Shown here: positions 1-64,000 of the stretch, one piece after another
How positions within the stretch are numbered: the stretch's first letter is position 1
Layout: the number at the start of each line of letters is the position of its first letter
Origin: an uncultured Candidatus Saccharibacteria bacterium
GTDB lineage: Bacteria; Patescibacteriota; Minisyncoccia; Phycocordibacterales; XYD1-FULL-46-19
Assembly: GCA_964510655.1 (NCBI GenBank)
Contig: CAZEAY010000001.1
Location: 33,421 to 97,420 of the forward strand
Direction: 5' to 3'
DNA length: 64,000 nt
Notes under the pieces: generated by a model
The model's input: the letters and a program-made list of their open reading frames with translations, nothing else
What the model was told of the DNA's origin: nothing
Database searches by the model: none
Made by a program: the position numbers and the translations under genes

Positions 1-594
1 GCTTAGGAATGATCCCTAAGGTGGTGTTTTCGATAAAGGCTGGATAAGGTTTTTTAAGGATAAAATGAATTTCTCGGTCACTTACTTTATTAACATTGAC
101 TCCGTCCCAAGAAGCTCGTTTTGGACTTTTTAGATTAGGGTCTTGGATTTTTTGAATTGTGAAAACAACATCATCTGCAGTTATATTTGCTCCATCATGC
201 CAGGTGAGATCCTTTTTTAAAATAAAAGTGTAAATTAACCCATCAGGAGAAATGGAGTAGCTTTCGGCAAGGTCGGGAATAATTTCACCAGCGCTGTTTA
301 TTTTTGTTAGACCAGAATAAACAAGAGCAGTTAAGTCTCGATCAGAGTCGGTAATAGCTAAGAGAGGATTGATATGATTTGGAAAACCAACAATTCCCTC
401 TGTTAGAGATCCACCAGAAACAGCGGCATTGACTAGAAAGTTGTTGTTGATCGTCCAAACTATTCCTATTAAACTACTCACAAAAACCGTTGCTAAAATA
501 AATAGATAAGTTTTTTGACGTAAAGAAAATGAAGACACCGCTTGATAAAGCTCTTGACGCAAAGGGATTTTACCCTGATTAGACGATGGGGGCA
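1..594 (-). CDS. ABC transporter substrate-binding protein, family 5 (OppA/DppA/NikA-like); N-terminal part only, the gene continues beyond the window start
   Basis: My own minus-strand translation from ATG (complement of 592-594): MPPSSNQGKIPLRQ..., then a TM/signal-like segment and the conserved SBP_bac_5 core (…YSGLTKINSAGEIIPDLAESYSISPDGLIYTFILKKDLTWHDGANITADDVVFT…). Not in the ORF track because it is truncated. Confidence 0.7.
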
Positions 595-738
595 TGGAGA
601 TGAATTAGAAATTTAAAATTAGAATAGGGGAAAATTGGACAGAATTTAAAGAAGAAAGAATATAGAATTATAAAGGATTGGAAACCGTATTCTTATCCAT
701 TCTTTAATTCTTTTTTCTTAGTTCTCCAACATACTTGG

Positions 739-972
739 CTAGTGAATTTGAAGATATGAACTCAAAAGAGTGGCTGCCAAAAATAGAGCAGCTAAGATGA
801 TTGTTCCTACAAACATGGTTTTTTCGGCTCCCCTTTTTGTGCGAAAAGGGTTGGAACCAGAGGCTCCACCAAAAGCACCACCAAGACCAGCATCGCTTTG
901 TTGTAATAAAATAGCGCCTACCAGTAAGACGGAGAGGATAATTTGGATTATCGGCAAAACAGAGGCTAACAT
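739..972 (-). CDS. secG: preprotein translocase subunit SecG
   Basis: 77 aa, two TM segments, the typical SecG LLQxxxDAGLGGAFGG(A)SG glycine-rich motif. Overlapping ORFs 704..1012(-) and 770..1006(+) are treated as spurious. Confidence 0.8.
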   Translation of the reverse strand: MLASVLPIIQIILSVLLVGAILLQQSDAGLGGAFGGASGSNPFRTKRGAEKTMFVGTIILAALFLAATLLSSYLQIH

Positions 973-1117
973 AATTACCAGTCATGATAACAGAAAAGGT
1001 CATTAAAGGCAATAGTTTAAAATTTGAGGTATGTAAAAAACTTAAATACTTGATAATTATTTGCTATAATATAGGAGTAGAATTTAATCAGGTTTTTTAA
1101 CTACTTAAATAAAAATT

Positions 1118-1660
1118 ATGACTATATTTTTGATTGTTTTGGCTGTTGTCGTGGTCTGGCTAATCATGTCTTACAACGGTTTTGTAGTTTTGGTCAATCG
1201 GACTAAAGAGGCTTGGGCTGATATCGATGTCCAGCTAAAGAGACGTCATGATCTGATTCCTAATCTGATTGCAACCGTCAAGGGTTATGCTGCTCACGAG
1301 GAAGGTGTCTTTACTAAAGTGGCTGAGGCTAGGGCCAAGGCTTTATCGGCTGGTACAGTGGCGGAAAAAAGTCAGGCTGAGAATATGCTTACCGATGCTC
1401 TAAAAAGTGTCTTTGCCGTGGCGGAAGCTTATCCTCAATTGCGAGCGGTGGAATCTTTTACTAGTTTACAGACTGAGTTAGCTGACACGGAAAATAAAAT
1501 CCAAGCGGCCCGCCGTTTCTATAATGGTAATGTTCGCGATTTGAACACAAAAATCGAATCTTTCCCTGGTAATATCATTGCTAGCAGTTTCAAGTTTTCC
1601 AAACAAGAATTCTTTGAGATTGAAAATGATGAAAAGGCTCCAGTTGAAGTTAAGTTTTAG
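1118..1660 (+). CDS. lemA: LemA family protein
   Basis: N-terminal TM followed by the conserved LemA core (YNGFVVLVNRTKEAWADIDVQLKRRHDLIPNL…). Confidence 0.85.
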   Translation: MTIFLIVLAVVVVWLIMSYNGFVVLVNRTKEAWADIDVQLKRRHDLIPNLIATVKGYAAHEEGVFTKVAEARAKALSAGTVAEKSQAENMLTDALKSVFAVAEAYPQLRAVESFTSLQTELADTENKIQAARRFYNGNVRDLNTKIESFPGNIIASSFKFSKQEFFEIENDEKAPVEVKF

Positions 1661-1665
1661 TTTTT

Positions 1666-2550
1666 ATGGCCACACTTTATACACAGCAAGATAACAATGT
1701 CCGTAAAACTTGGTTTTTATTGACCGTATTCTTGGTTGTGGTGATTGGAGTAGGTTGGGTTTTTGGTCAAGCTTATAATAATCCAGCGATACTATATATA
1801 GCAATTATTTTTAGTTTAGTGATGAATGTGGCTAGTTATTGGTGGTCAGATAAGATTGTTTTGTCGATGTCTGGAGCAAAGCCGGCTGAACACGATACCC
1901 ATCAAGAACTTTTCCATATTGTTGAGAATCTCTCGATTACCGCGGGTTTGCCCATGCCGAAGGTTTATATCATAAATGATTCGGCCCCTAATGCTTTTGC
2001 CACCGGGCGAAATAAAGAACATGCCGTGGTTGCTGTAACCACCGGTTTACTAGGGATACTTAATAAAAATGAACTAGAGGGGGTGATTGCTCATGAACTG
2101 TCGCATATTGGTAATCGTGATATTTTACTGTCTACCGTTGTGGTCGTTTTAGTTGGTTTTGTTGCGATGGCTTCAGATATTTTTATGCGTTCAATGATGT
2201 TTGGAAGTCGGGATAACGATAATAAATCTGGTGGAATTTGGATTATTATTGGTGTGGTGGCAGCCATTTTAGCACCAATCTCCGCTACCCTTATCCAGTT
2301 GGCTATTTCCCGGAAACGTGAATTTTTAGCTGATGCTTCGGGGGCATTACTTACTCGTTATCCTGAAGGTTTGGCTAGTGCCTTGCAAAAAATTTCCCAA
2401 AACGGGCAACCGCTGAAAAAAGCTAGCACGGCTACCGCTCATTTGTTTATTGCTAATCCTTTCGGTAGTAAATCTATGCGTGGTATGGCAAAACTTTTTA
2501 TGACGCATCCACCGGTGGAGGAAAGAGTACAGGCCTTGCTGAATAAATAG
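1666..2550 (+). CDS. htpX: zinc metalloprotease HtpX (M48 family)
   Basis: HELSH(IGNRD) HExxH motif, four TM segments, C-terminal HPP(V)EER motif. Six-bp gap after lemA suggests an operon. Confidence 0.85.
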   Translation: MATLYTQQDNNVRKTWFLLTVFLVVVIGVGWVFGQAYNNPAILYIAIIFSLVMNVASYWWSDKIVLSMSGAKPAEHDTHQELFHIVENLSITAGLPMPKVYIINDSAPNAFATGRNKEHAVVAVTTGLLGILNKNELEGVIAHELSHIGNRDILLSTVVVVLVGFVAMASDIFMRSMMFGSRDNDNKSGGIWIIIGVVAAILAPISATLIQLAISRKREFLADASGALLTRYPEGLASALQKISQNGQPLKKASTATAHLFIANPFGSKSMRGMAKLFMTHPPVEERVQALLNK

Positions 2551-2593
2551 GTCATTATCTAATTAAAAAAATTACTAAAAATATTTATCGTCT

Positions 2594-3529
2594 ATGAAAG
2601 ATTATTTGCAAAAAATAAAAAATAATATTTGGAATCATTCTTATTATGAAGAGGTTATAACTAAGCCCTTGTCTTCCTCTTTTAAATATTATGCCAAAAT
2701 GACTCTGTGGTTGGCTCTGATCTATACCGCTTTTGTTTCGATTGTTTTTTTGCCGGGGTTTATTGATCTCTCTCGTGACGTTATTTCTGGGGTAGTTGGA
2801 TCTTATCCGGCGGAACTCCAAGTTCATTTTCGTGACGGTAAAGCTTCCGTAAATATGCCTGAGCCGATTATTGTTTCTTTGTCTGATAAAGAAAGGACTA
2901 TTTTTAAAAATGCTCAAGTAAAATGGGGGGTTCCAGAAAATTTGTTTGTGATCGATACTCGCACCAATTTTAATTTAACTGAATTTTCCAACTATCGATC
3001 GTTGATGGTTTTGAAAAAAGATGCTTTTGCTGGCGTTGGTAGTAATGGTGAAGTTCGTGTTTCTAATGTTCCATCTGGTAATGTGATCATCTCAGGAGCC
3101 GATATTAAAAGAGTTGCCAATAAACTGCAGACGGCTATTTTAGTTCTGGCTCCTTTGGGAGTATTAATGGTTTATTTGCTAGGAGTGTTGTTCTTTATTT
3201 TGACTATTGGTTATTTGATTCTAATCGCCCTGTTTGCTTGGTTACTTTTGTATATCGCTAAGCGCAATATTACCTTCAAACAATCTTTAGCGGTTACTCT
3301 TCATGCAAGTACCTTTGCCTTATTGATTAACTTTTTAATTTTTGTTTTATACCCTAGCTTATCTTTGAATTTTCCTTTCTTAGTAACCTTTACTCTCTTG
3401 ATTACTTATCTTAACCTGGTTCGTAAACCTAAGGTGACAGTGACTATTCCGGCCAATGTGGCAGTTGATACGGTGGCAAAAGCGGAAGAAAAGGAGAAGG
3501 AAGAAGAGGTAAAGGAGAAAAAAGATTAA
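2594..3529 (+). CDS. hypothetical polytopic membrane protein with a KE-rich C-terminal tail
   Basis: ORF with several predicted TM helices; no motif recognised. Confidence 0.4.
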   Translation: MKDYLQKIKNNIWNHSYYEEVITKPLSSSFKYYAKMTLWLALIYTAFVSIVFLPGFIDLSRDVISGVVGSYPAELQVHFRDGKASVNMPEPIIVSLSDKERTIFKNAQVKWGVPENLFVIDTRTNFNLTEFSNYRSLMVLKKDAFAGVGSNGEVRVSNVPSGNVIISGADIKRVANKLQTAILVLAPLGVLMVYLLGVLFFILTIGYLILIALFAWLLLYIAKRNITFKQSLAVTLHASTFALLINFLIFVLYPSLSLNFPFLVTFTLLITYLNLVRKPKVTVTIPANVAVDTVAKAEEKEKEEEVKEKKD

Positions 3530-3550
3530 TCTAACACTCTCTTCTTAATA

Positions 3551-3583
3551 AAAAAAAGAACGACCCGCGTCGTTCTTTTTTGG
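3551..3583. terminator. bidirectional intrinsic terminator between convergent genes
   Basis: A-run, then hairpin gaacgacccgcgtcgttc, then T-run. Confidence 0.7.
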
Positions 3584-3584
3584 T

Positions 3585-4271
3585 TTATTTTAGAAGAAAT
3601 CTTAAAGTAGAGACAAGACGAATCTTTTTATATTCTGGTGAACCTGGATCTTTGTTCTCTATCTCAAAGACTCCCTGATTTCCGCGCGCTACACTGCCGA
3701 CAATCGAATTAGAGTTTTTAGCAAATTGTGAAGCTGTAACTTTGGCATTTTTTATCGCCTCAGCCAACATTTCTGGCTTGATGCTGTTTAGGTCTGAAAA
3801 TTCGAAGGAAATATTATTTTGACTCAAAACTACTCCATTTTTTACTAACAATAAAGTTTCGTTTGAGACGGATTTAGCCAAATCCACTTTTTTCGTATAG
3901 ACCGAAACTTGGTTATTGGAATTATATCTAAAAGCGGAATCGCGAAAAGTGTCTTGATAAATATTAACTGGGGCGATATTTATTTCGCTGTCTTCAAAGC
4001 CTCGTTGCTTTAGGAAGGCTCGAATGGTAGTAATATTTTTTTCAATCCCAGAGTAGAGTTCATCGACATTGTTTGATTTTACTTCGAAACTCATGGCCCA
4101 AATAGCAGTGTCGGCTTTAACTATTTTTTCTGATAGCCCTTTGACTTCAACATAAGAGGCCTGCTCGGAAAAATGTTGGGCCGAAATAAAGACTACCCCC
4201 GCTAATAAAAGAGTAATAATGATACTGGTGCTAATAAAAGCTAATTTATTATTTTTTATATTTTCCATCAT
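3585..4271 (-). CDS. SIMPL domain protein (DUF541, YggE-like)
   Basis: N-terminal signal/TM followed by a sequence pattern typical of SIMPL/DUF541 periplasmic proteins. Confidence 0.6.
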   Translation of the reverse strand: MMENIKNNKLAFISTSIIITLLLAGVVFISAQHFSEQASYVEVKGLSEKIVKADTAIWAMSFEVKSNNVDELYSGIEKNITTIRAFLKQRGFEDSEINIAPVNIYQDTFRDSAFRYNSNNQVSVYTKKVDLAKSVSNETLLLVKNGVVLSQNNISFEFSDLNSIKPEMLAEAIKNAKVTASQFAKNSNSIVGSVARGNQGVFEIENKDPGSPEYKKIRLVSTLRFLLK

Positions 4272-4379
4272 TTTGTGATTATAACATAAAATATAAATAG
4301 TTCAGACTACTGTACTGTTTTGTGTTATTGCCAAAGAGCTCTTTTTTGGTTATGATTGGCGAGTAAAAGTTTTAATTAT

Positions 4380-4504
4380 GGCTAAACCATTTTGATCACA
4401 AAATGGTCGCCCGAACAAATTTTTACTAAAATCTGTTTTAAGGCTAAACCAGTTTTTACGAGAAACTGGTCGCCCGAACATTTTTCTACTGAAAAATGTT
4501 TTAG
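4380..4504. repeat. two tandem copies (about 62 bp each) of a doubly palindromic repeat built around 'tCGCCCGAACA'
   Basis: Unit A (4380-4441) and unit B (4442-4504) each read GGCTAAAcc-[palindrome 1]-tCGCCCGAACA-[palindrome 2]-TTTTA(A)GG. Palindrome 1 is ccattttgatcacaaaatgg in unit A and ccagtttttacgagaaactgg in unit B. A third copy lies at 38989-39053. Confidence 0.8.
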
Positions 4505-4593
4505 GGAGGGGTCGCATAGTGGTCTAGTGCGCGCGCTTGGAAAGCGCGTAAGGTGTCAAAGCCTTCGAGGGTTCGAATCCCTCCCTCTCCGCC
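4505..4593 (+). tRNA. tRNA-Ser (anticodon GGA), class II with long variable arm, CCA not encoded
   Basis: Acceptor GGAGGGG/CCTCTCC. Anticodon stem CGCGC/GCGCG with loop TTGGAAA. Long variable arm. T-arm GAGGG-TTCGAAT-CCCTC. Confidence 0.85.
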
Positions 4594-4781
4594 TTCGCCT
4601 CGCAGTGGCTTGGCTTCGGCGTGACACAGTCCGTGGGAGTACTATTATTTACTATGTTTATTCTTTGAGGTATTGAAGTGAAAAAGAAAAATTAGTAACT
4701 CGTGACCGAATTTCTCTCCGCCTAAAAAATAACCCGCACTTGTTAGGTGCGGGTCTTTCGTTGTCAACATGATAAAGTCGA

Positions 4782-5219
4782 CTAAGTGAGGGAAGTCTTT
4801 GGATAAGGGACAGCTTCCTCCGGAATCGTTGAGATATTCACCAAGGCTAGGTAAAACGGACTCTCCTTGATTCCAAGTTGGGTCGAACAGATGAAGTGAC
4901 CCTTTTTGTGAGAAGGTTCGTTTATCAGGGTCGGGTAGGAAATCCGACCAGTTACCCGTGTTCCGCTTTCTCCAATACTCAAGTTGAGTCCACGGAAAAG
5001 GGTGGCGCCGTCGATAAACCTACCGTAGGCATTGATCTTGCCGTGTCCATCGTAGACGACCAGAGTTTCTACCGCCCCACTGGTTAATCCCAGAGTTAGG
5101 CGTTGTCGATTAAGGTAGGTAAAAACCTTCTCGTATTTCTCTTTGTCTGACCGATGCTTTCTGGTCGTTTTCTTGACTAGCGCTCGAAGTTCTTCTAGCC
5201 TACCTACACTATTTGTCAT
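4782..5219 (-). CDS. hypothetical protein; the ORF is GC-richer than its surroundings
   Basis: 145-aa ORF directly downstream of tRNA-Ser, about 50% GC by eye against an AT-rich background. A terminator-like hairpin (acccgcac…gtgcgggt) lies at about 4730-4755. No recognisable motif. Confidence 0.35.
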   Translation of the reverse strand: MTNSVGRLEELRALVKKTTRKHRSDKEKYEKVFTYLNRQRLTLGLTSGAVETLVVYDGHGKINAYGRFIDGATLFRGLNLSIGESGTRVTGRISYPTLINEPSHKKGHFICSTQLGIKESPFYLALVNISTIPEEAVPYPKTSLT

Positions 5220-5417
5220 GAGACCTTCCTCTTTCTTTTTTCTGTTTAAACCATACTACAAAAATAAATTTTTGACCATAGTATTTTTTCTTAGCAATTA
5301 TTTTATTAAGGTGTATTCTGTGGTAAGCTTGGACAGTGGGTAGTCAGCTAGACATAATGGTGGTACAATAAGGGGGTTCTATTTATCAGTAGAAGATTAA
5401 TAAATAATTAGAAATTT

Positions 5418-5672
5418 ATGGCGACAGCAAATTCAGCTTTTATGAAGCCAATGACCATCAGTGCAGAACTGGCGGAAGTTGTAGGAAAGGGTCCAATGCC
5501 TCGTTCGGAGGTGGTTAAGGCTCTTTGGGTTTATATTAAGAAGAATGATCTTCAAGACCCTAAAAACAAGCGTAATATCGTTGCCGATGCCAATTTGAAA
5601 AAAGTTTTTGGCGGTAAGGACGTTGTTAGTATGTTCGAAATGACTAAGCTTGTTTCCAAGCATTTGTCTTAA
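5418..5672 (+). CDS. SWIB/MDM2 domain protein
   Basis: 84 aa with the SWIB pattern (…RSEVVKALWVYIKKNDLQDP…IVADANLKKVFG…). Confidence 0.8.
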   Translation: MATANSAFMKPMTISAELAEVVGKGPMPRSEVVKALWVYIKKNDLQDPKNKRNIVADANLKKVFGGKDVVSMFEMTKLVSKHLS

Positions 5673-5691
5673 TTTTTTAGAGGAAATTCTT

Positions 5692-5740
5692 ATCACCCGC
5701 CAAACAAATAATTTAATTTGTTTGGCGGGTGATTTGGTTG
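5692..5740 (+). terminator. intrinsic terminator after the SWIB gene
   Basis: Hairpin atcacccgccaaacaaat…atttgtttggcgggtgat followed by a T-rich run. Confidence 0.7.
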
Positions 5741-5766
5741 TTTATATAAAGTAACTTAAAAATTAA

Positions 5767-6399
5767 ATGTCTAAGATAAATTTAATTCTTGTTCGCCATG
5801 GTAAATCGGAATGGAATGCTTTGGGTTTATGGACAGGCTTGACTGATGTTGAATTAACTGAAGAGGGACGAGAAGAGGCCCGTCGAACAGCTAGAACTTT
5901 GGAGGGCTTGGGAATTAATCAAGCTCATGTCTCTGATTTAAAAAGAGCTAAGGAAACTTTGGCTGAAATACAGAAAAGTTTGGATACTCAAGCTTGGCCA
6001 GTTAAGGTTAGTTCTAATCTGAATGAACGTGACTATGGTGTTTATACTGGTAAGAATAAATGGGAAATTCAAAAAGAAGTGGGCGAAGCTAAGTTTTTAG
6101 ATATCAGACGAGGTTGGGATTGTTCTATTCCAGAAGGTGAGACACTTAAAGATGTTTATAATCGAACCGTTCCTTATTATGAAAAAGAAATTCTTCCAGA
6201 TTTGCAGGCCGGAAAGGTTGTTTTAGTTGTAGCTCATGGAAATTCTTTGCGGGCGCTGGCTAAACACTTAGAAGGTATTTCCGACGAAGATGTTGGAAAT
6301 CTAGAAATTACGACGGGGGAAGCTTGGTGTTATTGTATCGATAGTGATGGTAAAATGTTGAGTAAGGAGGTCCGATCTGCTAACTCTAATAAAGTCTAA
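5767..6399 (+). CDS. gpmA: histidine phosphatase family, 2,3-bisphosphoglycerate-dependent phosphoglycerate mutase-like
   Basis: N-terminal LVRHGKSEWN catalytic RHG motif with the GpmA-like pattern (…TGLTDVELTEEG…). Confidence 0.7.
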   Translation: MSKINLILVRHGKSEWNALGLWTGLTDVELTEEGREEARRTARTLEGLGINQAHVSDLKRAKETLAEIQKSLDTQAWPVKVSSNLNERDYGVYTGKNKWEIQKEVGEAKFLDIRRGWDCSIPEGETLKDVYNRTVPYYEKEILPDLQAGKVVLVVAHGNSLRALAKHLEGISDEDVGNLEITTGEAWCYCIDSDGKMLSKEVRSANSNKV

Positions 6400-6400
6400 C

Positions 6401-6440
6401 CTAAACAAAAAAACCGATAACCATCGGTTTTTTTGTTTAG
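6401..6440 (+). terminator. intrinsic terminator
   Basis: aaaaaaaccgat-aacc-atcggttttttt. Confidence 0.7.
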
Positions 6441-6480
6441 GTTTTTATCCTTTTTGGTAATAGGTTATACTAGAGGTCTT

Positions 6481-8184
6481 ATGACGCAAAAAGAAGCCTT
6501 GGATATTTTAAAGATGGGTCACCATGTTTTTTTAACTGGTCCAGCTGGAAGTGGTAAGACTTATGTTTTAAATGAGTATATTAAATATCTCAAGGATCAT
6601 GAGGTAGAAGTTGGTGTCACTGCTTCAACCGGAATTGCCGCTTCTCATATGGGCGGGATGACTATTCATTCTTGGACTGGAATGGGGATTAAAGACGTCT
6701 TAAGTCCTTATGATTTAGAAGATTTAGAGGAAAAACCTTATCTGCGGAAGCGATTGGAAAAAACTAAAGTTTTGATTATTGATGAAATTTCTATGCTCCA
6801 TCATTTCCGTTTGGATATGGTGGAACAAATCATCAGGCAATTGAGAAGAAACAACGAACCTTTTGGTGGTTTGCAGGTAGTTTTTTGTGGAGATTTTTTT
6901 CAGCTCCCTCCGGTTATGAAAGGAGAGGGTCGTTTTGATGAGAACCTCTTTTATGATACTCCATGCACAAATTTTGTTTATCATTCACCTGTTTGGAAAA
7001 ATCTTGATCTGCGAATTTGCTATTTAGAAGAACAACATCGTCAAAATGATCAGTCTTATCTAGAGATTTTAAATGCGATTAGGAGCGATAAGGTTTCACC
7101 GGAAATTAGAGAAAGATTAAATTCTCGCAATAATCAAGCGATAGATCTGGATCTTGAGCCGACTAAATTATATTCCCATAATGTAAATGTTGATTTAGAA
7201 AACGATCGGGAGTTAGAAAAAATTCCGGGACAAATTTTTGAATACGGAATGATTAGTCGGGGACGAGCTCCTCTGGTGGAAACAATAAAAAAGAGTTGTC
7301 TGTCGCCAGAAATTTTACGTTTGAAAAAAGGAGCCCGGGTAATGTTTGTAAAAAATAATTTTGAATTAGGTTTTGTAAATGGCACCCTTGGAGTTGTGAC
7401 TCATTGTGATGAGAATAGTGTTACTGTGAGAACGGTGGCGGGTAAGACAATTAATGTTCCGTTGGCTTCTTGGGTAATCGAAGAAGATGGAAAAATAAAA
7501 GCGGAAATTACCCAATATCCTCTGCGTTTGGCTTGGGCGATTACGGTGCATAAAAGTCAGGGAATGAGTTTAGACGCGGCGTTGGTTGATCTGTCTCGTT
7601 CGTTTGAATCTGGTATGGGTTATGTGGCCTTATCACGAGTGCGCTCTTTAGATGGGTTATCGCTCTTGGGTTTAAATGAAAAAGCCTTAGAGGTGAATGA
7701 GGAAGTCTTGGAATATGACCAGCATTTTGCCGAGGTTAGTGAAGCGCAAGCCGAAGAGTTGAGGCATCTGCATCCGGCGACCGTGAAAGAGCGACAGAGT
7801 GCCTGGATTGAAAAAATTGCGCCGGCTGTTACCGATCGCCTAGGACGGAAGGTAAAATCTAAATCGCAAAAACTAAGCACAGTTGAAGAGACGAAAAAAA
7901 TGATTGAAGAAGGCAAGTCTTTGAAAGAGATAATTAAAGAGCGTAAATTAACTGCTGGCACAATTATTACTCACTGTGAAGAGATTAAAGAGAAGTATCG
8001 GAATTTTGATTTTCGGCCTTTCTTGAAAGCTTCTGGTTTGTCGCAGGCTCGTCAACTTAAAATCAGATTGGCTCTACTTAGAGGAGGAATGGTGGCTGGT
8101 CAATATCCTCTGACACCGGCGAAAGAAATTTTGGGTAATGGTTTTAGTTTTGATGAAATAAAGATGGTTAGATTATCTCTCTAA
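6481..8184 (+). CDS. PIF1/RecD-like ATP-dependent DNA helicase (AAA_30) with a C-terminal HTH domain
   Basis: Walker A GPAGSGKT, helicase motifs (IIDEISM, VVFCGDFFQLPPV, TVHKSQG) and a C-terminal helix-turn-helix region. Start moved to ATG 6481 because the track start at 6433 overlaps the upstream terminator. Confidence 0.7.
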   Translation: MTQKEALDILKMGHHVFLTGPAGSGKTYVLNEYIKYLKDHEVEVGVTASTGIAASHMGGMTIHSWTGMGIKDVLSPYDLEDLEEKPYLRKRLEKTKVLIIDEISMLHHFRLDMVEQIIRQLRRNNEPFGGLQVVFCGDFFQLPPVMKGEGRFDENLFYDTPCTNFVYHSPVWKNLDLRICYLEEQHRQNDQSYLEILNAIRSDKVSPEIRERLNSRNNQAIDLDLEPTKLYSHNVNVDLENDRELEKIPGQIFEYGMISRGRAPLVETIKKSCLSPEILRLKKGARVMFVKNNFELGFVNGTLGVVTHCDENSVTVRTVAGKTINVPLASWVIEEDGKIKAEITQYPLRLAWAITVHKSQGMSLDAALVDLSRSFESGMGYVALSRVRSLDGLSLLGLNEKALEVNEEVLEYDQHFAEVSEAQAEELRHLHPATVKERQSAWIEKIAPAVTDRLGRKVKSKSQKLSTVEETKKMIEEGKSLKEIIKERKLTAGTIITHCEEIKEKYRNFDFRPFLKASGLSQARQLKIRLALLRGGMVAGQYPLTPAKEILGNGFSFDEIKMVRLSL

Positions 8185-8185
8185 A

Positions 8186-8236
8186 ATCAACTAATAAAAA
8201 ATCCCCCAATTGGGGGATTTTTTATTAGTTGATTGG
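8186..8236. terminator. bidirectional terminator
   Basis: aaaaaatcccccaattgggggatttttt. Confidence 0.75.
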
Positions 8237-8239
8237 TAA

Positions 8240-8491
8240 TTATTTTTTCTTCTTGCCTACCAAGTAGATATAGACAATATCCAAAATACCGATGGAATTA
8301 ACCAACAGTAAAAGGATGAACCATGGTTTGCTGCCACGATGAGCGGCTTTCCAAAGAGCCATACCTTTCCAAGCTACAGACCAAATAATTAAAAAGACGA
8401 CTAATGTCGTAACACCGACAGTAGCCAAGATAGCATCTGCGCCAAATACTTGTTTTGGCAAAGTGCTCAAAGTGTTTAATAAGTTATTCAT
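8240..8491 (-). CDS. small two-TM membrane protein (DUF5652-like)
   Basis: 83 aa with two hydrophobic helices and the central motif WKGMALWKAAHRG…WFILLLLVNSIGILDIVY. Confidence 0.45.
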   Translation of the reverse strand: MNNLLNTLSTLPKQVFGADAILATVGVTTLVVFLIIWSVAWKGMALWKAAHRGSKPWFILLLLVNSIGILDIVYIYLVGKKKK

Positions 8492-8608
8492 AATAAATAA
8501 ATTATAACAAACATTATTTTTAATTTGTATAAAAAATGTGGATATCTTTCGCTCGCCTCTTATTTTTGTGGGTTAGAAATTAACTTATATATTTGTTATA
8601 TTTAAAAT

Positions 8609-9262
8609 ATGAAGATAAGAAAAATTGGACACTGTTGTTTGGTCATAGAAACTAAAGGATGGAAGATCATGACTGATCCGGGATTATATAGCATAGCTCA
8701 AGACGAAGAAAAAGATATCGATGTTGTCGTCATTACTCATGAGCATTCAGATCACTTGCATATAGAATCCTTGAAAAAGGTCATTTTAAATAATCCAAAG
8801 GTTAAAATATTCTGCAATAGTAGTGTGGGTAAGCTTTTGAAGGCAGAGGGCTTAAAATATTCATTAGCTGAAGATGGACACTGGGCCTCGATGAATCGGG
8901 GGACTGTTGATACACAGATTCAACTTCATTTTTATGGGGATAAACACGCTACAATTTATAAAGAATTATCTGTTGCTCAAAATACAGGGGTTTTGATTGA
9001 TGAAAAATTTTTTTACCCCGGAGATTGTTTTTATAAAATTGATAGACCTGTAGATATTTTGGCGCTTCCTGTGGCTGGTCCTTGGCTTAAAATATCTGAA
9101 TCAATTGATTATGCTCTTGATGTTAAACCAAGAGTCTGTTTTCCTGTTCATGATGGGATGTTAAAAATAAAAGGGATTGCCCACAAGATGCCTGATAATG
9201 TCTTAAATGCTAATAGAATAAAATTTGTCGTAATAGAAGACGGAAAAGAGGCTGATTTATAG
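8609..9262 (+). CDS. MBL-fold metallo-hydrolase
   Basis: HxHxDH motif (ITHEHSDHLH). Confidence 0.7.
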   Translation: MKIRKIGHCCLVIETKGWKIMTDPGLYSIAQDEEKDIDVVVITHEHSDHLHIESLKKVILNNPKVKIFCNSSVGKLLKAEGLKYSLAEDGHWASMNRGTVDTQIQLHFYGDKHATIYKELSVAQNTGVLIDEKFFYPGDCFYKIDRPVDILALPVAGPWLKISESIDYALDVKPRVCFPVHDGMLKIKGIAHKMPDNVLNANRIKFVVIEDGKEADL

Positions 9263-9305
9263 TTTCTGATCTCGGTACTCTTTATCTTTGTGTTAAAATA
9301 TTTTA

Positions 9306-9869
9306 ATGAATGGGTCGGATAATATTTCATATACAATTAAAAAAAGTACGCGAGCTCGGCGATTAAGGATTGCTGTTTCTTGTGAGGGGAAAGTAATGGT
9401 AACTGTTCCTGCTAGTCCTTATTGGGGAAGTAGATTTTCTAAGAATTTTGTGGAAAGTTTTCTTAGAGAAAAAGAAGATTGGATTAGAAAGAATCTAGAA
9501 CATTTTTCTCGTCTTCCTGTTTGGCAAAAGAAAAGATGCACTCGAAAAGATTATTTAGAAAATAAAGAAAGCGTTCGACTGTTGGTCTATGACAGGCTTA
9601 GTTATTTTAATCAATTTTATGGTTTTAAATGGAAAAAGATTACTATCCGTGATCAAAAATCACGATGGGGAAGTTGTTCTAAAGATGGTAATTTAAATTT
9701 TAATTACAAAATTTTATTTTTACCAACGGAATTACAGGATTATGTTATTGTTCACGAATTGTGCCATTTGGGCGAACTAAATCACTCTCAAAATTTTTGG
9801 CGGTTAGTAGGAAAAACTTTACCAGATTATAATAATCTTAGGAAAAAGTTACGTGGTGGTCTATCTTAA
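9306..9869 (+). CDS. YgjP-like metal-dependent hydrolase (DUF45/M48-like, WLM/SprT-like)
   Basis: HELCHLxExNHS zinc-binding motif plus FW, typical of the DUF45 family. Confidence 0.7.
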   Translation: MNGSDNISYTIKKSTRARRLRIAVSCEGKVMVTVPASPYWGSRFSKNFVESFLREKEDWIRKNLEHFSRLPVWQKKRCTRKDYLENKESVRLLVYDRLSYFNQFYGFKWKKITIRDQKSRWGSCSKDGNLNFNYKILFLPTELQDYVIVHELCHLGELNHSQNFWRLVGKTLPDYNNLRKKLRGGLS

Positions 9870-9881
9870 AAGTTTAAAAAA

Positions 9882-10538
9882 ATGTCAAAATCTGTTGTTA
9901 AAATTATTTTTTTCTTAACTCTCTTAGTGGCTTGGCCTGTTTCGGCTCATCAACCAAACTATAGTCATGATGCCACTTGGGTTAGAGTTAGCCAGCCGGA
10001 AATTTCTCGGGCTTTTTATGGTTCTTTACCTGGTAGTCCTGTCCGTTATGTTATTTCTAGTCCTTCTTCTTTTCCTCTCTATCTTGGCTTGTTGGTCCCA
10101 AATCTTCCAGATATAAATAAAAATCTTTCAGTTTCGGTAATTAATCAGAATGGTCAAGTCTTAACGACTCTTAATGGAGAGAAAAGTAACTGGTCAAAAT
10201 GGGATGAAGAATTTGCCGGTGATGTTTATTGGAAAGGTCCAGAATTTAAACAAACTGTTCCGGCCGGTACTTACACGATAGTTGTCTATAGTAAAGACAA
10301 CGATTGGGATAAATATGTTTTAGCGATTGGGGAAAAAGAATCTTTTCCTTTTTGGGAATATCCGAGAACAGAAAAACAGTTGTATCAGATTAAAACCGAA
10401 TTTTTTGGGAAATCCTGGTATTCGATTTTTGAGGGTAAGATTGGTCGCTATCAATTAGGCGGACTTCTCTTTTTGATATTTTTAATTCTGTTTATAGATA
10501 GGCTAGCGAAAATATTCCGTCGAAAAAATCTCTTTTAG
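9882..10538 (+). CDS. hypothetical secreted protein with a C-terminal TM anchor
   Basis: Signal peptide (…AWPVSAHQ) and a C-terminal hydrophobic helix. Confidence 0.4.
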   Translation: MSKSVVKIIFFLTLLVAWPVSAHQPNYSHDATWVRVSQPEISRAFYGSLPGSPVRYVISSPSSFPLYLGLLVPNLPDINKNLSVSVINQNGQVLTTLNGEKSNWSKWDEEFAGDVYWKGPEFKQTVPAGTYTIVVYSKDNDWDKYVLAIGEKESFPFWEYPRTEKQLYQIKTEFFGKSWYSIFEGKIGRYQLGGLLFLIFLILFIDRLAKIFRRKNLF

Positions 10539-10551
10539 CTGTTTTAAATTT

Positions 10552-11265
10552 TTATTTTTCTTTGGAACTGTCTATCTCATAGATGACATCTTTTCTTTCG
10601 ACAAATATCTTCCAACCATTTAGTTTAGCGTAGCGATATAGTTTTTGGTTGGGATTAAAACAAATAGGATTTTCTACTAATTCAAGCATTGGAATATCGT
10701 CGTCGGTGTCTCCGACCGCGATCGAATTTTTTAGGGTTAGGTTTTCTTTCTCAATGGCTCGTTTTACAATATTGGCCTTGTTGGCAATTAAATGAACGTC
10801 AGTAATCTTGCCAGTAAAACAATCTTGTGGACCTAGCTCATATATTCGGCCATAAGTTTTATCGAAACCAAGTTCTTTACAAAAAGGATCTAAAATACCC
10901 TTGGGTGACTGGGAAATTGCTAAAAGAAAATAACCCCGTTTTTTAAGATCCTTGATTAAGTCACGAGTGTAGCGGTAAACCATATTCTTTTTTCCCGCCA
11001 ACATTTTTTTACCAGTGGTTAAAAAGTCTTTATAGGCCAAGCCTTTGATGTTTTTCATAAAGACGGCTACGACCGCCATAATATATTTATCGTAAGTATC
11101 GTTGCGGTCCAACCATTTTTTATATTCTCGTTCATAGCTTTTCTTTGCACTGGCGGGGAAGTGTCCATCGGCGATTAGAGCTTCGACAAGTTCAATTAGT
11201 AAGCTCGAACGAAAAATTGTTCCGTCGATATCGAAAATCGCTACTTTTTTCTGGTTATTTCTCAT
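10552..11265 (-). CDS. HAD-IB family hydrolase (phosphoserine phosphatase-like)
   Basis: DxDGT motif I (FDIDGTI) and a C-terminal GDTDDD motif. Confidence 0.7.
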   Translation of the reverse strand: MRNNQKKVAIFDIDGTIFRSSLLIELVEALIADGHFPASAKKSYEREYKKWLDRNDTYDKYIMAVVAVFMKNIKGLAYKDFLTTGKKMLAGKKNMVYRYTRDLIKDLKKRGYFLLAISQSPKGILDPFCKELGFDKTYGRIYELGPQDCFTGKITDVHLIANKANIVKRAIEKENLTLKNSIAVGDTDDDIPMLELVENPICFNPNQKLYRYAKLNGWKIFVERKDVIYEIDSSKEK

Positions 11266-11344
11266 ATAAATTAATTATATCATAAGGAAAAACCTGTCAG
11301 CGCTCCCCTTTGGGAAATACTATTTTTGTGTTACAATACAATGA

Positions 11345-12433
11345 ATGAATTCATCCTCTTTTAATTTTATCAAGTTTTTTATTTTGGTGCTTTTGGTGAG
11401 CCCTTTAATCTCTTTGGCTGCGACCACCAAACTGTCTTATAGCGCCTGGATTCCTTATTGGAAGAAAACTGGTGGGGTCGCTGAAACAATCACTAATTTA
11501 AATAAACTAAACGAAATTAGCCCTTTTTCTTACACCGTATCAGCTAAGGGTGAGTTGGTTGATACTTTAAAAATTGGCAGTGAACCTTGGCCTAACTTAT
11601 TTAAACTGGCGCGTGCTCAAAAAGTAAAAATTCTCCCCGCTATTCTTTGGACTGATAGCTTGGCTATTGATCAAGTTTTACGTGACCCTGTAAAAAGACA
11701 GGCTCATGTTAAAAATATTTTAGCGGAGGTTGATAAAAACAATTTTGATGGAATCGATATTGATTATGAAAATAAATTTGCTTCAACTAGTCCTAATTTC
11801 TCTGTTTTCTTGCGTGACTTAGGTACCAAGCTTCATGCCAAAGGCAAGGTTTTGTCTTGTACAATTGAAGGGCGCACACCGCCCGAGTCCCGTTATTTGA
11901 CGGTTCCCAAGGTAGTGGAGTATGCCAATGATTACCCTTCTATCAATAAGTATTGTGATCAGGTTCGGCTGATGATTTATGATCAAGGAACGGTTGATAT
12001 CAAATTAAACATGGCTCGTCGGTTGGGTGGAGTTTATTATCCGATTGCTGATCCGACTTGGGTGCGTAAAGTTTTAGAACTTGCTCTAAAGGATATTAGT
12101 GCTAAAAAAATTGTTTTAGGGGTAGCAACCTATGGTTATGAATTGGAAATTACTGATAAGGGTAAATATTTTGATTATAAAAAGATACGTAGTTTGAGTT
12201 ATAAAGACTTTACTCAACTAGCTAAAGACCTAAAAATGTTGCCACGGCGTAATAATGCCGGAGAATTGTCTCTAATTTATCGCACGAAAGAGGGTAAGGT
12301 AAATTTTGTTTCTTTTAGTGATGCTCAGGCGGTGGCTGATAAAATTTTTATTGCCAAATTGTATAATTTGCGTGGGGTAGCGATTTTTAAGATAGACGGT
12401 GAAAGCGACAACTATTGGGTGAGCCTTAAGTAA
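11345..12433 (+). CDS. secreted glycoside hydrolase family 18 protein (chitinase/peptidoglycan hydrolase-like)
   Basis: Signal peptide plus the GH18 catalytic motif DGIDIDYE (DxxDxDxE). Confidence 0.6.
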   Translation: MNSSSFNFIKFFILVLLVSPLISLAATTKLSYSAWIPYWKKTGGVAETITNLNKLNEISPFSYTVSAKGELVDTLKIGSEPWPNLFKLARAQKVKILPAILWTDSLAIDQVLRDPVKRQAHVKNILAEVDKNNFDGIDIDYENKFASTSPNFSVFLRDLGTKLHAKGKVLSCTIEGRTPPESRYLTVPKVVEYANDYPSINKYCDQVRLMIYDQGTVDIKLNMARRLGGVYYPIADPTWVRKVLELALKDISAKKIVLGVATYGYELEITDKGKYFDYKKIRSLSYKDFTQLAKDLKMLPRRNNAGELSLIYRTKEGKVNFVSFSDAQAVADKIFIAKLYNLRGVAIFKIDGESDNYWVSLK

Positions 12434-12449
12434 TTTATAACTTTCTTCT

Positions 12450-13004
12450 ATGAAAAATAAGAAAAAAATTATTTTCTTTGTTGTTATTTTACTGGCGGTT
12501 ATTTTGGGATTTATTTTCACAGATAAAAAACCAGATGCTGTTTTATCAGTAAAAGATAGTATTACTTTAACTAGTCCCGCTTTTGATGATCGTGGAACTA
12601 TACCGGCTCTTTACACTTGTCGGGGTGGGGGAAATAATCCCCCCTTGGAGATTTCTAATATTCCACCTCAAACAGTTAGTTTAGTTTTAACTCTTTCTGA
12701 CGCCGATTCTGCCCCGAAAAATTTTATTCATTGGATTGTTTGGAATATTACTCCCAATACTTTTAACCTCACAGATTCTTTACCCGGTGGGTCGGTAGAA
12801 GGAGAAAATTCTGTTGGTAAAATAGGATTTTTGGCTCCCTGCCCGCCAACCGGGGTTCATCATTATCACTTCAAACTCTATGCCCTTGATACAAAGTTGG
12901 ACTTAGTCGAAGGAACCCGCTTTGAAGAATTAAATACCGCAATGAAAAATCATATTTTACAGCAAACAGAGCTGATTGGACTTGTTGAGGCAACTAAAGA
13001 GTAG
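12450..13004 (+). CDS. YbhB/YbcL family PEBP-like protein
   Basis: N-terminal TM and the PEBP bacterial motif (…HWIVWNI…GVHHYHFKLYALD…). Confidence 0.8.
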   Translation: MKNKKKIIFFVVILLAVILGFIFTDKKPDAVLSVKDSITLTSPAFDDRGTIPALYTCRGGGNNPPLEISNIPPQTVSLVLTLSDADSAPKNFIHWIVWNITPNTFNLTDSLPGGSVEGENSVGKIGFLAPCPPTGVHHYHFKLYALDTKLDLVEGTRFEELNTAMKNHILQQTELIGLVEATKE

Positions 13005-13095
13005 AGAATCCTTTTTAGTTGTCCACATTATATTATTTTTTTGTCATGTTAAAATATTAATGGTGTTATTTTATTAGCTTACAAATTTTATTTTT

Positions 13096-13554
13096 ATGAA
13101 TAAAAAAACTTTAATTGTATTTTTGGTTATGGCTGGAGTTTTGGTTGCCGGGCAGGCAACGGCAGCAAATATTTTCCAAAAAATGTTTAGGCGTAATTCG
13201 ACTTCAACCCCAGTTGTCTCTGGTAAGGTTTGGAATTCCGATTGTATTGTAAAAGCGATTGATAAGAGAGAGGCGGCGATTGGCGTTGCTTATGGTGACA
13301 TGACTAGTAAAATTTCTACCGCCCTGTCTGTTCGGGCCAAAGCCTTATCTGCCTCTTGGGCCCAAACTGATCGAAATACTCGTCTTTCTACCCGTAATGC
13401 TGCCTGGAAGTCTTTTAATGATAGTGTCAAACAAGCTCGAGAGACTCACCGTACCTCAGTTCATACCGCTTGGGCAGGATACAAAACAGACGCCGCTAAT
13501 TGTAAGGTGGATGTCGGGGGAGTTGAGCCGGAAAATCGCGAAGCTGAGCTATAA
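13096..13554 (+). CDS. hypothetical secreted protein
   Basis: Signal peptide (…AGQATAANIF); no motif recognised. Confidence 0.4.
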   Translation: MNKKTLIVFLVMAGVLVAGQATAANIFQKMFRRNSTSTPVVSGKVWNSDCIVKAIDKREAAIGVAYGDMTSKISTALSVRAKALSASWAQTDRNTRLSTRNAAWKSFNDSVKQARETHRTSVHTAWAGYKTDAANCKVDVGGVEPENREAEL

Positions 13555-13565
13555 TTTTAATTAAT

Positions 13566-13599
13566 AAAAAACCGGAAGGCCGTCCTTCCGGTTTTTTTG
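13566..13599 (+). terminator. intrinsic terminator
   Basis: accggaaggccgtccttccggt followed by T7. Confidence 0.8.
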
Positions 13600-13642
13600 T
13601 TTAGTAGCTGTGCTGTAATAATTTTGTTATAATCAAGTTCTT

Positions 13643-14446
13643 ATGATTGTCAGTCGGAAATCTATTTTTGTCATAATTTTTCTATTGATTCTAGTTGCCT
13701 TATCGGTTGGAATTATTAAATATGGTCTATTTTTACCAGAAGGTGGTTTGTCGGCCTTGTTGGCTTCTGGTCAAAGTGGGGGGTTGGTGCCCTACTTAGT
13801 GGTAATTTCTGCCTTAGTCGACAGTGTTAACCCTTGTGCTTTTTCTGTTCTACTATTAACCATCGCCTTTTTCTTTTCTGTCGGAAAATCACGCCGTAAA
13901 ATTTTAGAAGCTGGCGGCCTGTATATCTTTGGTATTTTCCTGACTTATCTTTTAATTGGTTTAGGTATCACTCAGGTCTTGTCTTTGTTTGGAGTGCCGC
14001 ATTTAATGACCAAAGTCGGAGCGACAATTGTTATTGTGTGGGCCGCCCTTGATCTTATTGGTGAATATTTCCCCCGTTTCCCTATTCAGCTAAAAATTCC
14101 TCAGGCCGCCCATCGTCGGATGGCAGTTTTGATTGAGAAGGGAACTATTCCGACGGCCCTAGCTCTCGGTGTTTTGGTGGGGCTGACAGAGTTTCCTTGC
14201 ACCGGTGGTCCTTATTTATTTATTTTAGGTTTACTTCATGACCATACAACTTTTTATTCTGGCTTATGGTATCTTGTCCTCTATAATATAATTTTCGTCG
14301 CTCCTTTAGTGGTTGTTTTGGTTTTGGGTAGTGACCGAGCCTTACTTGCTAAAGTCCAAAATTGGAAGAAAGCCAATACTCATGCTTTTCGGGTGTGGAT
14401 GGGGGTAATTATGCTTCTTTTGGGTATTCTCATTTTCCAGTTTTAG
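13643..14446 (+). CDS. ccdA: cytochrome c-type biogenesis / thiol-disulfide electron transporter CcdA (DsbD-like TM domain)
   Basis: Polytopic membrane protein with a conserved Cys in TM1 (VNPCA) and a second one in EFPCTGGP. Confidence 0.65.
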   Translation: MIVSRKSIFVIIFLLILVALSVGIIKYGLFLPEGGLSALLASGQSGGLVPYLVVISALVDSVNPCAFSVLLLTIAFFFSVGKSRRKILEAGGLYIFGIFLTYLLIGLGITQVLSLFGVPHLMTKVGATIVIVWAALDLIGEYFPRFPIQLKIPQAAHRRMAVLIEKGTIPTALALGVLVGLTEFPCTGGPYLFILGLLHDHTTFYSGLWYLVLYNIIFVAPLVVVLVLGSDRALLAKVQNWKKANTHAFRVWMGVIMLLLGILIFQF

Positions 14447-14546
14447 AATACCTAAATTTATGCTAGGCTTTTAATACTAGAGGTAACAACCTCTTTTTAG
14501 TCTAAATTAATGAAAATTAGGTTTGCTTTAATTTTAAAATAAACAT

Positions 14547-15071
14547 ATGGACGATACAAAAATAAAGGAATTGCAGGCTAAAATTGCCAATTTCCAAAAA
14601 GATAATGCTGTAGATTTATCGTCAGAAGAAGATTTGTCGGTAGCAATTATGAATTTGATTAGCTTGGAGGAGCACTTCTTTTTTAGTGGAGCTAAAACCG
14701 GTAAAAATGAATATTTTGATCTATTAAACGAGACAAGGGAAATCCGTAAGTCTCTTTTGGCTAAATTGATGGATGAAAATGAGGCGGAGAGTTGGTGTAT
14801 CTCCAAACACTTGCTGGCAACAACCATGCGGTTAATGGAGGTGGGTACTAAGTATCAAAAAGATGGGAAAAAAGATGAGGCCGAGGATTTGTTTAAAAAA
14901 GCTTTCCATGTTTATGGAATGTTTTGGGCTTTGCGATTGAAACTTGTTGATTTAGGGGGAGTAAAAAAAGTGGCTGACAATCAGTTGAATATACATGATC
15001 AGGCTCCAGCGGAACAGCCTTGGTCGGTTGAAGATATTGTCACTAAGTTGGTAGATTGTTGTAAAGAATAG
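14547..15071 (+). CDS. hypothetical cytoplasmic protein
   Basis: 174-aa ORF between ccdA and the thioredoxin-like gene; no motif recognised. Confidence 0.4.
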   Translation: MDDTKIKELQAKIANFQKDNAVDLSSEEDLSVAIMNLISLEEHFFFSGAKTGKNEYFDLLNETREIRKSLLAKLMDENEAESWCISKHLLATTMRLMEVGTKYQKDGKKDEAEDLFKKAFHVYGMFWALRLKLVDLGGVKKVADNQLNIHDQAPAEQPWSVEDIVTKLVDCCKE

Positions 15072-15111
15072 TGAACGCACATATTTAATAATTCTGTAAA
15101 AAAATAAGGCT

Positions 15112-15606
15112 ATGGGTAAATATAAAATTAACGGTGAACATTCTCACGATAAGTATATTATTGGGGGAGTGGTGATGGTCTTAGTAATCGTGGGTCTAGT
15201 TGTTGTGTGGATATCAACCGCTGTCCCTAAGACTCCAGCGGGTAATTTGGTTACTAGTGTCGATGGTAATGTGGCCAGCAGTACTCTGGCGACAGCAACA
15301 ACCACTTCACTTAATCTTAACCCGGTACCCGGAGATTCAAAGGAGGTTACTTTGGCTAAATGTTTAGCTAAACAAAAAATTACCATGTATGGAGCCGCTT
15401 GGTGTACTCACTGTCAGGATCAAAAAAAGGCTTTTGGCCAGGAAGCGTTTCAGTACATCCCTTATATTGAATGCCCAGCTAATGTGCAATTGTGTATTAG
15501 TAAACAAGTTTCCGGCTACCCTACTTGGTTAAAAACCGATGGCAGTAAAATGGAAGGTTTTACTGAGTTAAGTAAGCTGGCTACTTGGTCTGGGTGTTCA
15601 TTCTAG
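15112..15606 (+). CDS. membrane-anchored thioredoxin-like protein (CxxC)
   Basis: N-terminal TM, Thr-rich linker, WCTHC active-site motif. Confidence 0.6.
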   Translation: MGKYKINGEHSHDKYIIGGVVMVLVIVGLVVVWISTAVPKTPAGNLVTSVDGNVASSTLATATTTSLNLNPVPGDSKEVTLAKCLAKQKITMYGAAWCTHCQDQKKAFGQEAFQYIPYIECPANVQLCISKQVSGYPTWLKTDGSKMEGFTELSKLATWSGCSF

Positions 15607-15893
15607 ATTTTCCTATAAAAATTAAAATAAAAAAGACCAATAAGCTGGTCTTTTTTATTTTAATTTTTAGAATTTTTTTCAAAATATTTTCGCGACATTA
15701 AATGAGGGTTATTTGATAAGTGTTGTTGCGTGACCCACTTGAAGCCAGAGTTTTTTTGTTTTTTAGTCTGTTATCAACAACTGAAAAGATGGATATTTTT
15801 ATATAATAATGGGTACAAATTCAACAAAAATTTTGAATTGTGATTATTTCGACTCAAATATTATTAAAAACCATTAAAAAATTACCAAATAAT

Positions 15894-18245
15894 ATGGCAA
15901 AAGCAAAAAAAGTGGTAAAAACAGTAAAAAAGGCAAAAAGTCGAGTGGAATTGATTAAGAAACGTGATGGCAGTACCGTCGCCTTCGATACAGAAAAAAT
16001 TGCCAAGGCTGTTTGGAAGGCGATGAAGGTTTCTGGTGAGGGTTCGGAAAAAGATGCCTTGATGGTGGCCAAAGCTGTTCATTTAGAGTTGGATAAGAAT
16101 TGCGCTGATGATCAGGCTGACTGCGTTCCTTCAGTTGAAGAAATTCAAGATTTGGTGGAAAAACAATTGATCATCCAGCAGTTTGCCGTTACCGCTAAGT
16201 CCTACATTTTGTATCGGGAAAAACGAACCGAATTACGCTTTGTTCGTGGAGAAGTGCCGGCTAAGGTTAAAGAATTGGCTAATGAAAGTAAAAAATATTT
16301 TCAAAACGAATTGTCAGAATTTGTCTATTATCGTTCCTATTCTCGCTGGATAGACGAAGAAAATCGACGTGAGACTTGGGTGGAGTCGGTAGATCGCTAT
16401 TTGGCTTTTATGAAAGAAAATTTGGACGGCAAACTTAAGGAGGCTGAGTATAAGGAATTGCGTGAGGCGATGCTGGCTCAGAAAGTTATGCCATCCATGC
16501 GTTTAATGTGGGGAGCTGGAAAGGCTGCTCGTCGAACTAATGCGGTTGGGTACAACTGTTCTTTTATTGCTCCAACCAGTGTTCAAGATTTGGCCGAGAT
16601 TATGTATTTATCCATGTGTGGCTGTGGGGTGGGTTTCAGTGTGGAGAGTTTGACCGCCCAACAGTTTCCAATTGTTAGGAAGCAATCCGGTAAGACCAAT
16701 AAAACAATCGTGGTGGATGACAGTAAAGAAGGTTGGTGTGACGCTTTTGTTTCAGCGATGAAGACCTGGTTAGCTGGAGAAGACGTGGAAATCGATTACT
16801 CACAATTGCGACCAGCCGGAGCTCGTTTGTCGGTTATGGGTGGACGTTCTTCGGGACCCGATCCATTGAGAGAATTAATGATCTTTACCCGTGGTAAAGT
16901 TTTGTCTCGTCAAAACAAGAGATTACGAAATATTGATTTGCACGATATCATCTGTAAGATTGGCGAAGTCGTGGTTTCTGGTGGTGTGCGTCGGACGGCG
17001 ATGATTTCTTTGTCTGACCTTGATGATCAAGAAATTCGTCATGCCAAGGAAGGTCAATTTTATGTGACGGAACCACAACGGATGTTGTCTAACAATTCGG
17101 CCGTTTATAACGAAAAACCAACTAGTACAGAATTTTTGACCGAATGGACCGCCTTGATTAAAAGTGGAGCTGGTGAACGCGGAATTTTTAATCGTGGGTC
17201 TCTACAGAATCAATTACCTAAACGGCGCTGGGAAAAATTTGAAAAAGATGCGGCGACTTGCGGTATGAATCCTTGCGGAGAAATTGTCTTGAAGTCTAAG
17301 CAGTTTTGTAATTTGACTGAGGTGGTAGCCCGTTCCGGTGATACTGAAGCCGATTTACTTAATAAAGCTCGCTTAGCCGCTATTTTAGGAACGTATCAGG
17401 CTAGTCTAACTTATTTCCCTTATTTGTCTGAAGAATGGAAGGAGAATTGTGAAGAAGAAGCCCTGTTAGGTGTGTCTATTACTGGACAATGGGATTGTAA
17501 AACTGTTCGCGATCCTAAATTGTTGGCTCGAATGAGAGAAGAAGTGGTTAAGGTAAATAAAGAATATGCCAAGCGTTTTGGTATTAATCGTTCGGCAGCG
17601 GTGACTTGTGTAAAACCATCTGGCACTGTTTCTCAGCTCGTCAACTCTTCGTCTGGAATGCATCCTCGTCATGCCAAATATTATATTCGCCGTATTAGAA
17701 TTTCTGCCACCGATGCCTTGTTTAAGATGATGAAGGATCAGGGTTGTAAATATTATCCGGAAGTTGGGCAAAGTATGGATTCGGCTAACACCTATGTTTT
17801 TGAATTTCCGGTTAAAGCACCAGAAAATTCTATTTATAAAGATGAACAAACCGCCATCGAACAACTGGATTATTGGAAGATGGTTAAAGAAAATTACACC
17901 GAACATAATCCATCAGTAACAATTTCCATTGGCGATAATGAATGGATTGAATCAGCTAACTGGCTGTATAACAATTGGGATATACTAGGCGGTTTATCCT
18001 TCTTACCTCGCTCTAATCATGTTTACAAACTGGCCCCTTACGAAGAGATTAGTAAAGAACGATATGAGTCCATGGTAAAAGAATTTCCTAAACTTGATTT
18101 CTCTAAGATTGTTCTCTATGAACATGAGGATGAGACACAAGGAGCCAAAGAATTAGCTTGTGCCAGTGGTGTTTGTGAAGTTGATTTTGGCACTGTTGGG
18201 ACCGTTTCTTTGTCAGGAGATACCAAGAAGGGAAGTAAAAAATAA
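15894..18245 (+). CDS. nrdJ: adenosylcobalamin-dependent (class II) ribonucleotide reductase with N-terminal ATP-cone
   Basis: ATP-cone-like N-terminus (IKKRDGSTVAFDTEKIAKAV), the class II NPCGE(I) motif and a C-terminal Cys pair (CASGVC). Start set at ATG 15894 (MAKAKK). Confidence 0.7.
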   Translation: MAKAKKVVKTVKKAKSRVELIKKRDGSTVAFDTEKIAKAVWKAMKVSGEGSEKDALMVAKAVHLELDKNCADDQADCVPSVEEIQDLVEKQLIIQQFAVTAKSYILYREKRTELRFVRGEVPAKVKELANESKKYFQNELSEFVYYRSYSRWIDEENRRETWVESVDRYLAFMKENLDGKLKEAEYKELREAMLAQKVMPSMRLMWGAGKAARRTNAVGYNCSFIAPTSVQDLAEIMYLSMCGCGVGFSVESLTAQQFPIVRKQSGKTNKTIVVDDSKEGWCDAFVSAMKTWLAGEDVEIDYSQLRPAGARLSVMGGRSSGPDPLRELMIFTRGKVLSRQNKRLRNIDLHDIICKIGEVVVSGGVRRTAMISLSDLDDQEIRHAKEGQFYVTEPQRMLSNNSAVYNEKPTSTEFLTEWTALIKSGAGERGIFNRGSLQNQLPKRRWEKFEKDAATCGMNPCGEIVLKSKQFCNLTEVVARSGDTEADLLNKARLAAILGTYQASLTYFPYLSEEWKENCEEEALLGVSITGQWDCKTVRDPKLLARMREEVVKVNKEYAKRFGINRSAAVTCVKPSGTVSQLVNSSSGMHPRHAKYYIRRIRISATDALFKMMKDQGCKYYPEVGQSMDSANTYVFEFPVKAPENSIYKDEQTAIEQLDYWKMVKENYTEHNPSVTISIGDNEWIESANWLYNNWDILGGLSFLPRSNHVYKLAPYEEISKERYESMVKEFPKLDFSKIVLYEHEDETQGAKELACASGVCEVDFGTVGTVSLSGDTKKGSKK

Positions 18246-18265
18246 TTAAAAATTTTAAACAAGAG

Positions 18266-18292
18266 AAAAGCCCCGCTTGCGCGGGGTTTTTC
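18266..18292. terminator. terminator hairpin shared by nrdJ (+) and the RNase P RNA 3' end (-)
   Basis: aaaagccccgcttgcgcggggttttt. Confidence 0.7.
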
Positions 18293-18300
18293 ATATTGCT

Positions 18301-18648
18301 TCCTATCTATAAGCCGAATTCTGTATCCGACCAAGGTCGGACGGCAGTTATTTATCTGGGCTGATTGTTGCCAATCAGCTCTAGCGACACGAATCGAAGG
18401 AAACCTTCGAAACACGGTCTTGCACTTAAGTAAGGGTTTAGCCGTTTCACTTCGAATGTTTCCATTCGAACTTACCCCGAAGGGTATTTTAAATCTTTCG
18501 ATTTAAAACGTCTCTGCTCGCACCTCGCGGATTGCTCCGGACGGGAATTACCCGCTACCTGGCTCCAAACTTGCGTTTGGAAGTGTTCGGACTTTCCTCT
18601 CTGACTTTCATCAGAGTAGCTGCCCAATAGGGAACTCCTTAATTATAA
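18301..18648 (-). ncRNA. rnpB: RNase P RNA (bacterial)
   Basis: The minus-strand reading contains the P4 core GAGGAAAGUCCGaac… and the 3' ACAGAAuuCGGCUUAuag element, with GC-rich stems in a region that lacks a credible ORF. Ends are approximate. Confidence 0.7.
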
Positions 18649-18812
18649 CACATGTAACGATTTTTTACAAATCAAGGGGCTGTTCACTTTTATTAATTAG
18701 TTCGATTTATACATTGCTAGGCTCTTGGTTATCTAATATAATTGAGATTAAATATTCCCCTCTAGCGGTAGTCGTGAGATTTTTAGTCGCGTTTTAATTA
18801 TTAATAAAAATT

Positions 18813-28383: not shown

Positions 28384-30654
28384 CTACGCGGTTATTTTCC
28401 GTTCTCCTTCTTTGGGGGTTGGCCAACTAGAGATGATTAGCGGATTTTCGTTTTCATCTTTAATCATACCCCAGATTTCTTCAGTGATGAAGGGGGTAAA
28501 AGGATGGAGAAGTTTGAGTATCGTTCTTAGAATGTAGATTAGGGTATATTGAGCTGATCTTTTATCGTTCTCATTTTCTCCTCTTAAACGATCCTTAGCT
28601 TCTTCAATGAAAGAGTTGGCAAAATTTTCCCAGACATAATGGTAGAGTTTTTCGGCCGCTAAATAATAACGGAAATTATCCATATCTTTGGTGATATCGA
28701 TAATCAAGTTGTCTAACTCGTCTAATCTTGTGCGGTCCTCTAAGCCAATTTCTTCCTCGTAAGTTCTATAATCAAAATTTTCAGTGTTAGTTAAAACAAA
28801 CCGAGCAATATTCCATAGTTTATTGGAAAAATGTTTATACCCGCGAATTTTATCTTCGGAAAGTTTAGCATCGTTGCCAGGACCAGTCCCAATAATTAAA
28901 GAAATGCGTACCGCATCGGTTCCGTACTTGGCGGTCATATCTAATGGATCGATAACATTGCCTAGCGATTTGCTCATTTTTCGTCCCTGCCCGTCACGAA
29001 CCAAACCATGGAGATAAACTGTTTTGAAAGGAATTTCTCCCAATAAATAATTGGTCATTAAAATCATTCGAGCGACCCAGAAAAACAAAATATCATAACC
29101 GGTTTCCATGACCGATAATGGGTGATAAGTCTGTAGATCCTCAGTTTTATTTGGCCAGCCTAGGGTGGAAAAAGACCATAGCCCGGAAGAAAACCAAGTG
29201 TCTAGGGTGTCGGAGTCTTGTTCCCATTTACCCGTTCCGACCTTGTCGGAATTAGGGACCATTTCTTCAGGAGCTTCTAGTCCGCAATAAATTTCTTCGC
29301 CTTTATACCAAACCGGAATGCGGTGTCCAAACCAAATCTGGCGAGAAATGCACCAATCGCGCAAGTTTTCTATCCAATGGTAATAAATCTTTTCAAAACG
29401 ATCGGGAATAATATTAATTTGGCGATTTTCTACTGATGCCAACATTAGTTTTTTGAGAGTTGTTTCTTCGCCTGATTTGATCCCAGTAATGTTTGAGTAT
29501 TCTAACTTAAATGGTTTGTTAACGGCAATAAACCATTGTAATTTTGGTAGCGGTTCTATTGTTCCACCTGTTCTCTCAGCGGTTGAAAGATTGATGGTTA
29601 TATCCTCCTCTTTTTCTAAAAGGTTTTGTTCTTTTAGCCAATTAACGATTATTTCTCTTGCTTCGGTAGTTTTTTTACCATTTAGATTAAGACTGTCTCC
29701 TTGAAAAAAGTCTTCATCTTTTATCGCCATTTTGGCGTACTCGTTTATTACGGGAATGATTGGTAAGTCGTGTCTTTGAGACATCTCCCAATCGATCTGA
29801 CTGTGAGCTGGTGTGACCCCTACGGCTCCAGTTCCAAAATTTTCGTCGACTGAATTATCGCCAATTATTTTGATGTGTAATTTTACGCCAGCAAAAACTA
29901 AGTCATATTCTTGACCGATATATTGTTTATATTTCCCCTCTGGGTGAACAGCGACGGCCGTGTCACCCAACTTAGTTTCTGGTCTGGTGGTGGCAATGGA
30001 AATAGGGAAGTCTGGACTATATTTGAAAGTATAAAATTTACCTTTGGTTTCTTCGTGGAGGACTTCGTCATCGGAAACAGTAGTTTGTCCTTTTGGGTCC
30101 CAGTTGATCACTCGATAACCACGATAGATCAGACCATCGTCGTACATTTTTTTGAAAGCAGTGCGGACAGCCAGATTCCTTTTATCATCCAGAGTGTAAG
30201 CTTCACGGGTCCAGTCAATTGAGGCCCCCATCTTTTTTACTTGATTGACTATCGTGTCGTGGCTATTTTGAGCGTATTCATTTACCCGACGAAGAAGTTC
30301 CTCTCGTCCCAAGTCATGTCTCCTCAATCCTTCTTCTTTATAGATAATTCCCTCCACCTTCGATTGGGTGGCAATGGCAGCATGATCTGTCCCCGGAACC
30401 CAGACTGTTTCTGCCCCAAGCATTCGGTTGTATCGCACCATAATATCTTCAATAGTGACAGTGGATGCATGGCCAATATGGAGAGTTCCCGTCACGTTTG
30501 GTGGCGGTAAAACCATAGAAAAGACCTGACCCTTTTTTTGGATTTCTTTGTTGCTTTTAGGTGAAAAATAATTTCCTTCTTGCCAAATATTGTAAATCCT
30601 CGCCTCTGTTTCTTCGGGTTCGTAAGGTTTGGTAAGTTTTTCCGGTAGTTTCAT
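28384..30654 (-). CDS. valS: valine--tRNA ligase (short form, lacking the C-terminal coiled coil)
   Basis: PPPNVTGTLHIGHA (HIGH) and KMSKS motifs. At 756 aa it is shorter than typical ValRS. Confidence 0.8.
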   Translation of the reverse strand: MKLPEKLTKPYEPEETEARIYNIWQEGNYFSPKSNKEIQKKGQVFSMVLPPPNVTGTLHIGHASTVTIEDIMVRYNRMLGAETVWVPGTDHAAIATQSKVEGIIYKEEGLRRHDLGREELLRRVNEYAQNSHDTIVNQVKKMGASIDWTREAYTLDDKRNLAVRTAFKKMYDDGLIYRGYRVINWDPKGQTTVSDDEVLHEETKGKFYTFKYSPDFPISIATTRPETKLGDTAVAVHPEGKYKQYIGQEYDLVFAGVKLHIKIIGDNSVDENFGTGAVGVTPAHSQIDWEMSQRHDLPIIPVINEYAKMAIKDEDFFQGDSLNLNGKKTTEAREIIVNWLKEQNLLEKEEDITINLSTAERTGGTIEPLPKLQWFIAVNKPFKLEYSNITGIKSGEETTLKKLMLASVENRQINIIPDRFEKIYYHWIENLRDWCISRQIWFGHRIPVWYKGEEIYCGLEAPEEMVPNSDKVGTGKWEQDSDTLDTWFSSGLWSFSTLGWPNKTEDLQTYHPLSVMETGYDILFFWVARMILMTNYLLGEIPFKTVYLHGLVRDGQGRKMSKSLGNVIDPLDMTAKYGTDAVRISLIIGTGPGNDAKLSEDKIRGYKHFSNKLWNIARFVLTNTENFDYRTYEEEIGLEDRTRLDELDNLIIDITKDMDNFRYYLAAEKLYHYVWENFANSFIEEAKDRLRGENENDKRSAQYTLIYILRTILKLLHPFTPFITEEIWGMIKDENENPLIISSWPTPKEGERKITA

Positions 30655-30706
30655 TGCTTCTTATCTTATCAAAAAGCCTTAACTTTTACCATATTTTTAC
30701 CTTTAT

Positions 30707-31909
30707 TTAGAGACTTAGATTGCCCTCCGCTTTTATCTTGGGGTTCACTTTAAAAGTTTTTATTAGTGAGTGAAAGTAGGCAGCCATGGCAATCATGGTG
30801 GCGTTGTCAGTCGAGAGTTTTATGTCTGGGAGGAGTAGGGCTGTTTCTGGATATTTTTCTTCTAGCTCATTTTCTAACCTTTTCTTAAGTTCGCTATTCG
30901 CAATTACTCCACCGCCAACAATTAGGGTTTTCGCTTTGTATTTTTTTACCGCGGCTAAAGTCTTTTGAATTAAAACATCAACGGCTGCGGTTTGAAACTC
31001 ATGAGCAATGGCTTGTTTGTCTTCAGTCGATAGTGGGGCTATTTTTTTTATTAAATAGAGAACAGCGGTCTTCAGTCCGGAAAAAGAAAAATCTAAGTCA
31101 CCACTGTTGTGCATTGGTCGTGGTAGAGTGTATTTAATTTTTTGGGTCCCAAGTAAATATTCGTTCGCTAGTTTACTTATTTCTGGTCCACCAGGATAAG
31201 GGAGTTCTAATAAGCGGGCTACTTTATCAAATGCTTCGCCTACGGCATCATCACGGGTCTTTCCTATTACTTTGTATTTTAGCCAGTTTTTTATTAAAAC
31301 AATTTCCGTGTGACCGCCTGAGACCAAAAGAGCAATGGCCGGGAATTGTATTTTACTTTTTATTTTTGAATTTAATTTATCATTTGTAATTTGAAATTTC
31401 TTTTCATCGCCTGCGAGTGATGAAAAGATGTGTCCTTCCATATGATTGGTTGGAATAAGTGGTTTATCCCACCACAATGATAAAGCTCGGGCAAAATTGA
31501 TCCCCACCCATAACGCTGGTTCTAATCCCGGGCCGTAAGTAACGGCAATGGCATCAATTTTTGGGATGGCTATTTTCGGCAGTGATTCTAAAAAGGCTAT
31601 CGATAAGTCTGGCTCTCTTTCTAGGGTGACAGCGATCTTTTTTATTAGTTTTTGATTAGAGACAGGTTTTTTGTTTTCCTTAAAAAATCCGGCTTGTTTT
31701 AAGGCTGTTTCTAATAGGGGAACAATGGCTTTACCGTGCTCTCTTTTCGCGATCATGGGCACTACTCCACCCCATTGTTTATGAATAGCTATTTGGGAAG
31801 CAATGGTATGGCTTAGGATTTTAAAAACAGGCTTGGTAAAACCGCCTTTAGCGTCTATAATACTAATAGCGGTTTCATCACAACTGGTTTCAATGGATAG
31901 TACCTTCAT
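30707..31909 (-). CDS. tsaD: tRNA N6-adenosine threonylcarbamoyltransferase TsaD (Kae1/Gcp family), carrying an insertion of about 35-40 aa
   Basis: N-terminal LSIETSCDETAISI, HGGVVP and VSGGH motifs. Confidence 0.8.
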   Translation of the reverse strand: MKVLSIETSCDETAISIIDAKGGFTKPVFKILSHTIASQIAIHKQWGGVVPMIAKREHGKAIVPLLETALKQAGFFKENKKPVSNQKLIKKIAVTLEREPDLSIAFLESLPKIAIPKIDAIAVTYGPGLEPALWVGINFARALSLWWDKPLIPTNHMEGHIFSSLAGDEKKFQITNDKLNSKIKSKIQFPAIALLVSGGHTEIVLIKNWLKYKVIGKTRDDAVGEAFDKVARLLELPYPGGPEISKLANEYLLGTQKIKYTLPRPMHNSGDLDFSFSGLKTAVLYLIKKIAPLSTEDKQAIAHEFQTAAVDVLIQKTLAAVKKYKAKTLIVGGGVIANSELKKRLENELEEKYPETALLLPDIKLSTDNATMIAMAAYFHSLIKTFKVNPKIKAEGNLSL

Positions 31910-32012
31910 GCGAATTTAATTTAAATTATGTTTTATATAGATAGGAAGTTAGAGAGATTGATTCTATCTATCGGAATGACTATATCAGAAGTGACAGTCT
32001 TTTTCCATCTTT

Positions 32013-32324
32013 TTGTTAAAAATGAAAAGAATATTAAAATATGATTTTCTCTTTTGGATATTATCATCCGCCTATTTGTTTTTGTTCGTTTTACCTTTTT
32101 CTCTTGGTGTTTTAGTTAAAATTATTATTGGTTATCTTTTCTATTTCCTTGTCAAGGAAATTTTTTATCAATATGGTGAAAGTATTTTTAATATCAGACA
32201 TCGTATCTCTGTTTTAACTCATCGAATATCCAATTCCCCACACAAGAAGACATTTTTTATTCATAATGGCACTACCCATCCAGAAAAGAAAAAGGATTAT
32301 GAAGATGTCAGTAAGTTTTTGTAG
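32013..32324 (+). CDS. hypothetical small membrane protein
   Basis: ORF with two hydrophobic helices; weak. Confidence 0.25.
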   Translation: MLKMKRILKYDFLFWILSSAYLFLFVLPFSLGVLVKIIIGYLFYFLVKEIFYQYGESIFNIRHRISVLTHRISNSPHKKTFFIHNGTTHPEKKKDYEDVSKFL

Positions 32325-32359
32325 AAAATAATTATTTTTACACAAGACCACTTTTTTAT

Positions 32360-32406
32360 TATTTATATAAAAACCGCCGACCCCTTTTTGTATGGGAATC
32401 GGCGGT
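32360..32406 (-). terminator. intrinsic terminator downstream of the beta-helix gene
   Basis: Hairpin ccgccga…tcggcgg, then a T-rich run on the minus strand. Confidence 0.65.
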
Positions 32407-32425
32407 GAAAGCCATTAGTGGTTTT

Positions 32426-34009
32426 TTATTCCACCAAAAACTCAGATATGGTGACAGGAACGGTCATCGTAAGAGATACCGACTGACCATCAATGCTTCC
32501 GCCAATAGAGGCTGTTCCAACGTTTCCGTCGGCGGAATAAAGAGCTGATGCACTCCCACCACTCATTGTGGTTGGTGTGGACCCGAAGCTTCCGATATCG
32601 GCTGTATAGGTCAACACGGAACCAGATGGAATTGTTCCGGCGATGCTGGTGTCAGTACCGCTTGAGTTCTCCTGTAAATGGAGACTAATGGTACTGGTCT
32701 CGTTTGGCTGAATGTCTGTTGGATTAGCAGTAATCGTCGCGACAATCCAAGGGTTGGTGTTGAAGCTGACTTCAGAAACACCACAGCCACCATTGCCCGG
32801 TCCAGCATTGCAACCCCACCAGTTGTTAGTGAGATCAACATTGTAGGTCCCAGCGGTCGGGTTACCGTCAAAACTTATAGCTGATTTTTCCGTGTGAGTA
32901 GTGTTACCCACGATTCGGTTGAAATTCGCTTGCAAGTTCAAGACTTGACCCGTTTCGCTCTCAATTTCCAAAGCTACACCACAATTAAGTAGCGAGTTGT
33001 TGTTGAAGACGACAGAGGAGCGGGAACTGAAGTACCCGTATACATCAGTACTTTGGTATAGACCAATGCTCCCACTGCGATTATTGAGATCCACCACATT
33101 ACCTGTGAGGGTAATGGTAGTGGGTGCTCCCTCTCCGGCCACCCAGAAGGCGACATCCTGTTGAGTAACAGAGTTTGTCGTGACTTGAACTGGTAAGTAT
33201 GGGGCATAGACCCAGATACCATAAGCTCCAGCCGTCCCGCTAGTAACTGTGTTTTCAGTCAATAAGTCAGCTGAACCGCCGCTACTGCCGTTGTTGTCGG
33301 TATGTATTCCGCTTCCGGAAAACCCGACTACGTTGTACTTGACCACTGTTCCTTTTGAGTGATTTGAGGCGATGCTGTCATTGCATCTGGTAACCGTATT
33401 GCTGGTCACCTGTCCGCTCCCGGTGAAATTGAAAATTCCGATGGAATTTCCGTCTCCGGAAACATTGTCGACAGTATTGTTTTGGAAGTTGAAACTTCCG
33501 CCAGTTGAGGCATAAATACCACGTAGGTAGATATTCCTCACTGTGCAATTCTGGACGGTCAGATTTTGGAAGACGCCCGTCGTGTGATCAGTGATGATCC
33601 CATTACGGGCGGCCAAATCAGCTCCATTGCGGACAATTCCACTTGGAGTAAGTGCTCCTGTTGTCTGACCATCCAGACAAACACCATCAATAGTGATGTC
33701 ATTAGCCTGGATCAGAAAAATGTTGCTGGCGGCCGGACACAATGAGCTTCCACTACAGGGGTTTGGACCTGAGATCGCGGGGTAGATCATTGTTGCCCCT
33801 GACCCGTCACCCAAAAAGGTGACTCCGGGGTTGCGGGCGATCACGTTTTCTTGCCAGTTACCAGCGGGGATATGCACCGTGTCTCCTGAGCCTGAAGCGT
33901 CAGAGCATTGTTGGATGGTTCCGTCTATTCCCGCTGTGCGGGTGGTTGCGTGAACCACCTCTCCACTCATCAGCACAATGCTGAGTATCAGTAACCAGAA
34001 TGCCCTCAT
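32426..34009 (-). CDS. secreted right-handed parallel beta-helix repeat protein (pectate-lyase/NosD-like fold); GC-rich
   Basis: Signal peptide MRAFWLLILSIVLMSGEVVHA. Many PbH1-like repeats (NCTVRNIYLRGIYAS, NTVDNVSGDGNSIGIF, NTVTRCNDSIASNHS…). Strong SD (GGAGGAATGTCATG). Composition clearly GC-richer than neighbours. Confidence 0.6.
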   Translation of the reverse strand: MRAFWLLILSIVLMSGEVVHATTRTAGIDGTIQQCSDASGSGDTVHIPAGNWQENVIARNPGVTFLGDGSGATMIYPAISGPNPCSGSSLCPAASNIFLIQANDITIDGVCLDGQTTGALTPSGIVRNGADLAARNGIITDHTTGVFQNLTVQNCTVRNIYLRGIYASTGGSFNFQNNTVDNVSGDGNSIGIFNFTGSGQVTSNTVTRCNDSIASNHSKGTVVKYNVVGFSGSGIHTDNNGSSGGSADLLTENTVTSGTAGAYGIWVYAPYLPVQVTTNSVTQQDVAFWVAGEGAPTTITLTGNVVDLNNRSGSIGLYQSTDVYGYFSSRSSVVFNNNSLLNCGVALEIESETGQVLNLQANFNRIVGNTTHTEKSAISFDGNPTAGTYNVDLTNNWWGCNAGPGNGGCGVSEVSFNTNPWIVATITANPTDIQPNETSTISLHLQENSSGTDTSIAGTIPSGSVLTYTADIGSFGSTPTTMSGGSASALYSADGNVGTASIGGSIDGQSVSLTMTVPVTISEFLVE

Positions 34010-34132
34010 GACATTCCTCCTCAGTAAATTTATACGTCACTCTGTGTATTAAAGAGCGATGCCTTTGGGAGAGTAACATTTTTTTATCAGTCTGTCAAAA
34101 AACAGCCTAAGTAATGGCTGTAATTTTTTATG

Positions 34133-34206
34133 TGGGCGATACAGGACTTGAACCTGTGACCTTGTCTACGTCAAAGACACGCTCTAGCCAACTGAGCTAA
34201 TCGCCC
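34133..34206 (-). tRNA. tRNA-Val (anticodon GAC), CCA not encoded
   Basis: The reverse complement reads GGGCGATTAGCTCAGTTGGCTAGAGCGTGTCTTTGACGTAGACAAGGTCACAGGTTCAAGTCCTGTATCGCCCA. Confidence 0.9.
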
Positions 34207-34433
34207 AATGTTTTAAATATTAGCAAAAAGTGAAGATTAGTAAAGTTTGATTTTTTTGATACAGCCTTGGATTTCGTCAAAAATAAATTTTCCAGTCCTG
34301 GACTCAGCGTGACCCCACCAAGAGTCTTTCCTTACAGGAACAGTACAGCTTTCCCATTTGTTCGTTTAGCTACTCACAAATACGGGAGAAGCTTTTCGAC
34401 TCCCGGACGCGAGCAAAGCAGTTTGCTCGCTTT

Positions 34434-34493
34434 GGGTCACAAATACAAAAATAGCCGGCCTTCCAGCCGGACTCATTTTTGTATTTGTGACCC
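34434..34493. repeat. long hairpin that includes the 3' acceptor end of tRNA-Glu
   Basis: gggtcacaaatacaaaaat-[agccggccttccagccggact]-catttttgtatttgtgaccc, with an inner GC hairpin. Two more hairpins follow at 34409-34430 and 34383-34405. Confidence 0.7.
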
Positions 34494-34559
34494 TACCGGG
34501 AGTCGAACCCGGGTTACCGGCTTGAAAAGCCGATGTCCTAACCATTAGACGATAGGGCC
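34488..34559 (-). tRNA. tRNA-Glu (anticodon TTC), CCA not encoded
   Basis: The reverse complement reads GGCCCTATCGTCTAATGGTTAGGACATCGGCTTTTCAAGCCGGTAACCCGGGTTCGACTCCCGGTAGGGTCA, close to E. coli tRNA-Glu. Confidence 0.85.
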
Positions 34560-34627
34560 TAATAAACAGCAATAATATAACATTTTTTTGAGAAAAAGCA
34601 AAAGTATGTTAGATTTAACCTGTTTAG

Positions 34628-34714
34628 GGAGGCGTGGCTGAGTGGTTGAAGGCACCGCATTCGAAACGCGGCAGGGGTTCATAGCCCCTCAGGGGTTCAA
34701 ATCCTCTCGCCTCC
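34628..34714 (+). tRNA. tRNA-Ser (anticodon CGA), class II, CCA not encoded
   Basis: Acceptor GGAGGCG/CGCCTCC. Anticodon loop TTCGAAA (the stem has one mismatch). Long variable arm AGGGGTTCATAGCCCCT. T-arm AGGGG-TTCAAAT-CCTCT. Confidence 0.75.
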
Positions 34715-34751
34715 GCAGGAGAAAATCGACAAAGTTGATTTTGAAATTTTT

Positions 34752-35348
34752 ATGGATCAAAAAACTATTGATACTTATAATCAACTAGCGAAAGAATACG
34801 ACGAAGAAACTGTCGATTTCTGGGAACGTTTTCCTCGGACTTTTTTTGATAAATTTGTTTCCTTGGCAAAAGGGAAGGTTTTGGATGTTGGTAGTGGTCC
34901 TGGTCGTGATGGTTTGATTTTAAAAGAAAGCGGACTTGACGTTGTTTGCCTAGATGCTTCTTCCGAGATGGTCAAACTGTCTTCGGCCAGAGGGTTGAAT
35001 TCTGTTTTGGGTGATTTTATGAAGTTGCCTTTTTCCGAAAATAGTTTTGATGCAATATGGGCATATACTTCTCTTTTACATATCTCTAAGTCTGAAGTAG
35101 ATAAAGCGTTAATAGAAATTTATCGAGTGTTAAAAACTAATGGTATTTTTGGCTTGGGTTTGATTGAAGGAGAAGGGGAGGAATATCGTGAAAGTTCTGG
35201 GGTGAATCAACCACGTTTGTTTAGTTTTTATACTAAAGAAGAGATCGAGAAATTATTAACTAAACATGGATTTACTATTTTATATTTCGAGGCTTTTAAA
35301 CCCAAAAGTCGCAATTATCTGAATTTCATTGTTCAGAAGATGGTTTGA
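34752..35348 (+). CDS. class I SAM-dependent methyltransferase
   Basis: Motif I VLDVGSGPGRDG, plus post I and motif II patterns. Confidence 0.75.
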   Translation: MDQKTIDTYNQLAKEYDEETVDFWERFPRTFFDKFVSLAKGKVLDVGSGPGRDGLILKESGLDVVCLDASSEMVKLSSARGLNSVLGDFMKLPFSENSFDAIWAYTSLLHISKSEVDKALIEIYRVLKTNGIFGLGLIEGEGEEYRESSGVNQPRLFSFYTKEEIEKLLTKHGFTILYFEAFKPKSRNYLNFIVQKMV

Positions 35349-35412
35349 CCTGTTTGATTGGTAATATTACACTAAGGATGGAATGGTACTTATTTAAACT
35401 AAGGAGGGTTTA

Positions 35413-35604
35413 GTGATGGATAGTCGAAAAATACAGCTCAGGCTTTCAAATGGCGCTGAAATAGTGTCATTTATGTCTCCAGAACAATACGAGCAATTTT
35501 CTGAAGAATTTCTCCTGGAGACTAGGTTGGAGCATGAAAGGCTACGCGTCGCGCGGTTACGTAGTGAAGAAGCTGCTCGGCGTCATCTAATTTCTTATGT
35601 TTGA
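35413..35604 (+). CDS. hypothetical 63-aa protein
   Basis: Strong SD (AAGGAGGG 7 nt upstream). The C-terminal Arg-rich stretch hints at a helical protein. Confidence 0.35.
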   Translation: MMDSRKIQLRLSNGAEIVSFMSPEQYEQFSEEFLLETRLEHERLRVARLRSEEAARRHLISYV

Positions 35605-35716
35605 AATTCATTAACCTATTTTAAATCATGACTGTGAGGAATATTATTTTCTCATGGTCTTTTTTTAATTATAGAGATTATAGTCATGGGTCATAATTTA
35701 TGTTATAGTCTGTATT

Positions 35717-36478
35717 ATGTCTATTGAGTATTTATATGCTTTAGCTGGGGTGGTGATTGTTAGTTTACTCTCTTTGGTGGGAGTTTTTATGCTTTTGGTT
35801 AAGGAAGAAAGATTGCGACAAGTTCTCTTTGTAATGGTCGCCCTATCGGTTGGAGCTCTTTTTGGTGATGCTATGATTCACCTTTTGCCGGAATCTTTTA
35901 AGGATAGTGCCAATCCTACCGTCACATCTCTTTACATTTTGTTGGGTGTGATGATCTTTTTTGTTTTGGAAAAATTTTTACACTGGAAACATCATCACCA
36001 TGTAGAGGATGAAGAGGGTTGTGACGTCGCGATTGAGCCAGTGGGTTATCTTAGTCTTATCTCTGATGGGTTACATAACTTTATTGATGGGGTGGTGATC
36101 GGAGTCAGTTTTATTGTCAGTATCCCAATTGGTATTGCCTCTACCTTAGCGATTATTTTACACGAAATTCCTCACGAGGTAGGTAATATAAGCCTTTTAC
36201 TCCATGCCGGTTTTAGTCGAGGGAAAGCTTTGTTTTATAATTTTATTTCTGCTTTATTTGCGGTTTTGGGAACTCTCGTAGCTTTGTCTTTAGGTCAGGG
36301 TTCGGTTGGTTTAACCCAGATTGCATTACCACTCGCTGCTGGAGGATTTATCTATATTGCTGGTTCCGACTTGGTTCCAGAACTACATAAAATTACTGAT
36401 CCTAAAAAATCTGCTGTCCAATTTTTGGCCATTGTGGTCGGCATTGCTCTGATGATGCTTCTGTTGTTGATCGATTAA
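35717..36478 (+). CDS. ZIP family metal transporter (ZupT-like)
   Basis: His-rich loop (HWKHHHHVEDEE) and the conserved HNFxDG and HEIPHEVG motifs. Confidence 0.8.
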   Translation: MSIEYLYALAGVVIVSLLSLVGVFMLLVKEERLRQVLFVMVALSVGALFGDAMIHLLPESFKDSANPTVTSLYILLGVMIFFVLEKFLHWKHHHHVEDEEGCDVAIEPVGYLSLISDGLHNFIDGVVIGVSFIVSIPIGIASTLAIILHEIPHEVGNISLLLHAGFSRGKALFYNFISALFAVLGTLVALSLGQGSVGLTQIALPLAAGGFIYIAGSDLVPELHKITDPKKSAVQFLAIVVGIALMMLLLLID

Positions 36479-36486
36479 AATTTAAC

Positions 36487-36524
36487 AAAAAATACTGGAG
36501 GGATATTCCCTCCGGTATTTTTTG
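36487..36524. terminator. bidirectional terminator
   Basis: aaaaaatactggagggatattccctccggtattttttg. Confidence 0.75.
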
Positions 36525-36531
36525 TTAAATT

Positions 36532-37458
36532 TTAATTTTTTAATAGATAACTATATATATCTTCAAGGGCGACCGTGCCATCGCCAGCCGCAATATTGTT
36601 TTGATGGTAGAGGCGGTCCGTACAATCTCCCGCCGCCCAGATACCTTCCATACTGGTTTTTTGAGTGCGTGGATCTATGATGATTGCTCCAAATTCATTT
36701 GTTTGGACTAAATCTTTAACAAAGTCAGTGGCTGGCATATGTCCGATTTCAGCAAAAATTCCTTGCACTGAGAGGGTGTGTTTTTCGCCAGATACCTTGT
36801 CCTCGTAAGTTAACCCAGTGACAAATTTATCACCTGTGACTTCGGTAATAATGGCATTAGGAATAGCTTTCATTTTTGGATTTTCCAATACTTTATTAAC
36901 GGTAATTTTGTCGGCCTTAAATTCGGCATTTTTATGTAGCAAGGTGACTGAAGTGGCGTAGGAGAGCAATTGTCCGGCCGTTTCAAAACCAGCGTTACCA
37001 CCACCAATGACGGCCACATCCATACCTTCAAACAGGGGAGCATCGCAAGTGGCACAATAGGTAATGCCCTTGTGTTCGTATTCTTGGGCGCCAGGCACAG
37101 TGAGTTTTCGCCGACTAGAGCCGGTGGTGATTAGGATTGTTCGCCCTTCGTAAGTTTTTTCTTTACTATCGGTCACTGTAAAATGTTCTCCAGTTTTTTC
37201 TATTTTGGTGACCCAGATTTTTTCGATAATTTCCAAATTTTCACCTCGGTAATTTTCCAAGTGTTCGCGAAGTTGTTTGGCTAAATTTTCTCCAGAAATA
37301 GAAATGGTTCCGATCCAATTTTCAATACTTGGTGAGACAGCCGATTGACCACCAAATTCATTGGTTAAAAAGAGAGTTTTTAGTCGTTTGCGAGCGGCAT
37401 AAACACCGGCGGCTACTCCGGCTGGTCCTCCGCCAACAATAATTAGATCATGAATCAT
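36532..37458 (-). CDS. trxB: thioredoxin-disulfide reductase
   Basis: FAD motif GGGPAG, redox-active CATCD, NAD(P) motif GGGNAG. Confidence 0.85.
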   Translation of the reverse strand: MIHDLIIVGGGPAGVAAGVYAARKRLKTLFLTNEFGGQSAVSPSIENWIGTISISGENLAKQLREHLENYRGENLEIIEKIWVTKIEKTGEHFTVTDSKEKTYEGRTILITTGSSRRKLTVPGAQEYEHKGITYCATCDAPLFEGMDVAVIGGGNAGFETAGQLLSYATSVTLLHKNAEFKADKITVNKVLENPKMKAIPNAIITEVTGDKFVTGLTYEDKVSGEKHTLSVQGIFAEIGHMPATDFVKDLVQTNEFGAIIIDPRTQKTSMEGIWAAGDCTDRLYHQNNIAAGDGTVALEDIYSYLLKN

Positions 37459-37482
37459 AATTTTAGGTTAACATACTAATCA

Positions 37483-37570
37483 ACGAATCATGCGAATAAT
37501 ACGAATAGTTACGAATGTGATATGAATGTATTTGTAATCATTCGTAGATTGGTATAATTCGTATATTCGT
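37483..37570. promoter_or_regulatory. array of phased hexamer repeats: five direct (A/G)CGAAT sites about 9-11 bp apart, then three inverted ATTCGT sites
   Basis: Sites at 37483, 37492, 37501, 37511 and 37522 (direct), and 37540, 37557 and 37565 (inverted), in the intergenic region upstream of trxB and downstream of ftsZ. Confidence 0.5.
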
Positions 37571-37581
37571 ATGTTTATCTT

Positions 37582-38832
37582 TTATTTACCCTTTGATCGT
37601 CGGAGAAAGGCAGGAATAGAAGACCAGTCATCATCTTCCACATCTTCAGTAGGTTCTTCGATTGGCTTAGTTGTTGCTTGGTTTGGGGCGGGGGTGACAC
37701 GAGAAAATAGTGGTCGGTTGTAGTCTCTTTCAACCTCCTTTTCTTTTTCTTTTACAACTGGAGGGATATCAGCTGCGGCTACGGTGGGAGTTGGAGTATT
37801 GTTTATTTCTATCTTGTTGGCTGGTTTACTTTCAAAACCACTAAAAATACCACCACTGGTCGCTTTCTTTTTCCCTAGTTCAGGGAATCCGGTAGCAATA
37901 ACGGTAATTTTGATTTCGTTTTTCTTTAGTTTGTCATCGTAGATAGCACCAAAAATAACTTTAGCCTCGCTATCAATTGCTTCGGTAATGAGCTTAGCCG
38001 CATCCTGAATTTCAAACATGGTCATATCGGAACCGCCAGCAATAGTAAACAATACTCCACGAGCTCCATCGATTGAAATATCGAGTAGAGGAGAATTGAT
38101 GGCTGCTTTGGCCGCTTCAATGGCCCGATTTTCACCAGAAGCACTACCAATTCCCATCAGAGCGGAACCAGCGTTTTGCATAATGGTACGAATGTCGGCA
38201 AAATCCACGTTGATAATACCTGGCATCGTCACGGTGTTAGACAAACCCTCCACGGCTTGGCGCAGGATTTCGTCACACATCGCGAAAGCGGATGAACAGG
38301 TAGTGTCCTTGGTTATAACATTCATTAATCGGTCGTTAGGAATAGCAATAACCGCATCTACTTCTTTGCGTAATTCTTCGATTCCTCTTTCGGCAATCGC
38401 TCCGCGTTGTTTTCCTTCAAAGAAAAATGGTTTAGTAACAATTGCCACTGTCAATGCTCCTTGGTCTTTGGCAATTTTTGCAATTACCGGAGCGGCTCCG
38501 GTTCCTGTTCCACCACCCATTCCGGCCGTGACGAAAACCATATCAGCTCCTTTGATCACATTTTGAATATCTTCCAGACTTTCTTCAGCCGCCCGACGAC
38601 CAATATCGGGGTCCATACCTGTACCTAGACCACGGGTTAAGTTTTTTCCAATGTGAATTTTTTTATCAGCGGGAGAGCGGTGCAAATGTTGAGCATCGGT
38701 GTTCATGGCGATGAATTCCACTCCTTTTACTTTAGATTCAATCATGTGATTGATGGCGTTTGATCCGGAACCCCCAACACCAACAACTTTTATTCTTGCA
38801 AAGGCTTCAATTTCGGGGTTAATTTTGGGCAT
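37582..38832 (-). CDS. ftsZ: cell division protein FtsZ
   Basis: Tubulin signature GGGTGTG and N-terminal IKVVGVGGSGSNAINHM. Confidence 0.9.
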   Translation of the reverse strand: MPKINPEIEAFARIKVVGVGGSGSNAINHMIESKVKGVEFIAMNTDAQHLHRSPADKKIHIGKNLTRGLGTGMDPDIGRRAAEESLEDIQNVIKGADMVFVTAGMGGGTGTGAAPVIAKIAKDQGALTVAIVTKPFFFEGKQRGAIAERGIEELRKEVDAVIAIPNDRLMNVITKDTTCSSAFAMCDEILRQAVEGLSNTVTMPGIINVDFADIRTIMQNAGSALMGIGSASGENRAIEAAKAAINSPLLDISIDGARGVLFTIAGGSDMTMFEIQDAAKLITEAIDSEAKVIFGAIYDDKLKKNEIKITVIATGFPELGKKKATSGGIFSGFESKPANKIEINNTPTPTVAAADIPPVVKEKEKEVERDYNRPLFSRVTPAPNQATTKPIEEPTEDVEDDDWSSIPAFLRRSKGK

Positions 38833-38931
38833 ATTTTTAGTTAAAATGTAAAACTGTTCCTCTTATGTTAACAGATGGTCGTGAAGTACGCAAACTTTGT
38901 TTTTTTAACTATTTTGGAGTTTTTTTAGTAG

Positions 38932-38962
38932 AAAAAAACCGCTTTGTGTAGCGGTTTTTTGG
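38932..38962. terminator. hairpin with flanking A and T runs between ftsA and ftsZ
   Basis: aaaaaaaccgctttgtgtagcggtttttt. Confidence 0.6.
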
Positions 38963-38988
38963 CGATTTTAAATCATGTTTTAAGACTA

Positions 38989-39053
38989 GGGCTAAAACAT
39001 TTTTTACTCAAAATGTTCGCCCGAACAAATTTTAGTAAAAATTTGTTTTAGGG
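38989..39053. repeat. third copy of the 'tCGCCCGAACA' doubly palindromic repeat
   Basis: gggctaaaac-[attttttactcaaaat]-gttCGCCCGAACA-[aattttagtaaaaatt]-tgttttaggg, in the same architecture as 4380-4504. Confidence 0.8.
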
Positions 39054-40244
39054 CATAAACTCTTTTATCCATTTGAAGACCGTTTTCTTTAGGCCGTATC
39101 CTTCACTAGAAGATTTTTTACCTTCCAGTTCGTATTCATAGTCGTAAGAACAGAGACCATAAGCGACCGACCAGGAGGGATCAATTGTTTGATTATTATT
39201 TCCTTGGATTTTAGCTGGAGCGGCAACTTTGGCGGGGAGGCGGAAATAATCTTTAGCCATTTCTTCGATGTTTAATATCGTACTGCCACCTCCAGTAATA
39301 ATAATACCGGCTGGTAATAAACCACTGCGTCCTAATTTTTTTAGGTGGACTTCAATATATTCAAAAACATCAGACATCCGAGCTTCAATAATTTCATCTA
39401 ATTTTTTCCGTGAACCATCTGGTTCCAATTCTCGTTTTTTAATTCTATCGGCTTCTTCTAGAGGAATTTTGAAACCAAGGGCAATGTCGTTAGTAATGTC
39501 GGTGGAACCAATGGGGAAAATATGAACCGAGAGGGGAATGTTTTCTTCAAAAACAGCGATAGAGGTAGTTTGTGACCCAATGTTGGTTAAGACGCAACCA
39601 GAAGCTTTTTGCATTTTTGATAAAATCACCGTACTAGAAGCCAGCGGTGAGGCAATAATGTCTTCAACGATCAAGTTTGCTTCTTCGGCGGCGGTGACAA
39701 AATCTTTAAGATGCTGTTTGGAGTAAGTGACAAACATTGTTCGGACTTCCAGTTTGGAGCCCCTCATTCCTTCTGGTGTTCCTAACACTCGTCGGCCGTC
39801 TAGTTTGAAAGCGATTGGTACGCGATGCATTACTTGGCGGTTGGCCATATCTGTTAAGTTACTTTCGCTATCTTCTACTGCGCGTCTGATGTCGTTTTGG
39901 TTAATCTCTAAATCCGCTCTAGAAACCAAGGTGCTACCGTCGGCCATGCGTGATTCTAGGGTGGCTCCGCCAATCCCAAGATAAATTCGTCTGATTTTAA
40001 TTTTTGAGGCTTTTTCGGCTTCGGCTACGGTTTCTTGCAAACAATCTATGACCTCTTCAATATTGATGATATAACCACGTCTTAAACCACGTGAACTCTT
40101 TTTCACTAACGCTAAAATATGCGGATTACTCGATCCGCTTTTCCATTCGCAAACCGCAATGCGGATCCACGACGTTCCAATATCTAAACCTGTGACTATA
40201 TTTCGGGAGCTCATTTTTTGAGGTAATGCGAACGAGACTCCCAA
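39048..40244 (-). CDS. ftsA: cell division protein FtsA
   Basis: Actin-like ATPase motifs (GLDIGTSWIRIAV, IITGGGS). Confidence 0.85.
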   Translation of the reverse strand: MGVSFALPQKMSSRNIVTGLDIGTSWIRIAVCEWKSGSSNPHILALVKKSSRGLRRGYIINIEEVIDCLQETVAEAEKASKIKIRRIYLGIGGATLESRMADGSTLVSRADLEINQNDIRRAVEDSESNLTDMANRQVMHRVPIAFKLDGRRVLGTPEGMRGSKLEVRTMFVTYSKQHLKDFVTAAEEANLIVEDIIASPLASSTVILSKMQKASGCVLTNIGSQTTSIAVFEENIPLSVHIFPIGSTDITNDIALGFKIPLEEADRIKKRELEPDGSRKKLDEIIEARMSDVFEYIEVHLKKLGRSGLLPAGIIITGGGSTILNIEEMAKDYFRLPAKVAAPAKIQGNNNQTIDPSWSVAYGLCSYDYEYELEGKKSSSEGYGLKKTVFKWIKEFMP

Positions 40245-40250
40245 TGATTT

Positions 40251-40649
40251 TTAATCTGATTTTTTAATCAAATAAAAACGTTTGAGAATTCTTTGTTCTT
40301 CGCTCTCCATTTTAGCACTATGATCCATTCCCTTCAAATGCAGTAAACCGTGGATAAGTAAAAAGGTTAAGTGTTCGAGGTAAGTGTGGTCAAAATCTTT
40401 TGCTTCTTTTTTTGTTTGACCTAAATGGATAAAAATTTCTCCCGATTTTTTGTCATAAGGGAAACTAAGAACATTGGCCACCCCATCTTTTCCTTGATAT
40501 TTTTTATGTAATTTTTTTGATAGAGTGTCGCCCACAAAAACCAGACTGAGCTCGTACTTAGTCCCTAGCACATAATTTTTTATGTCAGAAAAAGGTACCT
40601 GTGGTACCTTTTTCTTGGTTAAGTTTGTGATGTTACTTTCGGACGACAT
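40251..40649 (-). CDS. ybeY: rRNA maturation RNase YbeY
   Basis: HGxLHLxGxDH motif (IHGLLHLKGMDH). Confidence 0.8.
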   Translation of the reverse strand: MSSESNITNLTKKKVPQVPFSDIKNYVLGTKYELSLVFVGDTLSKKLHKKYQGKDGVANVLSFPYDKKSGEIFIHLGQTKKEAKDFDHTYLEHLTFLLIHGLLHLKGMDHSAKMESEEQRILKRFYLIKKSD

Positions 40650-40869
40650 CTTTTATTTTTCCGAGCTTGCGTAAACGTTCGGTTACGGTGCGCTTGGTAA
40701 TTCTCTTAAGAGCCTCTTGTTTATTTTTTAGTTCAGATTTGTTCCTTTTACTGAACTGTAGAGCGCGGGCGCGACGTAAGTTGCCAGAGGTTTGTACGCG
40801 CTTGGTAAAGCGACGCAATAAATTGGCGTTTGATTCACTACCGACTCTTGTTACTTCAATTGCTGACAT
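40633..40869 (-). CDS. rpsU: 30S ribosomal protein S21
   Basis: S21-like basic pattern (…ALLRRFTKRVQTSG…RRARALQFSKRNKSE…KRITKR…). It overlaps the ybeY start by 17 nt. Confidence 0.6.
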   Translation of the reverse strand: MSAIEVTRVGSESNANLLRRFTKRVQTSGNLRRARALQFSKRNKSELKNKQEALKRITKRTVTERLRKLGKIKDVVRK

Positions 40870-40918
40870 AGCAGTAGATTAGCATAAAGTGTTAAAACTG
40901 TCCAATCTTTTAAATGAA

Positions 40919-40956
40919 AAAAAGGGGGGTATCCGGCCACGGATACCCCCCTTAGA
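40919..40956. terminator. strong GC hairpin terminator
   Basis: aaaaaaa-ggggggtatccggccacggatacccccc. On the minus strand this hairpin is followed by T8, so it terminates the small ORF at 40967..41200. Confidence 0.75.
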
Positions 40957-40966
40957 GAGCATTGCT

Positions 40967-41200
40967 TCATTCTGAATCTGTCTTGGGTGGAAGGGGTTTG
41001 GCTTCGTACCCCTCACAGCGGCCTTCTCCGTCTAGACCAAATGTTTTTTGGGCGGCACAATGGCCGATTTGGTCATTGAACCTGCATCCTACCCTTTTAC
41101 AGGCTTGGGGTTCCCAACCGCGGGAAACAGGATGGCGAGATTCTCCAGGGCGACCGATCAACCCCATTGGCCCCTCAGACATTCCTCGTGTTTCTTCCAT
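40967..41200 (-). CDS. hypothetical 77-aa Cys/His-containing protein; GC-rich
   Basis: SD GAGGTG 5 nt before the ATG and a downstream terminator. Residues CKRVGC…HC…C could form a metal-binding site. GC clearly above the local background. Confidence 0.35.
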   Translation of the reverse strand: MEETRGMSEGPMGLIGRPGESRHPVSRGWEPQACKRVGCRFNDQIGHCAAQKTFGLDGEGRCEGYEAKPLPPKTDSE

Positions 41201-41297
41201 GATTCACCTCTTTTCTATTATTCAGATTAACAAAAAGAATTTAAATTAACAAACAAAATAAATTAAAAATCCCCCAAGAAATTGGGGGATTTTTAAT

Positions 41298-42626
41298 TTA
41301 TTTAATCTTCTTTAAGTACTCCGCGAGCATACTTATTTTAATAGTGTCTTGGGAACGGTTATCCATATTGCGGACAATCACAGTGCCATCGAGAGCTTCT
41401 TTTTGTCCCAGGATTAGGGTATAAGGTACCTCCATTCGCTCGGCGATTCCTAGCTGAGCCGATAAGGAATCTTTGGACATTGAGTGCACCATTGGTACCT
41501 TGGCTTTGCGCAGGGTTTCGATAATTTCAAAACATTTTAGTTTGGCGTCGAAGGAAAGTTGAATAAAGAAGACTTTTGGTTTTTTAATCAGACGAGGGGA
41601 ATGTTTGGCATAACCAGGCATTTCAATAATTCTGTCTACCCCCAAACCACCACCAACGGCCGGAATATCTTTTTTACCACCCAAAGCTTTAGATAGATAG
41701 TCATAGCGCCCGCCACCACCAAGGGCTAAATTGGAAATCGTTTTGGTGCCATCTGGATTTTCTACCTCCATATCACTAACAATTTCAAAGACAGTTCGTG
41801 AATAGTAATCCAAACCGCGGACTAGATTACTATTTATTTCATAATCAATGCCAAATTTATCTAAATATTCCAAGACTTCTTTGAAGTGGAGTTTACAAGC
41901 GGGACACAAATAACTAACCGACTCTGGGGCGCCAGCTTTCACCGCTTCGCATTGGGGGTTTTTACAATCTAATACCCGCAGAGGATTAGTTTTTAATCTT
42001 TCACGACAATCGGCGCAAATATTCTTAGCATTCTTTTTGTAGTAATTTACTAAGTCACGACGAAAAGCACCACGACATTCGGAATCACCAATACTATTTA
42101 TTTTTACCCGCAAATTTTTTAGTCCCGCTTCTTTTAAAATAATATTGAAAATATGAATAATCGTCGCATCATTAATACTTTTCGGTGATCCCAAGATCTC
42201 TAAGCCAAATTGATAGAATTGGCGATAGCGGCCTTTTTGAGGATTGTCGTGACGGAAAAATGGACCATAGTAATAGAGCATTACTGGTTGGGGAAGAGCT
42301 TGCATGCCGTTTTCTAAATAAGCGCGCATGACTGAGGCTGTTCCTTCTGGACGCATGGTCAAATGATCACCCCCTTTTGTTTTTAGAGAGTACATTTCTT
42401 TATCCACAATATCGGTCCCGGCGCCAACCCCACGGTTAAAGAGTTCTTCTTTTTCTAAGATCGGCGTTTCAATCGGTTTAAAACCATAATATATGGCCAC
42501 CTCAGCGGCTTTTTCAAAAAAACCTTGGAATAAATAAAATGAATCATCAATTAAATCTCGCATCCCTTTGGGTGATTGCAAGTCCTCTTTTTTTGCGGTC
42601 TTTTTTGTTTCTTTATTGTTTGTCAT
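41298..42626 (-). CDS. hisS: histidine--tRNA ligase
   Basis: Class II motifs and the HisRS signature (LTMRPEGTA, GGGRYD). Confidence 0.85.
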   Translation of the reverse strand: MTNNKETKKTAKKEDLQSPKGMRDLIDDSFYLFQGFFEKAAEVAIYYGFKPIETPILEKEELFNRGVGAGTDIVDKEMYSLKTKGGDHLTMRPEGTASVMRAYLENGMQALPQPVMLYYYGPFFRHDNPQKGRYRQFYQFGLEILGSPKSINDATIIHIFNIILKEAGLKNLRVKINSIGDSECRGAFRRDLVNYYKKNAKNICADCRERLKTNPLRVLDCKNPQCEAVKAGAPESVSYLCPACKLHFKEVLEYLDKFGIDYEINSNLVRGLDYYSRTVFEIVSDMEVENPDGTKTISNLALGGGGRYDYLSKALGGKKDIPAVGGGLGVDRIIEMPGYAKHSPRLIKKPKVFFIQLSFDAKLKCFEIIETLRKAKVPMVHSMSKDSLSAQLGIAERMEVPYTLILGQKEALDGTVIVRNMDNRSQDTIKISMLAEYLKKIK

Positions 42627-42643
42627 AAAATCTAGCGAGAATT

Positions 42644-43249
42644 TTATTTAATCAATTGATAATCACTGAAACTGCCGGGTAGGTAAGAAATCTTATTGGG
42701 TGGAAAGAGACGGACCAAGGCTTTACCACGAATAAACTTAATATTCACTGGCCCCCAGTAGCGAGAGTCAAAACTTACCGCTCGGTTGTCACCCATAACA
42801 AAATATTGATCTTCGTCTAGTTTTGTTACGGTGTTTTTAAATGTTTGCTGTTTTAAATAAGGCTCATTGATCTCGGTTTGTTTGCCGTCTTTGGTAATAT
42901 AGACTTTTCCCGCACTGACCGTGACTGTTTCGCCCGGTAAGCCAAGCACTCTTTTAATAAAAAACTTTGAAGGATCATTGGGATAACGGAAAATTACCAC
43001 GTCACCGCGGGCGGGGTCATGAAAATGATAAGAAAATTCATCAACAATCAAATACTCATTATTATGAAAGGTGGGGAACATCGATTCTCCACTAACGATA
43101 AATGGTTGGGCGACATACATCCGGATGGGGATGATGATCGCCAGAGTAATTAGTGCAAATCTGATAATGTCCCACCACGACTCCTCCTTCTTCACTTTTT
43201 TGTCGGAAACTGGCTGTTTGTCAGCACTAGGCGAGATTTGTGTGTCCAT
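42644..43249 (-). CDS. lepB: signal peptidase I
   Basis: S26 motifs (SGESMFPTF, GDNRAVSFDSRYWG). Start taken as the internal Met (MDTQ…, codon complement of 43247-43249); the longer track ORF begins at 43318. Confidence 0.75.
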   Translation of the reverse strand: MDTQISPSADKQPVSDKKVKKEESWWDIIRFALITLAIIIPIRMYVAQPFIVSGESMFPTFHNNEYLIVDEFSYHFHDPARGDVVIFRYPNDPSKFFIKRVLGLPGETVTVSAGKVYITKDGKQTEINEPYLKQQTFKNTVTKLDEDQYFVMGDNRAVSFDSRYWGPVNIKFIRGKALVRLFPPNKISYLPGSFSDYQLIK

Positions 43250-43323
43250 GAGGTTAAAATTTTTGGAAAAATAGCGAAATAATAGGCATATCATACAACA
43301 TAAGAGACTTTGACACAAGTGAG

Positions 43324-43353
43324 AAATATGTTTTATAATTATAAAACATATTT
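43324..43353. promoter_or_regulatory. 30-bp perfect palindrome in the divergent lepB/pth promoter region
   Basis: aaatatgttttataa|ttataaaacatattt, exact. Confidence 0.6.
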
Positions 43354-43508
43354 AAACTCTAAATAAAATCCCAAGATTTTTAGAATTTGGTTTAATTTGC
43401 TCCGATGGTATACTAAATTCAAGCATTTTTCTGTGTTTTTCCCGTCTTTTATATTTTTTTGTATTAAACTTTTAATTTTTAATTTCTAATTTTTAATTAA
43501 TTTCTGCT

Positions 43509-44111
43509 ATGTCATACATTTTTGTTGGTTTGGGAAATCCAGGCCCCGAATATCAAAACACTCGTCATAATACTGGACGTTTGGTGTTGGAATCTTTTTA
43601 TAAAAAAGCAGTTAAAGACAGTGACTTGTCGGACTGGAAGAGTGATAAAAAATTACTGGCTTTGAAAAGTTCTGGTAAAGTCGGAAAAGAAAGTGTTGTT
43701 TTGCTTGAGCCAGAAACGATGATGAATAATTCTGGTAAGAGCCTGAAAGATTTAGTAAATACACCTAAAAAAGCGGAAAAATTGGTGGTGATTTATGATG
43801 ACCTCGATTTACCACTAGGCACTTATAAAATTAGTTTTAATCGTGGTTCTGGCGGACATCGGGGATTGGAATCAATTATAAAAAATATTAAAACCAAAGC
43901 CTTCATTCGTATTAGAGTAGGGGTTTCTCCAGCCACTCCGTCGGGCAAACTTCGCAAGCCACAAGGAGAAGAAAAAGTGATTGATTTTATTTTGGGTAAA
44001 TTTAAATCAGCTGAAGAAGAAGAATTAAAAAAAGTCAGCAAAAAAATTACTGACGCTTTGTTTTGCCTCTTGGAAGAGGGGAAGGATATCACAATGAACC
44101 GATTCAACTAG
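43509..44111 (+). CDS. pth: peptidyl-tRNA hydrolase
   Basis: N-terminal FVGLGNPGPEYQNTRHNTG. Confidence 0.85.
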   Translation: MSYIFVGLGNPGPEYQNTRHNTGRLVLESFYKKAVKDSDLSDWKSDKKLLALKSSGKVGKESVVLLEPETMMNNSGKSLKDLVNTPKKAEKLVVIYDDLDLPLGTYKISFNRGSGGHRGLESIIKNIKTKAFIRIRVGVSPATPSGKLRKPQGEEKVIDFILGKFKSAEEEELKKVSKKITDALFCLLEEGKDITMNRFN

Positions 44112-44511
44112 AGTCTTCTAAAAAAATAAAAATAAAAAACTCCGGAGGTGGAAAGCAGGCTGGGTGCTTTCTCTCCGGAGTTTGTGGCTGTTAAGCCGGA
44201 TCGCGACAGTGTCGCATACTGTCTCCTTTCAGAGACTTGGGCTTGTCTGGACCATGGGGTTGGTTACCCAGATCTCTTTGGTCTCAGCCTCGCCGGCGTT
44301 GGGCGATCAGGCCCCGGGCGACGCCGAGCGGCCGTCGTTCGCGCTGCGGATCGTGGAAATGATGTAAATGTTGGAAAAGTGATCGGTCGTCGAACCGCGG
44401 TTGTGATTGGTAAGCATGGCTTACCCCCTTCGATTGAATGTACAAGTACCTAAAGGTACTTCTCATAGTGTAGCATACTATAGATTTTTGTCAACTACTG
44501 GATATTAAATC

Positions 44512-44553
44512 TTTCTAAAGAAAAAAGAGAACCCGGAACGATGGTCGTTCCGG
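44512..44553 (-). terminator. intrinsic terminator of the GC-rich minus-strand ORF
   Basis: Hairpin cccggaacga-tggt-cgttccggg, followed on the minus strand by a T-rich run. Confidence 0.7.
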
Positions 44554-44579
44554 GCTAGCATGGTAGATGCTGGGGGGGT

Positions 44580-45056
44580 CTATTCCCCAACATCTACGTA
44601 GGGGATTTTCTTCTTGGTGGCCGACATCAGGAAGGTTATCACGTATTTCTCAAATTGTCTGTCTACCCGCCTGGCCAAAAATAGCAGGTGTAGATGTCTG
44701 TCGGCATCGGTCCAAGTACGTGGGTGGTCCAGGAAGTAACCCTGGTGACTGGTAAGCAGGCGATCTTTGGTCATTTCGTTGGCCGTGTCACCGCCTGACC
44801 TTACTTCGCTGAGTCGTTCCAACATGTCGATCAGCATATTCAGTAGGTCCATTTGATCATGAGACCCTGTCAGCACATTCTCGTGCTTCATTGACAGCTC
44901 CAAGTAGTCAGCGGTCAGGTGTGCCAGAGAGAGATCATCATGCGAAACTTTGGTCTCTTCTTCGCCTGTAAACATCCGTAGTCGGTCTACCAGTTGTTGG
45001 GTGGTTACTGACAACATTTGCGAACCCATACCAGCTAGCACCTTCTTCATGACCAT
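44580..45056 (-). CDS. hypothetical protein, GC-rich
   Basis: 158-aa ORF with its own terminator, about 46-50% GC by eye; no motif recognised. Confidence 0.4.
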   Translation of the reverse strand: MVMKKVLAGMGSQMLSVTTQQLVDRLRMFTGEEETKVSHDDLSLAHLTADYLELSMKHENVLTGSHDQMDLLNMLIDMLERLSEVRSGGDTANEMTKDRLLTSHQGYFLDHPRTWTDADRHLHLLFLARRVDRQFEKYVITFLMSATKKKIPYVDVGE

Positions 45057-45162
45057 TTCTCCTTGTTTGCAGTGATAGTTGATCTATCCCGCTGTTAGTC
45101 TTTTTTCATAATAACAGATAAATTGATTGGTGTCAATTTGATGGAAAATTATCTGACAAATA

Positions 45163-45192
45163 GAAAAACCGCCCAAAAGGGCGGTTTTTCTA
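45163..45192. terminator. terminator downstream of rpsA
   Basis: aaaaaccgcccaaaagggcggttttt. Confidence 0.75.
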
Positions 45193-45223
45193 TTATTCTA
45201 CATTCTCTATATTCTTTAATCTT

Positions 45224-46393
45224 TTATTCTGCCTTCACTTCCTCTTTCTTGTTTGGATCTTGGAAGTTCAACGTCATGCGTTGTTCCTTGGCCTCAAAAA
45301 GATTGATGGTAAAGGAATAGGTTTTGCCGAGTTCCAATTTTCCGCGCAAATCTTCTTCCGATTTGAATTCCGAAATGTGGACTAAACCAGCTACACCTTC
45401 TTCAATGGAAACCAAAGCGCCATGCTTGTTGTACTTAATGATTACACCCTTTACCGTGTCACCCTTCTTGTACTTCTTAGCCGCTTCGTTCCATGGGTTT
45501 TCTTTCAAAGCTTTGAGAGACAAAGAGATTTTTCCATCCTTGATTTCAATCACTTTAGCTTTTACCTTGTCGCCAACCTTGAAGAGCTCTTTAGGGTTTT
45601 CTACTAAGGCCCAGTCAATTTCGGAAATGTGTACCAATCCTTCCAAACCTTCTTCTACTTTAATAAAGATACCAAAGTCTACGGCGCCAGTGACTTCACC
45701 TTCTACCACGTCACCAACGACATATTTCTCTACAATTTCCTTTTTAGATTTATTGTCGGAATTCTTTTCGGAGAAAATCAGTTTACCTTCTTTAGGATCA
45801 GCCCCAATGATCGACATGGCCATGCGGGTGCCCACAAACTTGCGAAGTTCTTCCATAATGCGATCTTTGTCACCGTCCAAAACTCTTGGATAGTGCTCAG
45901 GCTTAAGCTGAGATGATGGTAAGAAACCATCGATACCTTGCCATTCGACAATCAAACCACCTTTGTTGGCATCTTTGACCAACAATTCCATCACCGTTTT
46001 TTGTTTAATGGCTTTTTCGGCTTCGCTCCAGATGATAGCGGTCTTGGCTTCCTTTAGGGAAAGTTCAATATAGCCATTTTCCCCTTCCGACTCTACGACT
46101 TTGGCGGTCACACTGTCGCCAATGTTCACTTTTTTAATAATATCCTTAGCATTCAAAAATTCTCGGCCAAAGATAATACCAGTACCAAAAGGCACGATGT
46201 CTATATATAGAGCCATCTTGTCTTTGCCAATTACAGCTCCTTCTACCAAAGCCCCTGGCTCTGGACGACTGGCGGTAGCCTTTAAGATATCTTCCATCGC
46301 CCCCTTAGCTTCTTCGGCTTTGGTTGTATCTTTAGTTTCTTCCTCCATATCTTCTGCTACGATTTTTTTTACTTTTTTAGTTGTTTCTGTCAT
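45224..46393 (-). CDS. rpsA: 30S ribosomal protein S1 (short, about four S1 domains)
   Basis: Repeated S1-domain pattern (G.xVxGxVxxIxxFGxFVxl…GLxHISE). Confidence 0.8.
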   Translation of the reverse strand: MTETTKKVKKIVAEDMEEETKDTTKAEEAKGAMEDILKATASRPEPGALVEGAVIGKDKMALYIDIVPFGTGIIFGREFLNAKDIIKKVNIGDSVTAKVVESEGENGYIELSLKEAKTAIIWSEAEKAIKQKTVMELLVKDANKGGLIVEWQGIDGFLPSSQLKPEHYPRVLDGDKDRIMEELRKFVGTRMAMSIIGADPKEGKLIFSEKNSDNKSKKEIVEKYVVGDVVEGEVTGAVDFGIFIKVEEGLEGLVHISEIDWALVENPKELFKVGDKVKAKVIEIKDGKISLSLKALKENPWNEAAKKYKKGDTVKGVIIKYNKHGALVSIEEGVAGLVHISEFKSEEDLRGKLELGKTYSFTINLFEAKEQRMTLNFQDPNKKEEVKAE

Positions 46394-46673
46394 AAAAAAA
46401 ACGCCTTAACCCACAAATTGTGAGCCCTGCCACCTAGTTGCGTCCCTAGAGCTAAATGCTTTAGCAAATCTTGTATAGACAACGTCAGTTAAGCAAGTGA
46501 TTAATAATAGATATATAGTATCAAAAATACTCTAAAAATACAAGGATTTCTCAAAGACCTCCTCTTTTTTTAAGAAATTTTATGAGCTTGACTTTTGAAT
46601 CCTCCTTAACTATACTATATATATAGTTAAATTTTATTAATTAATTTTAACTATAATAATTCATAATTAAAGT

Positions 46674-47837
46674 ATGAAATACACAGTTGGAAAGAAAATA
46701 AAAGCGACTAGTCCTCAAGGAGAGGCGTATTTGGCGTTTTTACCCGAACTAATAAATAAGGATTTTACTTGGGAGGATAAAAAAATAGATATACTGCTAG
46801 AGTCCGCTCGTGGCTGGCTTGGTGAACTAAATGCTTACTCGAAATTAATTCCTAACGTCGATTTTTTTATAGAGTCACATATCGCAAAAGAAGCAGAACA
46901 GTCTAGTCGAATTGAGGGGACAAAAACCACACTAGAAGAACTCTATCTTGATAAGGGTGATTTTGATGATCAGGAAAAAATAAATGATCAGGAAGAAGTG
47001 AAGAACTATATTAATGCATTAAATTATTCTATAAAAAATATTACAACTCCTGGCGAGATTCCACTTTCTACAAGACTTGTTTGTGGTGCTCATAAAATTT
47101 TACTTGATAATGTTCGAGGATATAAACGTCACCCTGGTGAGATAAGAAAAATACAAAATAAAATTGGAGGAAGCCAGGGTTCTCTTAAAGATGCTATCTT
47201 TATTCCTCCAACCCCAGAAATGGTTTCTGATCTTTTGAATGATTTGGAAAAATTTTGGCACAATAAAAATCTTGAAATTCCAGATCTGATAAAAGTCGCA
47301 TTGTCACATTATCAATTCGAAACAATACACCCATTTGAAGACGGAAATGGGAGAATCGGTCGTTTGATAATTATATTGCAACTCGTAACGTATGGGATGC
47401 TACAGAAACCAACATTGTACCTCTCTGATTATTTTGAGAAAAATAGATCGGCTTATTATGATGCTCTTTCTCGCGTACGAGAATCTGGGGACATGGAACA
47501 TTGGATAAAATTTTTCCTTGTTGGTGTCACTGAAACGGCCAAAAAAGGAAAAGAAACGTTAGAAAGTATCATTGATTTAAAAAAGAAATACGAAGATCTA
47601 ATCGATGGATATATGGGAGTTAAACAACAAAAACTTGGTAAGAAGTTGTTAAAATTCCTGTTTGCTAAGCCATTAGTAACAGCAAAAGATGTTGAGCAAA
47701 TGCTTGGAGTTACGAAACCAACAGCCACTGCTCTTGTAAACAAGCTGGCAGAAGCAAATATTTTAAAGGAGAGAACTGGATATAAAAGAAATCGAGTTTA
47801 TGCGCTCGATGAGTATTTAGCATTATTCAATAGTTAA
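46674..47837 (+). CDS. fic: Fic family protein (AMPylase-type), with an N-terminal domain and a C-terminal wHTH
   Basis: Canonical Fic motif HPFEDGNGRIGR and a candidate inhibitory SxxxEG motif (SSRIEG) in the N-terminal region. Confidence 0.85.
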   Translation: MKYTVGKKIKATSPQGEAYLAFLPELINKDFTWEDKKIDILLESARGWLGELNAYSKLIPNVDFFIESHIAKEAEQSSRIEGTKTTLEELYLDKGDFDDQEKINDQEEVKNYINALNYSIKNITTPGEIPLSTRLVCGAHKILLDNVRGYKRHPGEIRKIQNKIGGSQGSLKDAIFIPPTPEMVSDLLNDLEKFWHNKNLEIPDLIKVALSHYQFETIHPFEDGNGRIGRLIIILQLVTYGMLQKPTLYLSDYFEKNRSAYYDALSRVRESGDMEHWIKFFLVGVTETAKKGKETLESIIDLKKKYEDLIDGYMGVKQQKLGKKLLKFLFAKPLVTAKDVEQMLGVTKPTATALVNKLAEANILKERTGYKRNRVYALDEYLALFNS

Positions 47838-47845
47838 AATTATGT

Positions 47846-49603
47846 ATGGAAAATTTTAGTCATATAACATCAATGATCTGGAGTATAGCCGACATCTTGC
47901 GTGGCGGCTGGAAACAGCATGAATACCAGGACGTAATATTACCCTTGGTAGTTTTGAAACGTCTTGATTCTATCCTTGCAGACACTAAAGCTTCGGTCCT
48001 CGAGAAATACAACGAGTACAAAGGCAAAGTGAATGACCTTGACCCTATCTTGAAGAAGACCTCAGGCACAGCCTTCTACAATATCTCTGATTACGATTTC
48101 AAAACCATTCTTGGAGAACCAAAGCATCTCGCAAAGAACTTCAAGCAGTACATCAACGGGTACAGCAAGAATATCCAGGATATCTTTGAGAAGTTTGATT
48201 TCAGCAAACAGCTCGAGCGTCTCGAAGGTGGTGATCTCTTGTTTTACGTGATTCAGGAATTGAATAAAGTGGATTTGCACCCTTCAAAGGTAGATAACTA
48301 TCAAATGGGACACATCTTTGAAGAGCTTCTCCGAAAGTTTTCTGAAATGTCCAACGAAACCGCTGGAGAGCACTACACGCCAAGAGATGTGATCGGACTT
48401 ATGACCGAGATGCTCTTCTCGCCTGATAAGAAGGATCTCAAGAAACCTCATGTTATCAAAAAGATTTACGACCCTGCCTGTGGTACCGGCGGTATGCTTT
48501 CTGTTGCCAAGGATTACATTCTAGAAAACATAAACAAAGAAGCTGACATTTTCCTCTACGGACAGGAACTCAACTCGGTGACTTACGCTATGGCCAAGTC
48601 AGACATGCTTATCAAGGGCGATAACCCAGACCTTATTCGAGGCGGAGAAAAGGACCACTCAAAAGCAAGCACACTCGCTAACGATCAATTTTTTGCAGAA
48701 GTGTTTGATTATGGTCTATCAAATCCGCCCTACGGAGTTGATTGGAAGAAAGATAAAGATGCTGTTGAGCGTGAAGCCTCACGTGGATACGCTGGGCGAT
48801 TTGGTGCAGGCACTCCTCGCATCTCTGATGGACAGCTTTTATTCTTGCAGCACTTGATCTCAAAGATGAAGCCTGAGAAAGACGGTGGCTCACGTATAGC
48901 AATCGTCCACAACGGGTCCCCACTATTTACTGGTGATGTCGGTAGTGGAGAAAGCGAAATCCGAAGATGGATTCTTGAAAAGGATTTGCTCGAAGCAATC
49001 GTTGCATTGCCTGATCAGCTTTTCTATAACACAGGTATCAATACATATCTCTGGTTTGTCACCAACAGAAAATCAAAAGAACGAAAAGGTAAGGTCCAGC
49101 TCATTGATGCCCGTACCTTCTTTAAGAAGACTCGCAAAAGTCTTGGTAGCAAGCGACATGAGATTGATTCAGATCATAAAAAACAAATCTTGGATTTGTA
49201 TGAGAAGTTTGAGGAAAATGAATACTCAAAGATTTTCAAGACAACAGATTTTGCATACAGACAGATTCAAATTGAGCGTCCACTCAAGGATGAGAAGGGG
49301 AATTTTGTAAAAAACAAGAAAGGAGAAGTGGAGACGGATAAGTCACTTCGTGATCATGAAAATGTTCCATATGATATGGACATAAAAGAATACTTCAACA
49401 AAGAGGTAAAGCCATATGTGCCCGATGCATGGATCAATGAATCAGTCCGAGATCACAAAGACGGAAAGGTTGGCATTGTGGGCTATGAAATCCCATTCAC
49501 TCGCTACTTTTACAAATATGAGGCACCACGAAGCCTTGAAGAAATCGAGACTGATATAGAAAAGGTCGAGAACGAATTGCTCATTCTCCTAAAGCAACTT
49601 TAA
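47846..49603 (+). CDS. hsdM: type I restriction-modification system methyltransferase subunit HsdM
   Basis: N-terminal HsdM_N pattern and N6-MTase motifs (DPACGTGGML motif I, NPPYG motif IV). Confidence 0.9.
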   Translation: MENFSHITSMIWSIADILRGGWKQHEYQDVILPLVVLKRLDSILADTKASVLEKYNEYKGKVNDLDPILKKTSGTAFYNISDYDFKTILGEPKHLAKNFKQYINGYSKNIQDIFEKFDFSKQLERLEGGDLLFYVIQELNKVDLHPSKVDNYQMGHIFEELLRKFSEMSNETAGEHYTPRDVIGLMTEMLFSPDKKDLKKPHVIKKIYDPACGTGGMLSVAKDYILENINKEADIFLYGQELNSVTYAMAKSDMLIKGDNPDLIRGGEKDHSKASTLANDQFFAEVFDYGLSNPPYGVDWKKDKDAVEREASRGYAGRFGAGTPRISDGQLLFLQHLISKMKPEKDGGSRIAIVHNGSPLFTGDVGSGESEIRRWILEKDLLEAIVALPDQLFYNTGINTYLWFVTNRKSKERKGKVQLIDARTFFKKTRKSLGSKRHEIDSDHKKQILDLYEKFEENEYSKIFKTTDFAYRQIQIERPLKDEKGNFVKNKKGEVETDKSLRDHENVPYDMDIKEYFNKEVKPYVPDAWINESVRDHKDGKVGIVGYEIPFTRYFYKYEAPRSLEEIETDIEKVENELLILLKQL

Positions 49604-49608
49604 ATTAT

Positions 49609-50904
49609 ATGCAAACACTCAAGCTTACAAAAAAATATGAGAAATATCCTGAATATAAAGATTCGGGTGTTGAGTGGTTGGGTAATATTCCTGAAAATTG
49701 GAGTGTTTATAAAATGAAGACTTTAGGAAGTTTTTCAGCGAGCGGAATTGACAAAAAAATTAATGATAAAGAAATTCCAGTAAAGCTTCTTAATTACACT
49801 AATGTCTATGGAAATAAGGCGTTAACTATAGACGGTAAAACGGCTTTTGGAGAAACAACAACGACAAAGGACAAGATTACTGATTATTCAATAAAAAAAG
49901 GTGATATATATTTTACACCAAGCTCAGAGACAGAAAAGGATATTGGTGTATCTAGTGTTGCACTTGAGGATATCCCGGATGCGGTTTTTAGTTACCACCT
50001 AATAAGATTTAGGCCAAAAGCTGCAATTGATATTTCATTTAGTAAATATTTCACAAATAATTCGTGGGTTTTATCTCAGTTTTCATCGCTTTGCAATGGA
50101 ACAACAAGAATGGTGGTAAATAGAGATGATTTTAAAAATATAAACGTTGTTTTACCAACTAAAAAAGATCAAGAAAAAATTGCTGATTATCTTAATGAAA
50201 AAACTTCTGTTATTGATGAGATAATAGAAAAAAAAGAAAAGTTGATTGAGCTTTCGAAAGAAAAAAGAACCTCTGTAATCAATACCGTAATTTCTGAAGT
50301 AGTTGGAGAAAAAGGAAAACTAAAAAACTACATACAACTAAATCCTTCAAAAAAAGGAATTTCTGCAATTGGTCCTGAGGACGCGGTTTCCTTTGTTCCT
50401 ATGGAAGCAATCTCAGAACTTGGAGAACTACAAATACAAGAAAGAAAATACAAAGATGTAAGTAGTGGCTTCACCTACTTTAAAGATGGAGATGTTGTGC
50501 TTGCAAAAATAACTCCTTGCTATGAAAACGGTAAGGCGGGAGTAATTAGAGGACTGAAAAATGGATTTGGGTTTGGGACGACTGAATTCATGGTGCTTCG
50601 ACCAAGCAACAAGATTCTTGCTGATTACCTTTATTACGTAGTCTTTTCAGATAAATTCAGAAAGATGGGTGAAGTTGAGATGAGAGGAACAGCAGGGCAA
50701 AAACGAGTAACCTCATCATTTGCAATGAACTACGGACTATTTATTCCAGATATTAAAACTCAAGAAAAGATTGTGGTCGAGTTAAATAAAAAAATGAAGA
50801 TGTTTGATGTCGCTATAGCAAAAGTTGAAACTTCAATTTCATACCTCAAAGAATTTAAGACTTCCCTCATATCAAATGTTGTAACGGGAAAAATTAAAGT
50901 ATAA
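49609..50904 (+). CDS. hsdS: type I restriction-modification specificity subunit HsdS (two TRDs)
   Basis: Position in the operon, two repeated half-structures with conserved central and C-terminal coiled regions (…LIELSKEKRTSVI…, …KTSLISNVVTGKIKV), and very AT-rich composition. Confidence 0.8.
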   Translation: MQTLKLTKKYEKYPEYKDSGVEWLGNIPENWSVYKMKTLGSFSASGIDKKINDKEIPVKLLNYTNVYGNKALTIDGKTAFGETTTTKDKITDYSIKKGDIYFTPSSETEKDIGVSSVALEDIPDAVFSYHLIRFRPKAAIDISFSKYFTNNSWVLSQFSSLCNGTTRMVVNRDDFKNINVVLPTKKDQEKIADYLNEKTSVIDEIIEKKEKLIELSKEKRTSVINTVISEVVGEKGKLKNYIQLNPSKKGISAIGPEDAVSFVPMEAISELGELQIQERKYKDVSSGFTYFKDGDVVLAKITPCYENGKAGVIRGLKNGFGFGTTEFMVLRPSNKILADYLYYVVFSDKFRKMGEVEMRGTAGQKRVTSSFAMNYGLFIPDIKTQEKIVVELNKKMKMFDVAIAKVETSISYLKEFKTSLISNVVTGKIKV

Positions 50905-50908
50905 ATAT

Positions 50909-53050
50909 ATGATTAATAAAGTCTTAAAAATAAAGAATATAGGGAAATTCAAAAACCTTTGTTCAGTCAATGACGACCTGGCTTTTAAGACGTACACCCT
51001 GGTTTTTGGACCTAATAAACATGGAAAAACTACTTTTACATCAATACTCAAGTCTTTGAAGACGTCAGAGATTGATCACCTAATAGGACGAAAAACATTT
51101 GGATCAACAGCAAATGATAGCCAAGAGTATGAAATATTAATGAGTGATGGTTCTAAATATACATACAATTCTGGACTGAAAAATAAAGATATCGAAATAT
51201 TTGATAATGATTTCATAAATAGAAATGTTTTTTCTGGTGACAGTATTGATAAAAGCAATAGATCTAGTCTTTATAGCATCCTACTCGACAGTGCAAATGT
51301 AAAACTAAAGGAAGAGATAGACGAACTTGAGAGAAAACAAACAACTATCTCCACTGAAAAAACTGGAGCAAAAAATGCTATTGATAATTTTGATGACTTT
51401 ATAAAGTTAAATGCAACTGATGAAATAGCTGATATCGCAACAAAAATTGAAGAGAATAATAACAAGATTAAGCAATATAATAACCAAGCTCAATTAGACA
51501 TATTACGTAAGAAATCAAAGTTTCATTTTGATTTTGTGGCCTTTGAGGAGAAATTGAAACAAACCATTGATACCAAGCTTGAAAGTAAAATAAATGAACA
51601 CATAAAGAATAATCATAAAAACAATACAAAGAGTAAAGATTTTCTAAAAATTGGTACAGATTTGCTTGCCGATAGTAATGATTGTCCATTTTGTGGCCAA
51701 TCCTTAGACAACGTGACTGATCACATTACTGTCCTGAAGACTTTTTTCAGTGATACCTACAAAGAAATTCAAGAAAGTATTAATGAATCAATAAATCTTT
51801 TTAGTGAAATTGATATTGAAAAAGAGATCAATGCTTTCAAGGTTTGTGGATTAGAGTTTCCTAAATTAGATATTGTTAATTTGGGAGCTAACTTTTCAAC
51901 AGCGAAAGATAAAATAAAAGAGAAACAGACAGACTTATCAAAAGATATAAAAATCGGAGAAGATCAGGGTTATATCTCGTTTAAGAAAGAAATAATTAGC
52001 CTTAAGAAAGAAATTGATGATCTTACAACAAAAAGCCTAGATATAGTTGCTCTAGACAAAGAGACTTCGAGATTAAACCTCAACAAAGACAGATTTTCTG
52101 CTATTGGCATTGCAAAATTTAATACCTACAAAGAAAAAGAGAATGCATTTGAGGAAAACAAAAGAGTAATCAGTGAAAAAACCGATAAGTTAAAACTGGA
52201 CCTTAATACTCTTTTTAAAAAGCATCTTGAAAAGATAAATGATGTTCTTCGTATTTCAGGTGCAAATTTCAAACTAAAAAAACTCGATGCTAACACGAAC
52301 AGAAGCTTGAGAGATCATATGTGCGAATATAGTTTTGTTTTTGATAACACGCATGATGTAAGTGTAGAGGGTCAAGATAATACTCCCAATTTTAAAAATA
52401 CCTTAAGCGACTCTGATAAAAGAGTTCTCGCTTTCGCCTTTTTCGTAGCAAAAATAAAATCTGAAAACGATATCACTAATAAAATTATTGTATTAGATGA
52501 TCCTTTTACAAGTCTTGATGAAGACCGAAAAGACAGCATGATTAACCTTATTAAAGACCTTGGTTTTAAGCAGGTAATAATCTTGTCACATAGTAAAAGG
52601 TTTGTGGGTAGATGCTTTGAGTTGTTTCCAAGAGATGTAATGAAAACTCTAAAATTGCACTGCTCTGCAGCAAGCGGATCGCTTTTTGAGGTTATGGATG
52701 TCAAAAAAGAAATACTAGATACTGACATTGAAAAAGATCTTGCTTATATAAGAAATTCTATACACAAAAACATTAACCTAAAAGAAGCATGTCAAAAAGT
52801 TAGACTCTGCATTGAACAAATATTGAAAGAAAAATATTCAGATTTTATAAAGCCAGAAAATCTTGCAGGTAATGCATCAATTGGTACCTTTTTATTTGAT
52901 ATCGGAGCTAGGTGTCCAGCAAAAAAAGATATAGAAGGTGGGTATTGGCATGATGATCATCACGCACAAAATCCAACCAATACAGCTGATGACACGGAAA
53001 GGTTGAATAAACTTAAATACTTTATAGAAACCATTTTACCCACAATATAA
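50909..53050 (+). CDS. RloC/PrrC-like ABC-type ATPase with a coiled coil and CxxC zinc hook (AAA_13-like), embedded in the type I R-M operon; putative anticodon nuclease
   Basis: Walker A VFGPNKHGKTT. Long coiled-coil middle region carrying CPFCGQ. ABC signature-like LSDSDKR, Walker B IIVLDDPFTSLD and H-loop ILSHS. About 150-aa C-terminal domain with Rx3E (RLCIEQ) and HDDHH. Sits between hsdS and hsdR, as prrC and rloC do. Confidence 0.5.
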   Translation: MINKVLKIKNIGKFKNLCSVNDDLAFKTYTLVFGPNKHGKTTFTSILKSLKTSEIDHLIGRKTFGSTANDSQEYEILMSDGSKYTYNSGLKNKDIEIFDNDFINRNVFSGDSIDKSNRSSLYSILLDSANVKLKEEIDELERKQTTISTEKTGAKNAIDNFDDFIKLNATDEIADIATKIEENNNKIKQYNNQAQLDILRKKSKFHFDFVAFEEKLKQTIDTKLESKINEHIKNNHKNNTKSKDFLKIGTDLLADSNDCPFCGQSLDNVTDHITVLKTFFSDTYKEIQESINESINLFSEIDIEKEINAFKVCGLEFPKLDIVNLGANFSTAKDKIKEKQTDLSKDIKIGEDQGYISFKKEIISLKKEIDDLTTKSLDIVALDKETSRLNLNKDRFSAIGIAKFNTYKEKENAFEENKRVISEKTDKLKLDLNTLFKKHLEKINDVLRISGANFKLKKLDANTNRSLRDHMCEYSFVFDNTHDVSVEGQDNTPNFKNTLSDSDKRVLAFAFFVAKIKSENDITNKIIVLDDPFTSLDEDRKDSMINLIKDLGFKQVIILSHSKRFVGRCFELFPRDVMKTLKLHCSAASGSLFEVMDVKKEILDTDIEKDLAYIRNSIHKNINLKEACQKVRLCIEQILKEKYSDFIKPENLAGNASIGTFLFDIGARCPAKKDIEGGYWHDDHHAQNPTNTADDTERLNKLKYFIETILPTI

Positions 53051-53054
53051 ACAT

Positions 53055-56021
53055 ATGACAACAAAAACAAACACAAAAGAATCAGGATTTGAAGAATTTA
53101 TTGAGCAAGAGCTCAAGAGTCTTCATTCATACCGGACTCGATCAACCTCTTCATACAACAAAGAGCTTTGCATGGATACCGAGTTGGTCCTCGAGTTTAT
53201 TCATACAACACAGAAAGATAGTTGGGATAAGTTGGTTGAACAATATGGTGGCGATGTTGCCAATCGATTTTTGGCTAGACTAGATGAAGAGCTTCTTTCT
53301 CGTGGACTTCTCAGTGTCCTGCGAGAAGGTGTGAAGGATAGAGGTGTAACTATTCAACTTGCGTATCTCAAACCAGAAAATGATAAAAACCCCGAGACAC
53401 TTGCCGACTACGCAGGGAATATCTTGAGCGTAATGCGACAGGTCAAATATAGTGTCAAGAACGAGAACTCTATCGACATGGTTATATTTGTAAACGGTCT
53501 TCCTCTCTTTACCTCTGAACTTAAGAATCAATTCACCAGACAGAATGTTATCAATGCAATTTCACAATACAGAACTGATCGTGATCAGAAAGAAAAGTTG
53601 CTTGGATTTAAGAGATGCCTCACACACTTTGCGGTGGATACCGAACAGGTATACATGACCACTAAACTCTCGGGACTTACCACCTACTTCTTGCCATTCA
53701 ACAAAGGCAATAACGGATCATCTGGTAACCCTGAAGCACCGAAAGGAAAATACAAAACTTATTATCTCTGGGAAGAAATCTGGTCCAAGGATAGTATCTT
53801 TGACCTGATTGGTAATTTCATACAAGATATAACAGAAGAAAAAGAAGACAAGAATGGAAGGCGACATAGGGATGAAAAAATCATCTTCCCTCGATATCAT
53901 CAATTGGAAACAGTTAAGAGAATTGTTGAAGATGCCAAAGCTTATGGTGCGGGTAAGAATCATCTCATTCAGCACAGTGCTGGGTCTGGGAAGAGTAATA
54001 CTATTGCTTGGACCGCTCATCGATTAGCGGGACTTCATAATATTGGAGGTAAAAACGTCTTTGACGGGGTAATTGTTGTAACCGATCGACGAGTACTTGA
54101 TAGACAATTATCTGAGGCGGTGGACAGTTTTAGTGCGACCGTTGGCCTCGTTAAACACGCAGATAACTCAGCACAACTTGCTGATTATTTAAGAAATGGC
54201 ATCAAAATTATCACAACAACGCTCCAAAAGTTTCCTGTTATTGTCGATACAGTAGAAGCTCTTGAAGGTAGAAAGTTTGCAGTGATTATCGATGAGGCTC
54301 ATTCATCACAATCAGGTGAATCGGCAGCCGACCTGCGCCAGGTCCTCACACTTGATGAAGCTGAAAAAGAAAGTCAGGAAGAAGAGAAAGCATTTAAGAC
54401 GATTGAAGATCAGATCGTCGAACGTATGAAGGCTCGAAAAGTAGCATCTCCAAACCTGTCATTCTTTGCCTTTACTGCAACACCAAAACAAAAGACTCTT
54501 GAGCTTTTCGGTACCGAAGATGCGGTAACAGGTAAATTCGGTCCCTTCTCCCTCTATTCAATGAAGCAAGCCATCGAAGAGAAGTTTATTCTCGATGTGC
54601 TTAAGAATTACACAACTTACGAAACTTACTTCGGACTTTTGAAGAAGGTTGAGGATGACCCAGAATTCGACAAGAAAAAGGCTCAGCGACTTATGGTTGG
54701 ATATGTTGAGCGACATGAGCATGCTATCGATAAGAAGGTGGCCATTATGGTTGAACACTTCGAGGAAAAGATCGCCTCACTTATTAACGGCAAGGCAAAA
54801 GCTATGGTGGTGACCAAGTCTCGACTTCATGCGGTCCGTTATAAGATTGCATTTGATAAGTATCTAAAAGAAAAAGGATATGCACACAAAGCCCTCGTAG
54901 CGTTCTCTGGAACGGTTAAGGATGTTGATACCAAGCTTGAATACACCGAGGGCCAGATGAACAAGGTGCCTGAGAGTCAGACCGCTGAAGAGTTCAAAAA
55001 TGATAACTATAAGTTCCTAATCGTTGCCGAGAAGTTCCAGACTGGATTCGACCAGCCACTTCTCTCGGTAATGTATGTAGATAAGAAACTTGGTGGTGTT
55101 GGTGCGGTCCAGACTTTGTCTCGACTTAATCGAACCACATATAACAAAGAAGAAACCTTCGTTCTTGATTTCGTAAACCAGACTGATGATATCAAGGAAG
55201 CCTTCCAACCTTACTACACAACTACTGTTCTCTCAGAAGCGACAGATCCAAACATCCTGCATGATCTTGAGCGAGATGTGCGTGGTTTCAAGTTCTTCAC
55301 TGATTTTGAGGTTAATGGCTTTATAGACGAGCTTTATTCAAGAGCAACTCCTGACAAGCTCAATTATATTATCGATGGTGTAGTCTCTCGCATCAATGAA
55401 GAGAACCTCACTGAAGAAGAAATGGAGAGTTTCAAGTCTACGGTATTTGATTATCTCAAAAAATACGCATTCATCTCACAGATTGTAACCTTCGAAGATC
55501 CTCAGCTGGAAAAGTTGTTCATATTCTTAAAGTATCTGATTAGAAAGCTTCCTAAGCGTGAAAACCCACTACCATATGAGGTCCTTCAGGCAATAGATAT
55601 GGAAACATACCGAGTGGAAAAGAAAGGTGAAATGCATCTTCAGCTCGAAAATGCTGAAGGTCTTATTGAGCCTATGGGCGGTGGTGATGCCAAAAGTTCA
55701 TCTGAAGATGAAAGAGATGCTCTGTCTCGCATCATCAAAGAAGTAAATGAAAGATACGGTACCAACTTCAATGACGGTGACCGAGTGATCCTTAATGACT
55801 TGAGTAAGCGACTACTTGAAAGCGAGATCCTTCAGGGTTCAGTAATGAACAACAGCAAAGATGCCGCTAAGTTAAAATTCGATCAGCTCTTCCAGGACGA
55901 GCTCGTGAGCGTGCTTGATAAGCATTTTAGCTTGTATCAAAAGTTGGACCAGAGTCCAGAGCTCAAGAAGTTTGTGCAAGAGCGTGTGTTCGAATTTGTG
56001 GTTAAGAAAATGAAAAAATAA
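53055..56021 (+). CDS. hsdR: type I restriction enzyme R subunit HsdR
   Basis: N-terminal PD-(D/E)xK nuclease motif (DMVIFVNGLPLFTSELK). SF2 helicase motifs (SAGSGKS, DEAH in VIIDEAHSSQ). Confidence 0.9.
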   Translation: MTTKTNTKESGFEEFIEQELKSLHSYRTRSTSSYNKELCMDTELVLEFIHTTQKDSWDKLVEQYGGDVANRFLARLDEELLSRGLLSVLREGVKDRGVTIQLAYLKPENDKNPETLADYAGNILSVMRQVKYSVKNENSIDMVIFVNGLPLFTSELKNQFTRQNVINAISQYRTDRDQKEKLLGFKRCLTHFAVDTEQVYMTTKLSGLTTYFLPFNKGNNGSSGNPEAPKGKYKTYYLWEEIWSKDSIFDLIGNFIQDITEEKEDKNGRRHRDEKIIFPRYHQLETVKRIVEDAKAYGAGKNHLIQHSAGSGKSNTIAWTAHRLAGLHNIGGKNVFDGVIVVTDRRVLDRQLSEAVDSFSATVGLVKHADNSAQLADYLRNGIKIITTTLQKFPVIVDTVEALEGRKFAVIIDEAHSSQSGESAADLRQVLTLDEAEKESQEEEKAFKTIEDQIVERMKARKVASPNLSFFAFTATPKQKTLELFGTEDAVTGKFGPFSLYSMKQAIEEKFILDVLKNYTTYETYFGLLKKVEDDPEFDKKKAQRLMVGYVERHEHAIDKKVAIMVEHFEEKIASLINGKAKAMVVTKSRLHAVRYKIAFDKYLKEKGYAHKALVAFSGTVKDVDTKLEYTEGQMNKVPESQTAEEFKNDNYKFLIVAEKFQTGFDQPLLSVMYVDKKLGGVGAVQTLSRLNRTTYNKEETFVLDFVNQTDDIKEAFQPYYTTTVLSEATDPNILHDLERDVRGFKFFTDFEVNGFIDELYSRATPDKLNYIIDGVVSRINEENLTEEEMESFKSTVFDYLKKYAFISQIVTFEDPQLEKLFIFLKYLIRKLPKRENPLPYEVLQAIDMETYRVEKKGEMHLQLENAEGLIEPMGGGDAKSSSEDERDALSRIIKEVNERYGTNFNDGDRVILNDLSKRLLESEILQGSVMNNSKDAAKLKFDQLFQDELVSVLDKHFSLYQKLDQSPELKKFVQERVFEFVVKKMKK

Positions 56022-56024
56022 GTG

Positions 56025-56459
56025 ATGGAAAATCTTTCTGAAAAAGTTGTTGAAAAAGCTATTTTGAAACACCTTGCCTTAAAAGGATGGGATTATAATA
56101 TTAAAACTAAGGGACTTCATGAGCATGGTTGTGATATTGTTGTAACTAGCTCGAAAAATAAAAATAAAGCGACAAGATTTTTGATAGAATGTAAGGGTAG
56201 GTCATATGCAAAATCTGCAAAGTCTATTGCTGAAACTAATTTTTTGTTTGCTCTTGGTCAGTTGATTACTAGAATGAGTGTAATTGCAAGACATGCTTAT
56301 AAATATGGTCTTGGATTGCCAGAAGAAAGTGCAAAAAAGGCGTTACACAGGATTCCATGGCAGGTTGCAAGACAGTTATGTCTGTATATTTTTTCTGTAG
56401 ATGATATGGGTAGAGTGACAGAGTATTCCCCTAGGGATTTTAAGAAAACTAATAAATAA
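56025..56459 (+). CDS. small PD-(D/E)xK nuclease-fold protein (Mrr-cat/YraN-like core) abutting the hsdR stop
   Basis: Candidate catalytic D (HGCDIVV) about 17 residues before an ExK (IECKG). Its ATG lies 3 nt after the hsdR TAA. Confidence 0.4.
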   Translation: MENLSEKVVEKAILKHLALKGWDYNIKTKGLHEHGCDIVVTSSKNKNKATRFLIECKGRSYAKSAKSIAETNFLFALGQLITRMSVIARHAYKYGLGLPEESAKKALHRIPWQVARQLCLYIFSVDDMGRVTEYSPRDFKKTNK

Positions 56460-56518
56460 GACCGTTTTTCTTTTTATTTGATATACTAAATGCAGTAGAA
56501 TTATTTAAAAAATAGCTT

Positions 56519-57376
56519 ATGTGGAATTTTTCTAAAATATTAAAAATTTCTTTTGGGGTTGTGGCGGTTGTCTGTGTTATTTCTTTCTGGACAGTCGTTT
56601 CGTATTATGCGGGAAAAGAAATTGTGTCTGATAACTCGGGGATGGAGTCGGAGTCTTTATTTAGTGATGAGAGTTGTAATGTGGCGGGGATAAATTTGCA
56701 TGGCGATATTGTGACTTACCATACTAATGATGCTTATGATGATCAGGGAAATCTGATGTATGATCAGACGTCGTCTGATGAGGTGGCGTGGTTTATTGAA
56801 GAGGCACTGGCCAATGATAATATAAAAGCGATTGTGGTGGATGTGGATTCCTATGGTGGATCGCCAGTGGCAGCGGAAGAAATTGCTAATGATATTAAAA
56901 ATAGTAAAAAACCAGTCTTCGCCTATATTCGCGATGTAGGACTTTCCGCAGCTTATTGGGCGGTGAGTGGTGCTGATAAAATATTTGCTTCAAAAAATTC
57001 TGATGTTGGCTCGATTGGGATAACTAGTTCGTATGTAAGTAATGCCGAAAAGAATAAAAAAGATGGTCTTACTTTTGTCGATCTGAGTTCTGCTAAATAT
57101 AAAGATTCGGGTACGCCCGATAAGGTTTTGACGGCCGAGGAACGGGCTTTGTTTTTGCGGGACATAAATATTATGCATGAAAATTTTATTGAAGCCGTGG
57201 CAAGTAATCGCAAACTAGCAACCTCTACTGTTAAAAGTATCGCCGATGGATCAAGTGTTTTGGGAATGAAGGCCAAAGAGCTCGGCCTGATTGATGAGAT
57301 TGGTGGCCCGGCCGAAGTGGAAAAATATTTACAGACAAAAATAGGTGTAAAACCCGAAATTTGTTGGGGGAATTAA
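56519..57376 (+). CDS. sppA: signal peptide peptidase SppA (S49, 36K type)
   Basis: N-terminal TM and the S49 pattern (…VVDVDSYGGSPVAAEEI…AAYWAVSGADKIFASKNSDVGSIGI…). Confidence 0.8.
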   Translation: MWNFSKILKISFGVVAVVCVISFWTVVSYYAGKEIVSDNSGMESESLFSDESCNVAGINLHGDIVTYHTNDAYDDQGNLMYDQTSSDEVAWFIEEALANDNIKAIVVDVDSYGGSPVAAEEIANDIKNSKKPVFAYIRDVGLSAAYWAVSGADKIFASKNSDVGSIGITSSYVSNAEKNKKDGLTFVDLSSAKYKDSGTPDKVLTAEERALFLRDINIMHENFIEAVASNRKLATSTVKSIADGSSVLGMKAKELGLIDEIGGPAEVEKYLQTKIGVKPEICWGN

Positions 57377-57393
57377 GTTTAAAAATAAATATC

Positions 57394-57744
57394 ATGTCTA
57401 ATAATAACGAGTTGGAAAATATTAAAGAACAGATCCAAGAGTTGTCGGACCGATTGGATCTGTTTGCAGAACGGCAGAATGCTCAATTTACTGAGATGAT
57501 GTTTTTATTAAATGATATCAGTGCCAATGTTTTAGAGAAGAGGAACGAAAGCCAGATGTCAGATGACGAACTGTATGAAGAAGCAGAAATAGCTGTAATT
57601 CAAGCTAAAAAGGCTTCAGCTTCTTTTTTGCAAAGAAAGTTTAAAATTGGTTACGCTCGAGCTGCTAATTTGATGGATTTACTTGAAAAAAATGGAGTCA
57701 TTGGTACCGCTGAAGGGTCTTATCCTCGTAAAGTTTTAGGGTAA
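57394..57744 (+). CDS. small protein with a C-terminal FtsK-gamma-like winged-helix domain
   Basis: …EAEIAVIQAKKASASFLQRKFKIGYARAANLMDLLEKNGVIG… matches the FtsK gamma (KOPS-binding) domain pattern. Start set at the internal ATG (MSNNNE). Confidence 0.5.
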   Translation: MSNNNELENIKEQIQELSDRLDLFAERQNAQFTEMMFLLNDISANVLEKRNESQMSDDELYEEAEIAVIQAKKASASFLQRKFKIGYARAANLMDLLEKNGVIGTAEGSYPRKVLG

Positions 57745-57868
57745 AAGATTGTGGGGTAAATATTTTTAAATTAATTTGGTAATTAAAAAGAGCGTCAATC
57801 GTATTTCAGATTGGCGCTCTTTGGGTGTATGCTCTTCGTCTTCACGAGAGTCTCTACTCTTTCTGGAT

Positions 57869-58063
57869 TTACAAACTAATGTCTTCATCCGGAATGTTGC
57901 AACGGCTTCCGCAGGCAGTGCAGTAGTTGTTGCGTTTGTAGATTCTATTGCTACAGGGGCAGAAGAATTTCTTTATTTCCTCCAATTCTTTCCCGCACAC
58001 CGAGCAAAACTTCTCATCATCAAAGAACAATTCAGTCCTATGATCTGGACACATTTTCGCCAT
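57869..58063 (-). CDS. hypothetical zinc-ribbon protein (four CxxC pairs)
   Basis: CPDH…CSVC…CPC…CTAC in 64 aa. A downstream hairpin lies at about 57790-57830. Confidence 0.45.
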   Translation of the reverse strand: MAKMCPDHRTELFFDDEKFCSVCGKELEEIKKFFCPCSNRIYKRNNYCTACGSRCNIPDEDISL

Positions 58064-58411
58064 AGATCTGAGAGTGTGGATTTGCCAACTCCCTATTCAC
58101 CTCCTAGAACCAGATAAATTATTTCTCGAAAGGAATGTCTGGTTATCTGAAAAATATCCTAACAGAAAGACAGTAGATGTCAATATGAAAAAACACACCG
58201 TCCGAGGAGGGTGTGTGGGTGAAAGGGAGAGAAGAGAAAAGGTGGGTTTGGTTGGCTAGGTAGCGAAGGGGTGGGGGAAGGGTGATGAAGTATTCATCGG
58301 GTGGGGGGGTGGCTACTGAGCGAACCAAACTTTTTTGTCTACTCTCGGAAAGATCAACTAACTACAGTATATACCTGTCAAATATCTTGTCAACAAAACT
58401 GTGGATAACTT

Positions 58412-58438
58412 CGGAAGGTTTCGCCTTCCGTTTTTTTA
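58412..58438 (+). terminator. intrinsic terminator ending an unannotated plus-strand transcript
   Basis: cggaaggtttcgccttccg followed by T7. Confidence 0.7.
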
Positions 58439-58582
58439 ATTTTTTTAGTGTAATTTTTCGATGAAGAAGACGGAGCTGTGTATAACTTCTTGGAGTTTTG
58501 ATTTTAATTGAGATAAAATTAATGTAGGTCGATTAATTTCGAATTCTCTATTGTTAAAAATTATTAGTTAAATCAAAGATAG

Positions 58583-58774
58583 ATGAAATTTTTAAATTGG
58601 CTAACTGTCATTTTAGTCATCGTCGGTGGTCTTAACTGGGGGCTTGTCGGCTTGGCTCAATATGACTTGGTACAAGCTCTCTTTGGTAGTATTGCTGGTG
58701 CTGCCAACCTTGTTTATATCTTGGTCGGGCTTTCAGCGGTCTATCTTCTTTTCCGAATCAAGAGTTTGGTCTAA
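58583..58774 (+). CDS. DUF378 family small membrane protein
   Basis: Two TM helices with the family pattern (…VIVGGLNWGLVGL…). Confidence 0.65.
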   Translation: MKFLNWLTVILVIVGGLNWGLVGLAQYDLVQALFGSIAGAANLVYILVGLSAVYLLFRIKSLV

Positions 58775-58853
58775 GACCATATTGATTCAGATAAAAAAGA
58801 TTCAGATAAAAAACATCCTGCTTTGGTGGGGTGTTTTTTTATCCACTACCTGA

Positions 58854-59303
58854 TTGGTGATTTTGCAGTATTATATAATCATGCCTAGTTGGATAATTTT
58901 TGCTTTATTGTCGGCGGTTTGTGCGGCTGCCGTAGCAATTTTTGGTAAAATAGGAATTTCTAAGGTGGACAGTACTTTGGCTACCACCTTGCGCGCCATC
59001 GTGATGGCCGGTTTCCTGGTGATCACTTCGCTTTTTTTGAAAAAATTTGATAATTGGCAAAATTTTGATTCTCGTGCCCTCACTTTTATTTTATTGTCAG
59101 GCATCGCCGGAGCGATGTCTTGGCTTTTTTATTTTTTTGCTTTAAAAAAGGGACCAACATCTGGTGTAGCCGCCCTCGATCGAACCAGTGTGGTGTTTGT
59201 GATTATTTTTTCTGTTTTGTTTTTGTCAGAAAAACTAACGTGGAAGATGGCGATTGGTGCCGGTCTAATCGCATTTGGAGCCATTTTTATGGTTTTGCCT
59301 TAA
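58854..59303 (+). CDS. EamA/DMT superfamily small transporter (4 TM)
   Basis: 149 aa, four TM helices, EamA-like half-transporter pattern. Confidence 0.55.
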   Translation: MVILQYYIIMPSWIIFALLSAVCAAAVAIFGKIGISKVDSTLATTLRAIVMAGFLVITSLFLKKFDNWQNFDSRALTFILLSGIAGAMSWLFYFFALKKGPTSGVAALDRTSVVFVIIFSVLFLSEKLTWKMAIGAGLIAFGAIFMVLP

Positions 59304-59324
59304 CAGACTACTAATTTTGTTTTT

Positions 59325-59723
59325 ATGAATAATGCTTATAGTTGGTATGGACGCTTGATTAAACCGTCTTGGGCACCGCCATCGTGGGTCTTTGGTCCAA
59401 TTTGGACTTTTCTCTACATTATTATTGCTGGAACTTTTGGGACGGTTTTTTATAAGGTTCTAACCAAACAGTGGCCGGCGATGGTGGCCCTGCCTTTTGT
59501 TTTAAATTTAATTTTCAACTTAATTTTTACGCCGATTCAGTTTGGTTTACAAAACAACTATTTGGCGGCGGTAGATATTTTGTTGGTTTTAGGGACTTTG
59601 GTCTGGGCGCTTATTGTGGTTTATAAATATGCACCGTGGATTACTTGGGCTAATCAACCCTATTTATTGTGGGTGGTGATTGCTACCACCTTACAAATTA
59701 CTGTGACTTTTTTAAACCGTTAG
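59325..59723 (+). CDS. tspO: TspO/MBR family tryptophan-rich sensory protein
   Basis: W…LIKPSWAPPSWVFGPIWTFLY… signature. Confidence 0.75.
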   Translation: MNNAYSWYGRLIKPSWAPPSWVFGPIWTFLYIIIAGTFGTVFYKVLTKQWPAMVALPFVLNLIFNLIFTPIQFGLQNNYLAAVDILLVLGTLVWALIVVYKYAPWITWANQPYLLWVVIATTLQITVTFLNR

Positions 59724-59724
59724 T

Positions 59725-60231
59725 ATGACAAAAACTATCAGGGTCAACGACAAAATGCAAAAGGGATATGAATATTCTCTTAGTGAACCCGTGGGAAAAA
59801 ATTTCGCTAAAGATTTTAAACCCGACTTAACACCGAAACAAATGTTGGCACTGGGAGTTTTTGGTGGAAAATATATGACTGATTGTGTGAAAGAATTTCC
59901 GGCTGATTGGTATGCGAAGGCCAAACTTTGTCCGAGTAAACATGACCCAAAACTCAATCTTTTTGGTGTGAATGCGAGTCAACCTTTGTCGGTGTGGCAG
60001 AAAAAGGGTTGGATTCATCCGGCTGATCCGCGAGGCTGGTTTCAGTGGTATTGTCGGTATTATTTGGGCCGGAGATTGCCTGGAGAAGACGAGAAACAGA
60101 TTAAACGGTGGAAGGCGATTGGGCGACATATTGCCCAAGTGAAAAAGAATTGTCGGGTGGGGGATATTTCTTGCCGACCAAAACAACGACAAGCCATCTT
60201 GCACTGGGCTTATGATAGTCGAAAGATGTAA
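59725..60231 (+). CDS. conserved hypothetical protein (Trp/Gly-rich; WFQWY motif)
   Basis: 168-aa ORF whose start overlaps the tspO stop; no family recognised. Confidence 0.4.
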   Translation: MTKTIRVNDKMQKGYEYSLSEPVGKNFAKDFKPDLTPKQMLALGVFGGKYMTDCVKEFPADWYAKAKLCPSKHDPKLNLFGVNASQPLSVWQKKGWIHPADPRGWFQWYCRYYLGRRLPGEDEKQIKRWKAIGRHIAQVKKNCRVGDISCRPKQRQAILHWAYDSRKM

Positions 60232-60747
60232 AAACCTTAATAACTATGTTATTGCATTATTTTCTAGATATGATATAATACGATTAATTAAATAGAAGAC
60301 GGGAAGGTAAGTTCGTTGAAAAATAAATTCACAGAACCTCCTCTCATCTTTGTCTGCCTGGCGATCGGTAACTCCGGTCTTTTTTTGTGCCACGGTGGCT
60401 AAAGATGAGAGGGGCGTGTGGATAATTACCATCCACTGATTGTTTTAGTCGAAACAATCAGCTCCTCATAATTTAAAAAGTTATGAGAATATTTCGAGCC
60501 ATCGGATTAGGTTTGGTAATTATTTTTCTTCAGTTTTTGGTACCGAGCATTTGGTCCGGACTGGAACACACGACTCTCCAGTTCTTTCAGACTTTGGATT
60601 CGCTCATGGCTTCCTCACAATTGGCCATTGAGAGTGGGTCCCTCATTCCTAATGCGGATAAACTTATTCCGCATTAACAAAATTAGGCTGTCCTTTTGGG
60701 CAGCTTTTTGTTTTGCGATTTTAGCTCTAATTTGCTATAATTACCCT

Positions 60748-61362
60748 ATGATTATTACACGCTATGGCGCTGCTTTTGTTAAGGTGCAGCAGGGAGATAC
60801 GATTTTTGCCTTTAATCCGATTAGTCGGGAATTTGATTCAAAAGCCACGAAATTTGGAGCTGATGCGGCCTTGATTAGTTTGCATGATCCGATGTTTGCT
60901 GGCGGAGACAACGTTTCTTTTGGTTCAAAAGAAGCCATGATTATTGATGGTCCGGGAGAGTATGAAACGGGTGGAATTTTTGTTCGTGGTTTCCCTTCAG
61001 ATGGTCCTGACGGCAAAATTAATACTATATATACAACTATTATTGATGGAATTCGTTTGTGCCATTTAGGCGGGTTAGCCAAGTCTACTTTGCCTATGGA
61101 TACTGTGGAGGAAATTGGCATCATTGATGTTTTGTTTTTGCCTATTGGAGGTGGGCAATTTTTAAGTCCAAAAGAGGCGATAAAACTAGCAACTTCACTA
61201 GAAGCGAAAATTATTGTTCCTGTTCTTTATAACGGCGATGCAGAATTGAAAGCTTTTCTTAAAGAGGCCGGAGAAGAAAAAGTAGAATCTATTGATAAAT
61301 TAGCTATCAAGAAGAAAGATATTGAAGGTAAAGAAGGAGAAATTATTATTATTAATTCTTAA
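60748..61362 (+). CDS. MBL-fold metal-dependent hydrolase (UPF0173-like)
   Basis: N-terminal MIITRYGAAF… resembles the UPF0173 beta-lactamase-fold hydrolases. A TATAAT box sits at 60735-60740. The longer track ORF from 60628 is probably an N-terminal over-extension. Confidence 0.55.
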   Translation: MIITRYGAAFVKVQQGDTIFAFNPISREFDSKATKFGADAALISLHDPMFAGGDNVSFGSKEAMIIDGPGEYETGGIFVRGFPSDGPDGKINTIYTTIIDGIRLCHLGGLAKSTLPMDTVEEIGIIDVLFLPIGGGQFLSPKEAIKLATSLEAKIIVPVLYNGDAELKAFLKEAGEEKVESIDKLAIKKKDIEGKEGEIIIINS

Positions 61363-61368
61363 AAAATT

Positions 61369-61680
61369 ATGCCCATCAATGAAAAATTGGAAAAGTGGCG
61401 AGATAAGTCAGACAAGGAAAAACACACTTTGGCGATTGTTGGAGCAACTGTTCTAACGTCTTTGGTGGCTATTTTATGGGGATATACTTTTTTTAGTGGT
61501 TTAGCTGGAAGTCCAGCGGAAATTGCTAAAACAGAAGCTTACAGTGAACAATTTTCTCCGCTGGCTCCGTTGAAAAATTTACTTAGTAAAAATGTGGAAA
61601 AAATAAAGGCGGGTGGAGAAAGTGCAAAAAATAGTGCCTCAGCAATATTTTTAGGTAGTACTACTACAGAGAATAATTAA
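61369..61680 (+). CDS. hypothetical membrane-anchored protein
   Basis: 103-aa ORF with one TM helix. Confidence 0.35.
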
Positions 61681-61685
61681 TACAT

Positions 61686-64000
61686 ATGGCGAAAGACAAA
61701 AAAGACAATAAAGTACCGGAAGGAATAGAGGTAGAACATCAAAACGTTTTGCCTGTTAACATTGTGAAAGAGATGGAGGTGTCTTATTTGGACTATGCCA
61801 TGTCGGTTATTGTGGCGCGGGCTTTACCTGATGTCCGTGATGGTTTAAAACCAGTTCATCGTCGGATTCTTTTTTCGATGCACAAAAGTGGTCTAAGTTT
61901 TTCGGCGAAGTATAAAAAATCGGCGACGGTGGTGGGAGATGTGCTTGGTTCTTATCACCCACACGGCGACTCTTCAGTTTACGATGCGATGGTTCGCATG
62001 GCTCAGGATTTTTCTATGCGCTACCCGACTATTTCTGGCCAAGGAAACTTTGGTTCGATCGATGGCGATGGGGCAGCGGCTTATCGCTATACCGAGGCCA
62101 AAATGGCTCGCATTTCCGAAGAACTACTTCGTGACATTGAAAAAGATACTGTCGACTTTGTCTCAAACTACGACGGCCGTTTGAAAGAGCCCACAGTTTT
62201 GCCGGCAGTTATTCCTAATCTTCTATTAAATGGCACCATGGGGATTGCTGTTGGTATGGCGACCAAAATTCCTCCACACAACTTGGGCGAAGTAATGGAT
62301 GCTCTGATTCATATGACCGATAATCCAGAATCGACCACTGATGATCTAATGCAGTTTATCAAGGGTCCAGATTTTCCAACGGCGGGAATTATTTTTAATG
62401 AAAAAGATATCAAGCATGCTTACGCTTCAGGCCGAGGGGGAGTTATGTTGCGCGGAGAGGCGGAAATTGTTGAAAACAAAGCCGGCACTTTTCAGATTAT
62501 TATTTCTTCCATCCCTTATCAAATAAATAAATCCGATTTAATTGTAAAAATTGCCGATTTGGTGCGCGAGAAAAAAGTAGAGGGAATTAGAGATATCCGC
62601 GATGAATCTACTCGTGATATTCGAATTGTGATTGACCTCAAAACGGGTGTTTTGCCACAGCAAATTTTGAATACACTCTATAAAAATACGGAGTTGGAAA
62701 CCATGTTCCACTACAACATGTTGGCCTTGGTGGATGGGGTGCCAAAACTTTTGTCTTTGGAGTCCATCTTGGATGAGTTTATTAAGCACCGCAATGTGGT
62801 GGTGGTTCGTCGGACTAAATATGATTTAGAGGTTGCCTTAGCTCGCGAACATATTCTATTGGGTTTGAAAATTGCCCTTGATCATATTGATGAGGTAATT
62901 AAAACTATCCGTGCTTCTAAAGACACTGAGACTGCTCATGGGGCTTTGATGAAGAAATTTAAGTTGTCCGATTTGCAGGCAACAGCGATTTTGGAAATGC
63001 GCCTACAAAAGTTGGCGGGCTTGGAACGTCAGAAGGTAGAGGATGAACTCAAAGAAAAACAAGCTTTAATTAAAGAATTGCGTGCTATTTTGGCCGATCC
63101 GAAAAAAGTTTTGAAAATTATAAAAGATGAATTTACTGTCATTCGCGATAAATATGGTGATGATCGTAAAACTAAGGTGGTAAAACACGGTGCCAAAGAA
63201 ATAAACGTCGAAGATTTGGTGGCGGAGAAAGAAAATGTTTTGGTAGTAACCTCTGGGGGTTATGTAAAACGTACCGATCCTTCAGAGTATCGTGCACAAA
63301 AGCGTGGTGGAGTGGGAGTGATTGATCTAAACATGAAAGAGGAGGATTTTGTGACTATTTTCTTAACGGCTAATACTCACGATGATTTGTTGTTCTTTAC
63401 TGATAAAGGTAAGGCTTATCAGATTAAGATGTATGATATCCCAGAGGGTAAACGGGCCACTCGTGGAAAATCGGCGACCAACTTCCTTTCCATTTCTTCC
63501 GATGAAAGAATTACTTCAGTCCTTGCCGTTCCAAAAACCGAAAAAGGACAGACTGGCAAATCTTTGATGATGGTCACCAAATTAGGTGTGGCGAAAAAAG
63601 TTTCGGCGGGTAGTTTCTCCGATGTTCGTCGTAGTGGAATTATTGCGATTAAATTGCAAGATGGCGACGAGCTTTTGTCAGTTTTGGCGGTTGCAAAAGG
63701 CGACGATGTGATTATGGCGACTAAATTTGGTCAGTCGATTAGATTTAAGGAGAGTGATATTCGTGAAATGGGCCGTGCCGCAGCCGGGGTGACTGGTATG
63801 AAACTGAAAAAAGGCGATGTTATTTTGGGCGCCAATGGTATCAATGATGTAAATAAAGATGGGGAGTATTTGGTGATGACCTCCAATGGTTACGGTAAGA
63901 AAACTAAACTAAAAGAATATAAAGTACAAAAGCGCGGTGGTTCGGGTATTAAAACAGCCGAGGTTACTAAAAAAACCGGAGAACTGATGGCTAGTCAGGT
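61686..64000 (+). CDS. gyrA: DNA gyrase subunit A (N-terminal about 770 aa; continues beyond the window)
   Basis: My own translation from ATG 61686: [10 protein letters not shown]…[34 protein letters not shown]…[24 protein letters not shown]…, the canonical GyrA N-terminus with the active-site region and QRDR (HPHGDSS). Absent from the ORF track because it has no stop inside the window. Confidence 0.9.

Follow-up and report, generated by a model that had tools for sequence, protein, structure and literature searches.

Correia elements of Neisseria and the Rickettsia palindromic elements are small and non-coding, are bounded by inverted repeats and carry a short target duplication; they are co-transcribed with their neighbours and are tolerated inside genes. 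Mitochondrial double-hairpin elements and the GC clusters of yeast mitochondria are mobile two-hairpin units of roughly 40–80 bp with short direct repeats, found between genes and in spacers of rRNA or tRNA. The genomes of CPR bacteria (Patescibacteria) are small and are usually called poor in mobile DNA. Here, starting from a 64,000-nucleotide stretch of DNA (hereafter the window), we describe a miniature insertion element with two hairpins and, between them, a centre complementary to the element's own target duplication. The family is apparently undescribed so far, no description of it having been found in the full-text literature searched. Its units are 52–72 bp long, contain no ORF and have the termini CTAA(A)...(T)TTAG. 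The copies in the window follow the plan XY[CTAA-hairpin 1-CG-Y'X'-CG-hairpin 2-TTAG]XY (brackets enclosing the element), where XY is GG.

By analogy, the described systems that the element is most like in its working are REP/BIME sequences, IS200/IS605-type hairpin elements and small MITEs. It meets the generic criteria for a MITE in being shorter than 300 bp, non-coding and bounded by terminal inverted repeats, and in showing a duplication together with presence or absence at orthologous sites, as judged between species only. The criterion of an autonomous, transposase-encoding parent is not met: neither such a parent nor a transposase was found in 880 kb of element-bearing loci, which are not whole genomes. 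With the REP/BIME/REPIN sequences and RAYT of Proteobacteria, the family has in common short extragenic palindromes, doublets of inverted units, short tags at the hairpin foot, many copies per genome, a location within transcription units and a presumed action as folded single strands. However, the REP tag is GTAG or CGTC, at the 5' foot of an imperfect 20–40-bp palindrome, whereas the tag here is CTAA, and GTAG occurs just sporadically in the flanks; we rejected a REP/RAYT assignment on this foot-tag criterion, the invariant tag being (GG)CTAA on either strand. The arms of the element are highly variable, unlike REP arms, which are conserved within a species; a 2-bp direct repeat flanks it, to which it carries a complement inside; and it is class-wide rather than species-level in its distribution. 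Nor was a RAYT gene, which in REP systems is single-copy and has REPs on both sides, found near it. With IS200, IS608 and E. coli RAYT queries, tblastn detected neither a Y1 transposase nor a RAYT below E = 0.6, the DNA searched being only the 880 kb of loci and the window.

IS200/IS605 elements and PATEs likewise have subterminal hairpins, and their cleavage or target sites are paired with an internal guide, to which the flank-centre complementarity of the element may correspond; they insert sequence-specifically, with tandem re-insertion possible. IS200/IS605 elements, however, lack terminal inverted repeats and make no duplication, and they have left and right guides, each 5' of a hairpin, in place of the one shared central putative guide and direct-repeat flanks of the element. 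They also depend on a Y1 transposase, and none was found here (a weak test). Finally, they strongly prefer the lagging-strand template, whereas no replication-strand bias was seen for the element, with 50 versus 41 copies by local GC skew (p = 0.40), again a weak test on 8-kb stretches.

Like the Correia and Rickettsia elements, which land in or beside RNA genes, the new element is small, non-coding, bounded by inverted repeats and associated with a short duplication, and it too is tolerated inside genes and apparently co-transcribed with its neighbours. Theirs, however, are 100–150 bp long and conserved in sequence, without variable perfect hairpins, and Correia elements duplicate TA; we know of none with an internal complement of its own target. 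The mitochondrial elements resemble it in size, in their two hairpins, in the short repeats at the insertion site and in their intergenic and RNA-spacer locations, but they are organellar and eukaryotic and unrelated in sequence, and to our knowledge covariation between flank and centre has not been reported in either. In integron attC sites, too, structure is conserved over sequence; these sites are recognised as folded single strands, as is inferred for the element, whose ends CTAA(A)AC...GTT(T)TAG are similar to the inverse core and core sites of attC (RYYYAAC/GTTRRRY). An attC site is nonetheless one long hairpin, with an L box and extrahelical bases, located at cassette ends beside intI. 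We rejected this assignment for an element that has two perfect hairpins, a conserved centre, a variable AAC/GTT and tRNA- or tmRNA-leader contexts, without cassettes.

The first-pass annotation of the window had reported two tandem units and a third copy between ftsA and ftsZ, with arm sequences that differ between copies, and all of this was upheld. A covariance model was trained on five copies from elsewhere, and the window was scored with filters off. Across the whole window, the units C1, C2 and C3 were the only full copies (51–69 bits), and nothing else rose above noise. All three lie on the + strand. C1 (4380..4443, 50.9 bits) consists of GG (4380–81), CTAA (4382–85), hairpin 1 (4386–4407), CGCCCG (4408–13), hairpin 2 (4414–37), TTAA (4438–41) and a GG (4442–43) common to C1 and C2. 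From this GG, C2 (4442..4506, 67.1 bits) continues with CTAA (4444–47), hairpin 1 (4448–70), CGCCCG (4471–76), hairpin 2 (4477–4500), TTAG (4501–04) and GG (4505–06), which is G1G2 of tRNA-Ser(GGA). C3 (38990..39053, 68.8 bits) has its centre CGCCCG at 39018–23. The 11-mer TCGCCCGAACA occurs exactly three times in the whole window, each time on the + strand, against a shuffle expectation of 0.01. The folding check that had been proposed was also passed by every unit, each folding far below its shuffles (z from −3.5 to −6.1) on either strand and with RNA or DNA parameters.

A sigma-70-like promoter, TTGCCA-17-TATGAT, lies at 4328..4356 on the + strand (a consensus match only, without transcription-start data) and is followed in order by C1, C2 and tRNA-Ser(GGA) (4505..4593, +), whose mature 5' end comes directly after the TTAG of C2. 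Because a promoter lies upstream and the units abut the tRNA, we infer that C1 and C2 are part of the transcribed 5' leader of tRNA-Ser and that RNase P, whose RNA gene is at 18294..18635 (−), would be the enzyme to cut this leader off. C3 is reversed relative to the transcription of ftsA (39048..40244, −) and ftsZ (37582..38832, −), the latter lying downstream of C3 on the − strand. The last codon and stop of ftsA (CCC TAA) come from the end of C3, with TTA at 39048–50 reading as the TAA stop on the − strand. Between C3 and ftsZ, outside the element, is a terminator-like palindrome (38932..38960: A-run, ACCGCT, loop, AGCGGT, T-run) that a simple terminator scan did not call. The window comes from the same lineage as the carriers of the family: its ftsZ–ftsA region is syntenic with a locus from the family scan described below (L004), at 70–77% nucleotide identity. 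The L004 copy orthologous to C3 has the same hairpin 1 stem and an unrelated hairpin 2.

We scanned one genome per species for the pattern GGCTAAA..TCGCCCGAAC..GTTTTA. The further copies whose existence had been named in advance as a test were found: at least 118 stretches carry the element, from about 92 assemblies by accession prefix among the matches listed. Among those matches, the stretches come from Patescibacteria-type assemblies with a single exception, labelled as a Micrarchaeota archaeon bin (L012), and the named carrier groups are Nomura-, Kaiser-, Taylor-, Yonath-, Vogel-, Lipton- and Harrisonbacteria, Paceibacterota and Minisyncoccia. Viral contigs held no genuine copy. Their one match (L119) lacks the first hairpin and is GC-rich, and we discarded it as a chance match, and a phage origin with it. 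No unit matched Rfam at the gathering threshold, and a permissive search gave at best a sub-threshold 23 bits against a cut-off of 80. Hammerhead and twister ribozymes and guanidine-II and purine riboswitches were set aside provisionally, as no core motif appeared to match, as were TIGR or CRISPR-like arrays, only one to three units being present with 'spacers' that are self-complementary. Identical full elements occur at two loci in each of two genomes, and neighbouring units of tandem arrays have the XY dinucleotide in common. We consider it probable, though by no means assured, that both parts of the following hold together: that the family is specific to Patescibacteria of the Paceibacteria/Parcubacteria type, and that it is a non-autonomous, MITE/REP-like mobile element.

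From the matches listed we extracted 131 elements. In the GG-type elements among them, the invariant blocks are GGCTAA, CGCCCG and TTAGGG, and the hairpins between them are 15–30 nt long, with block spacing varying likewise. The AAC/GTT at the foot of hairpin 2 was imposed by the scan pattern and is not invariant in extra copies from the same loci. We counted stem pairing from each hairpin foot, without an alignment, and used arm-shuffled elements as a control. Stem positions 2 and 4–9 were 88–99% paired (control, 41–76%) and position 10, where stems begin to end, 73–83% (control, 44–45%), and all four Watson-Crick pair types were seen at every one of positions 2 and 4–10. In a model-based alignment of 150 hits, 98.4% of cells were paired, compared with 66.7% in shuffles, and sliding the 3' partner by 1–3 columns lowered pairing to 33–54%. 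The compensatory changes that had been named as a second test in advance are present in this alignment as 674 double-sided changes, and the earlier claim that structure is kept rather than arm sequence rests on overwhelming arm covariation.

The units had also been read as a selected RNA or DNA structure. There is no sign of a structure kept on one strand as RNA. Among 2258 stem pairs there are 27 G·T pairs and 30 A·C mismatches, and on the transcribed strand of the 43 copies that adjoin RNA genes there are 3 and 8, respectively, among 740 pairs. Loops are found both ways round, AGTA 13 times and TACT 9 times in hairpin 1, and TACT 12 times and AGTA 10 times in hairpin 2, and they are flipped within an orthologous pair (L101/L107) and between tandem copies (in L015). 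At orthologous sites with flanks 76–92% identical, hairpin 1 is merely 33–61% identical and hairpin 2 up to 100%, and one 22-nt module that forms hairpin 1 in a single genome recurs at the hairpin 2 position in six more. The hairpins behave as DNA-level palindromes, copied and reshuffled as modules, and not a one-strand RNA structure, because G·T and A·C are symmetrically rare, loops occur both ways round, modules are exchanged and identical copies stand at separate loci.

The outer ends of each unit had been described as nearly complementary. They are so over only 4 bp (CTAA/TTAG), and the GGC and GGG flanks are complementary instead to the central CGCCCG: the left GGC to GCC at positions 2–4, and the right GGG to CCC at positions 3–5. 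Arbitrary host sequence was rejected as an account of the flanks, as GGC and GGG are invariant and thus tied to the element. Five rare variant types read, from left flank through centre to right flank, GTC/CGACCG/GGT (L051), AGC/CGCTCG/GAG (L059), GAC/CGTCCG/GGA (L092), GCC/CGGCCG/GGC (L055, L076 and L078) and GGT/CACCCG/GGG (L008 and L093). All five (5/5) preserve both complementarities exactly, and the general formula is therefore XY[CTAA-H1-CG-Y'X'-CG-H2-TTAG]XY. In an independent scan of metagenomes, the left flank was fixed as GA and centre base 3 and the last base of the right flank could each be A or T. Of the 120 stretches recovered, 37 had two perfect hairpins, and every one of these hairpin-validated hits (37/37) combined CGTCCG with GGA, the predicted one of four combinations, while the remaining 83, without hairpin validation, were spread over all four.

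Variant XY types lie beside the GG type in the same genome stretches. Because differing types coexist in one genome, target specificity belongs to the element rather than to some protein peculiar to a lineage. In DNA folding, the flank-centre helices are predicted to extend one hairpin or the other, and they are mutually exclusive on one strand. The three-way cloverleaf closed by an outer stem that the first-pass annotation had drawn does not survive this analysis, since covariation links each flank to the centre instead, by two contacts that cannot form together on one strand. One copy inside a tmRNA (L045) has the centre CGCTTG, and its flank-centre pairing looks to have been kept in place, including G·T pairs on the transcribed strand.

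Comparison of filled with empty sites revealed insertion, in line with the REP/MITE-like nature first suggested for the repeat. Within tmRNA, the element occupies a hairpin loop downstream of the tag-coding region in three loci (L027, L045 and L059). The empty sites of related loci read ..TATAAGATG-AG-GCATAAT (L033) and ..GAGAGCT-GG-GCATAAT (L098), and filled sites ..GTAG-AG[CTAA..TTAG]AG-GCAT (L059) and ..AAGG-GG[CTAA..TTAG]GG-GCAC (L027 and L045). XY is thus single when the site is empty and present twice when it is filled, and the AG-type element of L059 is located where the empty allele reads AG. A divergent tRNA-Ser(CGA)/tRNA-Glu pair is empty at both genes in the window, filled at tRNA-Ser alone in L088 and filled at both in L095, and in the filled cases TTAG is followed by the tRNA's own first GG. 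These comparisons show that the element inserts with a 2-bp duplication of XY, as read from alleles of different species, none within populations. In another locus (L072), the element lies within the span of the RNase P RNA model, with the conserved GAGGAAAGUCCG one base after TTAG, and a pairwise alignment gave about 60 extra nucleotides at the site. From the sequence we infer that the segments complementary to the 3' end (P1 and P2) lie upstream of this copy, which would then sit in the P3 loop. Insertion into pre-existing hairpin loops was rejected as a general rule, with 11 of 140 elements so placed against about 3 expected.

By ARAGORN, the 5' end of a tRNA (15 cases) or tmRNA (15 cases) abuts the element in 30 of 135 copies, at −5 to +5 nt and nearly always at 0–1. 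ARAGORN undercounts tmRNA, and Rfam identified seven more, beginning 'GGGGATG..'. Three further copies adjoin a tRNA by their opposite end, TTAGCC, where the tRNA begins GCC. Other copies end 5–15 nt ahead of a start codon (seven cases, such as L005, L030, L040 and L084), or contribute, with their TAA, a stop codon to the gene upstream (10 cases) or to one that converges on them (seven cases).

The main rival explanation is a selected RNA function, in which the unit would be a structured 5' leader or spacer module that aids RNase P processing or insulates or stabilises transcripts, selected at the RNA level and spread only secondarily. Copies do lie in the transcribed stretch between promoter and mature RNA, and they abut RNase P cleavage sites. 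The element upstream of tmRNA is retained in about 30 assemblies, including all three (3/3) of the loci that were chosen through a neighbouring protein and without regard to the element. In unambiguous co-directional contexts, copies lie forward rather than reverse relative to transcription by about 3:1 (28 versus 10), and the two pairings open to the centre, each excluding the other, are reminiscent of a two-state RNA. The centre CGCTTG of the L045 copy preserves G·U pairing on the transcribed strand of its tmRNA, which hints at an RNA-level constraint, at least inside tmRNA. Against such a function, G·U shows no excess over A·C in transcribed strands, with the 3 and 8 cases given above, and loops and entire modules are freely flipped and swapped. 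About a quarter of the copies, C3 included, are antisense to transcription; only one of the seven tRNAs in the window (1/7) bears an element, which is missing from orthologous tRNAs of close relatives; and no Rfam family matches. We regard an RNA function as possible but unlikely to be the primary explanation.

The position of the units at the start of stable RNA genes could also indicate a promoter or a device that positions the transcription start, with CGAAC-N18-GTT as an ECF-like promoter and GGG as the start. CGAAC-N18-GTT can be likened to the −35/−10 motifs of ECF sigma factors. The GGG end falls exactly where tRNAs and tmRNAs have their first bases, and a spacing of 17–18 nt, read off the sequence, is promoter-like. 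The AAC/GTT, however, proves not to be invariant when the bias introduced by the scan pattern is taken away, and ordinary extended −10 promoters (tgcTATAnT) lie 13–30 nt upstream of the element at tRNA genes (L021, L024, L039, L052, L095, L096 and L073), an arrangement that the window repeats. Copies also lie inside tmRNA and within the span matched by the RNase P RNA model, a promoter in C3 would send antisense transcripts into ftsA, and the palindromy of the spacer would be left unexplained. A sigma-70 or ECF promoter was rejected given that only GGCTAA, CGCCCG and TTAGGG are invariant, at spacings of 15–30 nt, with canonical promoters upstream, and we give this explanation next to no credence.

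An intrinsic, possibly bidirectional, terminator or attenuator is similarly hard to sustain, and we think it very improbable. Each of the two hairpins is followed on its own strand by TTTTA, that is, by a run of about four T, and some copies stand at the ends of genes, to which the element's TAA often gives the stop codon. But the stems are rich in A and T and are followed by just a short T-run; no unit meets the criterion of a G+C-rich stem with at least 5 T in 8 nt, and the terminator scan called none. In the order promoter, element, tRNA, a terminator would stop the tRNA transcript. C3 is followed by a canonical terminator anyway, and neither the conserved hexamers nor the flank-centre covariation would be explained.

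An 89-aa stand-alone GIY-YIG protein, which matches PF01541 and the UPF0213 proteins 1ywl and 1zg2, is encoded between smpB and the element-tmRNA junction at about 27 loci, as found by clustering neighbouring ORFs. In two loci (L023 and L099), elements flank this gene on either side, and in three loci chosen by the GIY-YIG protein alone, the sole elements within 20 kb lie between its gene and tmRNA. The GIY-YIG nuclease gene is a lead to the moving enzyme and no more than that, the association being confounded by the preference of the element for tmRNA 5' ends.

The same gene is the candidate in a further explanation, in which the unit is strictly speaking no transposon but a site where a structure-specific enzyme of the host recombines or cleaves DNA, cutting and rejoining three G-XY-C sites and so shuffling and inverting hairpin cassettes and only occasionally copying the unit elsewhere. 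The same tetranucleotide-like motif does stand at the left junction, at the centre (on the opposite strand) and at the right junction, hairpin modules are replaced and loops inverted, and the arrangement of smpB, GIY-YIG gene, element and tmRNA is conserved, with elements on both sides of the gene in the two loci just mentioned. GIY-YIG enzymes such as I-TevI and Eco29kI leave 2-nt overhangs, which would suit a 2-bp duplication. However, the tmRNA 5' end is a preferred site in any case, two loci (L009 and L011) have an element at tmRNA with no GIY-YIG gene between it and smpB, the UPF0213 family has no known activity, and the coexistence of XY types in one genome makes a protein that reads XY unlikely. 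We consider this cleavage-site explanation improbable.

On balance, we favour with some reservation the reading that the units represent a miniature mobile DNA element of MITE/REP-like kind, non-autonomous and with built-in complementarity to its target. The element inserts at a dinucleotide XY, which then stands on both sides of it and is always the complement of its central dinucleotide. In the folded single strand, both junctions (XY-C and G-XY) would pair with the central G-Y'X'-C, and, by analogy with the guides of IS200/IS605 and REP/RAYT, this pairing may define the points of cleavage and joining as well as the target. Catalysis would fall to a host enzyme, none of which has been identified. 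Copies would persist where 60 extra nucleotides do no harm: in leaders that are RNase P substrates, as with C1 and C2, in tmRNA and RNase P RNA loops, within short UTRs and at gene ends, as where C3 supplies the ftsA stop. The first-pass call of a repeat family was essentially right.

The same sites are retained across deep divergence, both at tmRNA and between ftsA and ftsZ in the window and L004, which runs against a mobile reading and would be explained also by selection for a host function. The orientation bias relative to transcription, and the absence of any mobilising enzyme or autonomous parent among what was found, likewise run against it. A mobile element and an RNA function are not exclusive, since copies can be co-opted by the host.

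A more specific proposal, which we regard as distinctly doubtful, is that the unit addresses itself: its CG-NN-CG centre would programme the target, and a UPF0213 GIY-YIG protein acting in trans would move it by 2-nt staggered cuts that give the 2-bp duplication. If true, this would be an insertion system of minimal size, made of a protein plus a DNA guide, and would give UPF0213 proteins their first function.

For the reduced genomes of this group, the finding means a class-wide family of 60-bp elements placed exactly at the 5' ends of tRNA and tmRNA genes, at stop codons and in the interiors of two RNAs, tmRNA and RNase P RNA. For their annotation, the family accounts for odd 5' extensions, for insertions of roughly 60 nt in tmRNA and RNase P RNA models and for stop codons that the element contributes. 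The match between the duplicated target and the centre suggests that a very small element chooses its target by base pairing, which bears on guide-directed insertion systems, and the neighbouring gene provides a concrete hypothesis for what the uncharacterised GIY-YIG proteins of the UPF0213 family may do.

A gene module recurred beside the element in about 27 Paceibacteria loci, in the conserved order smpB, a gene for an 89-amino-acid stand-alone GIY-YIG nuclease (UPF0213-like), the element and then tmRNA. Examples from other assemblies or metagenomes include L120 (9557-10786), L122 (9530-10359) and L124 (9536-10746), as well as L033, L098, L023 and L099; in L023 and L099, the nuclease gene is flanked by elements at either end. 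A further GIY-YIG gene, divergent from the first, follows directly downstream of tmRNA in some loci (L023 5541-5807, L059 3389-3628 and L098 4979-5263).

Where elements lie in tandem, the upstream unit usually ends in TTAT or TTAA, not TTAG, which leads to weaker pairing with position 5 of the centre, the CGCCCG between the two hairpins. Junctions with this altered end occur in the window (4438-4443) and in L002, L027, L034, L045, L053, L058 and L068. In L049, two three-unit arrays in inverted orientation (3491-3654 on the plus strand and 5922-6085 on the minus strand) bracket a 2.3-kb segment containing an unknown 196-amino-acid ORF, tRNA genes and a 249-amino-acid ORF with LAGLIDADG-like motifs (4728-5477). 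We found no transposase in this segment. We also observed a variant with three hairpins and a unit length of ~96 nt, in L074 (2819-2914) and on the minus strand of L060 (~2790-2855), in which the centre is enlarged to CGCCCTAGGGCG together with a third, G+C-rich hairpin (GGGTGACACCC).

Some elements of the GA type, which have GA as the left flank, are enclosed by inverted repeats of 5-9 bp (L139, L220, L190, L176, L239 and L189), as though they had entered the loop of a hairpin that was already there. Such nesting between inverted repeats was seen in 11 of 140 elements overall, compared with ~3 expected. Among the matches lacking hairpins in the metagenome scan with a GA flank, many were 70 nt long and from human-gut assemblies (L125, L127, L128, L135, L142 and others). 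These are probably chance matches to one recurring unrelated sequence.

Within the window, the element copies C1 and C3 each have a GTTTTAA(G) motif 4-5 nt upstream (4369-4375 and 38977-38984, respectively). Judged by sequence, these motifs resemble right ends of the element that have been orphaned, perhaps left over from tandem units since lost. At 34622-34627, GTTTAG|GG precedes the element-free tRNA-Ser(CGA); it could be a sequence context favoured as a target or the footprint of an excision. Between C3 and ftsZ, a clear palindrome comprising an A-run, stem and T-run (38932-38960) looks like a bidirectional terminator. A simple terminator scan did not flag it, probably because the A and T runs lengthen the stem.

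Several tRNA genes downstream of elements appear interrupted soon after their 5' end (L024, L038, L052, L056, L077 and L114), and ARAGORN placed the tRNA 74-286 nt further on in these loci. Group I introns have been reported in Patescibacteria tRNA genes (bioRxiv 10.1101/2025.07.03.662931), and the apparent interruptions beside elements are consistent with such introns.

Follow-up and report, generated by a model that had tools for sequence, protein, structure and literature searches.

A conserved secreted beta-helix protein gene, probably an old lateral acquisition, between tRNA-Val and tsaD in a Patescibacteria genome

The slot between tRNA-Val(GAC) and tsaD in a 64,000-nucleotide stretch of DNA, referred to here as the window, holds a gene for a 527-aa protein from a branch of the pectin-lyase-fold (PbH1) superfamily that is strongly conserved but uncharacterised. 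The gene is fixed and independently transcribed, and purifying selection constrains it as strongly as it does tsaD. With confidence somewhat better than even, we read the whole as an exported glycan-acting beta-helix protein whose gene is an old lateral insert, now fixed in this slot. The overall finding is a fairly ordinary one: a real GC-rich gene, probably acquired long ago, for a secreted beta-helix protein. The features of the locus are as follows.

30707..31909, minus strand: tsaD, downstream boundary of the slot (the orthologous gene in the sister locus L001 carries Pfam TsaD; 80% amino acid identity)
32013..32324, plus strand: small AT-rich ORF for a putative membrane protein of 103 aa, converging on the beta-helix gene
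32368..32406, minus strand: intrinsic terminator of the beta-helix gene (12-bp stem at 32373-32406, then U5)
32426..34009, minus strand: coding sequence of the 527-aa beta-helix protein, a complete ORF with an ATG start
32456..32752, minus strand: C-terminal Ig-like beta-sandwich domain, residues ~420-518 (6-7 strands in the model, pLDDT 60-77)
32780..33943, minus strand: right-handed parallel beta-helix domain, residues ~23-410
33947..34009, minus strand: putative Sec-type signal peptide, residues 1-21 (sequence inspection and hydrophobicity; predicted cleavage after VHA)
34015..34020, minus strand: Shine-Dalgarno sequence GGAGGA, as read from the sequence
34070..34098, minus strand: promoter-like site TTGACA, 17-nt spacer, TACTCT, likewise read from the sequence
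34102-34121, minus strand: terminator of tRNA-Val itself (dG -10.7 kcal/mol, z -4.06)
34132..34206, minus strand: tRNA-Val(GAC), upstream boundary of the slot (ARAGORN and Rfam)

An exact copy of the 527-aa protein (P0001) and an orthologue 82% identical to it (P0002) are present in public data. The preliminary description had credited the gene with a strong Shine-Dalgarno sequence and terminator of its own, and both were confirmed: GGAGGA lies 5 nt upstream of the ATG, and the terminator folds with a dG of -21.7 kcal/mol (z = -4.47), none of 200 shuffles being as stable. The adjoining tRNA-Val was likewise found where expected, on the same strand and 122 nt upstream of the ATG. The promoter-like site scores below the threshold of a consensus scanner and aligns with TTGACA-17-TATTAT upstream of the L001 orthologue; it may act as the promoter of the gene. 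The 103-aa ORF and the beta-helix gene both lie within one 2.2-kb insert between tRNA-Val and tsaD. L001 carries a 93-aa gene at the position of this ORF (~39-40% amino acid identity, dN/dS 0.25); the ORF matched no Pfam family and appears in none of the other tsaD loci compared besides L001, i.e., it is lineage-specific. Other neighbours in the window include valS, further tRNAs, a methyltransferase and a ZIP transporter. The host is, as previously supposed, a small-genome organism and belongs to the Patescibacteria (Paceibacteria-type); all 79 tsaD relatives retrieved for comparison are Patescibacteria.

The N-terminus, MRAFWLLILSIVLMSGEVVHA before the predicted cut and TT after it, shows on inspection a charged n-region followed by a hydrophobic core of 12 residues (mean Kyte-Doolittle 2.77), with a V-H-A site at the cut. 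Residues 2-13 form a helix of low pLDDT in the structure model, and homologues carry comparable hydrophobic N-terminal leaders. The following domain, some 390 residues long, contains the family motifs ADLAARNGII, NIYLRGIYAS, NDSIASN, GSGIHTDNNG and NNWWGC..GP and matches Pfam Beta_helix (PF13229) with 31 bits, above the curated cut-off of 25.9. Modeling of the 527-aa protein (pLDDT 86.6, pTM 0.83) yielded three-stranded coils stacked as a right-handed helix, in agreement with the secreted parallel beta-helix proposed earlier. Disulfides may form within two conserved Cys pairs, C85/C91 and C400/C409, and the composition is rich in Gly (12.5%), Thr (11.6%), Ser (11.2%) and Asn (9.1%), with 0.6% Lys. 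The C-terminus is a ~100-aa Ig-like sandwich ending in ...TISEFLVE, which aligns weakly, at full length, with Pfam Invasin_D3 (E 0.046) and is common to P0002, P0004 and about a dozen further family members. No cell-wall anchor, transmembrane segment, lipobox, sortase motif or translocator barrel was found in the sequence or the model.

The family is large, with matches in 1343 clusters at 50% identity (E <= 1e-3) and in 320 at E <= 1e-30. Many matches are modules inside proteins of 600-5000 aa, some giant multidomain members hold several copies, and some homologues have T9SS secretion/sorting tails; the modules in large proteins and the T9SS tails indicate an extracellular context. Many other members are stand-alone 430-aa proteins that have neither anchoring nor repeat domains. 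An alignment of 55 sequences 35-45% identical to the query, together with the 81% orthologue, contains 28 invariant and 74 near-invariant columns. The conserved polar residues map to PB1 strands of six successive coils; family-conserved positions on this face are D131, R135, Y161, R163, Y166, D211, H236, D238 and Y263, with D131, D211, D238, R135 and R163 lying on PB1 strands. Conserved polar residues along one face favour enzymatic activity or specific binding of a glycan, and the protein is probably an extracellular glycan-acting enzyme.

Searches against characterised proteins yielded little. No meaningful match came from a phmmer search of PDB sequences with the 527-aa protein, and the family profile reaches solved proteins only via a generic N-terminal cap, that of the pectinesterases. 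In the gene neighbourhoods of five stand-alone homologues there was no conserved partner, MFS and HxlR genes recurring only in two probably related genomes, and literature searches turned up no report of this family in Patescibacteria. We propose that the protein is exported and would be soluble and extracellular, that its PB1 face may bind an extracellular polysaccharide and then cleave or modify it, and that the Ig-like domain could aid binding to the substrate or to a cell surface. If the organism is an episymbiont, the substrate might be a glycan of the host or of the matrix.

Several other functions were weighed against a glycan-acting enzyme. The Ig-like C-terminal domain, and the occurrence of family modules (some multi-copy) inside giant multidomain proteins, would also suit a non-catalytic surface protein, with the beta-helix serving only as an adhesin or structural spacer and mediating host-cell attachment as in PfbA or Vag8. 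However, adhesin beta-helices are usually poorly conserved, whereas this family keeps 28 columns invariant across phyla and has its conserved charged and aromatic residues on one face; in addition, the many stand-alone members and the window protein, which has no wall anchor, transmembrane segment or lipobox, fit such a role poorly, and we consider it unlikely, although worth keeping in view. A role as a NosD-type accessory protein, which would assist an ABC transporter in copper-enzyme maturation, comes to mind since JGI and NCBI label many homologues "NosD", weak PF05048 matches occur, and the TIGR04247 alignment spans residues 33-430. That alignment nevertheless reaches only 30 of the 300 bits required, and searching PDB sequences with the family profile at E <= 1 did not recover NosD. 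Neither nosZ nor nosF, nosY or nosL was found beside the window gene or in seven distinct homologue contexts (L001, L002, L085, L086, L171, L172 and L173; eight contexts with the window), and Patescibacteria, as a group, are not known to perform respiratory denitrification. We give the NosD role next to no credence; the "NosD" labels on homologues are unsupported, pipelines often mislabelling the family. A more specific version of the glycan-acting reading, which we hold only tentatively and think improbable as a whole, is a tailspike-like, host-directed depolymerase of episymbiotic Paceibacteria, acquired long ago from a free-living member of another phylum, kept since under purifying selection of housekeeping grade, and opening or binding the envelope polysaccharide of the host. 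If true, the family (at least 320 clusters at 50% identity) would constitute a new family of carbohydrate-active enzymes, and the symbiont would attach or feed through the envelope polysaccharide of its host.

To place the gene in its genomic context, the locus was compared with L001, from a sister lineage, and with the 79 tsaD relatives. L001 holds the beta-helix orthologue in identical synteny. Between L001 and the window, amino acid identity is 82-83% for the beta-helix protein and 80-81% for tsaD, four-fold site identity is 40% and 39%, respectively (25% expected by chance), and dN/dS is 0.059 for the beta-helix gene vs 0.064 for tsaD, with a saturated dS of about 1.9. No beta-helix homologue was detected within 10 kb of tsaD in any of the 79 other Patescibacteria loci, all of them distant (tsaD at most 58% identical to the window copy); the gene is thus present in the one close relative at hand and absent at the locus from 79 distant ones. 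Among the latter, tRNA-Val(GAC) lies within 10 nt of tsaD in five loci and within 23 nt in seven, the gap being 0-23 nt in these seven and up to 6.9 kb elsewhere; in several distant relatives the slot is thus empty. Judged by ORF N-termini, the slots of the distant relatives hold housekeeping-looking genes, so the variability of the slot is partly plain rearrangement. A scan of JGI metagenome contigs revealed no close orthologue and no relative of intermediate distance, the best match being 36% identical.

The most probable origin of the beta-helix gene and the small membrane ORF is lateral transfer from outside the lineage, with insertion between tRNA-Val(GAC) and tsaD in the ancestor of a small Paceibacteria clade. 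We infer that this happened long ago, because synonymous sites are saturated between the two lineages carrying the same-locus orthologue. Non-orthologous homologues are at most 55% identical to the window protein, and those with a source name come from Chloroflexota, Anaerolineae, Zixibacteria or Gemmatales; all named proteins among the best 120 homologues are non-Patescibacteria. The homologue taxonomy that the preliminary description had wished to see checked points to other phyla. P0004 is the only other homologue traced to Paceibacteria; it is 41% identical, lies at another locus and is not the closest relative. The lineage of L002 was deduced from named relatives of its PNPase. In a neighbour-joining tree, bootstrap support was weak for the placement of the gene and for any sister group.

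Composition provides a second line of evidence. The gene has a GC of 0.497 and a GC3 of 0.508, compared with a window mean GC of 0.391 and a typical gene GC3 of ~0.35, and a 200-nt profile displays a plateau of 0.45-0.565 coinciding with the ORF boundaries. It is thus GC-richer than its surroundings, as had been claimed, but not unique, with raised GC3 also in hsdM, rpsA, the signal peptidase gene and a 158-aa ORF of the window. The amino acid composition of the protein leads one to expect a GC of 0.443, so about half of the excess is compositional and the remainder synonymous; GC3 exceeds expectation by 0.162 (z = 2.8 vs other window genes). The L001 orthologue shares the excess (0.55 vs 0.35-0.40 in its neighbours). 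The codon shift correlates with rpsA (r = 0.55) and valS (r = 0.47), and expression-linked selection could therefore mimic a foreign signature; C-ending codons are preferred, as in rpsA. A GC3 excess confined to C-ending codons, as under translational selection, was considered and did not come out cleanly, since G-ending codons are also raised vs same-strand neighbours, likewise in the orthologue. Having outlasted saturated synonymous divergence, the anomaly could be a passive relic of the donor only if the donor was very GC-rich.

These data bear on two other histories. The gene could be a native, vertically inherited Paceibacteria gene, its GC due to composition and expression-linked codon selection and its patchiness to repeated loss in a streamlining phylum. 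Vertical descent would accommodate the co-divergence of the same-locus orthologue with tsaD, the GC of 0.443 predicted by composition alone, the rpsA-like preference for C-ending codons, the persistence of the anomaly at dS ~1.9, and P0004, which represents a second Paceibacteria lineage with the same beta-helix plus Ig architecture and no GC anomaly. It is harder to reconcile with the absence of a homologue near tsaD in the 79 related loci, the lack of any Patescibacteria protein among those named in the top 120 homologues and of a close orthologue in JGI metagenome contigs, and the raised G-ending codons. Moreover, the two Paceibacteria copies sit at unrelated loci and are only 41% identical, and each has closer relatives than the other copy among non-orthologous multidomain proteins, of which some come from a contig carrying T9SS-type genes; we judge vertical descent doubtful. 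The remaining history, a recent genomic island cargo integrated site-specifically at tRNA-Val, draws on the 122-nt distance to the tRNA, the deviant GC and a duplicate of the tRNA-Val 3' end in L001. No integrase or transposase lies within about 11 kb of the gene (no integrase family among genes at ~21-46 kb), the tRNA-Val 3' end CCTGTATCGCCCAC is single-copy in the window with up to 2 mismatches allowed, and its repeat family was not found in 31700-34800. In L001, the repeat encloses just 222 nt, all upstream of the gene, and synonymous saturation between the lineages argues for an old insertion, leaving recent integration very improbable. With no integrase and no att repeat, the adjacency to tRNA-Val is incidental: the tRNA-Val to tsaD adjacency is ancestral, and anything inserted upstream of tsaD ends beside the tRNA. 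Of the horizontal acquisition proposed at the outset, lateral gain is thus favoured by composition and patchy distribution, and its recent, tRNA-targeted, island-like character is not. Orthologues at the same locus in relatives were to have counted against acquisition together with ordinary GC and codon usage; the former was found in the sister lineage (82% identical, diverging like tsaD), the latter was not.

The L001 duplicate was also considered as an att scar and rejected, being part of a tRNA-trailing element and lying upstream of the gene. This is an unannotated, strongly covarying, multi-copy RNA element located downstream of tRNA genes, which always carries a copy of the tRNA 3' end; its T-stem copy has a one-base indel and was detected by exact-strand matching. 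The element matched no Rfam 15 family, a literature search returned no description of it, and viral contigs scanned with a 17-mer of it gave two chance matches, with no structure match and no tRNA. It may matter more than the beta-helix gene and merits a separate study.

Patescibacteria depend on other cells, and few of their secreted effectors are understood. A solitary gene for a probably exported beta-helix protein, kept under selection as strict as that on an essential tRNA-modification gene, is a reasonable candidate for a factor in interactions with the host or matrix. It also offers a way into a beta-helix family that is widespread, well conserved and mislabelled NosD in databases, and cautions that GC deviation plus tRNA adjacency does not here amount to a recent island.

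Compared with known systems, the window gene differs from NosD of the NosDFY complex (PDB 7O0Y; TIGR04247/PF05048) in having neither an ABC partner nor nosZ. Pectate-lyase-like enzymes (Pec_lyase_C and PL family profiles) gave no Pfam match at E <= 1. Pectate lyases carry a Ca2+-binding Asp cluster and a catalytic Arg or Lys in the PB1 cleft; the conserved Asp and Arg residues on PB1 strands of the window protein are D131, D211, D238, R135 and R163. Mannuronan C5-epimerases and alginate epimerase/lyases (AlgE4 A-module 2PYG; 8JA4; AlgG 4NK8) are only 14-15% identical, with no sequence-profile link, and the window protein lacks RTX R-modules. The signature DPH(D/E), the catalytic motif of the mannuronan C5-epimerases (AlgE/AlgG), is absent, the corresponding conserved strand reading GIHTDNNG. 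For GH87 alpha-1,3-glucanases, PL6 alginate/chondroitin lyases, GH28 polygalacturonases, RbmB and phage tailspike depolymerases, searches of Pfam, PHROGs (E <= 0.01) and PDB sequences gave no match. The likeness to tailspikes is at the fold level only, the window protein having no trimerisation or particle-binding domain, and unlike autotransporters and cell-anchored adhesins it ends in an Ig-like sandwich with no anchor. With tRNA-associated genomic islands the locus shares the tRNA neighbour, deviant composition and absence from distant relatives; unlike them, it comprises a single gene plus a small ORF with no integrase or att repeats, and the insertion is ancient and fixed at a tRNA-Val to tsaD adjacency that is itself ancestral.

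The GC-rich secreted protein encoded beside tRNA-Val belongs to an uncharacterised subfamily of secreted beta-helix proteins, and its gene is accessory and long resident in a Paceibacteria clade. The locus reads as follows:

34132-34206, minus strand: tRNA-Val(GAC), upstream of the beta-helix gene and on the same strand
34102-34121, minus strand: hairpin terminator belonging to tRNA-Val, between the tRNA and the beta-helix gene
34070-34098, minus strand: promoter-like site TTGACA-17-TACTCT, upstream of the beta-helix gene
34015-34020, minus strand: GGAGGA, upstream of the beta-helix gene
32426-34009, minus strand: beta-helix ORF, encoding 527 aa
32368-32406, minus strand: terminator with a 12-bp stem and U-tract, downstream of the beta-helix gene (dG -21.7 kcal/mol, z -4.5)

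The preliminary description of a GC-rich beta-helix ORF next to tRNA-Val, with a Shine-Dalgarno sequence and terminator of its own, was confirmed, the ORF, tRNA, GGAGGA and 12-bp-stem terminator all being present. Given its own upstream signals and downstream terminator, the gene looks like an independent transcription unit. The TTGACA-17-TACTCT site, a predicted promoter, aligns with TTGACA-17-TATTAT before the orthologue on L001, a contig of a sister lineage.

All 79 tsaD relatives detected among species-representative genomes were Patescibacteria (the best 58% identical), and the host genome is itself of the Paceibacteria type within this phylum. Only one close relative was found, the 4.5-kb contig L001, which carries the order beta-helix gene, small ORF, tsaD, valS. 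Between the window and L001, identity amounted to 82% for the beta-helix protein, 80% for TsaD and 90% for the N-terminus of ValS, with nucleotide identity of ~75% in the beta-helix block and the tsaD-valS block alike. Identity at 4-fold sites was 40% in the beta-helix gene and 39% in tsaD, against a chance expectation of 25%; dS was ~1.9, and dN/dS was 0.059 and 0.064, respectively. Shared synteny and tsaD-like divergence indicate that the gene was present before the two lineages split, and it has been constrained since then like an essential gene.

At the 79 more distant loci, no beta-helix homologue was detected within 10 kb of tsaD. The tRNA-Val(GAC) gene lay upstream of tsaD in 35 of them (same strand in 24), at a distance of ≤10 nt in five loci and ≤23 nt in seven; elsewhere the gap reached up to 6.9 kb and held unrelated genes, mostly housekeeping-looking as judged from ORF N-termini. 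The surrounding order at window 25470-34716, comprising tRNA-Ser(CGA), tRNA-Glu(UUC), tRNA-Val(GAC), tsaD, valS, tRNA-Phe, tRNA-Arg(CCU) and tRNA-Gly(CCC), recurs across distant Paceibacteria (loci L007-L084) with local inversions and variable spacers, valS being present in 65 of 80 tsaD-carrying loci.

Non-orthologous homologues were at most 55% identical to the beta-helix protein, and those that could be placed belonged to Chloroflexota, Anaerolineae, Zixibacteria or Gemmatales, or were modules whose contigs carry T9SS-type genes. Just one further homologue, P0004, could be traced to Paceibacteria; it is 41% identical and shares the two-domain layout. Its gene (L002:10001-12731) encodes a beta-helix, an Ig-like domain and a Pro/Thr-rich tail, has rpsO on one side and, on the other, a gene for a tyrosine recombinase (phage-integrase family) that it directly precedes, and is not GC-deviant in its own locus. 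In a neighbour-joining tree with weak support, the window protein had a sequence other than P0004 as its closest neighbour. Taken together, the absence at 79 loci, the tight tRNA-Val/tsaD junctions, the distant homologues and the old residency favour ancient lateral acquisition into the spacer between tRNA-Val and tsaD.

The GC of the beta-helix gene was 0.497 and its GC3 0.508, compared with a window mean GC of 0.391 and a typical gene GC3 of ~0.35; at 200-nt resolution, a GC plateau of 0.45-0.565 coincides with the ORF; outside the ORF, the sequence between tRNA-Val and tsaD is very AT-rich (GC 0.24-0.31). The protein is rich in Gly (12.5%), Thr (11.6%), Ser (11.2%) and Asn (9.1%) and contains 0.6% Lys. 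Protein composition combined with the window's synonymous codon usage predicts a GC of 0.443, so that amino-acid content accounts for about half of the excess. The other part is a GC3 shift of +0.162 (z = 2.8), greatest for NNC over NNU. The codon deviation correlates with that of rpsA (r 0.55), hsdM (0.63) and valS (0.47), and G-ending codons are also raised relative to the same-strand neighbours tsaD and valS; for these reasons, composition alone cannot separate foreign origin from a gene-specific codon preference. High GC3 was kept in both lineages (0.51 in the window, 0.55 in L001). Over ~1 synonymous substitution per site per lineage, a rough figure derived from dS, a merely passive trace of the donor would be expected to fade for the most part; that GC3 has stayed high implies that the donor was very GC-rich or that codon usage is under selection.

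The ~1.1 kb between pth and rpsA (44112-45223) is also GC-rich, peaking at 0.64 at 44301-44400; the one ORF in it, of 158 aa, is doubtful and belongs to no family, and the region has no Rfam match. Within 44150-44480 the minus strand gave a fold more stable than its shuffles (z -2.9), unlike the plus strand (z -1.3). A structured RNA that has escaped recognition, or a decayed gene, may lie here. The block 46674-56021 carries genes for Fic/DOC, the type I restriction-modification proteins HsdM, HsdS and HsdR, and an AAA_13 ATPase, with GC3 alternately up (HsdM, +0.12; HsdR, +0.06) and down (Fic, HsdS, AAA_13); as a candidate for a defence island gained laterally, it is more typical than the beta-helix gene.

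Around the beta-helix gene nothing pointed to a tRNA-targeted island: within ~11 kb every gene is housekeeping (MurJ, LepA, Hsp20, PrsW, ValRS, TsaD, methyltransferase, ZIP, FtsZ, FtsA, YbeY, HisRS), with a thioredoxin-reductase-like ORF, read from sequence only, also nearby. A search of the window for a second copy of the tRNA-Val 3' end returned a single occurrence. The proposed horizontal acquisition at the tRNA is partly supported: an ancient lateral gain is favoured by the patchy loci and the ≤55% homologues, a tRNA-targeted island is not. L001:1-265 holds two copies of the tRNA-Val 3' end (9-25 and 248-265, identical over 17 nt), which bracket 222 nt with a half-copy of an RNA element (model positions 46-117). 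This repeat was rejected as an att scar of the beta-helix gene, since it lies upstream and the gene is outside the bracket; the duplication arises because the RNA element carries such copies. Examples of the element are:

34307-34442, minus strand: RNA element of ~136 nt, in the 280-nt spacer between tRNA-Glu and tRNA-Val
26272-26393, plus strand: second window copy, 18 nt after tRNA-Arg
L041:9526-9663, L064:4860-4985, L009:6165-6316 and L048:15578-15728, among others: copies in related loci

The element had no match in Rfam 15, no description of it was found in the literature, and its conservation is ~80% between genomes that share only ~50% identity in TsaD. Scanning 1.09 Mb of Paceibacteria DNA with a covariance model detected 31 copies; 17 of these begin ≤60 nt after a tRNA on the same strand (Glu, Arg, Gly, Ser or Val). 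In an alignment fitted to its model, which favours the structure, 92% of cells were paired (60% in shuffles, 36-47% in slid controls) and all 40 pairs showed compensatory changes. In each of the 17 tRNA-adjacent copies examined, the terminal 9-20 nt repeat the 3' end of the tRNA upstream, running from T-loop or T-stem to discriminator; 12 begin with its antisense, and in six of 14 copies with resolvable tRNA layout the T-stem 5' strand recurs exactly, in the same place and with ARUCGAA after it. From these features, the element looks like a tRNA-derived scaffold in which a conserved hairpin and ~85-nt core replace the T-loop. It is a candidate new RNA class or miniature tRNA-targeting element, and could act in processing or regulation, mimic a tRNA or be a miniature mobile element that targets tRNAs. 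A perfect 19-nt inverted repeat at 34434-34493, surrounding a GC hairpin terminator, joins the tRNA-Glu 3' end and trailer to the element's 5' end; since this pairing and the closing helix of the element itself are mutually exclusive, the repeat could serve as a structural switch. The window also carries a bacterial class A RNase P RNA at 18294-18635 on the minus strand (123.6 bits).

A search of 1.84 billion cluster representatives placed 1343 clusters in the beta-helix family at E ≤ 1e-3 and 320 at E ≤ 1e-30. Many matches are modules within multidomain proteins of 600-5000 aa, about a dozen of which span the Ig-like domain too; other members stand alone at ~430 aa, and many are labelled "NosD" by annotation pipelines. 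Neither nos genes nor a recurrent partner gene occurred in any of the seven distinct homologue contexts examined. Pfam Beta_helix matched the 527-aa protein above cut-off, the sole NCBIfam alignment was a far sub-threshold NosD (30 bits, cut-off 300), and phage protein families gave no match. The AlphaFold model, built on 55 homologues, was confident (pLDDT 86.6, pTM 0.83) and comprises:

residues 2-13: N-terminal hydrophobic helix
residues ~23 to 405: regular right-handed beta-helix
residues ~420-518: beta-sandwich of six to seven strands (pLDDT 60-77), weakly resembling invasin domain 3 (E 0.046)

The fold-likeness listing was headed by AlgE4 epimerase (30.2), an alginate epimerase/lyase (29.4), GH87 glucanase (29.3) and NosD (29.0), followed by Vag8, phage capsule depolymerases, PL6 lyases, GH28 enzymes and the adhesin PfbA. 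Among solved proteins, the family profile matched only a generic N-terminal cap motif common to pectinesterases and did not reach NosD. The beta-helix fold is clear but does not fix the chemistry. Across an alignment of 55 sequences, all except the sister orthologue 35-45% identical to the query, 28 columns were invariant and 74 nearly so. C85/C91 are near-invariant, and C400/C409 lie in an NWWGC..GP...C motif with Cys aligned in most sequences; these pairs and the leader peptide would fit an exported protein. The conserved polar residues are D131, R135, Y161, R163, Y166, D211, H236, D238, D248 and Y263, nearly all of which, mapped on the model's strand pattern, fall on the PB1 strand of six successive coils and form one face. 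Considering that the PB1 face is the substrate cleft in characterised beta-helix enzymes, we infer that these residues form a specific glycan-binding, probably catalytic, site.

Follow-up and report, generated by a model that had tools for sequence, protein, structure and literature searches.

Flexible genomic islets, i.e., horizontal-transfer hot spots situated between conserved core genes, are a general concept of comparative genomics. Some small RNAs combine two functions and encode a small peptide, as in the case of SgrS/SgrT, SR1/SR1P, and RNAIII/delta-haemolysin, and intrinsic terminators acting in both directions occur between convergent genes. A survey of GC-rich intergenic regions by the Breaker laboratory gave 3 sORF and 10 sRNA candidates among 4714 regions and lists such elements as rare (PMC11109978). 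Our literature searches retrieved nothing specific on an equivalent described in Patescibacteria.

The islet studied here is a 1.1-kb stretch of GC-rich DNA separating the convergent genes pth (Pfam Pept_tRNA_hydro, E 8e-51) and rpsA (four S1 domains, Pfam, E 2e-41) in a window, i.e., the whole stretch of DNA that was analysed, of 64 kb. A preliminary description of this DNA had noted its high GC content, and our measurements agree: GC reaches 0.595 at positions 44200-44399 vs. 0.391 in the window, and the bin 44101-44400 has the highest value (0.543) of all 300-bp bins of the 64 kb. The contrast in composition is real also at the codon level, as GC3 of the 158-aa ORF (ORF158) is 0.586 vs. 0.35 ± 0.057 in 33 long ORFs of the window (maximum 0.508), with ORF158 at a z of about +4. 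For the islet ORFs of a sister genome, L081, GC3 is 0.60-0.65 vs. 0.43-0.48 in the host genes. The features that had been described are all present, but every one of them reads on the minus strand, that of rpsA. The pth-rpsA islet is an ordinary accessory islet with two new uncharacterised gene families, and nothing in our analysis shows an unusual mechanism. It appears to be filled by two separately transcribed, lineage-restricted genes, one for a 156-residue protein and the other for a short transcript with a mini-gene of ~36 codons. To a flexible islet with two monocistronic minus-strand units, as an explanation of the whole locus, we assign a probability of roughly 0.6. The elements are as follows:

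44125..44460, minus strand: unit 2, a predicted GC-rich transcript of ~330 nt with promoter-to-terminator bounds
44137..44183, both strands: nested hairpin, by folding and sequence a predicted bidirectional intrinsic terminator
44191..44217, minus strand: 8-codon ORF (MRHCRDPA) behind AAGGAG, unrelated, of doubtful significance and not conserved in relatives
44246..44274, minus strand: remnant of a second mini-ORF (pep2), aligning with GATGAAAGTCACC... (MKV[TA][TA]L) of L081, L087, and L092
44307..44417, minus strand: pep1, a small ORF of 36 codons plus stop; MLTNHNRGSTTDHFSNIYIISTIRSANDGRSASPGA
44444..44461, minus strand: 5′-proximal hairpin of unit 2, AGUACC-UUUA-GGUACU
44467..44494, minus strand: predicted sigma-70-type promoter of unit 2, TTGACA, 16-nt spacer, TGcTACACT (extended -10)
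44530..44556, minus strand: predicted intrinsic terminator of ORF158, cccggaacga / tcgttccggg, then CUCUUUUUUC
44580..45050, minus strand: ORF158 gene (unit 1), likely start ATG 45050, 156 aa
45108..45136, minus strand: predicted promoter of unit 1, TTGACA, 17-nt spacer, TGtTATTAT
45159..45194, strand not assigned: predicted rpsA terminator, a perfect 16-nt palindrome AAUAGAAAAACCGCCC / GGGCGGUUUUUCUAUU

These sequence signals, like the synteny, variability, composition, and homology reported below, were observed directly. Sequence scan and folding placed the promoters and terminators of both units in the correct order on the minus strand. Promoter-like sites in the wider region are no more numerous than in shuffled sequences (6 vs. 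7.1), and the promoter calls therefore rest on position and conservation.

Comparison of related genomes revealed that the pth/rpsA pair is kept in 11 of 11 close relatives, with Pth 70-88% identical. The distance between the two genes varies from 65 bp to 4447 bp in the ten close relatives with a measurable gap (in the eleventh, L170, the contig ends 739 bp past pth) and from 14 bp to 3.3 kb in more distant ones. The gap contents are mostly non-homologous among the close relatives, and an all-against-all blastp search found islet proteins in common only between the window and L081 and between L087 and L092. The synteny comparison proposed in the preliminary description thus gave no uniform conservation of the segment, the gap being variable and its contents mostly unrelated. 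The sister genome is represented by two independent Logan assemblies, L081 and L082, with RpsA, HisS, and Pth 98%, 92%, and 88% identical to those of the window. Both show the order rpsA - ORF158 homologue - ... - pep1 unit - ... - pth, and in L081 a 193-aa gene is located between the ORF158 homologue and the pep1 unit. Because this gene order recurs in two independent assemblies, a misassembly or chimera was ruled out.

The earlier suggestion of an acquired cassette is supported in spirit by the hypervariable gap, the atypical GC3, and ORF158 alleles that are more diverged than the flanks. Between the window and L081, third-position divergence amounts to 65% for ORF158 vs. 37% for rpsA and 47% for pth, and the islet alleles therefore appear older than the flanking genes. 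Carriers of pep1 sit in separated branches of the flank-gene tree. The locus thus combines fixed flanks of differing content with a composition and history unlike those of the flanks, as in flexible islets. No integrase or transposase ORF was found in the gap, and flanking direct repeats or att sites did not exceed chance. Searches of phage, plasmid, and IMG/VR collections gave no relative and no DNA match beyond a 30-nt chance match; since nothing similar was found in those collections, a phage or plasmid origin of the islet was rejected. An integron cassette was discarded as well (no integrase in the fetched flanks, own promoters and, by eye, no RYYYAAC / GTTRRRY hairpin ends), as were a DGR and a retron (no reverse transcriptase in the flanks and no template/variable repeat pair).

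The 158-aa ORF noted previously at 44580..45056 on the minus strand is present, and its coding region probably starts at 45050, giving 156 aa. AAGGAG is placed 8 nt upstream of this start, whereas the ATG at 45056 lies merely 2 nt past the Shine-Dalgarno sequence. The 156-aa form is identical to a database protein, P0001. ORF158 had been taken for an orphan; in the strict sense it is not, as one homologue exists in the sister genome at the same locus (P0002 of L081, 146 aa, 36% identity, with RpsA 98% identical there), found by phmmer with E 1.1e-13 in a library of 1.84 billion representatives. Both P0001 and P0002 are encoded directly downstream of rpsA. A further match, P0003, is a 760-aa repeat protein of unrelated context with 45 residues matched (E 8e-5) and was judged spurious. 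The C-terminal block L.LLFL.R.VDR.FEKY is conserved between ORF158 and P0002, and the codon profile of ORF158 (GC1 0.57, GC2 0.33, GC3 0.59) has GC1 above GC2. Because of the homologue (E 1e-13), this conserved block, and the GC1 > GC2 profile, ORF158 is a real gene. Its putative promoter has 11 of 12 matches with TG, and the promoter region is 74% identical to the equivalent in L081, where TTGACA-17-TGcTACTGT is seen.

The product is predicted to be an acidic, all-helical, cytoplasmic protein. The AF2 model, built from a 2-sequence alignment, is all-helical and of low confidence (pLDDT 55), and Foldseek gave no PDB match to it at E<=0.001. A sub-threshold DUF1688 match (E 0.023) is the only one in Pfam, and P0001 has no match in NCBIfam, PADLOC, PHROGs, or a PDB profile search; likewise, P0002 has none in PADLOC, Pfam, NCBIfam, and PHROGs.

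These searches bear on the proposal of a toxin or immunity-like gene, for which Pfam, NCBIfam, PADLOC, PHROGs, PDB, and Foldseek provided no match. It could be imagined that ORF158 and the small unit work together as toxin and antitoxin or as toxin and immunity factor, the protein being neutralised by the small peptide or RNA or vice versa, as they are two small adjacent genes inside a variable islet. Conflict-type genes are found nearby: in the window, a Fic motif (HPFEDGNGRIGR) occurs in a protein encoded upstream of rpsA, the same spot in relatives carries PemK (L087) or HTH plus Fic (L084), and the pth-rpsA gap of L086 contains a GHKL ATPase with weak TmtA/MzaB matches. However, promoter and terminator are separate for each of the two genes, which form no operon, and searches of PADLOC, Pfam, NCBIfam, PHROGs, and PDB gave no match for either product. 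L087, L092, and L174 have a pep1 unit but lack an ORF158 homologue, the 193-aa gene intervenes in L081, and pep1 lacks the hydrophobicity of type I toxins. The complementarity of unit 2 RNA to ORF158 mRNA does not exceed chance and is not conserved; pairing of the two as sRNA and target was rejected, since the 17-nt, 82% complementary stretch corresponds to chance and is absent in L081. With neither family similarity to toxin-antitoxin or defence systems nor co-transcription or co-inheritance, we regard such a pair as very improbable.

The reading of a flexible islet with two units is consistent with its terminators. G+C-rich hairpins with a U-tract, as predicted for intrinsic termination, were found at 44137-44183 (minus strand), 44530-44556, and 45159-45194. 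The rpsA terminator (-27 kcal/mol, z -8.2) is kept in relatives and, in transcript orientation, bounds the islet on the left. The terminator of ORF158 was found as described, at 44556..44530, with 12 pairs (7 G-C) followed by a T-run; it folds at -19.8 kcal/mol (z -5.6). The nested hairpin next to pth exists too, with ctccggag (44140-47), ggaaagca (44150-57), tgctttc (44165-71), and ctccggag (44173-80), and its outer arms (44137-47 / 44173-83) are 11 nt long and 100% complementary. Its folding energy is -28.3 kcal/mol on the plus strand (z -5.8) and -25.8 on the minus strand (z -6.6), and 0 of 200 shuffles fold as well. The minus-strand tail is U6AU5AU7 (plus coordinates 44120-44139), and the plus-strand tail on the pth side, UUUGUGG, is weaker. 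What had been called unusual is simply a predicted terminator common to two convergent transcripts, those of pth and the small unit; a simple terminator scan missed it because of the interior loop.

The structured non-coding RNA proposed for 44150-44520 is borne out in so far as a discrete unit is located there, on the minus strand, but it has no Rfam match at E<=10. The ends of the unit 2 transcript were placed ~7 nt past the -10 box and at the U-tract. Its promoter has 10 of 12 matches with TG, and the spacing between TTGACAAA and TGnTA, like both sequences themselves, is the same in 5 of 5 homologous units. The 5′ hairpin folds at -8.1 kcal/mol (z -2.3 to -3.1); equivalents of different sequence are significant in L081 (z -4.0) and L174 (z -2.2) and weak in L087 and L092. 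Homologues of unit 2 were detected at the same locus with an nhmmer profile in L081, L087/88/91, and L092/93, and in L174 the assignment was made by anatomy and motif. The small unit therefore recurs in four relatives, shortly downstream of rpsA in each, and no extra copy was found outside the pth-rpsA gap when the window and 170+ fetched loci were searched.

The 101-aa plus-strand ORF noted earlier is present at 44148..44453 and was rejected as a gene: it is antisense to all expression signals, has no Pfam match, and GC3 is the lowest of its codon positions (0.69/0.54/0.46), and it should stay out of the annotation. A 60-aa minus-strand ORF (44466..44284) was rejected too, as its ATG is immediately adjacent to the -10 box and in L087 the frame ends early.

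The pep1 frame has different properties. A Shine-Dalgarno sequence, GGGGG, is located at 44424-44428, 6 nt ahead of the ATG, and one is found 5-10 nt before an in-frame ATG in 5 of 5 members, so that pep1 has the conserved start and Shine-Dalgarno sequence by which sORFs were defined (PMC11109978). The motif M-x(3-8)-[RK]-G-[SA]-[TP]...N-[IY] is shared by all five members and occurs nowhere else in 1.58 Mb on both strands; L174 provides no independent test of it, because this member was recognised by eye and the motif relaxed afterwards. The Arg/Lys codon varies (CGC, CGG, CGT, AGA, AAG), as does that for Gly (GGT, GGT, GGG, GGA, GGA), and GC3 of the frame is 0.76-0.89 in the four members measured (window, L081, L087, and L092). 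On the basis of the Shine-Dalgarno/ATG arrangement in 5 of 5, the unique motif, the wobble variation, and GC3 in frame, pep1 looks translated, and we think that it gives a small peptide of a five-member, clade-restricted family. In such a peptide, an N-terminal M..N..[RK]G[ST/AP] followed by N[IY] would be conserved and the C-terminus variable. Lengths range from 26 to 49 aa, and length, stop position, and C-terminus are not conserved.

The coding and RNA-level signals of unit 2 conflict. Codon changes in pep1 between L087 and L092 are 1 synonymous vs. 16 non-synonymous, i.e., there is no excess of synonymous change and no purifying-selection signature. Over the last 33 well-aligned codons the two differ at 2/4/1 sites by codon position, and 1 of 33 third positions differs vs. 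32% in flanking genes (P = 5e-5), a pattern that points less to the usual constraint on a protein than to constraint on the nucleotides or to recent exchange. In the same comparison of L087 and L092, every codon position of a ~110-nt block shows 93-95% identity, and conserved blocks alternate with unalignable stretches. In the window, pep2 has lost its Shine-Dalgarno sequence and its ATG has become ATC, while the nucleotides still align with those of the relatives. Unit 2 RNA may carry a second, nucleotide-level function.

Taken further, unit 2 (44460->44125, minus strand) could be a structured sRNA in which the small ORF is incidental. This would fit the lack of synonymous excess in pep1, the nucleotides of pep2 that align after loss of the start, the near-identity of the ~110-nt block vs. 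32% neutral third-position divergence in the flanks, and the presence of a conserved promoter of its own, a 5′ hairpin, and a terminator. The segment is the GC-richest stretch of the window and folds better than shuffles (MFE -118.7 kcal/mol, z -4.6; z -3.1 for the 121-nt segment that separates pep1 from the terminator). On the other hand, RNAalifold gave a weak consensus for four homologues (-5.1 kcal/mol) with a positive covariation term, i.e., a penalty, of +1.3; for the three longer homologues the term was +9.5, the family totalling five sequences. The only structures recurring across the homologues are the 5′ hairpin and the terminators, and CGGTT/GACCG, the sole local hairpin within the conserved block, is not kept in L081. 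No Rfam family supports an sRNA: 44185-44560 gave no match on either strand at E<=10, the five related loci none at E<=0.05, and the only matches that reach into the region lie over the nested hairpin, as terminator look-alikes below threshold. ARAGORN found no tRNA or tmRNA in the GC-rich segment, and assignment to the Rfam families considered (tmRNA, SRP RNA, 6S, RNase P, riboswitches, HEARO, ROOL, GOLLD, and raiA) was rejected. As the Shine-Dalgarno sequence, ATG, and in-frame motif in five lineages, the wobble at the conserved Arg-Gly, and the periodic GC3 (four measured) speak for the small ORF, we consider an sRNA with an incidental ORF rather unlikely.

Somewhat more doubtful still is that the pep1 unit is the founding member of a new dual-function or structured RNA class among promoter-hairpin-body-terminator minigenes downstream of rpsA in a Parcubacteria clade. 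If true, it would be a clade-specific regulatory RNA/peptide system and not passive cargo. In the pep1 unit, constraint at the nucleotide level (3% vs. 32% third-position divergence) would then go along with a peptide N-terminus that is also kept.

No member of the family is shorter than the window's unit 2, from which pep2 has been lost, and this, along with the missing purifying-selection signal in pep1 and the rapid turnover of the gap contents, would be expected if the GC-rich segment were a decaying non-functional remnant of inserted DNA, with ORF158 alone, or nothing, being functional. Outside a few blocks, similarity between the units of the window and L081 is about that of neutral divergence. 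Yet the promoter hexamers, extended -10, Shine-Dalgarno sequence, ATG, open frame, and GG(T/A)TCGACGA block are retained in lineages with a divergence of about 30-47% at synonymous sites, the strong terminator has stayed intact, and the block-wise conservation of L087 vs. L092 is unlike uniform decay. We therefore see little chance that the segment is such a remnant.

For the two-unit flexible islet we infer transcription, translation, and the mechanism of recombination as follows. The pth-rpsA spot would be a hot spot at which accessory DNA is gained, lost, and swapped among related Patescibacteria, most likely by homologous recombination in the conserved flanks; turnover is placed here as insertions are tolerated between the 3′ ends of two convergent genes. 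Both units would be monocistronic and transcribed in the direction of rpsA. Unit 1 would run from its promoter (45136..45108) through the gene of the 156-aa protein to the terminator at 44556..44530. Transcription of unit 2 would start from the promoter at 44494..44467 and give the ~330-nt GC-rich transcript with the small hairpin first and pep1 in the 5′ half, stopping at the nested hairpin, where pth from the opposite side would stop too. Our best guess, held with low confidence, is that the products serve strain-specific accessory or conflict functions.

As regards annotation, the unexplained GC-rich "non-coding island" is replaced by two defined, predicted minus-strand transcription units and a shared terminator. 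The locus is an example of a probable recombination hot spot separating two convergent housekeeping genes in the ultra-small genomes of Patescibacteria and adds two tiny newly recognised families, a 146-156-aa protein (2 members) and a 26-49-aa peptide/RNA unit (5 members). As the accessory genes of Patescibacteria are little known, islets of this kind are candidate sites of functions in strain-specific interaction or defence.

Unit 2 was found by the same logic as the candidates of the GC-rich survey, namely as a long intergenic region that stands out by its GC content in an AT-rich genome. The sORF definition of that survey (PMC11109978) applies to it in part, as it has a conserved start and no main ORF within regulating position, but the stop of pep1 varies and the pattern of conservation does not clearly indicate coding. 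The nested hairpin resembles bidirectional terminators in that it is G+C-rich, with an A-tract and a T-tract on opposite sides, between convergent 3′ ends; it differs in the 47-nt nested stem with an interior loop and in the strong U-tract for the minus-strand unit only. With the dual-function sRNAs unit 2 shares a stand-alone predicted transcript of 200-500 nt between a promoter and an intrinsic terminator of its own, a 26-49-codon ORF in one part and a structured remainder, and signals of both coding and nucleotide-level constraint; in contrast to them, it is known from sequence alone and has no target complementarity and no sequence or Rfam similarity. As in flexible islets, the core flanks are fixed, the content is variable and of atypical composition with ORFans, and conflict-type genes occur in some relatives. 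Yet the pth-rpsA islet is tiny (1.1 kb, two minigenes) and lacks integrase, tRNA, and flanking repeats, and it is distinguished by the predicted consensus promoter and terminator that each of its units possesses, both in the same direction.

The window, 39.1% GC overall, comes from a Patescibacteria/Parcubacteria-type genome; among public sequences its Pth is closest to those of MAGs labelled Lloydbacteria, Parcubacteria or Paceibacterota. The genes are ordered hisS (-), lepB (-), pth (+, 43509-44111), a 1.1-kb gap and rpsA (-, 45224-46393); as pth and rpsA are convergent, the gap (the islet) is bounded by two 3′ ends. The GC-rich stretch reported here in the preliminary description was borne out: GC content rises to 0.595 at 44200-44399, and no other 300-bp bin of the window is as GC-rich as 44101-44400. 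Third codon positions show the contrast with the flanks as well: GC3 of ORF158, the minus-strand protein gene of the islet, is 0.586, vs. 0.35 ± 0.057 (maximum 0.508) across 33 long window ORFs. Among long ORFs, composition is most atypical in a 527-aa ORF at 32426-34009 (-; GC2 0.51, GC3 0.51; region GC 0.47-0.54), which may be another acquired gene. The window also contains a bacterial class A RNase P RNA (18294-18635, -; 123.6 bits, E = 2e-37; part of the P12 region missing) and, away from it, seven tRNA genes.

Every expression signal in the gap reads on the minus strand.

Features of the pth-rpsA islet
45159-45194: rpsA terminator, a perfect 16-nt palindrome
45136..45108, minus: promoter of unit 1, TTGACA-17-TGtTATTAT
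ATG at 45050, minus, after AAGGAG and 8 nt: start of the 156-codon ORF158
44556..44530, minus: ORF158 terminator
44494..44467, minus: promoter of unit 2, TTGACA-16-TGcTACACT
44461-44444, minus: small 5′ hairpin of unit 2
ATG at 44417, minus, after GGGGG and 6 nt: 36-codon ORF pep1, stop at 44307
~120 nt between pep1 and the nested hairpin, minus: GC-rich stretch
44137-44183: nested hairpin, followed by UUUUUUAUUUUUAUUUUUUU on the minus strand

The nested hairpin after pth, earlier called unusual, is indeed present, with perfectly complementary 11-nt outer arms and folding energies of -28.3 (+) and -25.8 kcal/mol (-) that 0 of 200 shuffles equalled. It turns out to be an ordinary bidirectional terminator, ending the predicted ~330-nt minus-strand unit 2 and serving pth from the opposite side with a weaker tail. 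The predicted unit-2 transcript folds with z = -4.6 vs. shuffles, part of which is supplied by its two terminal hairpins. The plus-strand 101-aa ORF was rejected as a gene: it is antisense to all signals, matches no family and is poorest in GC at the third codon position.

The minus-strand ORF first described as 158 aa long and its own terminator are both real, and the database copy (P0001) also starts at the ATG at 45050. A word-indexed search of 5.8 billion clusters matched ORF158 only to itself; phmmer, run exhaustively on 1.84 billion representatives, added a single real homologue of 146 aa, P0002 (36% identity, E = 1e-13), and a short match to a 760-aa repeat protein that is probably spurious. 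A profile of P0001 and P0002 found no further members, and no library searched placed ORF158 in a protein family. Its AF2 model from the two-sequence alignment is all-helical and unreliable (pLDDT 55), and had no match in Foldseek. The P0002 gene lies directly downstream of rpsA in L081 and L082, two independent assemblies of one sister genome (identity to the window: RpsA 98, HisS 92, Pth 88 and LepB 81%); this homologue at the same locus in both shows that ORF158 is a real gene and the window soundly assembled. Third positions differ between the window and L081 by 37% in rpsA, 47% in pth and 65% in ORF158 (amino-acid identity 36%). Judged by these divergences, the two ORF158 alleles are older than the flanking genes, as expected if the islet is exchanged by recombination and not simply evolving fast in place.

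Conservation of the convergent pth-rpsA arrangement is wide but does not extend to the gap, which measures 14-126 bp in some distant relatives and 0.4-3.3 kb in others. We compared eleven distinct close relatives with Pth identities of 70-88%, taken from Logan, ENA and JGI assemblies; in one, L170, the contig stops 739 bp beyond pth, leaving no gap length.

Length of the pth-rpsA gap
Short: L089 65 bp, L172 243, L094 579, L092 1013, L174 1088
Middle: window 1142 bp, L084 1246, L087 1545
Long: L095 2570 bp, L081 2906, L086 4447

Within the gaps, short units follow one another on the rpsA strand; each has its TTGAC(A/T) promoter and intrinsic terminator, and they are generally higher in GC than the host. 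When every open frame in these gaps was compared all against all, the only pairs with proteins in common were window-L081 and L087-L092. The synteny comparison proposed earlier thus found the flanks kept and gap length and contents hypervariable; the pth-rpsA gap is a hypervariable hot spot.

Three gaps deserve separate mention. That of L086 encodes a 571-aa protein (5533-7248, -) with a HATPase_c_3 (GHKL) domain (E = 2e-15), which PADLOC weakly matches to TmtA (E = 4e-8) and MzaB (E = 5e-5), both defence proteins. Three ORFans (215, 150 and 167 aa) come next, and the group may represent a defence cassette within the hot spot. The 1.2-kb gap of L084 (6604-7834, -) has no called genes and consists of three successive promoter-to-terminator units of ~200-450 nt, the first with a Shine-Dalgarno-led 49-aa ORF unrelated to pep1. 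In L174 (3749-6603) pth is inverted relative to all other relatives, with rpsA, gap, pth, lepB and hisS on one strand; the 1.1-kb gap and a pep1-type unit are retained.

Profile searches found homologues of unit 2 only at this locus (L081 2716-3000; L087/L088/L091 8067-7703; L092/L093 7508-7192) and no further copies in the rest of the window or at the other fetched loci. A fifth, more diverged member was recognised in L174 by its anatomy (same promoter, hairpin, GAGGAGG and ATG). In all five, TTGACAAA and TGnTA are invariant and their spacing is fixed, and a small ORF is led by a Shine-Dalgarno sequence; their 5′-proximal hairpins differ in sequence and are significant in three of the five.

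Products of the small ORF
Window (pep1): MLTNHNRGSTTDHFSNIYIISTIRSANDGRSASPGA
L081: MHNHHIRGSTMNFNIFIQLKHRRATTA
L174: MSQNAKIRGAPVVINYQEFSMFSCEA
L087: MRHNQTRGSTNRTASRACMNYLFTSANCATTG...
L092: MSFQLQNKGSTSPALPRACMNYLFTSASSATTG...

A scan of 1.58 Mb on both strands for ORFs of ≤61 aa with a Shine-Dalgarno sequence, M, 3-8 residues and [RK]G[SA][TP] returned exactly five matches, the five known units; the motif had been relaxed after L174 was seen, so that L174 is no independent test of it. A second Shine-Dalgarno-led mini-ORF, MKV[TA][TA]L..., is common to L081, L087 and L092, and its window counterpart has ATC for ATG. In a tree of RpsA, Pth and LepB, carriers of the unit occupy separated branches with non-carriers between them. 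In L081 (3150-3215), L087 (7395-7330) and L092 (~6950-6880) the first unit ends in a long G-rich hairpin, CCGACCAACC and a terminator, with compensatory substitutions in the hairpin stem when L081 is compared with L087/L092; the window unit (44262-44251) and L084 (~7455-7440) contain a related 12-mer, AACCAACCCCAT.

We favour, with a probability of roughly 0.6, the reading that unit 2 is a sORF-bearing transcript, possibly also acting as RNA. The Shine-Dalgarno sequence, ATG and reading frame are all conserved, the conserved basic-Gly pair shows wobble changes (CGC/CGG/CGT/AGA/AAG and GGT/GGT/GGG/GGA/GGA), and GC3 in the pep1 frame is 0.76-0.89 in the four members measured. Conventional protein constraint is opposed by the comparison of L087 with L092, which differ by 1 synonymous and 16 non-synonymous codon changes; over the last 33, unambiguous codons of pep1 one third position differs, vs. 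32% predicted from the flanking genes (P = 5e-5). As these two units align in blocks of 93-95% identity separated by sequence that cannot be aligned, the pattern looks like selective constraint at the nucleotide level and not a single recent transfer. A purely non-coding RNA is nevertheless unlikely. Of the structured RNA suggested earlier, the discrete unit stands, on the minus strand; a known family or supported consensus structure was not found. Rfam matched no model to the GC-rich body on either strand (E ≤ 10), giving only sub-threshold terminator look-alikes, and ARAGORN found nothing there. RNAalifold gave no supported consensus in alignments of four and of three longer sequences from this five-member family (covariation terms +1.3 and +9.5 kcal/mol, respectively; few sequences), the recurring structure being the terminal hairpins only. 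A clade-specific dual-function RNA/peptide minigene, which the favoured reading includes, is on its own slightly more doubtful still.

Support for the toxin or immunity-like gene suggested in the preliminary description, read here as a pairing of ORF158 with the small unit, is only circumstantial: conflict-type genes (Fic, PemK, GHKL ATPase) occupy variable spots nearby, both here and in related genomes. A terminator and a promoter lie between the two units, no similarity links either product to a known toxin, antitoxin or defence protein, three lineages have pep1 units without ORF158, and base complementarity of the two transcripts does not exceed chance and is not conserved. A 387-aa ORF upstream of rpsA (46674-47837, +) has the Fic active-site motif HPFEDGNGRIGR, and relatives have HTH_17 and Fic (L084), PemK (L087) or Band_7 (L089) at this position; the other side of rpsA also looks like a variable spot.

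A second GC-rich patch of similar build (0.50-0.56) lies at 40915-41215 (-), between hisS and a 78-aa S21-like ORF. Rfam gave nothing there at gathering threshold, and relatives have different ORFs (101-165 aa) in its place.

Features of the second patch
41256-41303: hisS terminator
41200..40967, minus: Shine-Dalgarno-led 77-aa ORF, no obvious family
40953..40922, minus: strong terminator, 14 pairs and a T-run

The preliminary observation is confirmed and its interpretation was partly right: the islet is real, strain-variable and accessory, comprises two new, tiny and uncharacterised families belonging to no described RNA or protein family, and no unusual mechanism is evident. Its core flanks are fixed, its content varies, and its composition and history are atypical, as in flexible genomic islets and hot spots; no integrase or transposase ORF was found in the gap. 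Unit 2 resembles the dual-function sRNAs SgrS/SgrT and SR1/SR1P in anatomy only, and fits the sORF or sRNA candidates of surveys of GC-rich intergenic regions (PMC11109978).

Follow-up and report, generated by a model that had tools for sequence, protein, structure and literature searches.

A chimeric type I restriction-modification operon as a probable scaffold for RloC-type, Fic and nuclease-like defence genes in a Patescibacteria bacterium

In type I restriction-modification (R-M) systems, an HsdM2-HsdS complex acts as the DNA methyltransferase, its bipartite target being specified by the two recognition domains of HsdS; once joined by HsdR, it translocates and cleaves incoming DNA that lacks the methylation. 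Defence genes embedded in type I operons are already on record (PrrC, the rlo genes, PADLOC candidates). One example is the E. coli prr locus, a type IC system (EcoprrI) whose single operon, hsdM-hsdS-prrC-hsdR, has a gene for an ABC-ATPase and HEPN-type anticodon nuclease between hsdS and hsdR. PrrC proteins have 341-416 aa and no zinc hook, whereas RloC proteins have 658-897 aa and are defined by ABC motifs, a CXXC zinc hook in a coiled coil, and a C-terminal R-x3-E-x36-52-H (Davidov & Kaufmann 2008). RloC genes are rarely linked to R-M (8/72 cases), and most are presumed to regulate themselves through DNA ends; the characterised proteins have an internal switch and usually lack such a link, embedding in type I loci being a minority arrangement first seen in Campylobacter jejuni. 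Members of the SoFic family (Shewanella oneidensis SoFic; E. coli Sofic, with an AS1 antitoxin ORF reported next to it) are stand-alone single genes, and their reported mode of defence is abortive infection driven by AMPylation. More broadly, defence genes embedded on the same strand between the genes of type I R-M, BREX, DISARM and Hma loci have been sought as "guilt by embedding" (Payne et al. 2024; also TgvAB in Vibrio VPI-2).

The locus described here lies in a 64,000-nucleotide stretch of DNA (the window) from an uncultured Patescibacteria bacterium. Six consecutive + strand ORFs occupy 46674-56459, exactly at the coordinates first given for them, with intergenic gaps of 8, 5, 4, 4 and 0 nt, in order. 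They encode a predicted class II, SoFic-type Fic AMPylase (387 aa, 46674-47837), the HsdM type I m6A methyltransferase (585 aa, 47846-49603; MTase_I 3.6e-250), the HsdS specificity subunit (431 aa, 49609-50904), an RloC-type anticodon nuclease candidate (713 aa, 50909-53050), the HsdR restriction/translocase subunit (988 aa, 53055-56021; TIGR00348 8e-60) and a small PD-(D/E)xK nuclease-like protein, orf145 (145 aa, 56022-56459). Domain and profile matches bore out the identities given to all six genes in the original prediction, and rpsA (45224-46393, - strand) and sppA (56519-57376), proposed there as bounds of the island, are its immediate neighbours. A promoter-like site, TTGACT-17-TATACT (46588-46616, + strand), 58 nt 5' of Fic, is a candidate operon promoter by consensus match only (10/12 positions), and the region shows no enrichment of such sites. 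The catalytic motifs of the encoded proteins are all complete, and dN/dS against the closest relatives is 0.02-0.09 (Fic, hsdM, hsdR, rloC, orf145). The hsdS-orf713-hsdR junctions are no assembly chimera, since an independent Logan assembly (L001) reproduces them at 100% identity. The six genes appear to form a single operon, in which a complete type I enzyme is accompanied by three add-on defence genes.

The first of these add-ons, in the hsdS-hsdR interval, gives matches to Pfam AAA_13 (7.5e-25) and PADLOC PDC-S06 (4.8e-51), with weak matches to LmuB, and its family profile matches Rad50 in both the ATPase (1e-10) and the zinc hook (1l8d, 2.5e-3). The ATPase region contains a Walker A motif (GPNKHGKT, residues 34-41), a signature motif (LSDS, 499-502), a Walker B motif (IIVLDDP, 526-532) and H561; a CPFC zinc hook occupies residues 259-262 (nt 51683-51694); and the C-terminal HEPN-like domain contains R632-x3-E636 (nt 52802-52816) and H684/H685. 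Among 35 aligned homologues K40/T42, C259/C262, S500, D530/D531, H561, R632 and E636 are invariant, and at least 90% share H685, so that the triad reads R-x3-E-x48-H. With the family definition of Davidov & Kaufmann 2008, every RloC-defining sequence feature, as in the proteins of Geobacillus kaustophilus and Acinetobacter baylyi, is therefore present in the 713-aa protein, as had been proposed, although its origin in Patescibacteria sets it apart and its sequence is too distant for direct comparison with characterised RloC. The size and the coiled-coil/zinc-hook insert make it RloC-type and exclude a PrrC-type identity. The likeness to prr is one of gene order, of an ABC-ATPase and HEPN-type gene placed in the hsdS-hsdR interval of one operon, and of a proposed logic, that of a latent tRNase standing in reserve behind DNA restriction; unlike prr, the operon has Fic at its head and a PD-(D/E)xK gene at its tail, and its HsdR is distant from that of type IC EcoR124I (E 1.5e-14).

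By its sequence features the protein is a candidate RloC-type anticodon nuclease, in which a Rad50-like ABC ATPase and coiled-coil zinc hook would be fused to a HEPN-like anticodon-nuclease domain. Like characterised RloC and PrrC, it would be silent in healthy cells; activated by subverted restriction or by DNA ends, it would damage tRNA anticodons, so that translation stops and the infection is aborted. Control by the R-M enzyme is an analogy with PrrC and not a finding, because characterised RloC has its internal switch and is usually unlinked to R-M. That same literature leaves some room for an ABC-ATPase/HEPN defence effector that is no anticodon nuclease or that works apart from the R-M enzyme, perhaps targeting another RNA or sensing DNA ends alone, its place in the operon reflecting co-transfer and co-expression only. 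The best PADLOC match is to an uncharacterised candidate, the best-scoring AAA_13 stretch stops at residue 566 and leaves the C-terminal domain outside, and few distant metagenomic relatives (about 15 of 80) are neighbours of hsd genes. We regard such an effector as unlikely, given the conserved PrrC/RloC triad, the JGI annotation of close homologues as RloC ("wobble nucleotide-excising tRNase"), and the position of the gene, which in all five closest cassettes is flanked by hsdS and hsdR at a distance of 4 nt.

The Fic protein at the head of the operon combines Fic_N and Fic domains with a C-terminal winged-helix region. Both elements expected of a regulated class II Fic enzyme were found as first suggested: the active-site motif HPFEDGNGRIGR at residues 219-230 (nt 47328-47363) and an inhibitory motif, SSRIEG, at residues 77-82 (nt 46902-46919). 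The protein matches the PADLOC SoFic profile along its full length (1e-116) and solved SoFic structures (3eqx/9tcl) at E about 1e-32. By analogy with characterised relatives, Fic may act by AMPylation as a second, independent abortive-infection toxin, restrained by its own inhibitory helix. It differs from described SoFic genes in heading a type I R-M operon and in scoring 180 against the NCBIfam SoFic equivalog cut-off of 550, and from E. coli Sofic in that no AS1-like antitoxin ORF would fit after it. These last two differences would also fit an operon regulator or maintenance factor, whether a winged-helix repressor (MarR_2 / HTH_13 matches to the C-terminal region are below threshold), an AMPylator tuning HsdR/HsdM in restriction alleviation, or an addiction module stabilising the cassette. 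So would the constant position of Fic at the start of the operon, with hsdM 8 nt away, in both the window and the nine sister loci with the 5' end present (L082, L083, L085, L209-L214), even though its lineages there share just 59-71% identity with one another; identity of the window Fic is 92% to L209, 70% to L082-L085 and 59-60% to L210/L214. A regulatory or maintenance role nevertheless seems improbable beside the full-length SoFic match, the canonical active-site and inhibitory motifs, and the defence reported for the family.

The third predicted add-on, orf145, would be a small PD-(D/E)xK nuclease-like protein. Pfam matches to Mrr_cat / MTES_1575 are weak (E about 2e-3, below threshold), D38 and E56-x-K58 are invariant, and the top Foldseek match is XisH (E 9e-4), so that the earlier call of a small nuclease holds for motif and fold but no further (the model is of low confidence, pLDDT 65). 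Relatives occur directly 3' of hsdR in the unrelated type I systems L088 and L090, with homology spanning 56035-56459, and in L086 beside an HsdR C-terminal relic; HARE-HTH fusions also exist. The gene is a tail module in its own right. Where the original prediction had a single specificity and abortive-infection module, Fic and this 145-aa gene are further, independent ones.

The backbone proteins have the motifs of a type I enzyme: in HsdM, motif I (DPACGTGG, residues 209-216) and motif IV (NPPY, 293-296); in HsdR, the nuclease motif D141...E155-x-K157, GSGKS (310-314) and DEAH (413-416). With HsdS they are predicted to methylate and restrict DNA. At 585 aa, HsdM belongs to the short length class of 584-585 aa, a common one; it is 96%, 94% and 92% identical to the proteins of L209, L214 and L210, and up to 92-97% over its N-terminal four-fifths to those of other candidate phyla, e.g. 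Doudnabacteria, whereas rpsA reaches no more than 78-80% in the closest genome sampled, a contrast that speaks for a foreign origin. HsdR shares 93% identity with L214 and 89% with L210, but just 75-76% with the RloC-bearing L082-L085. In HsdS, the conserved ends are 65-93% identical to relatives; TRD1 (about nt 49699-50208) shows 23-28% identity to each of the relatives found, and beyond the central conserved region (about 50209-50343), TRD2 (about 50344-50808) shares 88% identity with L082 and 82% with L210.

Comparison with sister cassettes, mostly metagenomic contigs without known taxonomy, showed that the parts have separate histories. Homology to L214 stops at 50911, resumes at 53053 and ends at the hsdR stop codon; rloC therefore fills the hsdS-hsdR slot exactly, a slot in which L214 and L210 have PDC-S54, or a Ymh-like protein and a trypsin-like protease. 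Nucleotide identity to L082 rises to 77-88% from about 50230 to 53100, and rloC together with TRD2 is 86-88% identical to that cassette (RloC 86%), but HsdM and HsdR are just 84% and 76% identical. TRD2 is also paired with other cargo, in L210, so its co-transfer with rloC would be one event and not a rule. Homology breaks between cassettes coincide with gene boundaries, and the left edge lies by the promoter-like site, since nucleotide homology begins at 46606 (L209) and 46623 (L082). These identity matrices and breakpoints bear out separate histories for the hsdM/hsdR backbone and the specificity and abortive-infection module. Acquisition of the backbone had also been called recent; dS to the closest known relatives of every module is 0.8-2.2, near synonymous saturation, which gives no support to this.

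The operon is thus a chimera, built on a conserved hsdM/hsdR backbone that circulates among Patescibacteria, with exchangeable positions at the head gene, the hsdM-hsdS slot, TRD1, TRD2, the hsdS-hsdR cargo slot and the tail gene. The best reading of the whole, to which we give a probability of roughly 0.75, is of a chimeric type I R-M operon serving as scaffold for three add-on defence genes (RloC-type, Fic and PD-(D/E)xK) within a lineage-specific block, its products having putative methylation, restriction, AMPylation, tRNA-cleaving and nuclease activities. The cargo of the window and its sister cassettes matches the embedding-derived PADLOC candidates PDC-S06, PDC-S54 and PDC-M36A. In comparison with earlier embedding work, one Patescibacteria cassette family is seen here at breakpoint resolution, with several exchangeable positions per backbone, including a head (Fic) and a tail (orf145 or a HARE-HTH protein) outside the hsd genes. 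The locus is a clear but ordinary example, in a Patescibacteria bacterium, of a known kind of defence locus.

The mosaic GC noticed by eye agreed with computed values: GC (GC3) is 0.350 (0.260) in Fic, 0.422 (0.461) in hsdM, 0.330 (0.248) in hsdS, 0.310 (0.259) in rloC, 0.415 (0.407) in hsdR and 0.336 (0.233) in orf145. Composition is bimodal, pooled GC3 being 0.427 in hsdM and hsdR and 0.254 in the remaining four genes (z = 10.4). Against the 35 other window genes, hsdM and hsdR have raised shares of CTC for Leu (0.32 and 0.26 vs 0.09), AAG for Lys (both 0.56 vs 0.27) and ATC for Ile (0.51 and 0.46 vs 0.21); of the ctc/gag/aag preference first described, CTC and AAG stood, whereas GAG is raised slightly. 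Nor is the backbone the sole foreign part, as codon usage is atypical in all six genes (chi-square excess z against other window genes: hsdM 4.6, orf145 3.7, hsdR 3.5, hsdS 3.2, rloC 2.6, Fic 1.6), deviating in two opposite directions. The contrast is likewise not peculiar to this genome: it is present in the seven sister cassettes measurable for both backbone and cargo, and is therefore a property of the cassette family. Its source is a gene pool richer in AT, from which the exchanged parts derive. Gene-specific constraints in place of separate histories (a Lys/Asn/Ile-rich coiled coil, rare codons keeping toxin expression low, or differing selection within a co-inherited operon) would account for an unchanging GC ranking across all sister cassettes, regardless of flank GC. 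Amino-acid content does contribute, since GC1/GC2 are also lower in rloC (0.398 / 0.275) than in hsdM/hsdR (0.51-0.53 / 0.30-0.31); Davidov & Kaufmann remarked on rare codons in rloC genes, and Fic is AT-rich here and GC-richer in L082, L083 and L214. Constraints as the whole cause are nonetheless quite doubtful in view of incongruent gene trees, sharp identity changes at gene boundaries, the AT-richness of unrelated cargo genes in the same slot, and a GC3 gap of 0.17 located at synonymous sites.

Genome comparison, finally, showed that rpsA and sppA do not form the ancestral junction. In 26 Paceibacterota genomes, rpsA (64-80% identical) divergently adjoins a homologue of the metallo-beta-lactamase-fold gene at 60628-61362, mostly across about 80-600 bp and in a few across up to 1.8 kb, and none of the genes in between in the window, sppA included, occurs within 10 kb. 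The intervening block of roughly 14.2 kb (46394-60627) is therefore lineage-specific; besides the six-gene cassette it contains, by Pfam, sppA, an FtsK-gamma-domain protein, a zinc-ribbon ORF, DUF378, EamA, TspO and a 168-aa ORF. Ancestral presence of the cassette with loss in the sampled relatives would fit the thin sampling near this organism (the closest sampled genome is at most 78-80% identical in rpsA), the high synonymous divergence from all known relatives, and a search in which no integrase, att repeats, tRNA or other insertion scar was found marking the cassette. It is very unlikely, however, given the adjacency in 26 genomes, the atypical codon usage of 6/6 genes, and the related cassettes in six other, unrelated neighbourhoods (seven with the window). 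The neighbouring sppA has host-like codon usage (z 1.5).

The island lies exactly where the original prediction had placed it: six plus-strand open reading frames fill 46674-56459, encoding in order Fic, HsdM, HsdS, a 713-aa AAA_13 protein (orf713, rloC), HsdR and a 145-aa protein (orf145), with spacers of 8, 5, 4, 4 and 0 nt. A consensus-type promoter-like site (TTGACT-17-TATACT) is present at 46588-46616, and the hsdS-orf713-hsdR junctions are reproduced at 100% identity in an independent Logan assembly (L001). HsdM has the Pfam domains HsdM_N (1.3e-24) and N6_Mtase (2.2e-61) together with the SAM/catalytic motifs I and IV of type I methylases, DPACGTGG (residues 209-216) and NPPY (residues 293-296). 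HsdS is matched by Methylase_S in two stretches (Pfam) and by PADLOC Specificity_I (1e-72), and the TRD1, central region and TRD2 layout of a two-TRD subunit is visible in its identities to relatives. HsdR has HSDR_N, SWI2_SNF2, ResIII and T1R_D3-like domains (Pfam) and matches TIGR00348 at 8e-60, with a score of 203 that lies below the subfamily cut-off of 284; its motifs D141...E155xK157, GSGKS and DEAH are those of an N-terminal PD-(D/E)xK nuclease joined to an SF2 helicase/translocase. Catalytic motifs are intact in Fic, HsdM, HsdR and the 713-aa and 145-aa proteins, and the operon is predicted to encode a complete type I restriction-modification system, with m6A methylation at specific sequences and ATP-dependent restriction of DNA lacking it. 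For this locus the data establish what the genes are, that their motifs are intact, that they evolve under purifying selection, that they are packed as an operon and that their history is modular.

Base composition within the operon is mosaic. GC and GC3 are 0.350/0.260 for Fic, 0.422/0.461 for hsdM, 0.330/0.248 for hsdS, 0.310/0.259 for orf713, 0.415/0.407 for hsdR and 0.336/0.233 for orf145, compared with means of 0.399 (sd 0.036) and 0.357 (sd 0.064) for the 38 other genes of the window. Pooled GC3 is 0.427 for hsdM and hsdR versus 0.254 for the remaining four island genes (z = 10.4), a contrast far exceeding sampling noise. These values agree with the GC contents that had been estimated by eye; of the codon preferences proposed with them for hsdM and hsdR, CTC and AAG are indeed enriched, as is ATC, and GAG is barely raised. 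A symmetric chi-square measure of codon distance gave z values of 4.6 for hsdM, 3.7 for orf145, 3.5 for hsdR, 3.2 for hsdS, 2.6 for rloC and 1.6 for Fic, with an ordinary 1.5 for the neighboring sppA; all six island genes are thus codon-atypical for the genome, in opposite directions. Bulk GC had allowed a reading in which hsdM and hsdR are host-like and the AT-rich genes alone are foreign, and a log-likelihood codon score had allowed the converse. Both were overturned by the symmetric measure, and the log-likelihood result was set aside because that score favors AT-ending codons. The same contrast between the hsdM/hsdR backbone and the cargo recurs in the sister cassettes described below: in L082-L085, L210 and L214, hsdM and hsdR exceed the cargo in GC at any flank GC (0.33-0.43), and in L209, where only Fic, hsdM and the hsdS start are present, hsdM is GC-richer than the other two. 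The mosaic is therefore a family-wide signature of two gene pools, one of backbones and one, richer in AT, of cargo, and is not peculiar to this genome.

Four contigs (L082-L085) encode proteins 62-86% identical to the 713-aa protein, in the order Fic, HsdM (660 aa), DUF2130 where present, HsdS, AAA_13 and HsdR, with different flanks in each; the L084 contig end cuts off the 5' part, including any Fic gene. Fic, HsdM and HsdR are 91-97% identical among these four, with the window an outlier at 70, 84 and 76%, respectively. For the AAA_13 protein, the window and L082 share 86% identity, above the 78% between L082 and L083, and sliding nucleotide identity to L082 is 77-88% from about 50230 (mid-hsdS) to about 53100, and 60-74% in hsdR. 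Relatives of the window backbone were found on other contigs: L209 (Fic 92%, 585-aa HsdM 96%, nucleotide homology over 46606-49702, different flanks), L210-L213 (HsdM 92%, HsdR 89%) and L214 (HsdM 94%, HsdR 93%). L209, L210-L213 and L214, and not L082-L085, are its true relatives. Their hsdS-hsdR slots hold other cargo, a Ymh-like protein and a trypsin-like protease in L210 and a PDC-S54 protein in L214, and hsdR is followed in both by a HARE-HTH protein and in L214 then by an AbiP2 reverse transcriptase. Homology to L214 covers 47846-49284, 49345-49704, 50166-50264, 50849-50911 and 53053-56021, and rloC (50909-53050) therefore occupies a slot bounded at gene boundaries. In HsdS, TRD1 is 23-28% identical to every relative, and TRD2 is 88% identical to that of L082 and 82% to that of L210. 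The locus thus shows how exchange at gene boundaries has re-equipped one conserved restriction scaffold with other suicide effectors and recognition domains.

Two features of the sister loci may be added. A DUF2130 gene (400 aa) occupies the hsdM-hsdS slot of the RloC-bearing cassettes L082 (7518-8720), L083 (7578-8780) and L084 (1838-3040) and is absent from the window. At two metagenomic loci that are otherwise unrelated, L131 (4780-5643) and L190 (142-846), a DUF2130 gene directly adjoins a distant RloC homologue; the DUF2130 protein may be a functional partner of RloC. In L214, the closest hsdR relative is accompanied by a large serine recombinase (117-1724), and downstream (14277-17763) come a PDDEXK_1 protein and the AbiP2-type reverse transcriptase, which PADLOC matches at 4e-178. 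The L214 cassette belongs to a larger defense island, possibly one mobilized by a recombinase.

The backbone has evidently moved between lineages. Relatives of rpsA place the window in the Patescibacteria/Paceibacterota (Nomura-, Vogel- and Taylorbacteria-like), and even in the nearest genome sampled rpsA is only 78-80% identical. Exact matches to the rpsA and HsdM products of the window were looked for and not found, a result probably due to the choice of start codon. The N-terminal four-fifths of HsdM is 92-97% identical to proteins in bins named Doudnabacteria, a separate candidate phylum in the NCBI taxonomy, and HsdM is 77-86% identical to proteins in bins named Yonathbacteria, Taylorbacteria and Pacebacteria. 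At up to 97%, HsdM has far closer relatives than rpsA has in any genome sampled. Its family is very large, with 584-585-aa and approximately 660-aa classes both common. A view of the short HsdM (585 versus 660 aa) as a deletion mutant was ruled out by the many members of the 584-585-aa class. The two length classes differ by a segment of about 75 aa after residue 481, and over residues 1-481 the window protein shares up to 97% identity with a protein of 660 aa (P0229), which suggests recombination inside hsdM near residue 481. Values of dN/dS of 0.02-0.09 indicate strong purifying selection on all modules, whose parts appear functional and horizontally shared. Acquisition of hsdM and hsdR had been called recent; with dS of 0.8 to >2 to the closest known relatives, no part of the island is demonstrably newly arrived.

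The original prediction took rpsA and sppA as the borders of the island, and comparison with 26 related genomes moves the far border to 60627. In those genomes rpsA is divergent and adjoins a homologue of 60628-61362 (a metallo-beta-lactamase-fold protein), homologues of 61939-62184 and/or 62538-62789 come next in most, and neither sppA nor any island gene occurs within 10 kb of rpsA in any of the 26; downstream of rpsA, pth, lepB and a 442-aa gene keep their order. The lineage-specific block therefore spans approximately 46394-60627 (14.2 kb) and comprises the six-gene cassette, sppA, an FtsK-gamma-domain protein, a zinc-ribbon ORF, DUF378, EamA, TspO and a 168-aa ORF. Its atypical composition and absence from relatives are those of a genomic island. 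The hallmarks of an integrase-mobilized island are lacking: no integrase or recombinase gene was found in 46394-60627, flanking direct or inverted repeats gave chance-level matches only, and no tRNA or Rfam features were found at the borders (the nearest tRNA is at 34628-34716). The genes at 56519-60627, from sppA through the 168-aa ORF, are absent from the rpsA neighborhood of relatives; codon usage is host-like in sppA and, by the cruder log-likelihood score, in the FtsK-gamma, EamA, TspO and 168-aa genes. Their presence here may reflect relocation rather than import.

RloC was defined by Davidov & Kaufmann (2008) as a protein of 658-897 aa with ABC-ATPase motifs, a coiled-coil/CXXC zinc-hook insert and a C-terminal Arg-X3-Glu-X36-52-His triad. 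All of these are found in the 713-aa protein, which has the motifs GPNKHGKT, CPFC (259-262), LSDS, IIVLDDP, H561, R632xxxE636 and H684/H685. Residues K40, T42, C259, C262, S500, D530, D531, H561, R632 and E636 are invariant in 35 aligned homologues, down to 21% identity, and H685, at a triad spacing of X48, is found in at least 90% of them. A family profile matched the Rad50 ATPase (1e-10) and, over positions 217-303, the Rad50 hook (1l8d, 2.5e-3), as for a zinc hook splitting the ATPase domain, and the nuclease domain has the HEPN-type fold in the classification of Anantharaman et al. (2013). The protein is also matched by Pfam AAA_13 and by the PADLOC candidate PDC-S06 (4.8e-51); a PDB search with its sequence alone matched nothing. 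By every sequence test it is RloC, with predicted nuclease activity; wobble-nucleotide excision in tRNA, activation by ATPase and DNA, and responsiveness to zinc would be the biochemical traits of such an enzyme. PrrC, which is shorter (341-416 aa) and has no hook, was ruled out by the length of 713 aa and the CPFC motif, and a phage origin was rejected, relatives in IMG/VR being at most 29% identical. In the window and in L082-L085, 4 nt separate the gene from hsdS on one side and from hsdR on the other. Among 80 distant metagenomic relatives about 15 adjoin hsd genes, in agreement with the reported rarity of R-M linkage for RloC, and none adjoins a Fic gene.

The head protein has Fic_N, Fic and a C-terminal winged-helix region. 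Its active site, HPFEDGNGRIGR (residues 219-230), fits HxFx(D/E)GN(G/K)RxxR, and SSRIEG (residues 77-82) fits the same-chain inhibitory pattern (S/T)xxxE(G/N) of class II Fic AMPylases and lines up with SSRIEN, the inhibitory element of a protein adenylyltransferase of solved structure (chain 9vjc_A). PADLOC SoFic is matched at 1e-116 over residues 19-386 and PDB SoFic entries at about 1e-32. The NCBIfam SoFic equivalog score of 180 is below the cut-off of 550, and the protein therefore belongs to the SoFic family without being orthologous to S. oneidensis SoFic. Members of this family were reported to confer protection through abortive infection driven by AMPylation; in E. coli, a SoFic-family gene is followed by one for a small antitoxin, AS1. 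An AS1-like antitoxin after the window gene was rejected since hsdM begins 8 nt on, leaving no room for an ORF.

Residues D38, E56 and K58 of orf145 do not vary among 32 homologues, and the predicted elements (H7-20, E25-29, E39-42, E52-57, H69-88, E93-99) follow the order of a PD-(D/E)xK core (D...(D/E)xK, alpha-beta-beta-beta-alpha-beta). Pfam matches are sub-threshold (Mrr_cat, 18.4 bits against a cut-off of 21; MTES_1575, 18.7 against 38.2), a PDB sequence search matched nothing, and the top Foldseek matches were XisH structures (2okf, 2inb; E about 1e-3, TM 0.54, from a weak model of pLDDT 65). There are 262 homologues at 63-87% identity, and the few of these with a named source come nearly all from Patescibacteria bins, with one Margulisiibacteriota. 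A library of 1.84 billion representatives yielded only 226 matches at E <= 1e-3, and a plasmid search matched nothing. In three further contexts the gene either follows hsdR immediately, in unrelated type I systems (L088, L090), or lies beside an HsdR C-terminal relic (L086), and homology to the L088 and L090 genes spans 56035-56459. P0358 and similar proteins of 220-235 aa are fusions in which this domain follows a HARE-HTH DNA-binding domain at the N terminus (hhalign probability 99.9%). The HARE-HTH tail gene of L210 and L214 was considered as a homologue and rejected, the hhalign probability being 0.7% and its C-terminal part not detectably related. The 145-aa protein is a separate tail module, putatively nuclease-like and of PD-(D/E)xK type.

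In the proposed mechanism, an HsdM2S methylase would mark self DNA (predicted m6A) and R2M2S would cut DNA without the mark. RloC would be a latent tRNase, triggered by restriction failure or a build-up of DNA ends, and translation would then stop; Fic would act as an auto-inhibited AMPylating toxin, and the tail nuclease may contribute a DNA-directed activity. All of these activities are inferred, as is any regulation of RloC through the R-M complex. When compared with the prr locus (EcoprrI), rloC stands here at the prrC position; like prrC it is embedded in a type I R-M operon, and its product is PrrC-like by position only. This arrangement offers a natural test of whether RloC proteins linked to R-M answer to their R-M partner or solely to an internal switch.

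Anticodon nucleases in type I operons were already described for PrrC and the rlo genes of C. jejuni, as were defense genes embedded in type I R-M, BREX, DISARM and Hma loci, from which the PADLOC PDC families derive. The present locus belongs to this kind, with a conserved Fic head gene and an hsdR-linked tail gene as modest additions; it is resolved to breakpoint level and extends current concepts, without changing them, to a little-studied lineage. Patescibacteria have tiny genomes and few defense systems, which makes their ways of diversifying immunity worth knowing. To our knowledge, nobody has characterized the small, highly conserved, hsdR-tied, nuclease-like protein encoded by orf145. 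A more general reading, which we consider unlikely, is that Patescibacteria share a dedicated type I R-M "carrier". Its conserved termini (those of hsdS, the end of hsdM, and the hsdR start and stop) would serve as fixed recombination anchors, between which tail genes, variants of the head Fic gene, recognition domains and abortive-infection cargo would be swapped as cassettes without a recombinase; the orf145 protein would be an accessory subunit of type I enzymes that had gone unrecognized.

Several other features of the window were observed. An insert of about 1.1 kb between pth and rpsA (44140-45100) is GC-rich (about 50% GC); this gap is mostly 11-670 bp in relatives and about 1.4-1.8 kb in three. 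It contains a 101-aa ORF (44148-44453, 56% GC) and, on the minus strand, a 158-aa ORF (44580-45056). The latter has a good ribosome-binding site, matches nothing in Pfam and, at z 7.5, is more atypical in codon usage than any other gene of the window; no Rfam family reached threshold in the insert. Just 3' of the rpsA stop, a perfect 16-bp inverted repeat at 45159-45194 (AATAGAAAAACCGCCC / GGGCGGTTTTTCTATT) looks like a bidirectional terminator, and explains all weak Rfam leader and sRNA matches there. The lowest GC3 of the window (0.213) is found in a YgjP-like metallopeptidase gene (9306-9869), of a family often linked to type I R-M loci; its neighbors here are a Pif1-like helicase, a histidine phosphatase and an MBL-fold protein, none of them R-M. 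Among genes counted as host, the most atypical codon usage is that of a minus-strand gene at 32426-34009 for a 527-aa right-handed beta-helix protein (49.7% GC), which may be another foreign gene.

Follow-up and report, generated by a model that had tools for sequence, protein, structure and literature searches.

A probable divergent RloC-family anticodon nuclease in the PrrC position of a type I restriction operon on a Patescibacteria-type chromosome

Background

RloC and PrrC are the closest described counterparts of the gene considered here. The RloC family (COG4694; PF13166, AAA_13) takes its name from inserts in the type I restriction-modification (R-M) loci of C. jejuni (PMC2610378, PMC3458546). 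Its members, of 658-897 aa, are defined by an Arg-x3-Glu-x36-52-His triad (PMC2610378) in a nuclease domain that follows an ABC ATPase head split by a coiled-coil insert with a CxxC motif, and mutation of the triad residues abolishes the activity of GkaRloC (PMC2610378). [quoted passage not shown] Residues R349 and N352 of EcoPrrC are strictly essential and have been reported to be conserved in RloC (PMC3025547). Together with H356 they make up, in EcoPrrC, the Rx4-6H motif with its polar residue that marks the PrrC/RloC clade of HEPN nucleases (Anantharaman 2013; Meineke & Shuman 2010). A published neighbourhood class combines R-M genes and Fic/Doc or RhuM genes with an RloC-like ABC-HEPN protein (Anantharaman et al. 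2013, PMC3710099).

The gene described here, found in a window of 64,000 nucleotides (the whole stretch of DNA that was analysed), is an ordinary if remote example of RloC from a candidate-phyla-radiation bacterium. We consider it likely that it encodes a divergent RloC-family anticodon nuclease. Within its type I R-M operon, on a Patescibacteria-type chromosome, it occupies the PrrC slot (hsdM-hsdS-X-hsdR).

Operon organisation

The operon is encoded on the + strand in the order Fic-hsdM-hsdS-X-hsdR, where X, the 713-aa gene, is separated by 4-nt gaps from both the hsdS stop and the hsdR start. Its first gene (46674..47837) encodes a SoFic-like protein of the Fic/DOC family with a C-terminal wHTH (Pfam Fic_N 4e-22, Fic 4e-18; PADLOC SoFic 1e-116). 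This is followed by hsdM, encoding the type I methyltransferase (47846..49603; Pfam HsdM_N and N6_Mtase; PADLOC MTase_I, 830 bits), and by hsdS, encoding a specificity subunit with two target-recognition domains (49609..50904; two stretches of Pfam Methylase_S; PADLOC Specificity_I 1e-72). The restriction subunit gene, hsdR, lies downstream of X (53055..56021; Pfam HSDR_N, SWI2_SNF2/ResIII and a T1R_D3-like region; PADLOC REase_I 1e-40). Pfam and PADLOC agree that the genes flanking X constitute a genuine type I R-M system, which is the setting that had been proposed from the sequence.

A consensus scan of the + strand ahead of Fic revealed a single strong promoter-like site, TTGACT-17-TATACT (46588..46616, 10 of 12 consensus matches), which may drive the operon from upstream of its first gene. 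In the GC-rich gap at 43.9-45.3 kb, Rfam models gave no match above gathering scores. At the other end of the locus, a 145-aa ORF (56022..56459, + strand) begins with the base directly after the hsdR stop. Its sequence contains D...ECK, and sub-threshold Pfam matches (MTES_1575 0.0019, Mrr_cat 0.0025) suggest a possible PD-(D/E)XK protein of the Mrr_cat-like type, although its membership of the system is uncertain and no counterpart was found near any relative. Compared with the flanking chromosome the RloC-like gene is rich in AT, its GC3 being 0.26 against 0.41-0.46 for hsdM and hsdR.

The neighbourhood is exactly that of the Anantharaman et al. class (R-M, ABC-HEPN and Fic/DOC) and shows no difference in kind; it adds another instance, in this case from a Patescibacteria-type genome. 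The upstream Fic gene is probably an added second toxin arm.

Domain architecture of the 713-aa protein

The gene between hsdS and hsdR is an ATG-initiated ORF (50909..53050, + strand). The seven motifs picked out in the sequence-only reading each occur once in the protein, in the order given there: GPNKHGKTT (residues 34-42), CPFCGQ (259-264), LSDSDKR (499-505), VLDDPFTSLD (528-537), ILSHS (558-562), RLCIEQ (632-637) and YWHDDHH (679-685). The Pfam AAA_13 match expected in that reading was also obtained, far beyond chance (E 7.5e-25; 88 bits, the cutoff being 36). An AlphaFold (AF2) model of the whole protein (pLDDT 88) delineates a split ABC-ATPase head of the Rad50/SMC type (its catalytic motifs intact), a helical insert and a C-terminal domain. 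The N-lobe of the head (50909..51283) is a beta-rich region of residues 1-125 that includes the Walker A motif (nt 51008-51034), in which N36, K40 and T42 are invariant, and it resembles SMC and Rad50 heads in Foldseek searches. The C-lobe (52259..52633) contains LSDSDKR (52403-52423), VLDDPFTSLD (52490-52519) and ILSHS (52580-52594), and shows weak matches to SbcC_Walker_B and to the RecF C-terminus in Pfam and NCBIfam.

Between the two lobes, residues 126-450 (51284..52258) form a helical, coiled-coil insert about 325 aa long, identified from conservation, the model and fold matches. The zinc-hook motif C259-x2-C262 (nt 51683-51694) sits near its middle, in the loop that separates helices 239-252 and 267-279. 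A coiled coil of some 450 aa had been estimated from the sequence; that figure corresponds to the distance between the Walker A and signature motifs. Structure prediction was otherwise consistent with the proposed zinc hook: the CxxC lies in a loop of the helical insert, and the full-length model matches the heads of SMC, Rad50, RecN, JetC and LmuB together with their coiled coils in Foldseek.

The domain order is that of RloC, and the features by which Davidov and Kaufmann 2008 (PMC2610378) recognise that family by motifs, layout and size are present, namely a length of 713 aa, the ABC motifs, a CxxC within a helical insert, and the triad. Landmarks published for GkaRloC (K44, C291, D572 and R692/E696/H737) recur in the same order as K40, C259, D530 and R632/E636/H685, in a protein that is shorter than GkaRloC (about 800 aa). 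The likeness to PrrC lies in the shared operon slot, the ABC NTPase joined to a C-terminal HEPN RNase domain and the Arg-Glu-His triad, and the expected logic, in which the type I enzyme guards a latent RNase, would be the same; the present protein differs in its 325-aa helical/CxxC insert, and neither a LARP-like motif nor a PrrC box was identified in it. Among defence databases the best match is to the PADLOC candidate system PDC-S06 (model PDLC04895, E 5e-51), in which only part of the model is aligned, the alignment reaching the start of the tail and including R632/E636. The thirteen models of PDC-S06 appear to cover AAA_13/RloC-like proteins; in the papers that we found, PDC-S06 is an uncharacterised candidate label that is merely listed.

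The C-terminal HEPN domain

The C-terminal domain (52634..53047) has a HEPN fold and shows homology to the tails of other proteins in the wider RloC-like family. Its putative anticodon-nuclease triad consists of R632 and E636 (nt 52802-52816) and H685, the last residue of YWHDDHH (nt 52943-52963). The arrangement R632-x3-E636-x48-H685 falls within the RloC range, although the Glu-His spacing is 48 rather than the 40 of GkaRloC, and the residue preceding the His is another His rather than Ser. The fold and the tail homology rule out a novel effector domain. The sequence-only reading therefore stands with respect to the ATPase architecture, the zinc-hook motif and the operon slot that led it to an RloC/PrrC-type protein, and fails where it took the C-terminal domain to be uncharacterised and perhaps a different nuclease.

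That reading was correct in finding no resemblance to the nuclease sequence of PrrC. The PADLOC PrrC model gives no match at E <= 0.1 to the whole protein or to the tail, and equivalents of PrrC R349 and N352 are not present in the 713-aa protein. Separate examination of the tail, which had been suggested as a way to detect HEPN or PrrC similarity, succeeded for the former and not for the latter. Sequence searches of the tail alone against Pfam, NCBIfam and PDB gave no match, and comparison with Pfam, NCBIfam and PADLOC yielded no named nuclease family, PDLC04895 being the sole match (6/34 members).

A difference from RloC lies immediately upstream of the putative catalytic histidine. The HEPN Rx4-6H arginine and the Asn that follows it are absent from the tail, and no Arg or Lys occurs within 11 residues upstream of H685. 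Relative to H685, Gly occupies position -7, where sister sub-clades have Asn or Asp, and either His or Gln occurs at position -4. This arginine is also missing from most of the wider RloC-like family, which has the motif N-D-Y-x3-4-H-H in its place, so the loss is not specific to the present clade.

Relatives and conservation

We identified 75 full-length homologues of the 713-aa protein, several of which carry the JGI name 'wobble nucleotide-excising tRNase'. The motif residues N36, K40, T42, C259, C262, S500, D530, D531, D537, H561, R632 and E636 are invariant in 47 aligned sequences, and H685 is kept in at least 90% of them. In almost all genome relatives with a full-length protein there is a single CxxC near the position of the hook. 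Tail-only profiles find the C-termini of 70 of the 81 relatives and of 1,227 representatives, and the tail aligns with other RloC-type tails at hhalign probabilities of 84-99%. When the tails of very divergent sequences are aligned, R632, E636 and H685 are the sole invariant columns, the pattern expected from purifying selection on a catalytic site. Shorter matches to the tail profiles were considered as PrrC-sized proteins, but most of them are fragments truncated at the 5' end, P0090 being the only genuine short form.

The most GkaRloC-like relative identified, P0075, is the sole one whose tail matches the PrrC model. It has the motif spacing E-x39-SH, and the tail of the present protein aligns with it weakly (hhalign E 0.008). 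On relatives of the majority type, the PrrC model matches the ATPase lobe only, leaving the nuclease part without a match.

The phyletic distribution of the RloC-like gene is patchy and its linkage to R-M genes is consistent. Members of the present clade are nearly always embedded in R-M loci (10/11 loci in the close clade, with type I or type III partners), whereas such embedding is rare in RloC generally (8/73). Fic genes recur beside relatives, which also carry RhuM.

Discussion

Taken together, the family models, the conserved motifs, the predicted structure and the fold search indicate that this is probably a Rad50-like zinc-hook ABC ATPase of the RloC/PrrC type, acting as an abortive-infection RNase. 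On the model of GkaRloC and EcoPrrC, latency would be maintained by the zinc-hook/ATPase switch within the protein, by its association with Hsd proteins, or by the two together. Phages able to disable or escape restriction, or to generate DNA ends, would then be expected to trigger DNA-stimulated ATP hydrolysis in the head, which would free the HEPN domains, probably in dimeric form. These may cut the anticodon loops of tRNA, or other RNA of the translation apparatus, by metal-independent transesterification. The consequent halt in translation would abort the infection, providing a second line of defence should the surrounding restriction system fail. That tRNA is the substrate of this protein and its clade is suggested by analogy.

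It is possible, though unlikely, that the same architecture carries a HEPN domain that has been re-tooled or inactivated. The target of such a protein would be another RNA (mRNA or rRNA), or the protein would bind RNA or nucleotides only; instead of being an anticodon nuclease, it would serve mainly as a sensor of DNA ends or of the R-M state that modulates restriction, for example in restriction alleviation. The replacement of the canonical Rx4-6H arginine and Asn by the His-rich loop WHDDHH is consistent with this, given the essentiality of the corresponding residues in PrrC, as are the existence of HEPN domains that are non-catalytic binders (PMC3710099) and the pLDDT of the active-site loop, the lowest in the model. 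However, the only invariant residues of the tail are those whose mutation inactivates GkaRloC, and the absence of the arginine from most of the wider family argues in the same direction.

It is very improbable that the protein is the SMC-like sensor of an ABC-ATPase defence system, whether Lamassu-type or another (LmuB-like, AbiL or PARIS AriA-like), working with a separate effector. Rad50/SbcC and the SMC ATPases LmuB and JetC (of Lamassu and Wadjet) share the head fold with its emerging coiled coil, and Rad50 the CxxC hook, and the Foldseek matches to LmuB and JetC are accompanied by weak PADLOC matches to LmuB (3.6e-15) and PbeC. Nevertheless, the LmuB matches fall more than 30 orders of magnitude short of that to PDC-S06, and neither LmuA/LmuC nor an AriB or TOPRIM partner is found in the operon (ORF list and Pfam). 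Those ATPases have no HEPN tail, rely on separate nuclease or kleisin partners and possess a much longer coiled coil, whereas the present protein bears its own HEPN effector and a CxxC hook, a trait of RloC and Rad50. Chance residence in the hsd operon of a housekeeping DNA-repair ATPase (Rad50/SbcC/RecN/RecF type) is extremely improbable, as the Rad50/SMC/RecN-like fold and a weak NCBIfam RecF C-terminal match (1.5e-07, far below the cutoff) are set against the absence of an SbcD/Mre11 partner, the lack of a HEPN tail in Rad50/SbcC (PMC2610378), the low GC3 of the gene, and its patchy spread with consistent R-M linkage.

Returning to the RloC-family nuclease, a more speculative extension, which we think rather doubtful, is that the clade constitutes a distinct, obligately R-M-embedded RloC-like branch centred on Patescibacteria. 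This branch would combine the zinc-hook/ATPase switch of RloC with PrrC-style masking by Hsd proteins, and a His-rich loop (WHDDHH, NDYQENHH, DNWHEDMHD) would replace the Rx4-6H arginine. If so, the catalytic arrangement may differ, for example through His/His acid-base catalysis or zinc-modulated activity, and the RNA target may be other than tRNA-Lys/Glu wobble excision.

The present gene does not overturn current understanding. It adds a well-supported case in which an abortive-infection RNase is coupled to type I restriction, here in a bacterium that is ultrasmall and probably host-dependent; the premise of a reduced genome is plausible because the relatives of its LepA are Vogelbacteria/Paceibacterota. 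Such an example shows that lineages of this kind keep a layered defence (Fic, R-M and the RloC-like protein) despite genome reduction. The near-obligate R-M linkage makes the clade convenient for asking whether Hsd complexes mask RloC-type proteins in cis, as they do with PrrC, a question left open in the RloC literature, and the variant HEPN site could help to define the residues that are truly needed for anticodon-nuclease chemistry.

An RloC-like gene within a type I restriction-modification operon

The 713-aa ORF appears in the ORF listing of the window as a plus-strand gene (50909-53050, ATG at 50909, stop codon ending at 53050) between hsdS and hsdR, as the sequence-only reading had placed it. 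It occupies the fourth position in a compact operon whose genes all run in one direction, with intergenic gaps of 0-8 nt, and is preceded by genes encoding a Fic/DOC protein (46674-47837), HsdM (47846-49603; PADLOC MTase_I, 830 bits) and HsdS (49609-50904; Specificity_I, 1e-72), and followed by hsdR (53055-56021; REase_I, 1e-40) and a 145-aa ORF with a GTG start (56022-56459) that directly abuts the hsdR stop codon. PADLOC assigns all three Hsd subunits to type I, and one good promoter-like site (46588-46616) lies upstream of the Fic gene. The 145-aa ORF contains a D...ECK motif, with only sub-threshold Pfam matches to Mrr_cat/PD-(D/E)XK, and may be a locus-specific extra nuclease since no counterpart was found beside any relative examined. 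The base composition of the operon (46674-56459) is mosaic: GC3 is chromosome-like in hsdM (0.46) and hsdR (0.41) and far lower in the Fic gene (0.26), hsdS (0.25), the RloC-like gene (0.26) and the 145-aa ORF (0.23), which suggests that lower-GC donors supplied the accessory and variable genes by gene exchange.

The remainder of the window is ordinary chromosome, encoding ribonucleotide reductase (RNR), MurJ, LepA, aminoacyl-tRNA synthetases, FtsZ/FtsA, RNase P (bacterial class A RNA gene at 18294-18635 on the minus strand, 124 bits) and seven tRNAs, whose anticodons are all different and none of which is for Lys. Since the named relatives of LepA (~70% identity) belong to Candidatus Vogelbacteria, Paceibacterota and Parcubacteria, the host is, on protein similarity, a Patescibacteria (CPR) bacterium. 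The interval that separates pth from the following gene (44112-44580) is GC-rich (44% GC in the 44-46 kb bin versus 39% for the window). It may contain an unannotated RNA because the translation of the ORF within it (44148-44453) is unlike a real protein; an Rfam scan of the interval at lax thresholds gave nothing above gathering scores.

Assignment to the RloC family

The 713-aa protein matches Pfam AAA_13 (PF13166) at 88.2 bits (gathering score 36), as the earlier assignment to the RloC/PrrC family had anticipated. In PADLOC it scores best against the candidate family PDC-S06 (model PDLC04895, E 4.8e-51); LmuB models match far more weakly, the PADLOC PrrC model does not match the protein, and an NCBIfam scan gave nothing specific. 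The large protein database contains 75 relatives, mostly full length (713-790 aa), several of which were automatically named “wobble nucleotide-excising tRNase” by JGI, the COG name of RloC. All motifs quoted in the sequence-only reading occur once each and in the order given there. In an alignment of 47 sequences (21-86% identity), the invariant columns comprise N36, K40 and T42 of Walker A, the Cys pair C259 and C262, signature S500, D530, D531 and D537 of Walker B and the D-loop, H561 of the H-loop, and R632 and E636 of the tail, with H685 conserved at 90% or more.

Davidov and Kaufmann (PMC2610378) define RloC as a protein of 658-897 aa that has ABC-ATPase motifs, a CX2C zinc hook within a coiled-coil insert and a C-proximal Arg-X3-Glu-X36-52-His motif. 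In Geobacillus kaustophilus RloC (GkaRloC), each residue of this last motif (R692, E696 and H737) is needed for activity (PMC2610378). Because the 713-aa protein carries R632-x3-E636-x48-H685, all four of these sequence features are present, and K40, C259 and D530 follow the order of the GkaRloC landmarks K44, C291 and D572 (PMC3458546).

AlphaFold models the full-length protein with confidence (mean pLDDT 88.2, pTM 0.63), giving an N-lobe rich in beta structure, a long helical insert broken into segments, a C-lobe and an all-helical tail. The insert, originally estimated at ~450 aa, is ~325 aa in the model (residues 126-450), and its CxxC lies on the loop that connects helices 239-252 and 267-279. 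Foldseek matches in the PDB, with E values as low as 7e-9, include Rad50, RecN, JetC, Lamassu LmuB and the coiled-coil-bearing heads of SMC, cohesin and condensin, with no RloC or PrrC structure among those returned; PDB sequence searches gave no match.

The C-terminal domain is a HEPN domain

It had been suggested that the C-terminal domain could be a different HEPN-like or a novel nuclease. The novel-effector reading is rejected by the HEPN fold of the domain and by tail homology across the family. R632, E636 and H685 are the sole invariant columns in an alignment of residues 575-713 with 33 homologous tails. [quoted passage not shown] (PMC3710099), and E636-x3-K640 fits the “Ex3[KR]” HEPN feature described by these authors. 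The domain, modelled at pLDDT 88.5, is not novel; it is a HEPN domain with the RloC triad, homologous to other tails of the family.

An HMM of close-clade tails matches 70 of the 81 relatives from fetched loci, always at the C-terminus, and reaches Paenibacillus proteins of 771-795 aa (E 3e-5 to 1e-3). An exhaustive profile search of 1.84 billion representatives returned 1,227 proteins at E <= 1e-3 (676 at E <= 1e-10); among the 150 listed, mostly of ~760 aa, the match was always C-terminal. When aligned by hhalign with the tail of the relative P0073 (R-x3-N-x3-SH), the profile gave 84% probability (E 7e-6, 128 columns) with R/E on R/E; group-versus-group probabilities of 97-99% are inflated because the segments take in the final part of the ATPase head. 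PrrC itself is linked only indirectly: the distant relative P0075 matches the PADLOC PrrC model via the R320/E324 region and aligns only weakly with the tail (E 0.008), and this model touches other family members in the ATPase lobe only. The complete 482-aa relative P0090 shares Walker A and the HEPN tail (INDFSKVYHH); its helical insert is much shorter and lacks the CxxC. This is a PrrC-like “short” architecture inside the RloC-like family, and possibly an evolutionary intermediate.

A variant active-site loop

Mutagenesis of E. coli PrrC (EcoPrrC) added R349 and N352 to the essential residues R320, E324 and H356; R349, N352 and H356 form the HEPN R-x2-N-x3-H motif, and R349/N352 were reported to be conserved in RloC (PMC3025547). 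Relative to PrrC, the HEPN loop of the window protein represents a tested departure from this type of active site. H685 is preceded by G677-G678-Y679-W680-H681-D682-D683-H684, and the 11 positions upstream of it contain no basic residue. The loop reads NDYQENHH or DNWHEDMHD in sister sub-clades and N-D-Y-x-[KR]-[KR]-[FY]-H-H in most of the wider family. Since R-x2-3-N-x3-H is kept only in P0069, P0072, P0073, P0074 and P0075, loss of the canonical arginine is widespread in the branch and not unique to the window gene. This loop is the lowest-confidence part of the AlphaFold model.

Gene neighbourhoods of relatives

Ten of 11 close-clade loci with readable context are embedded in R-M systems. 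With M, S and R denoting hsdM, hsdS and hsdR and X the RloC-like gene, the arrangement is Fic-M-S-X-R in the window, Fic-M-DUF2130-S-X-R for the relative P0002, DUF2130-S-X-R for P0004, M-X for P0014, M-X-orf-S-R for P0024, AbiE-M-RhuM-X-orf-R for P0013 and M-X-S-Fic-R-RhuM for P0032; HsdM adjoins X at loci L002 and L003, and P0046 follows a type III pair (Mod-Res-X). The sole exception is the P0047 locus (L091 7001-9202, its translation not exactly identical to P0047), where X lies by itself, flanked by secY, which closes the ribosomal-protein operon, and a BipA/TypA gene. The hsdM-hsdS-X-hsdR slot is that of prrC (PMC3014915). Among 80 diverse genome loci, type I genes lie near only ~12, a lower bound because the tblastn queries were the window's own Hsd proteins; this is comparable to the 8 of 73 RloC genes reported in R-M context (PMC2610378).

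The DUF2130 gene lies between hsdM and hsdS in the operons of the two closest relatives (L082 5518-6720, L088 1838-3040) and is absent from the window. At L089 and L090, which are composite defence islands, RhuM (Virulence_RhuM), AbiEi/AbiEii pairs and Fic are repeatedly found next to relatives within type I operons. The co-occurrence of R-M, Fic/Doc or RhuM and RloC-like ABC-HEPN proteins has already been tabulated (PMC3710099).

Proposed function

The ATPase motifs of the protein are intact, its helical insert bears a conserved CxxC, and the R/E/H triad of its HEPN tail is conserved; its gene shares an operon with a Fic gene and a complete type I system. The anticodon nuclease of GkaRloC is activated by ATP hydrolysis and DNA and is deregulated by zinc-hook mutation (PMC3458546), while EcoPrrC is latent on EcoprrI and is set free when a phage peptide inhibits restriction (PMC3014915). 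By analogy with both, the 713-aa protein would be a latent RNase, restrained by its own hook/ATPase switch and probably also by the Hsd complex, and released when restriction is disabled or DNA ends build up. The freed RNase would then cut tRNA anticodon loops and stop translation, substrate and trigger being putative for this clade.

The gene is a divergent but recognisable member of the RloC family in a known type of defence neighbourhood, of modest interest for its variant HEPN loop, the near-obligate R-M linkage of its clade and its CPR host.
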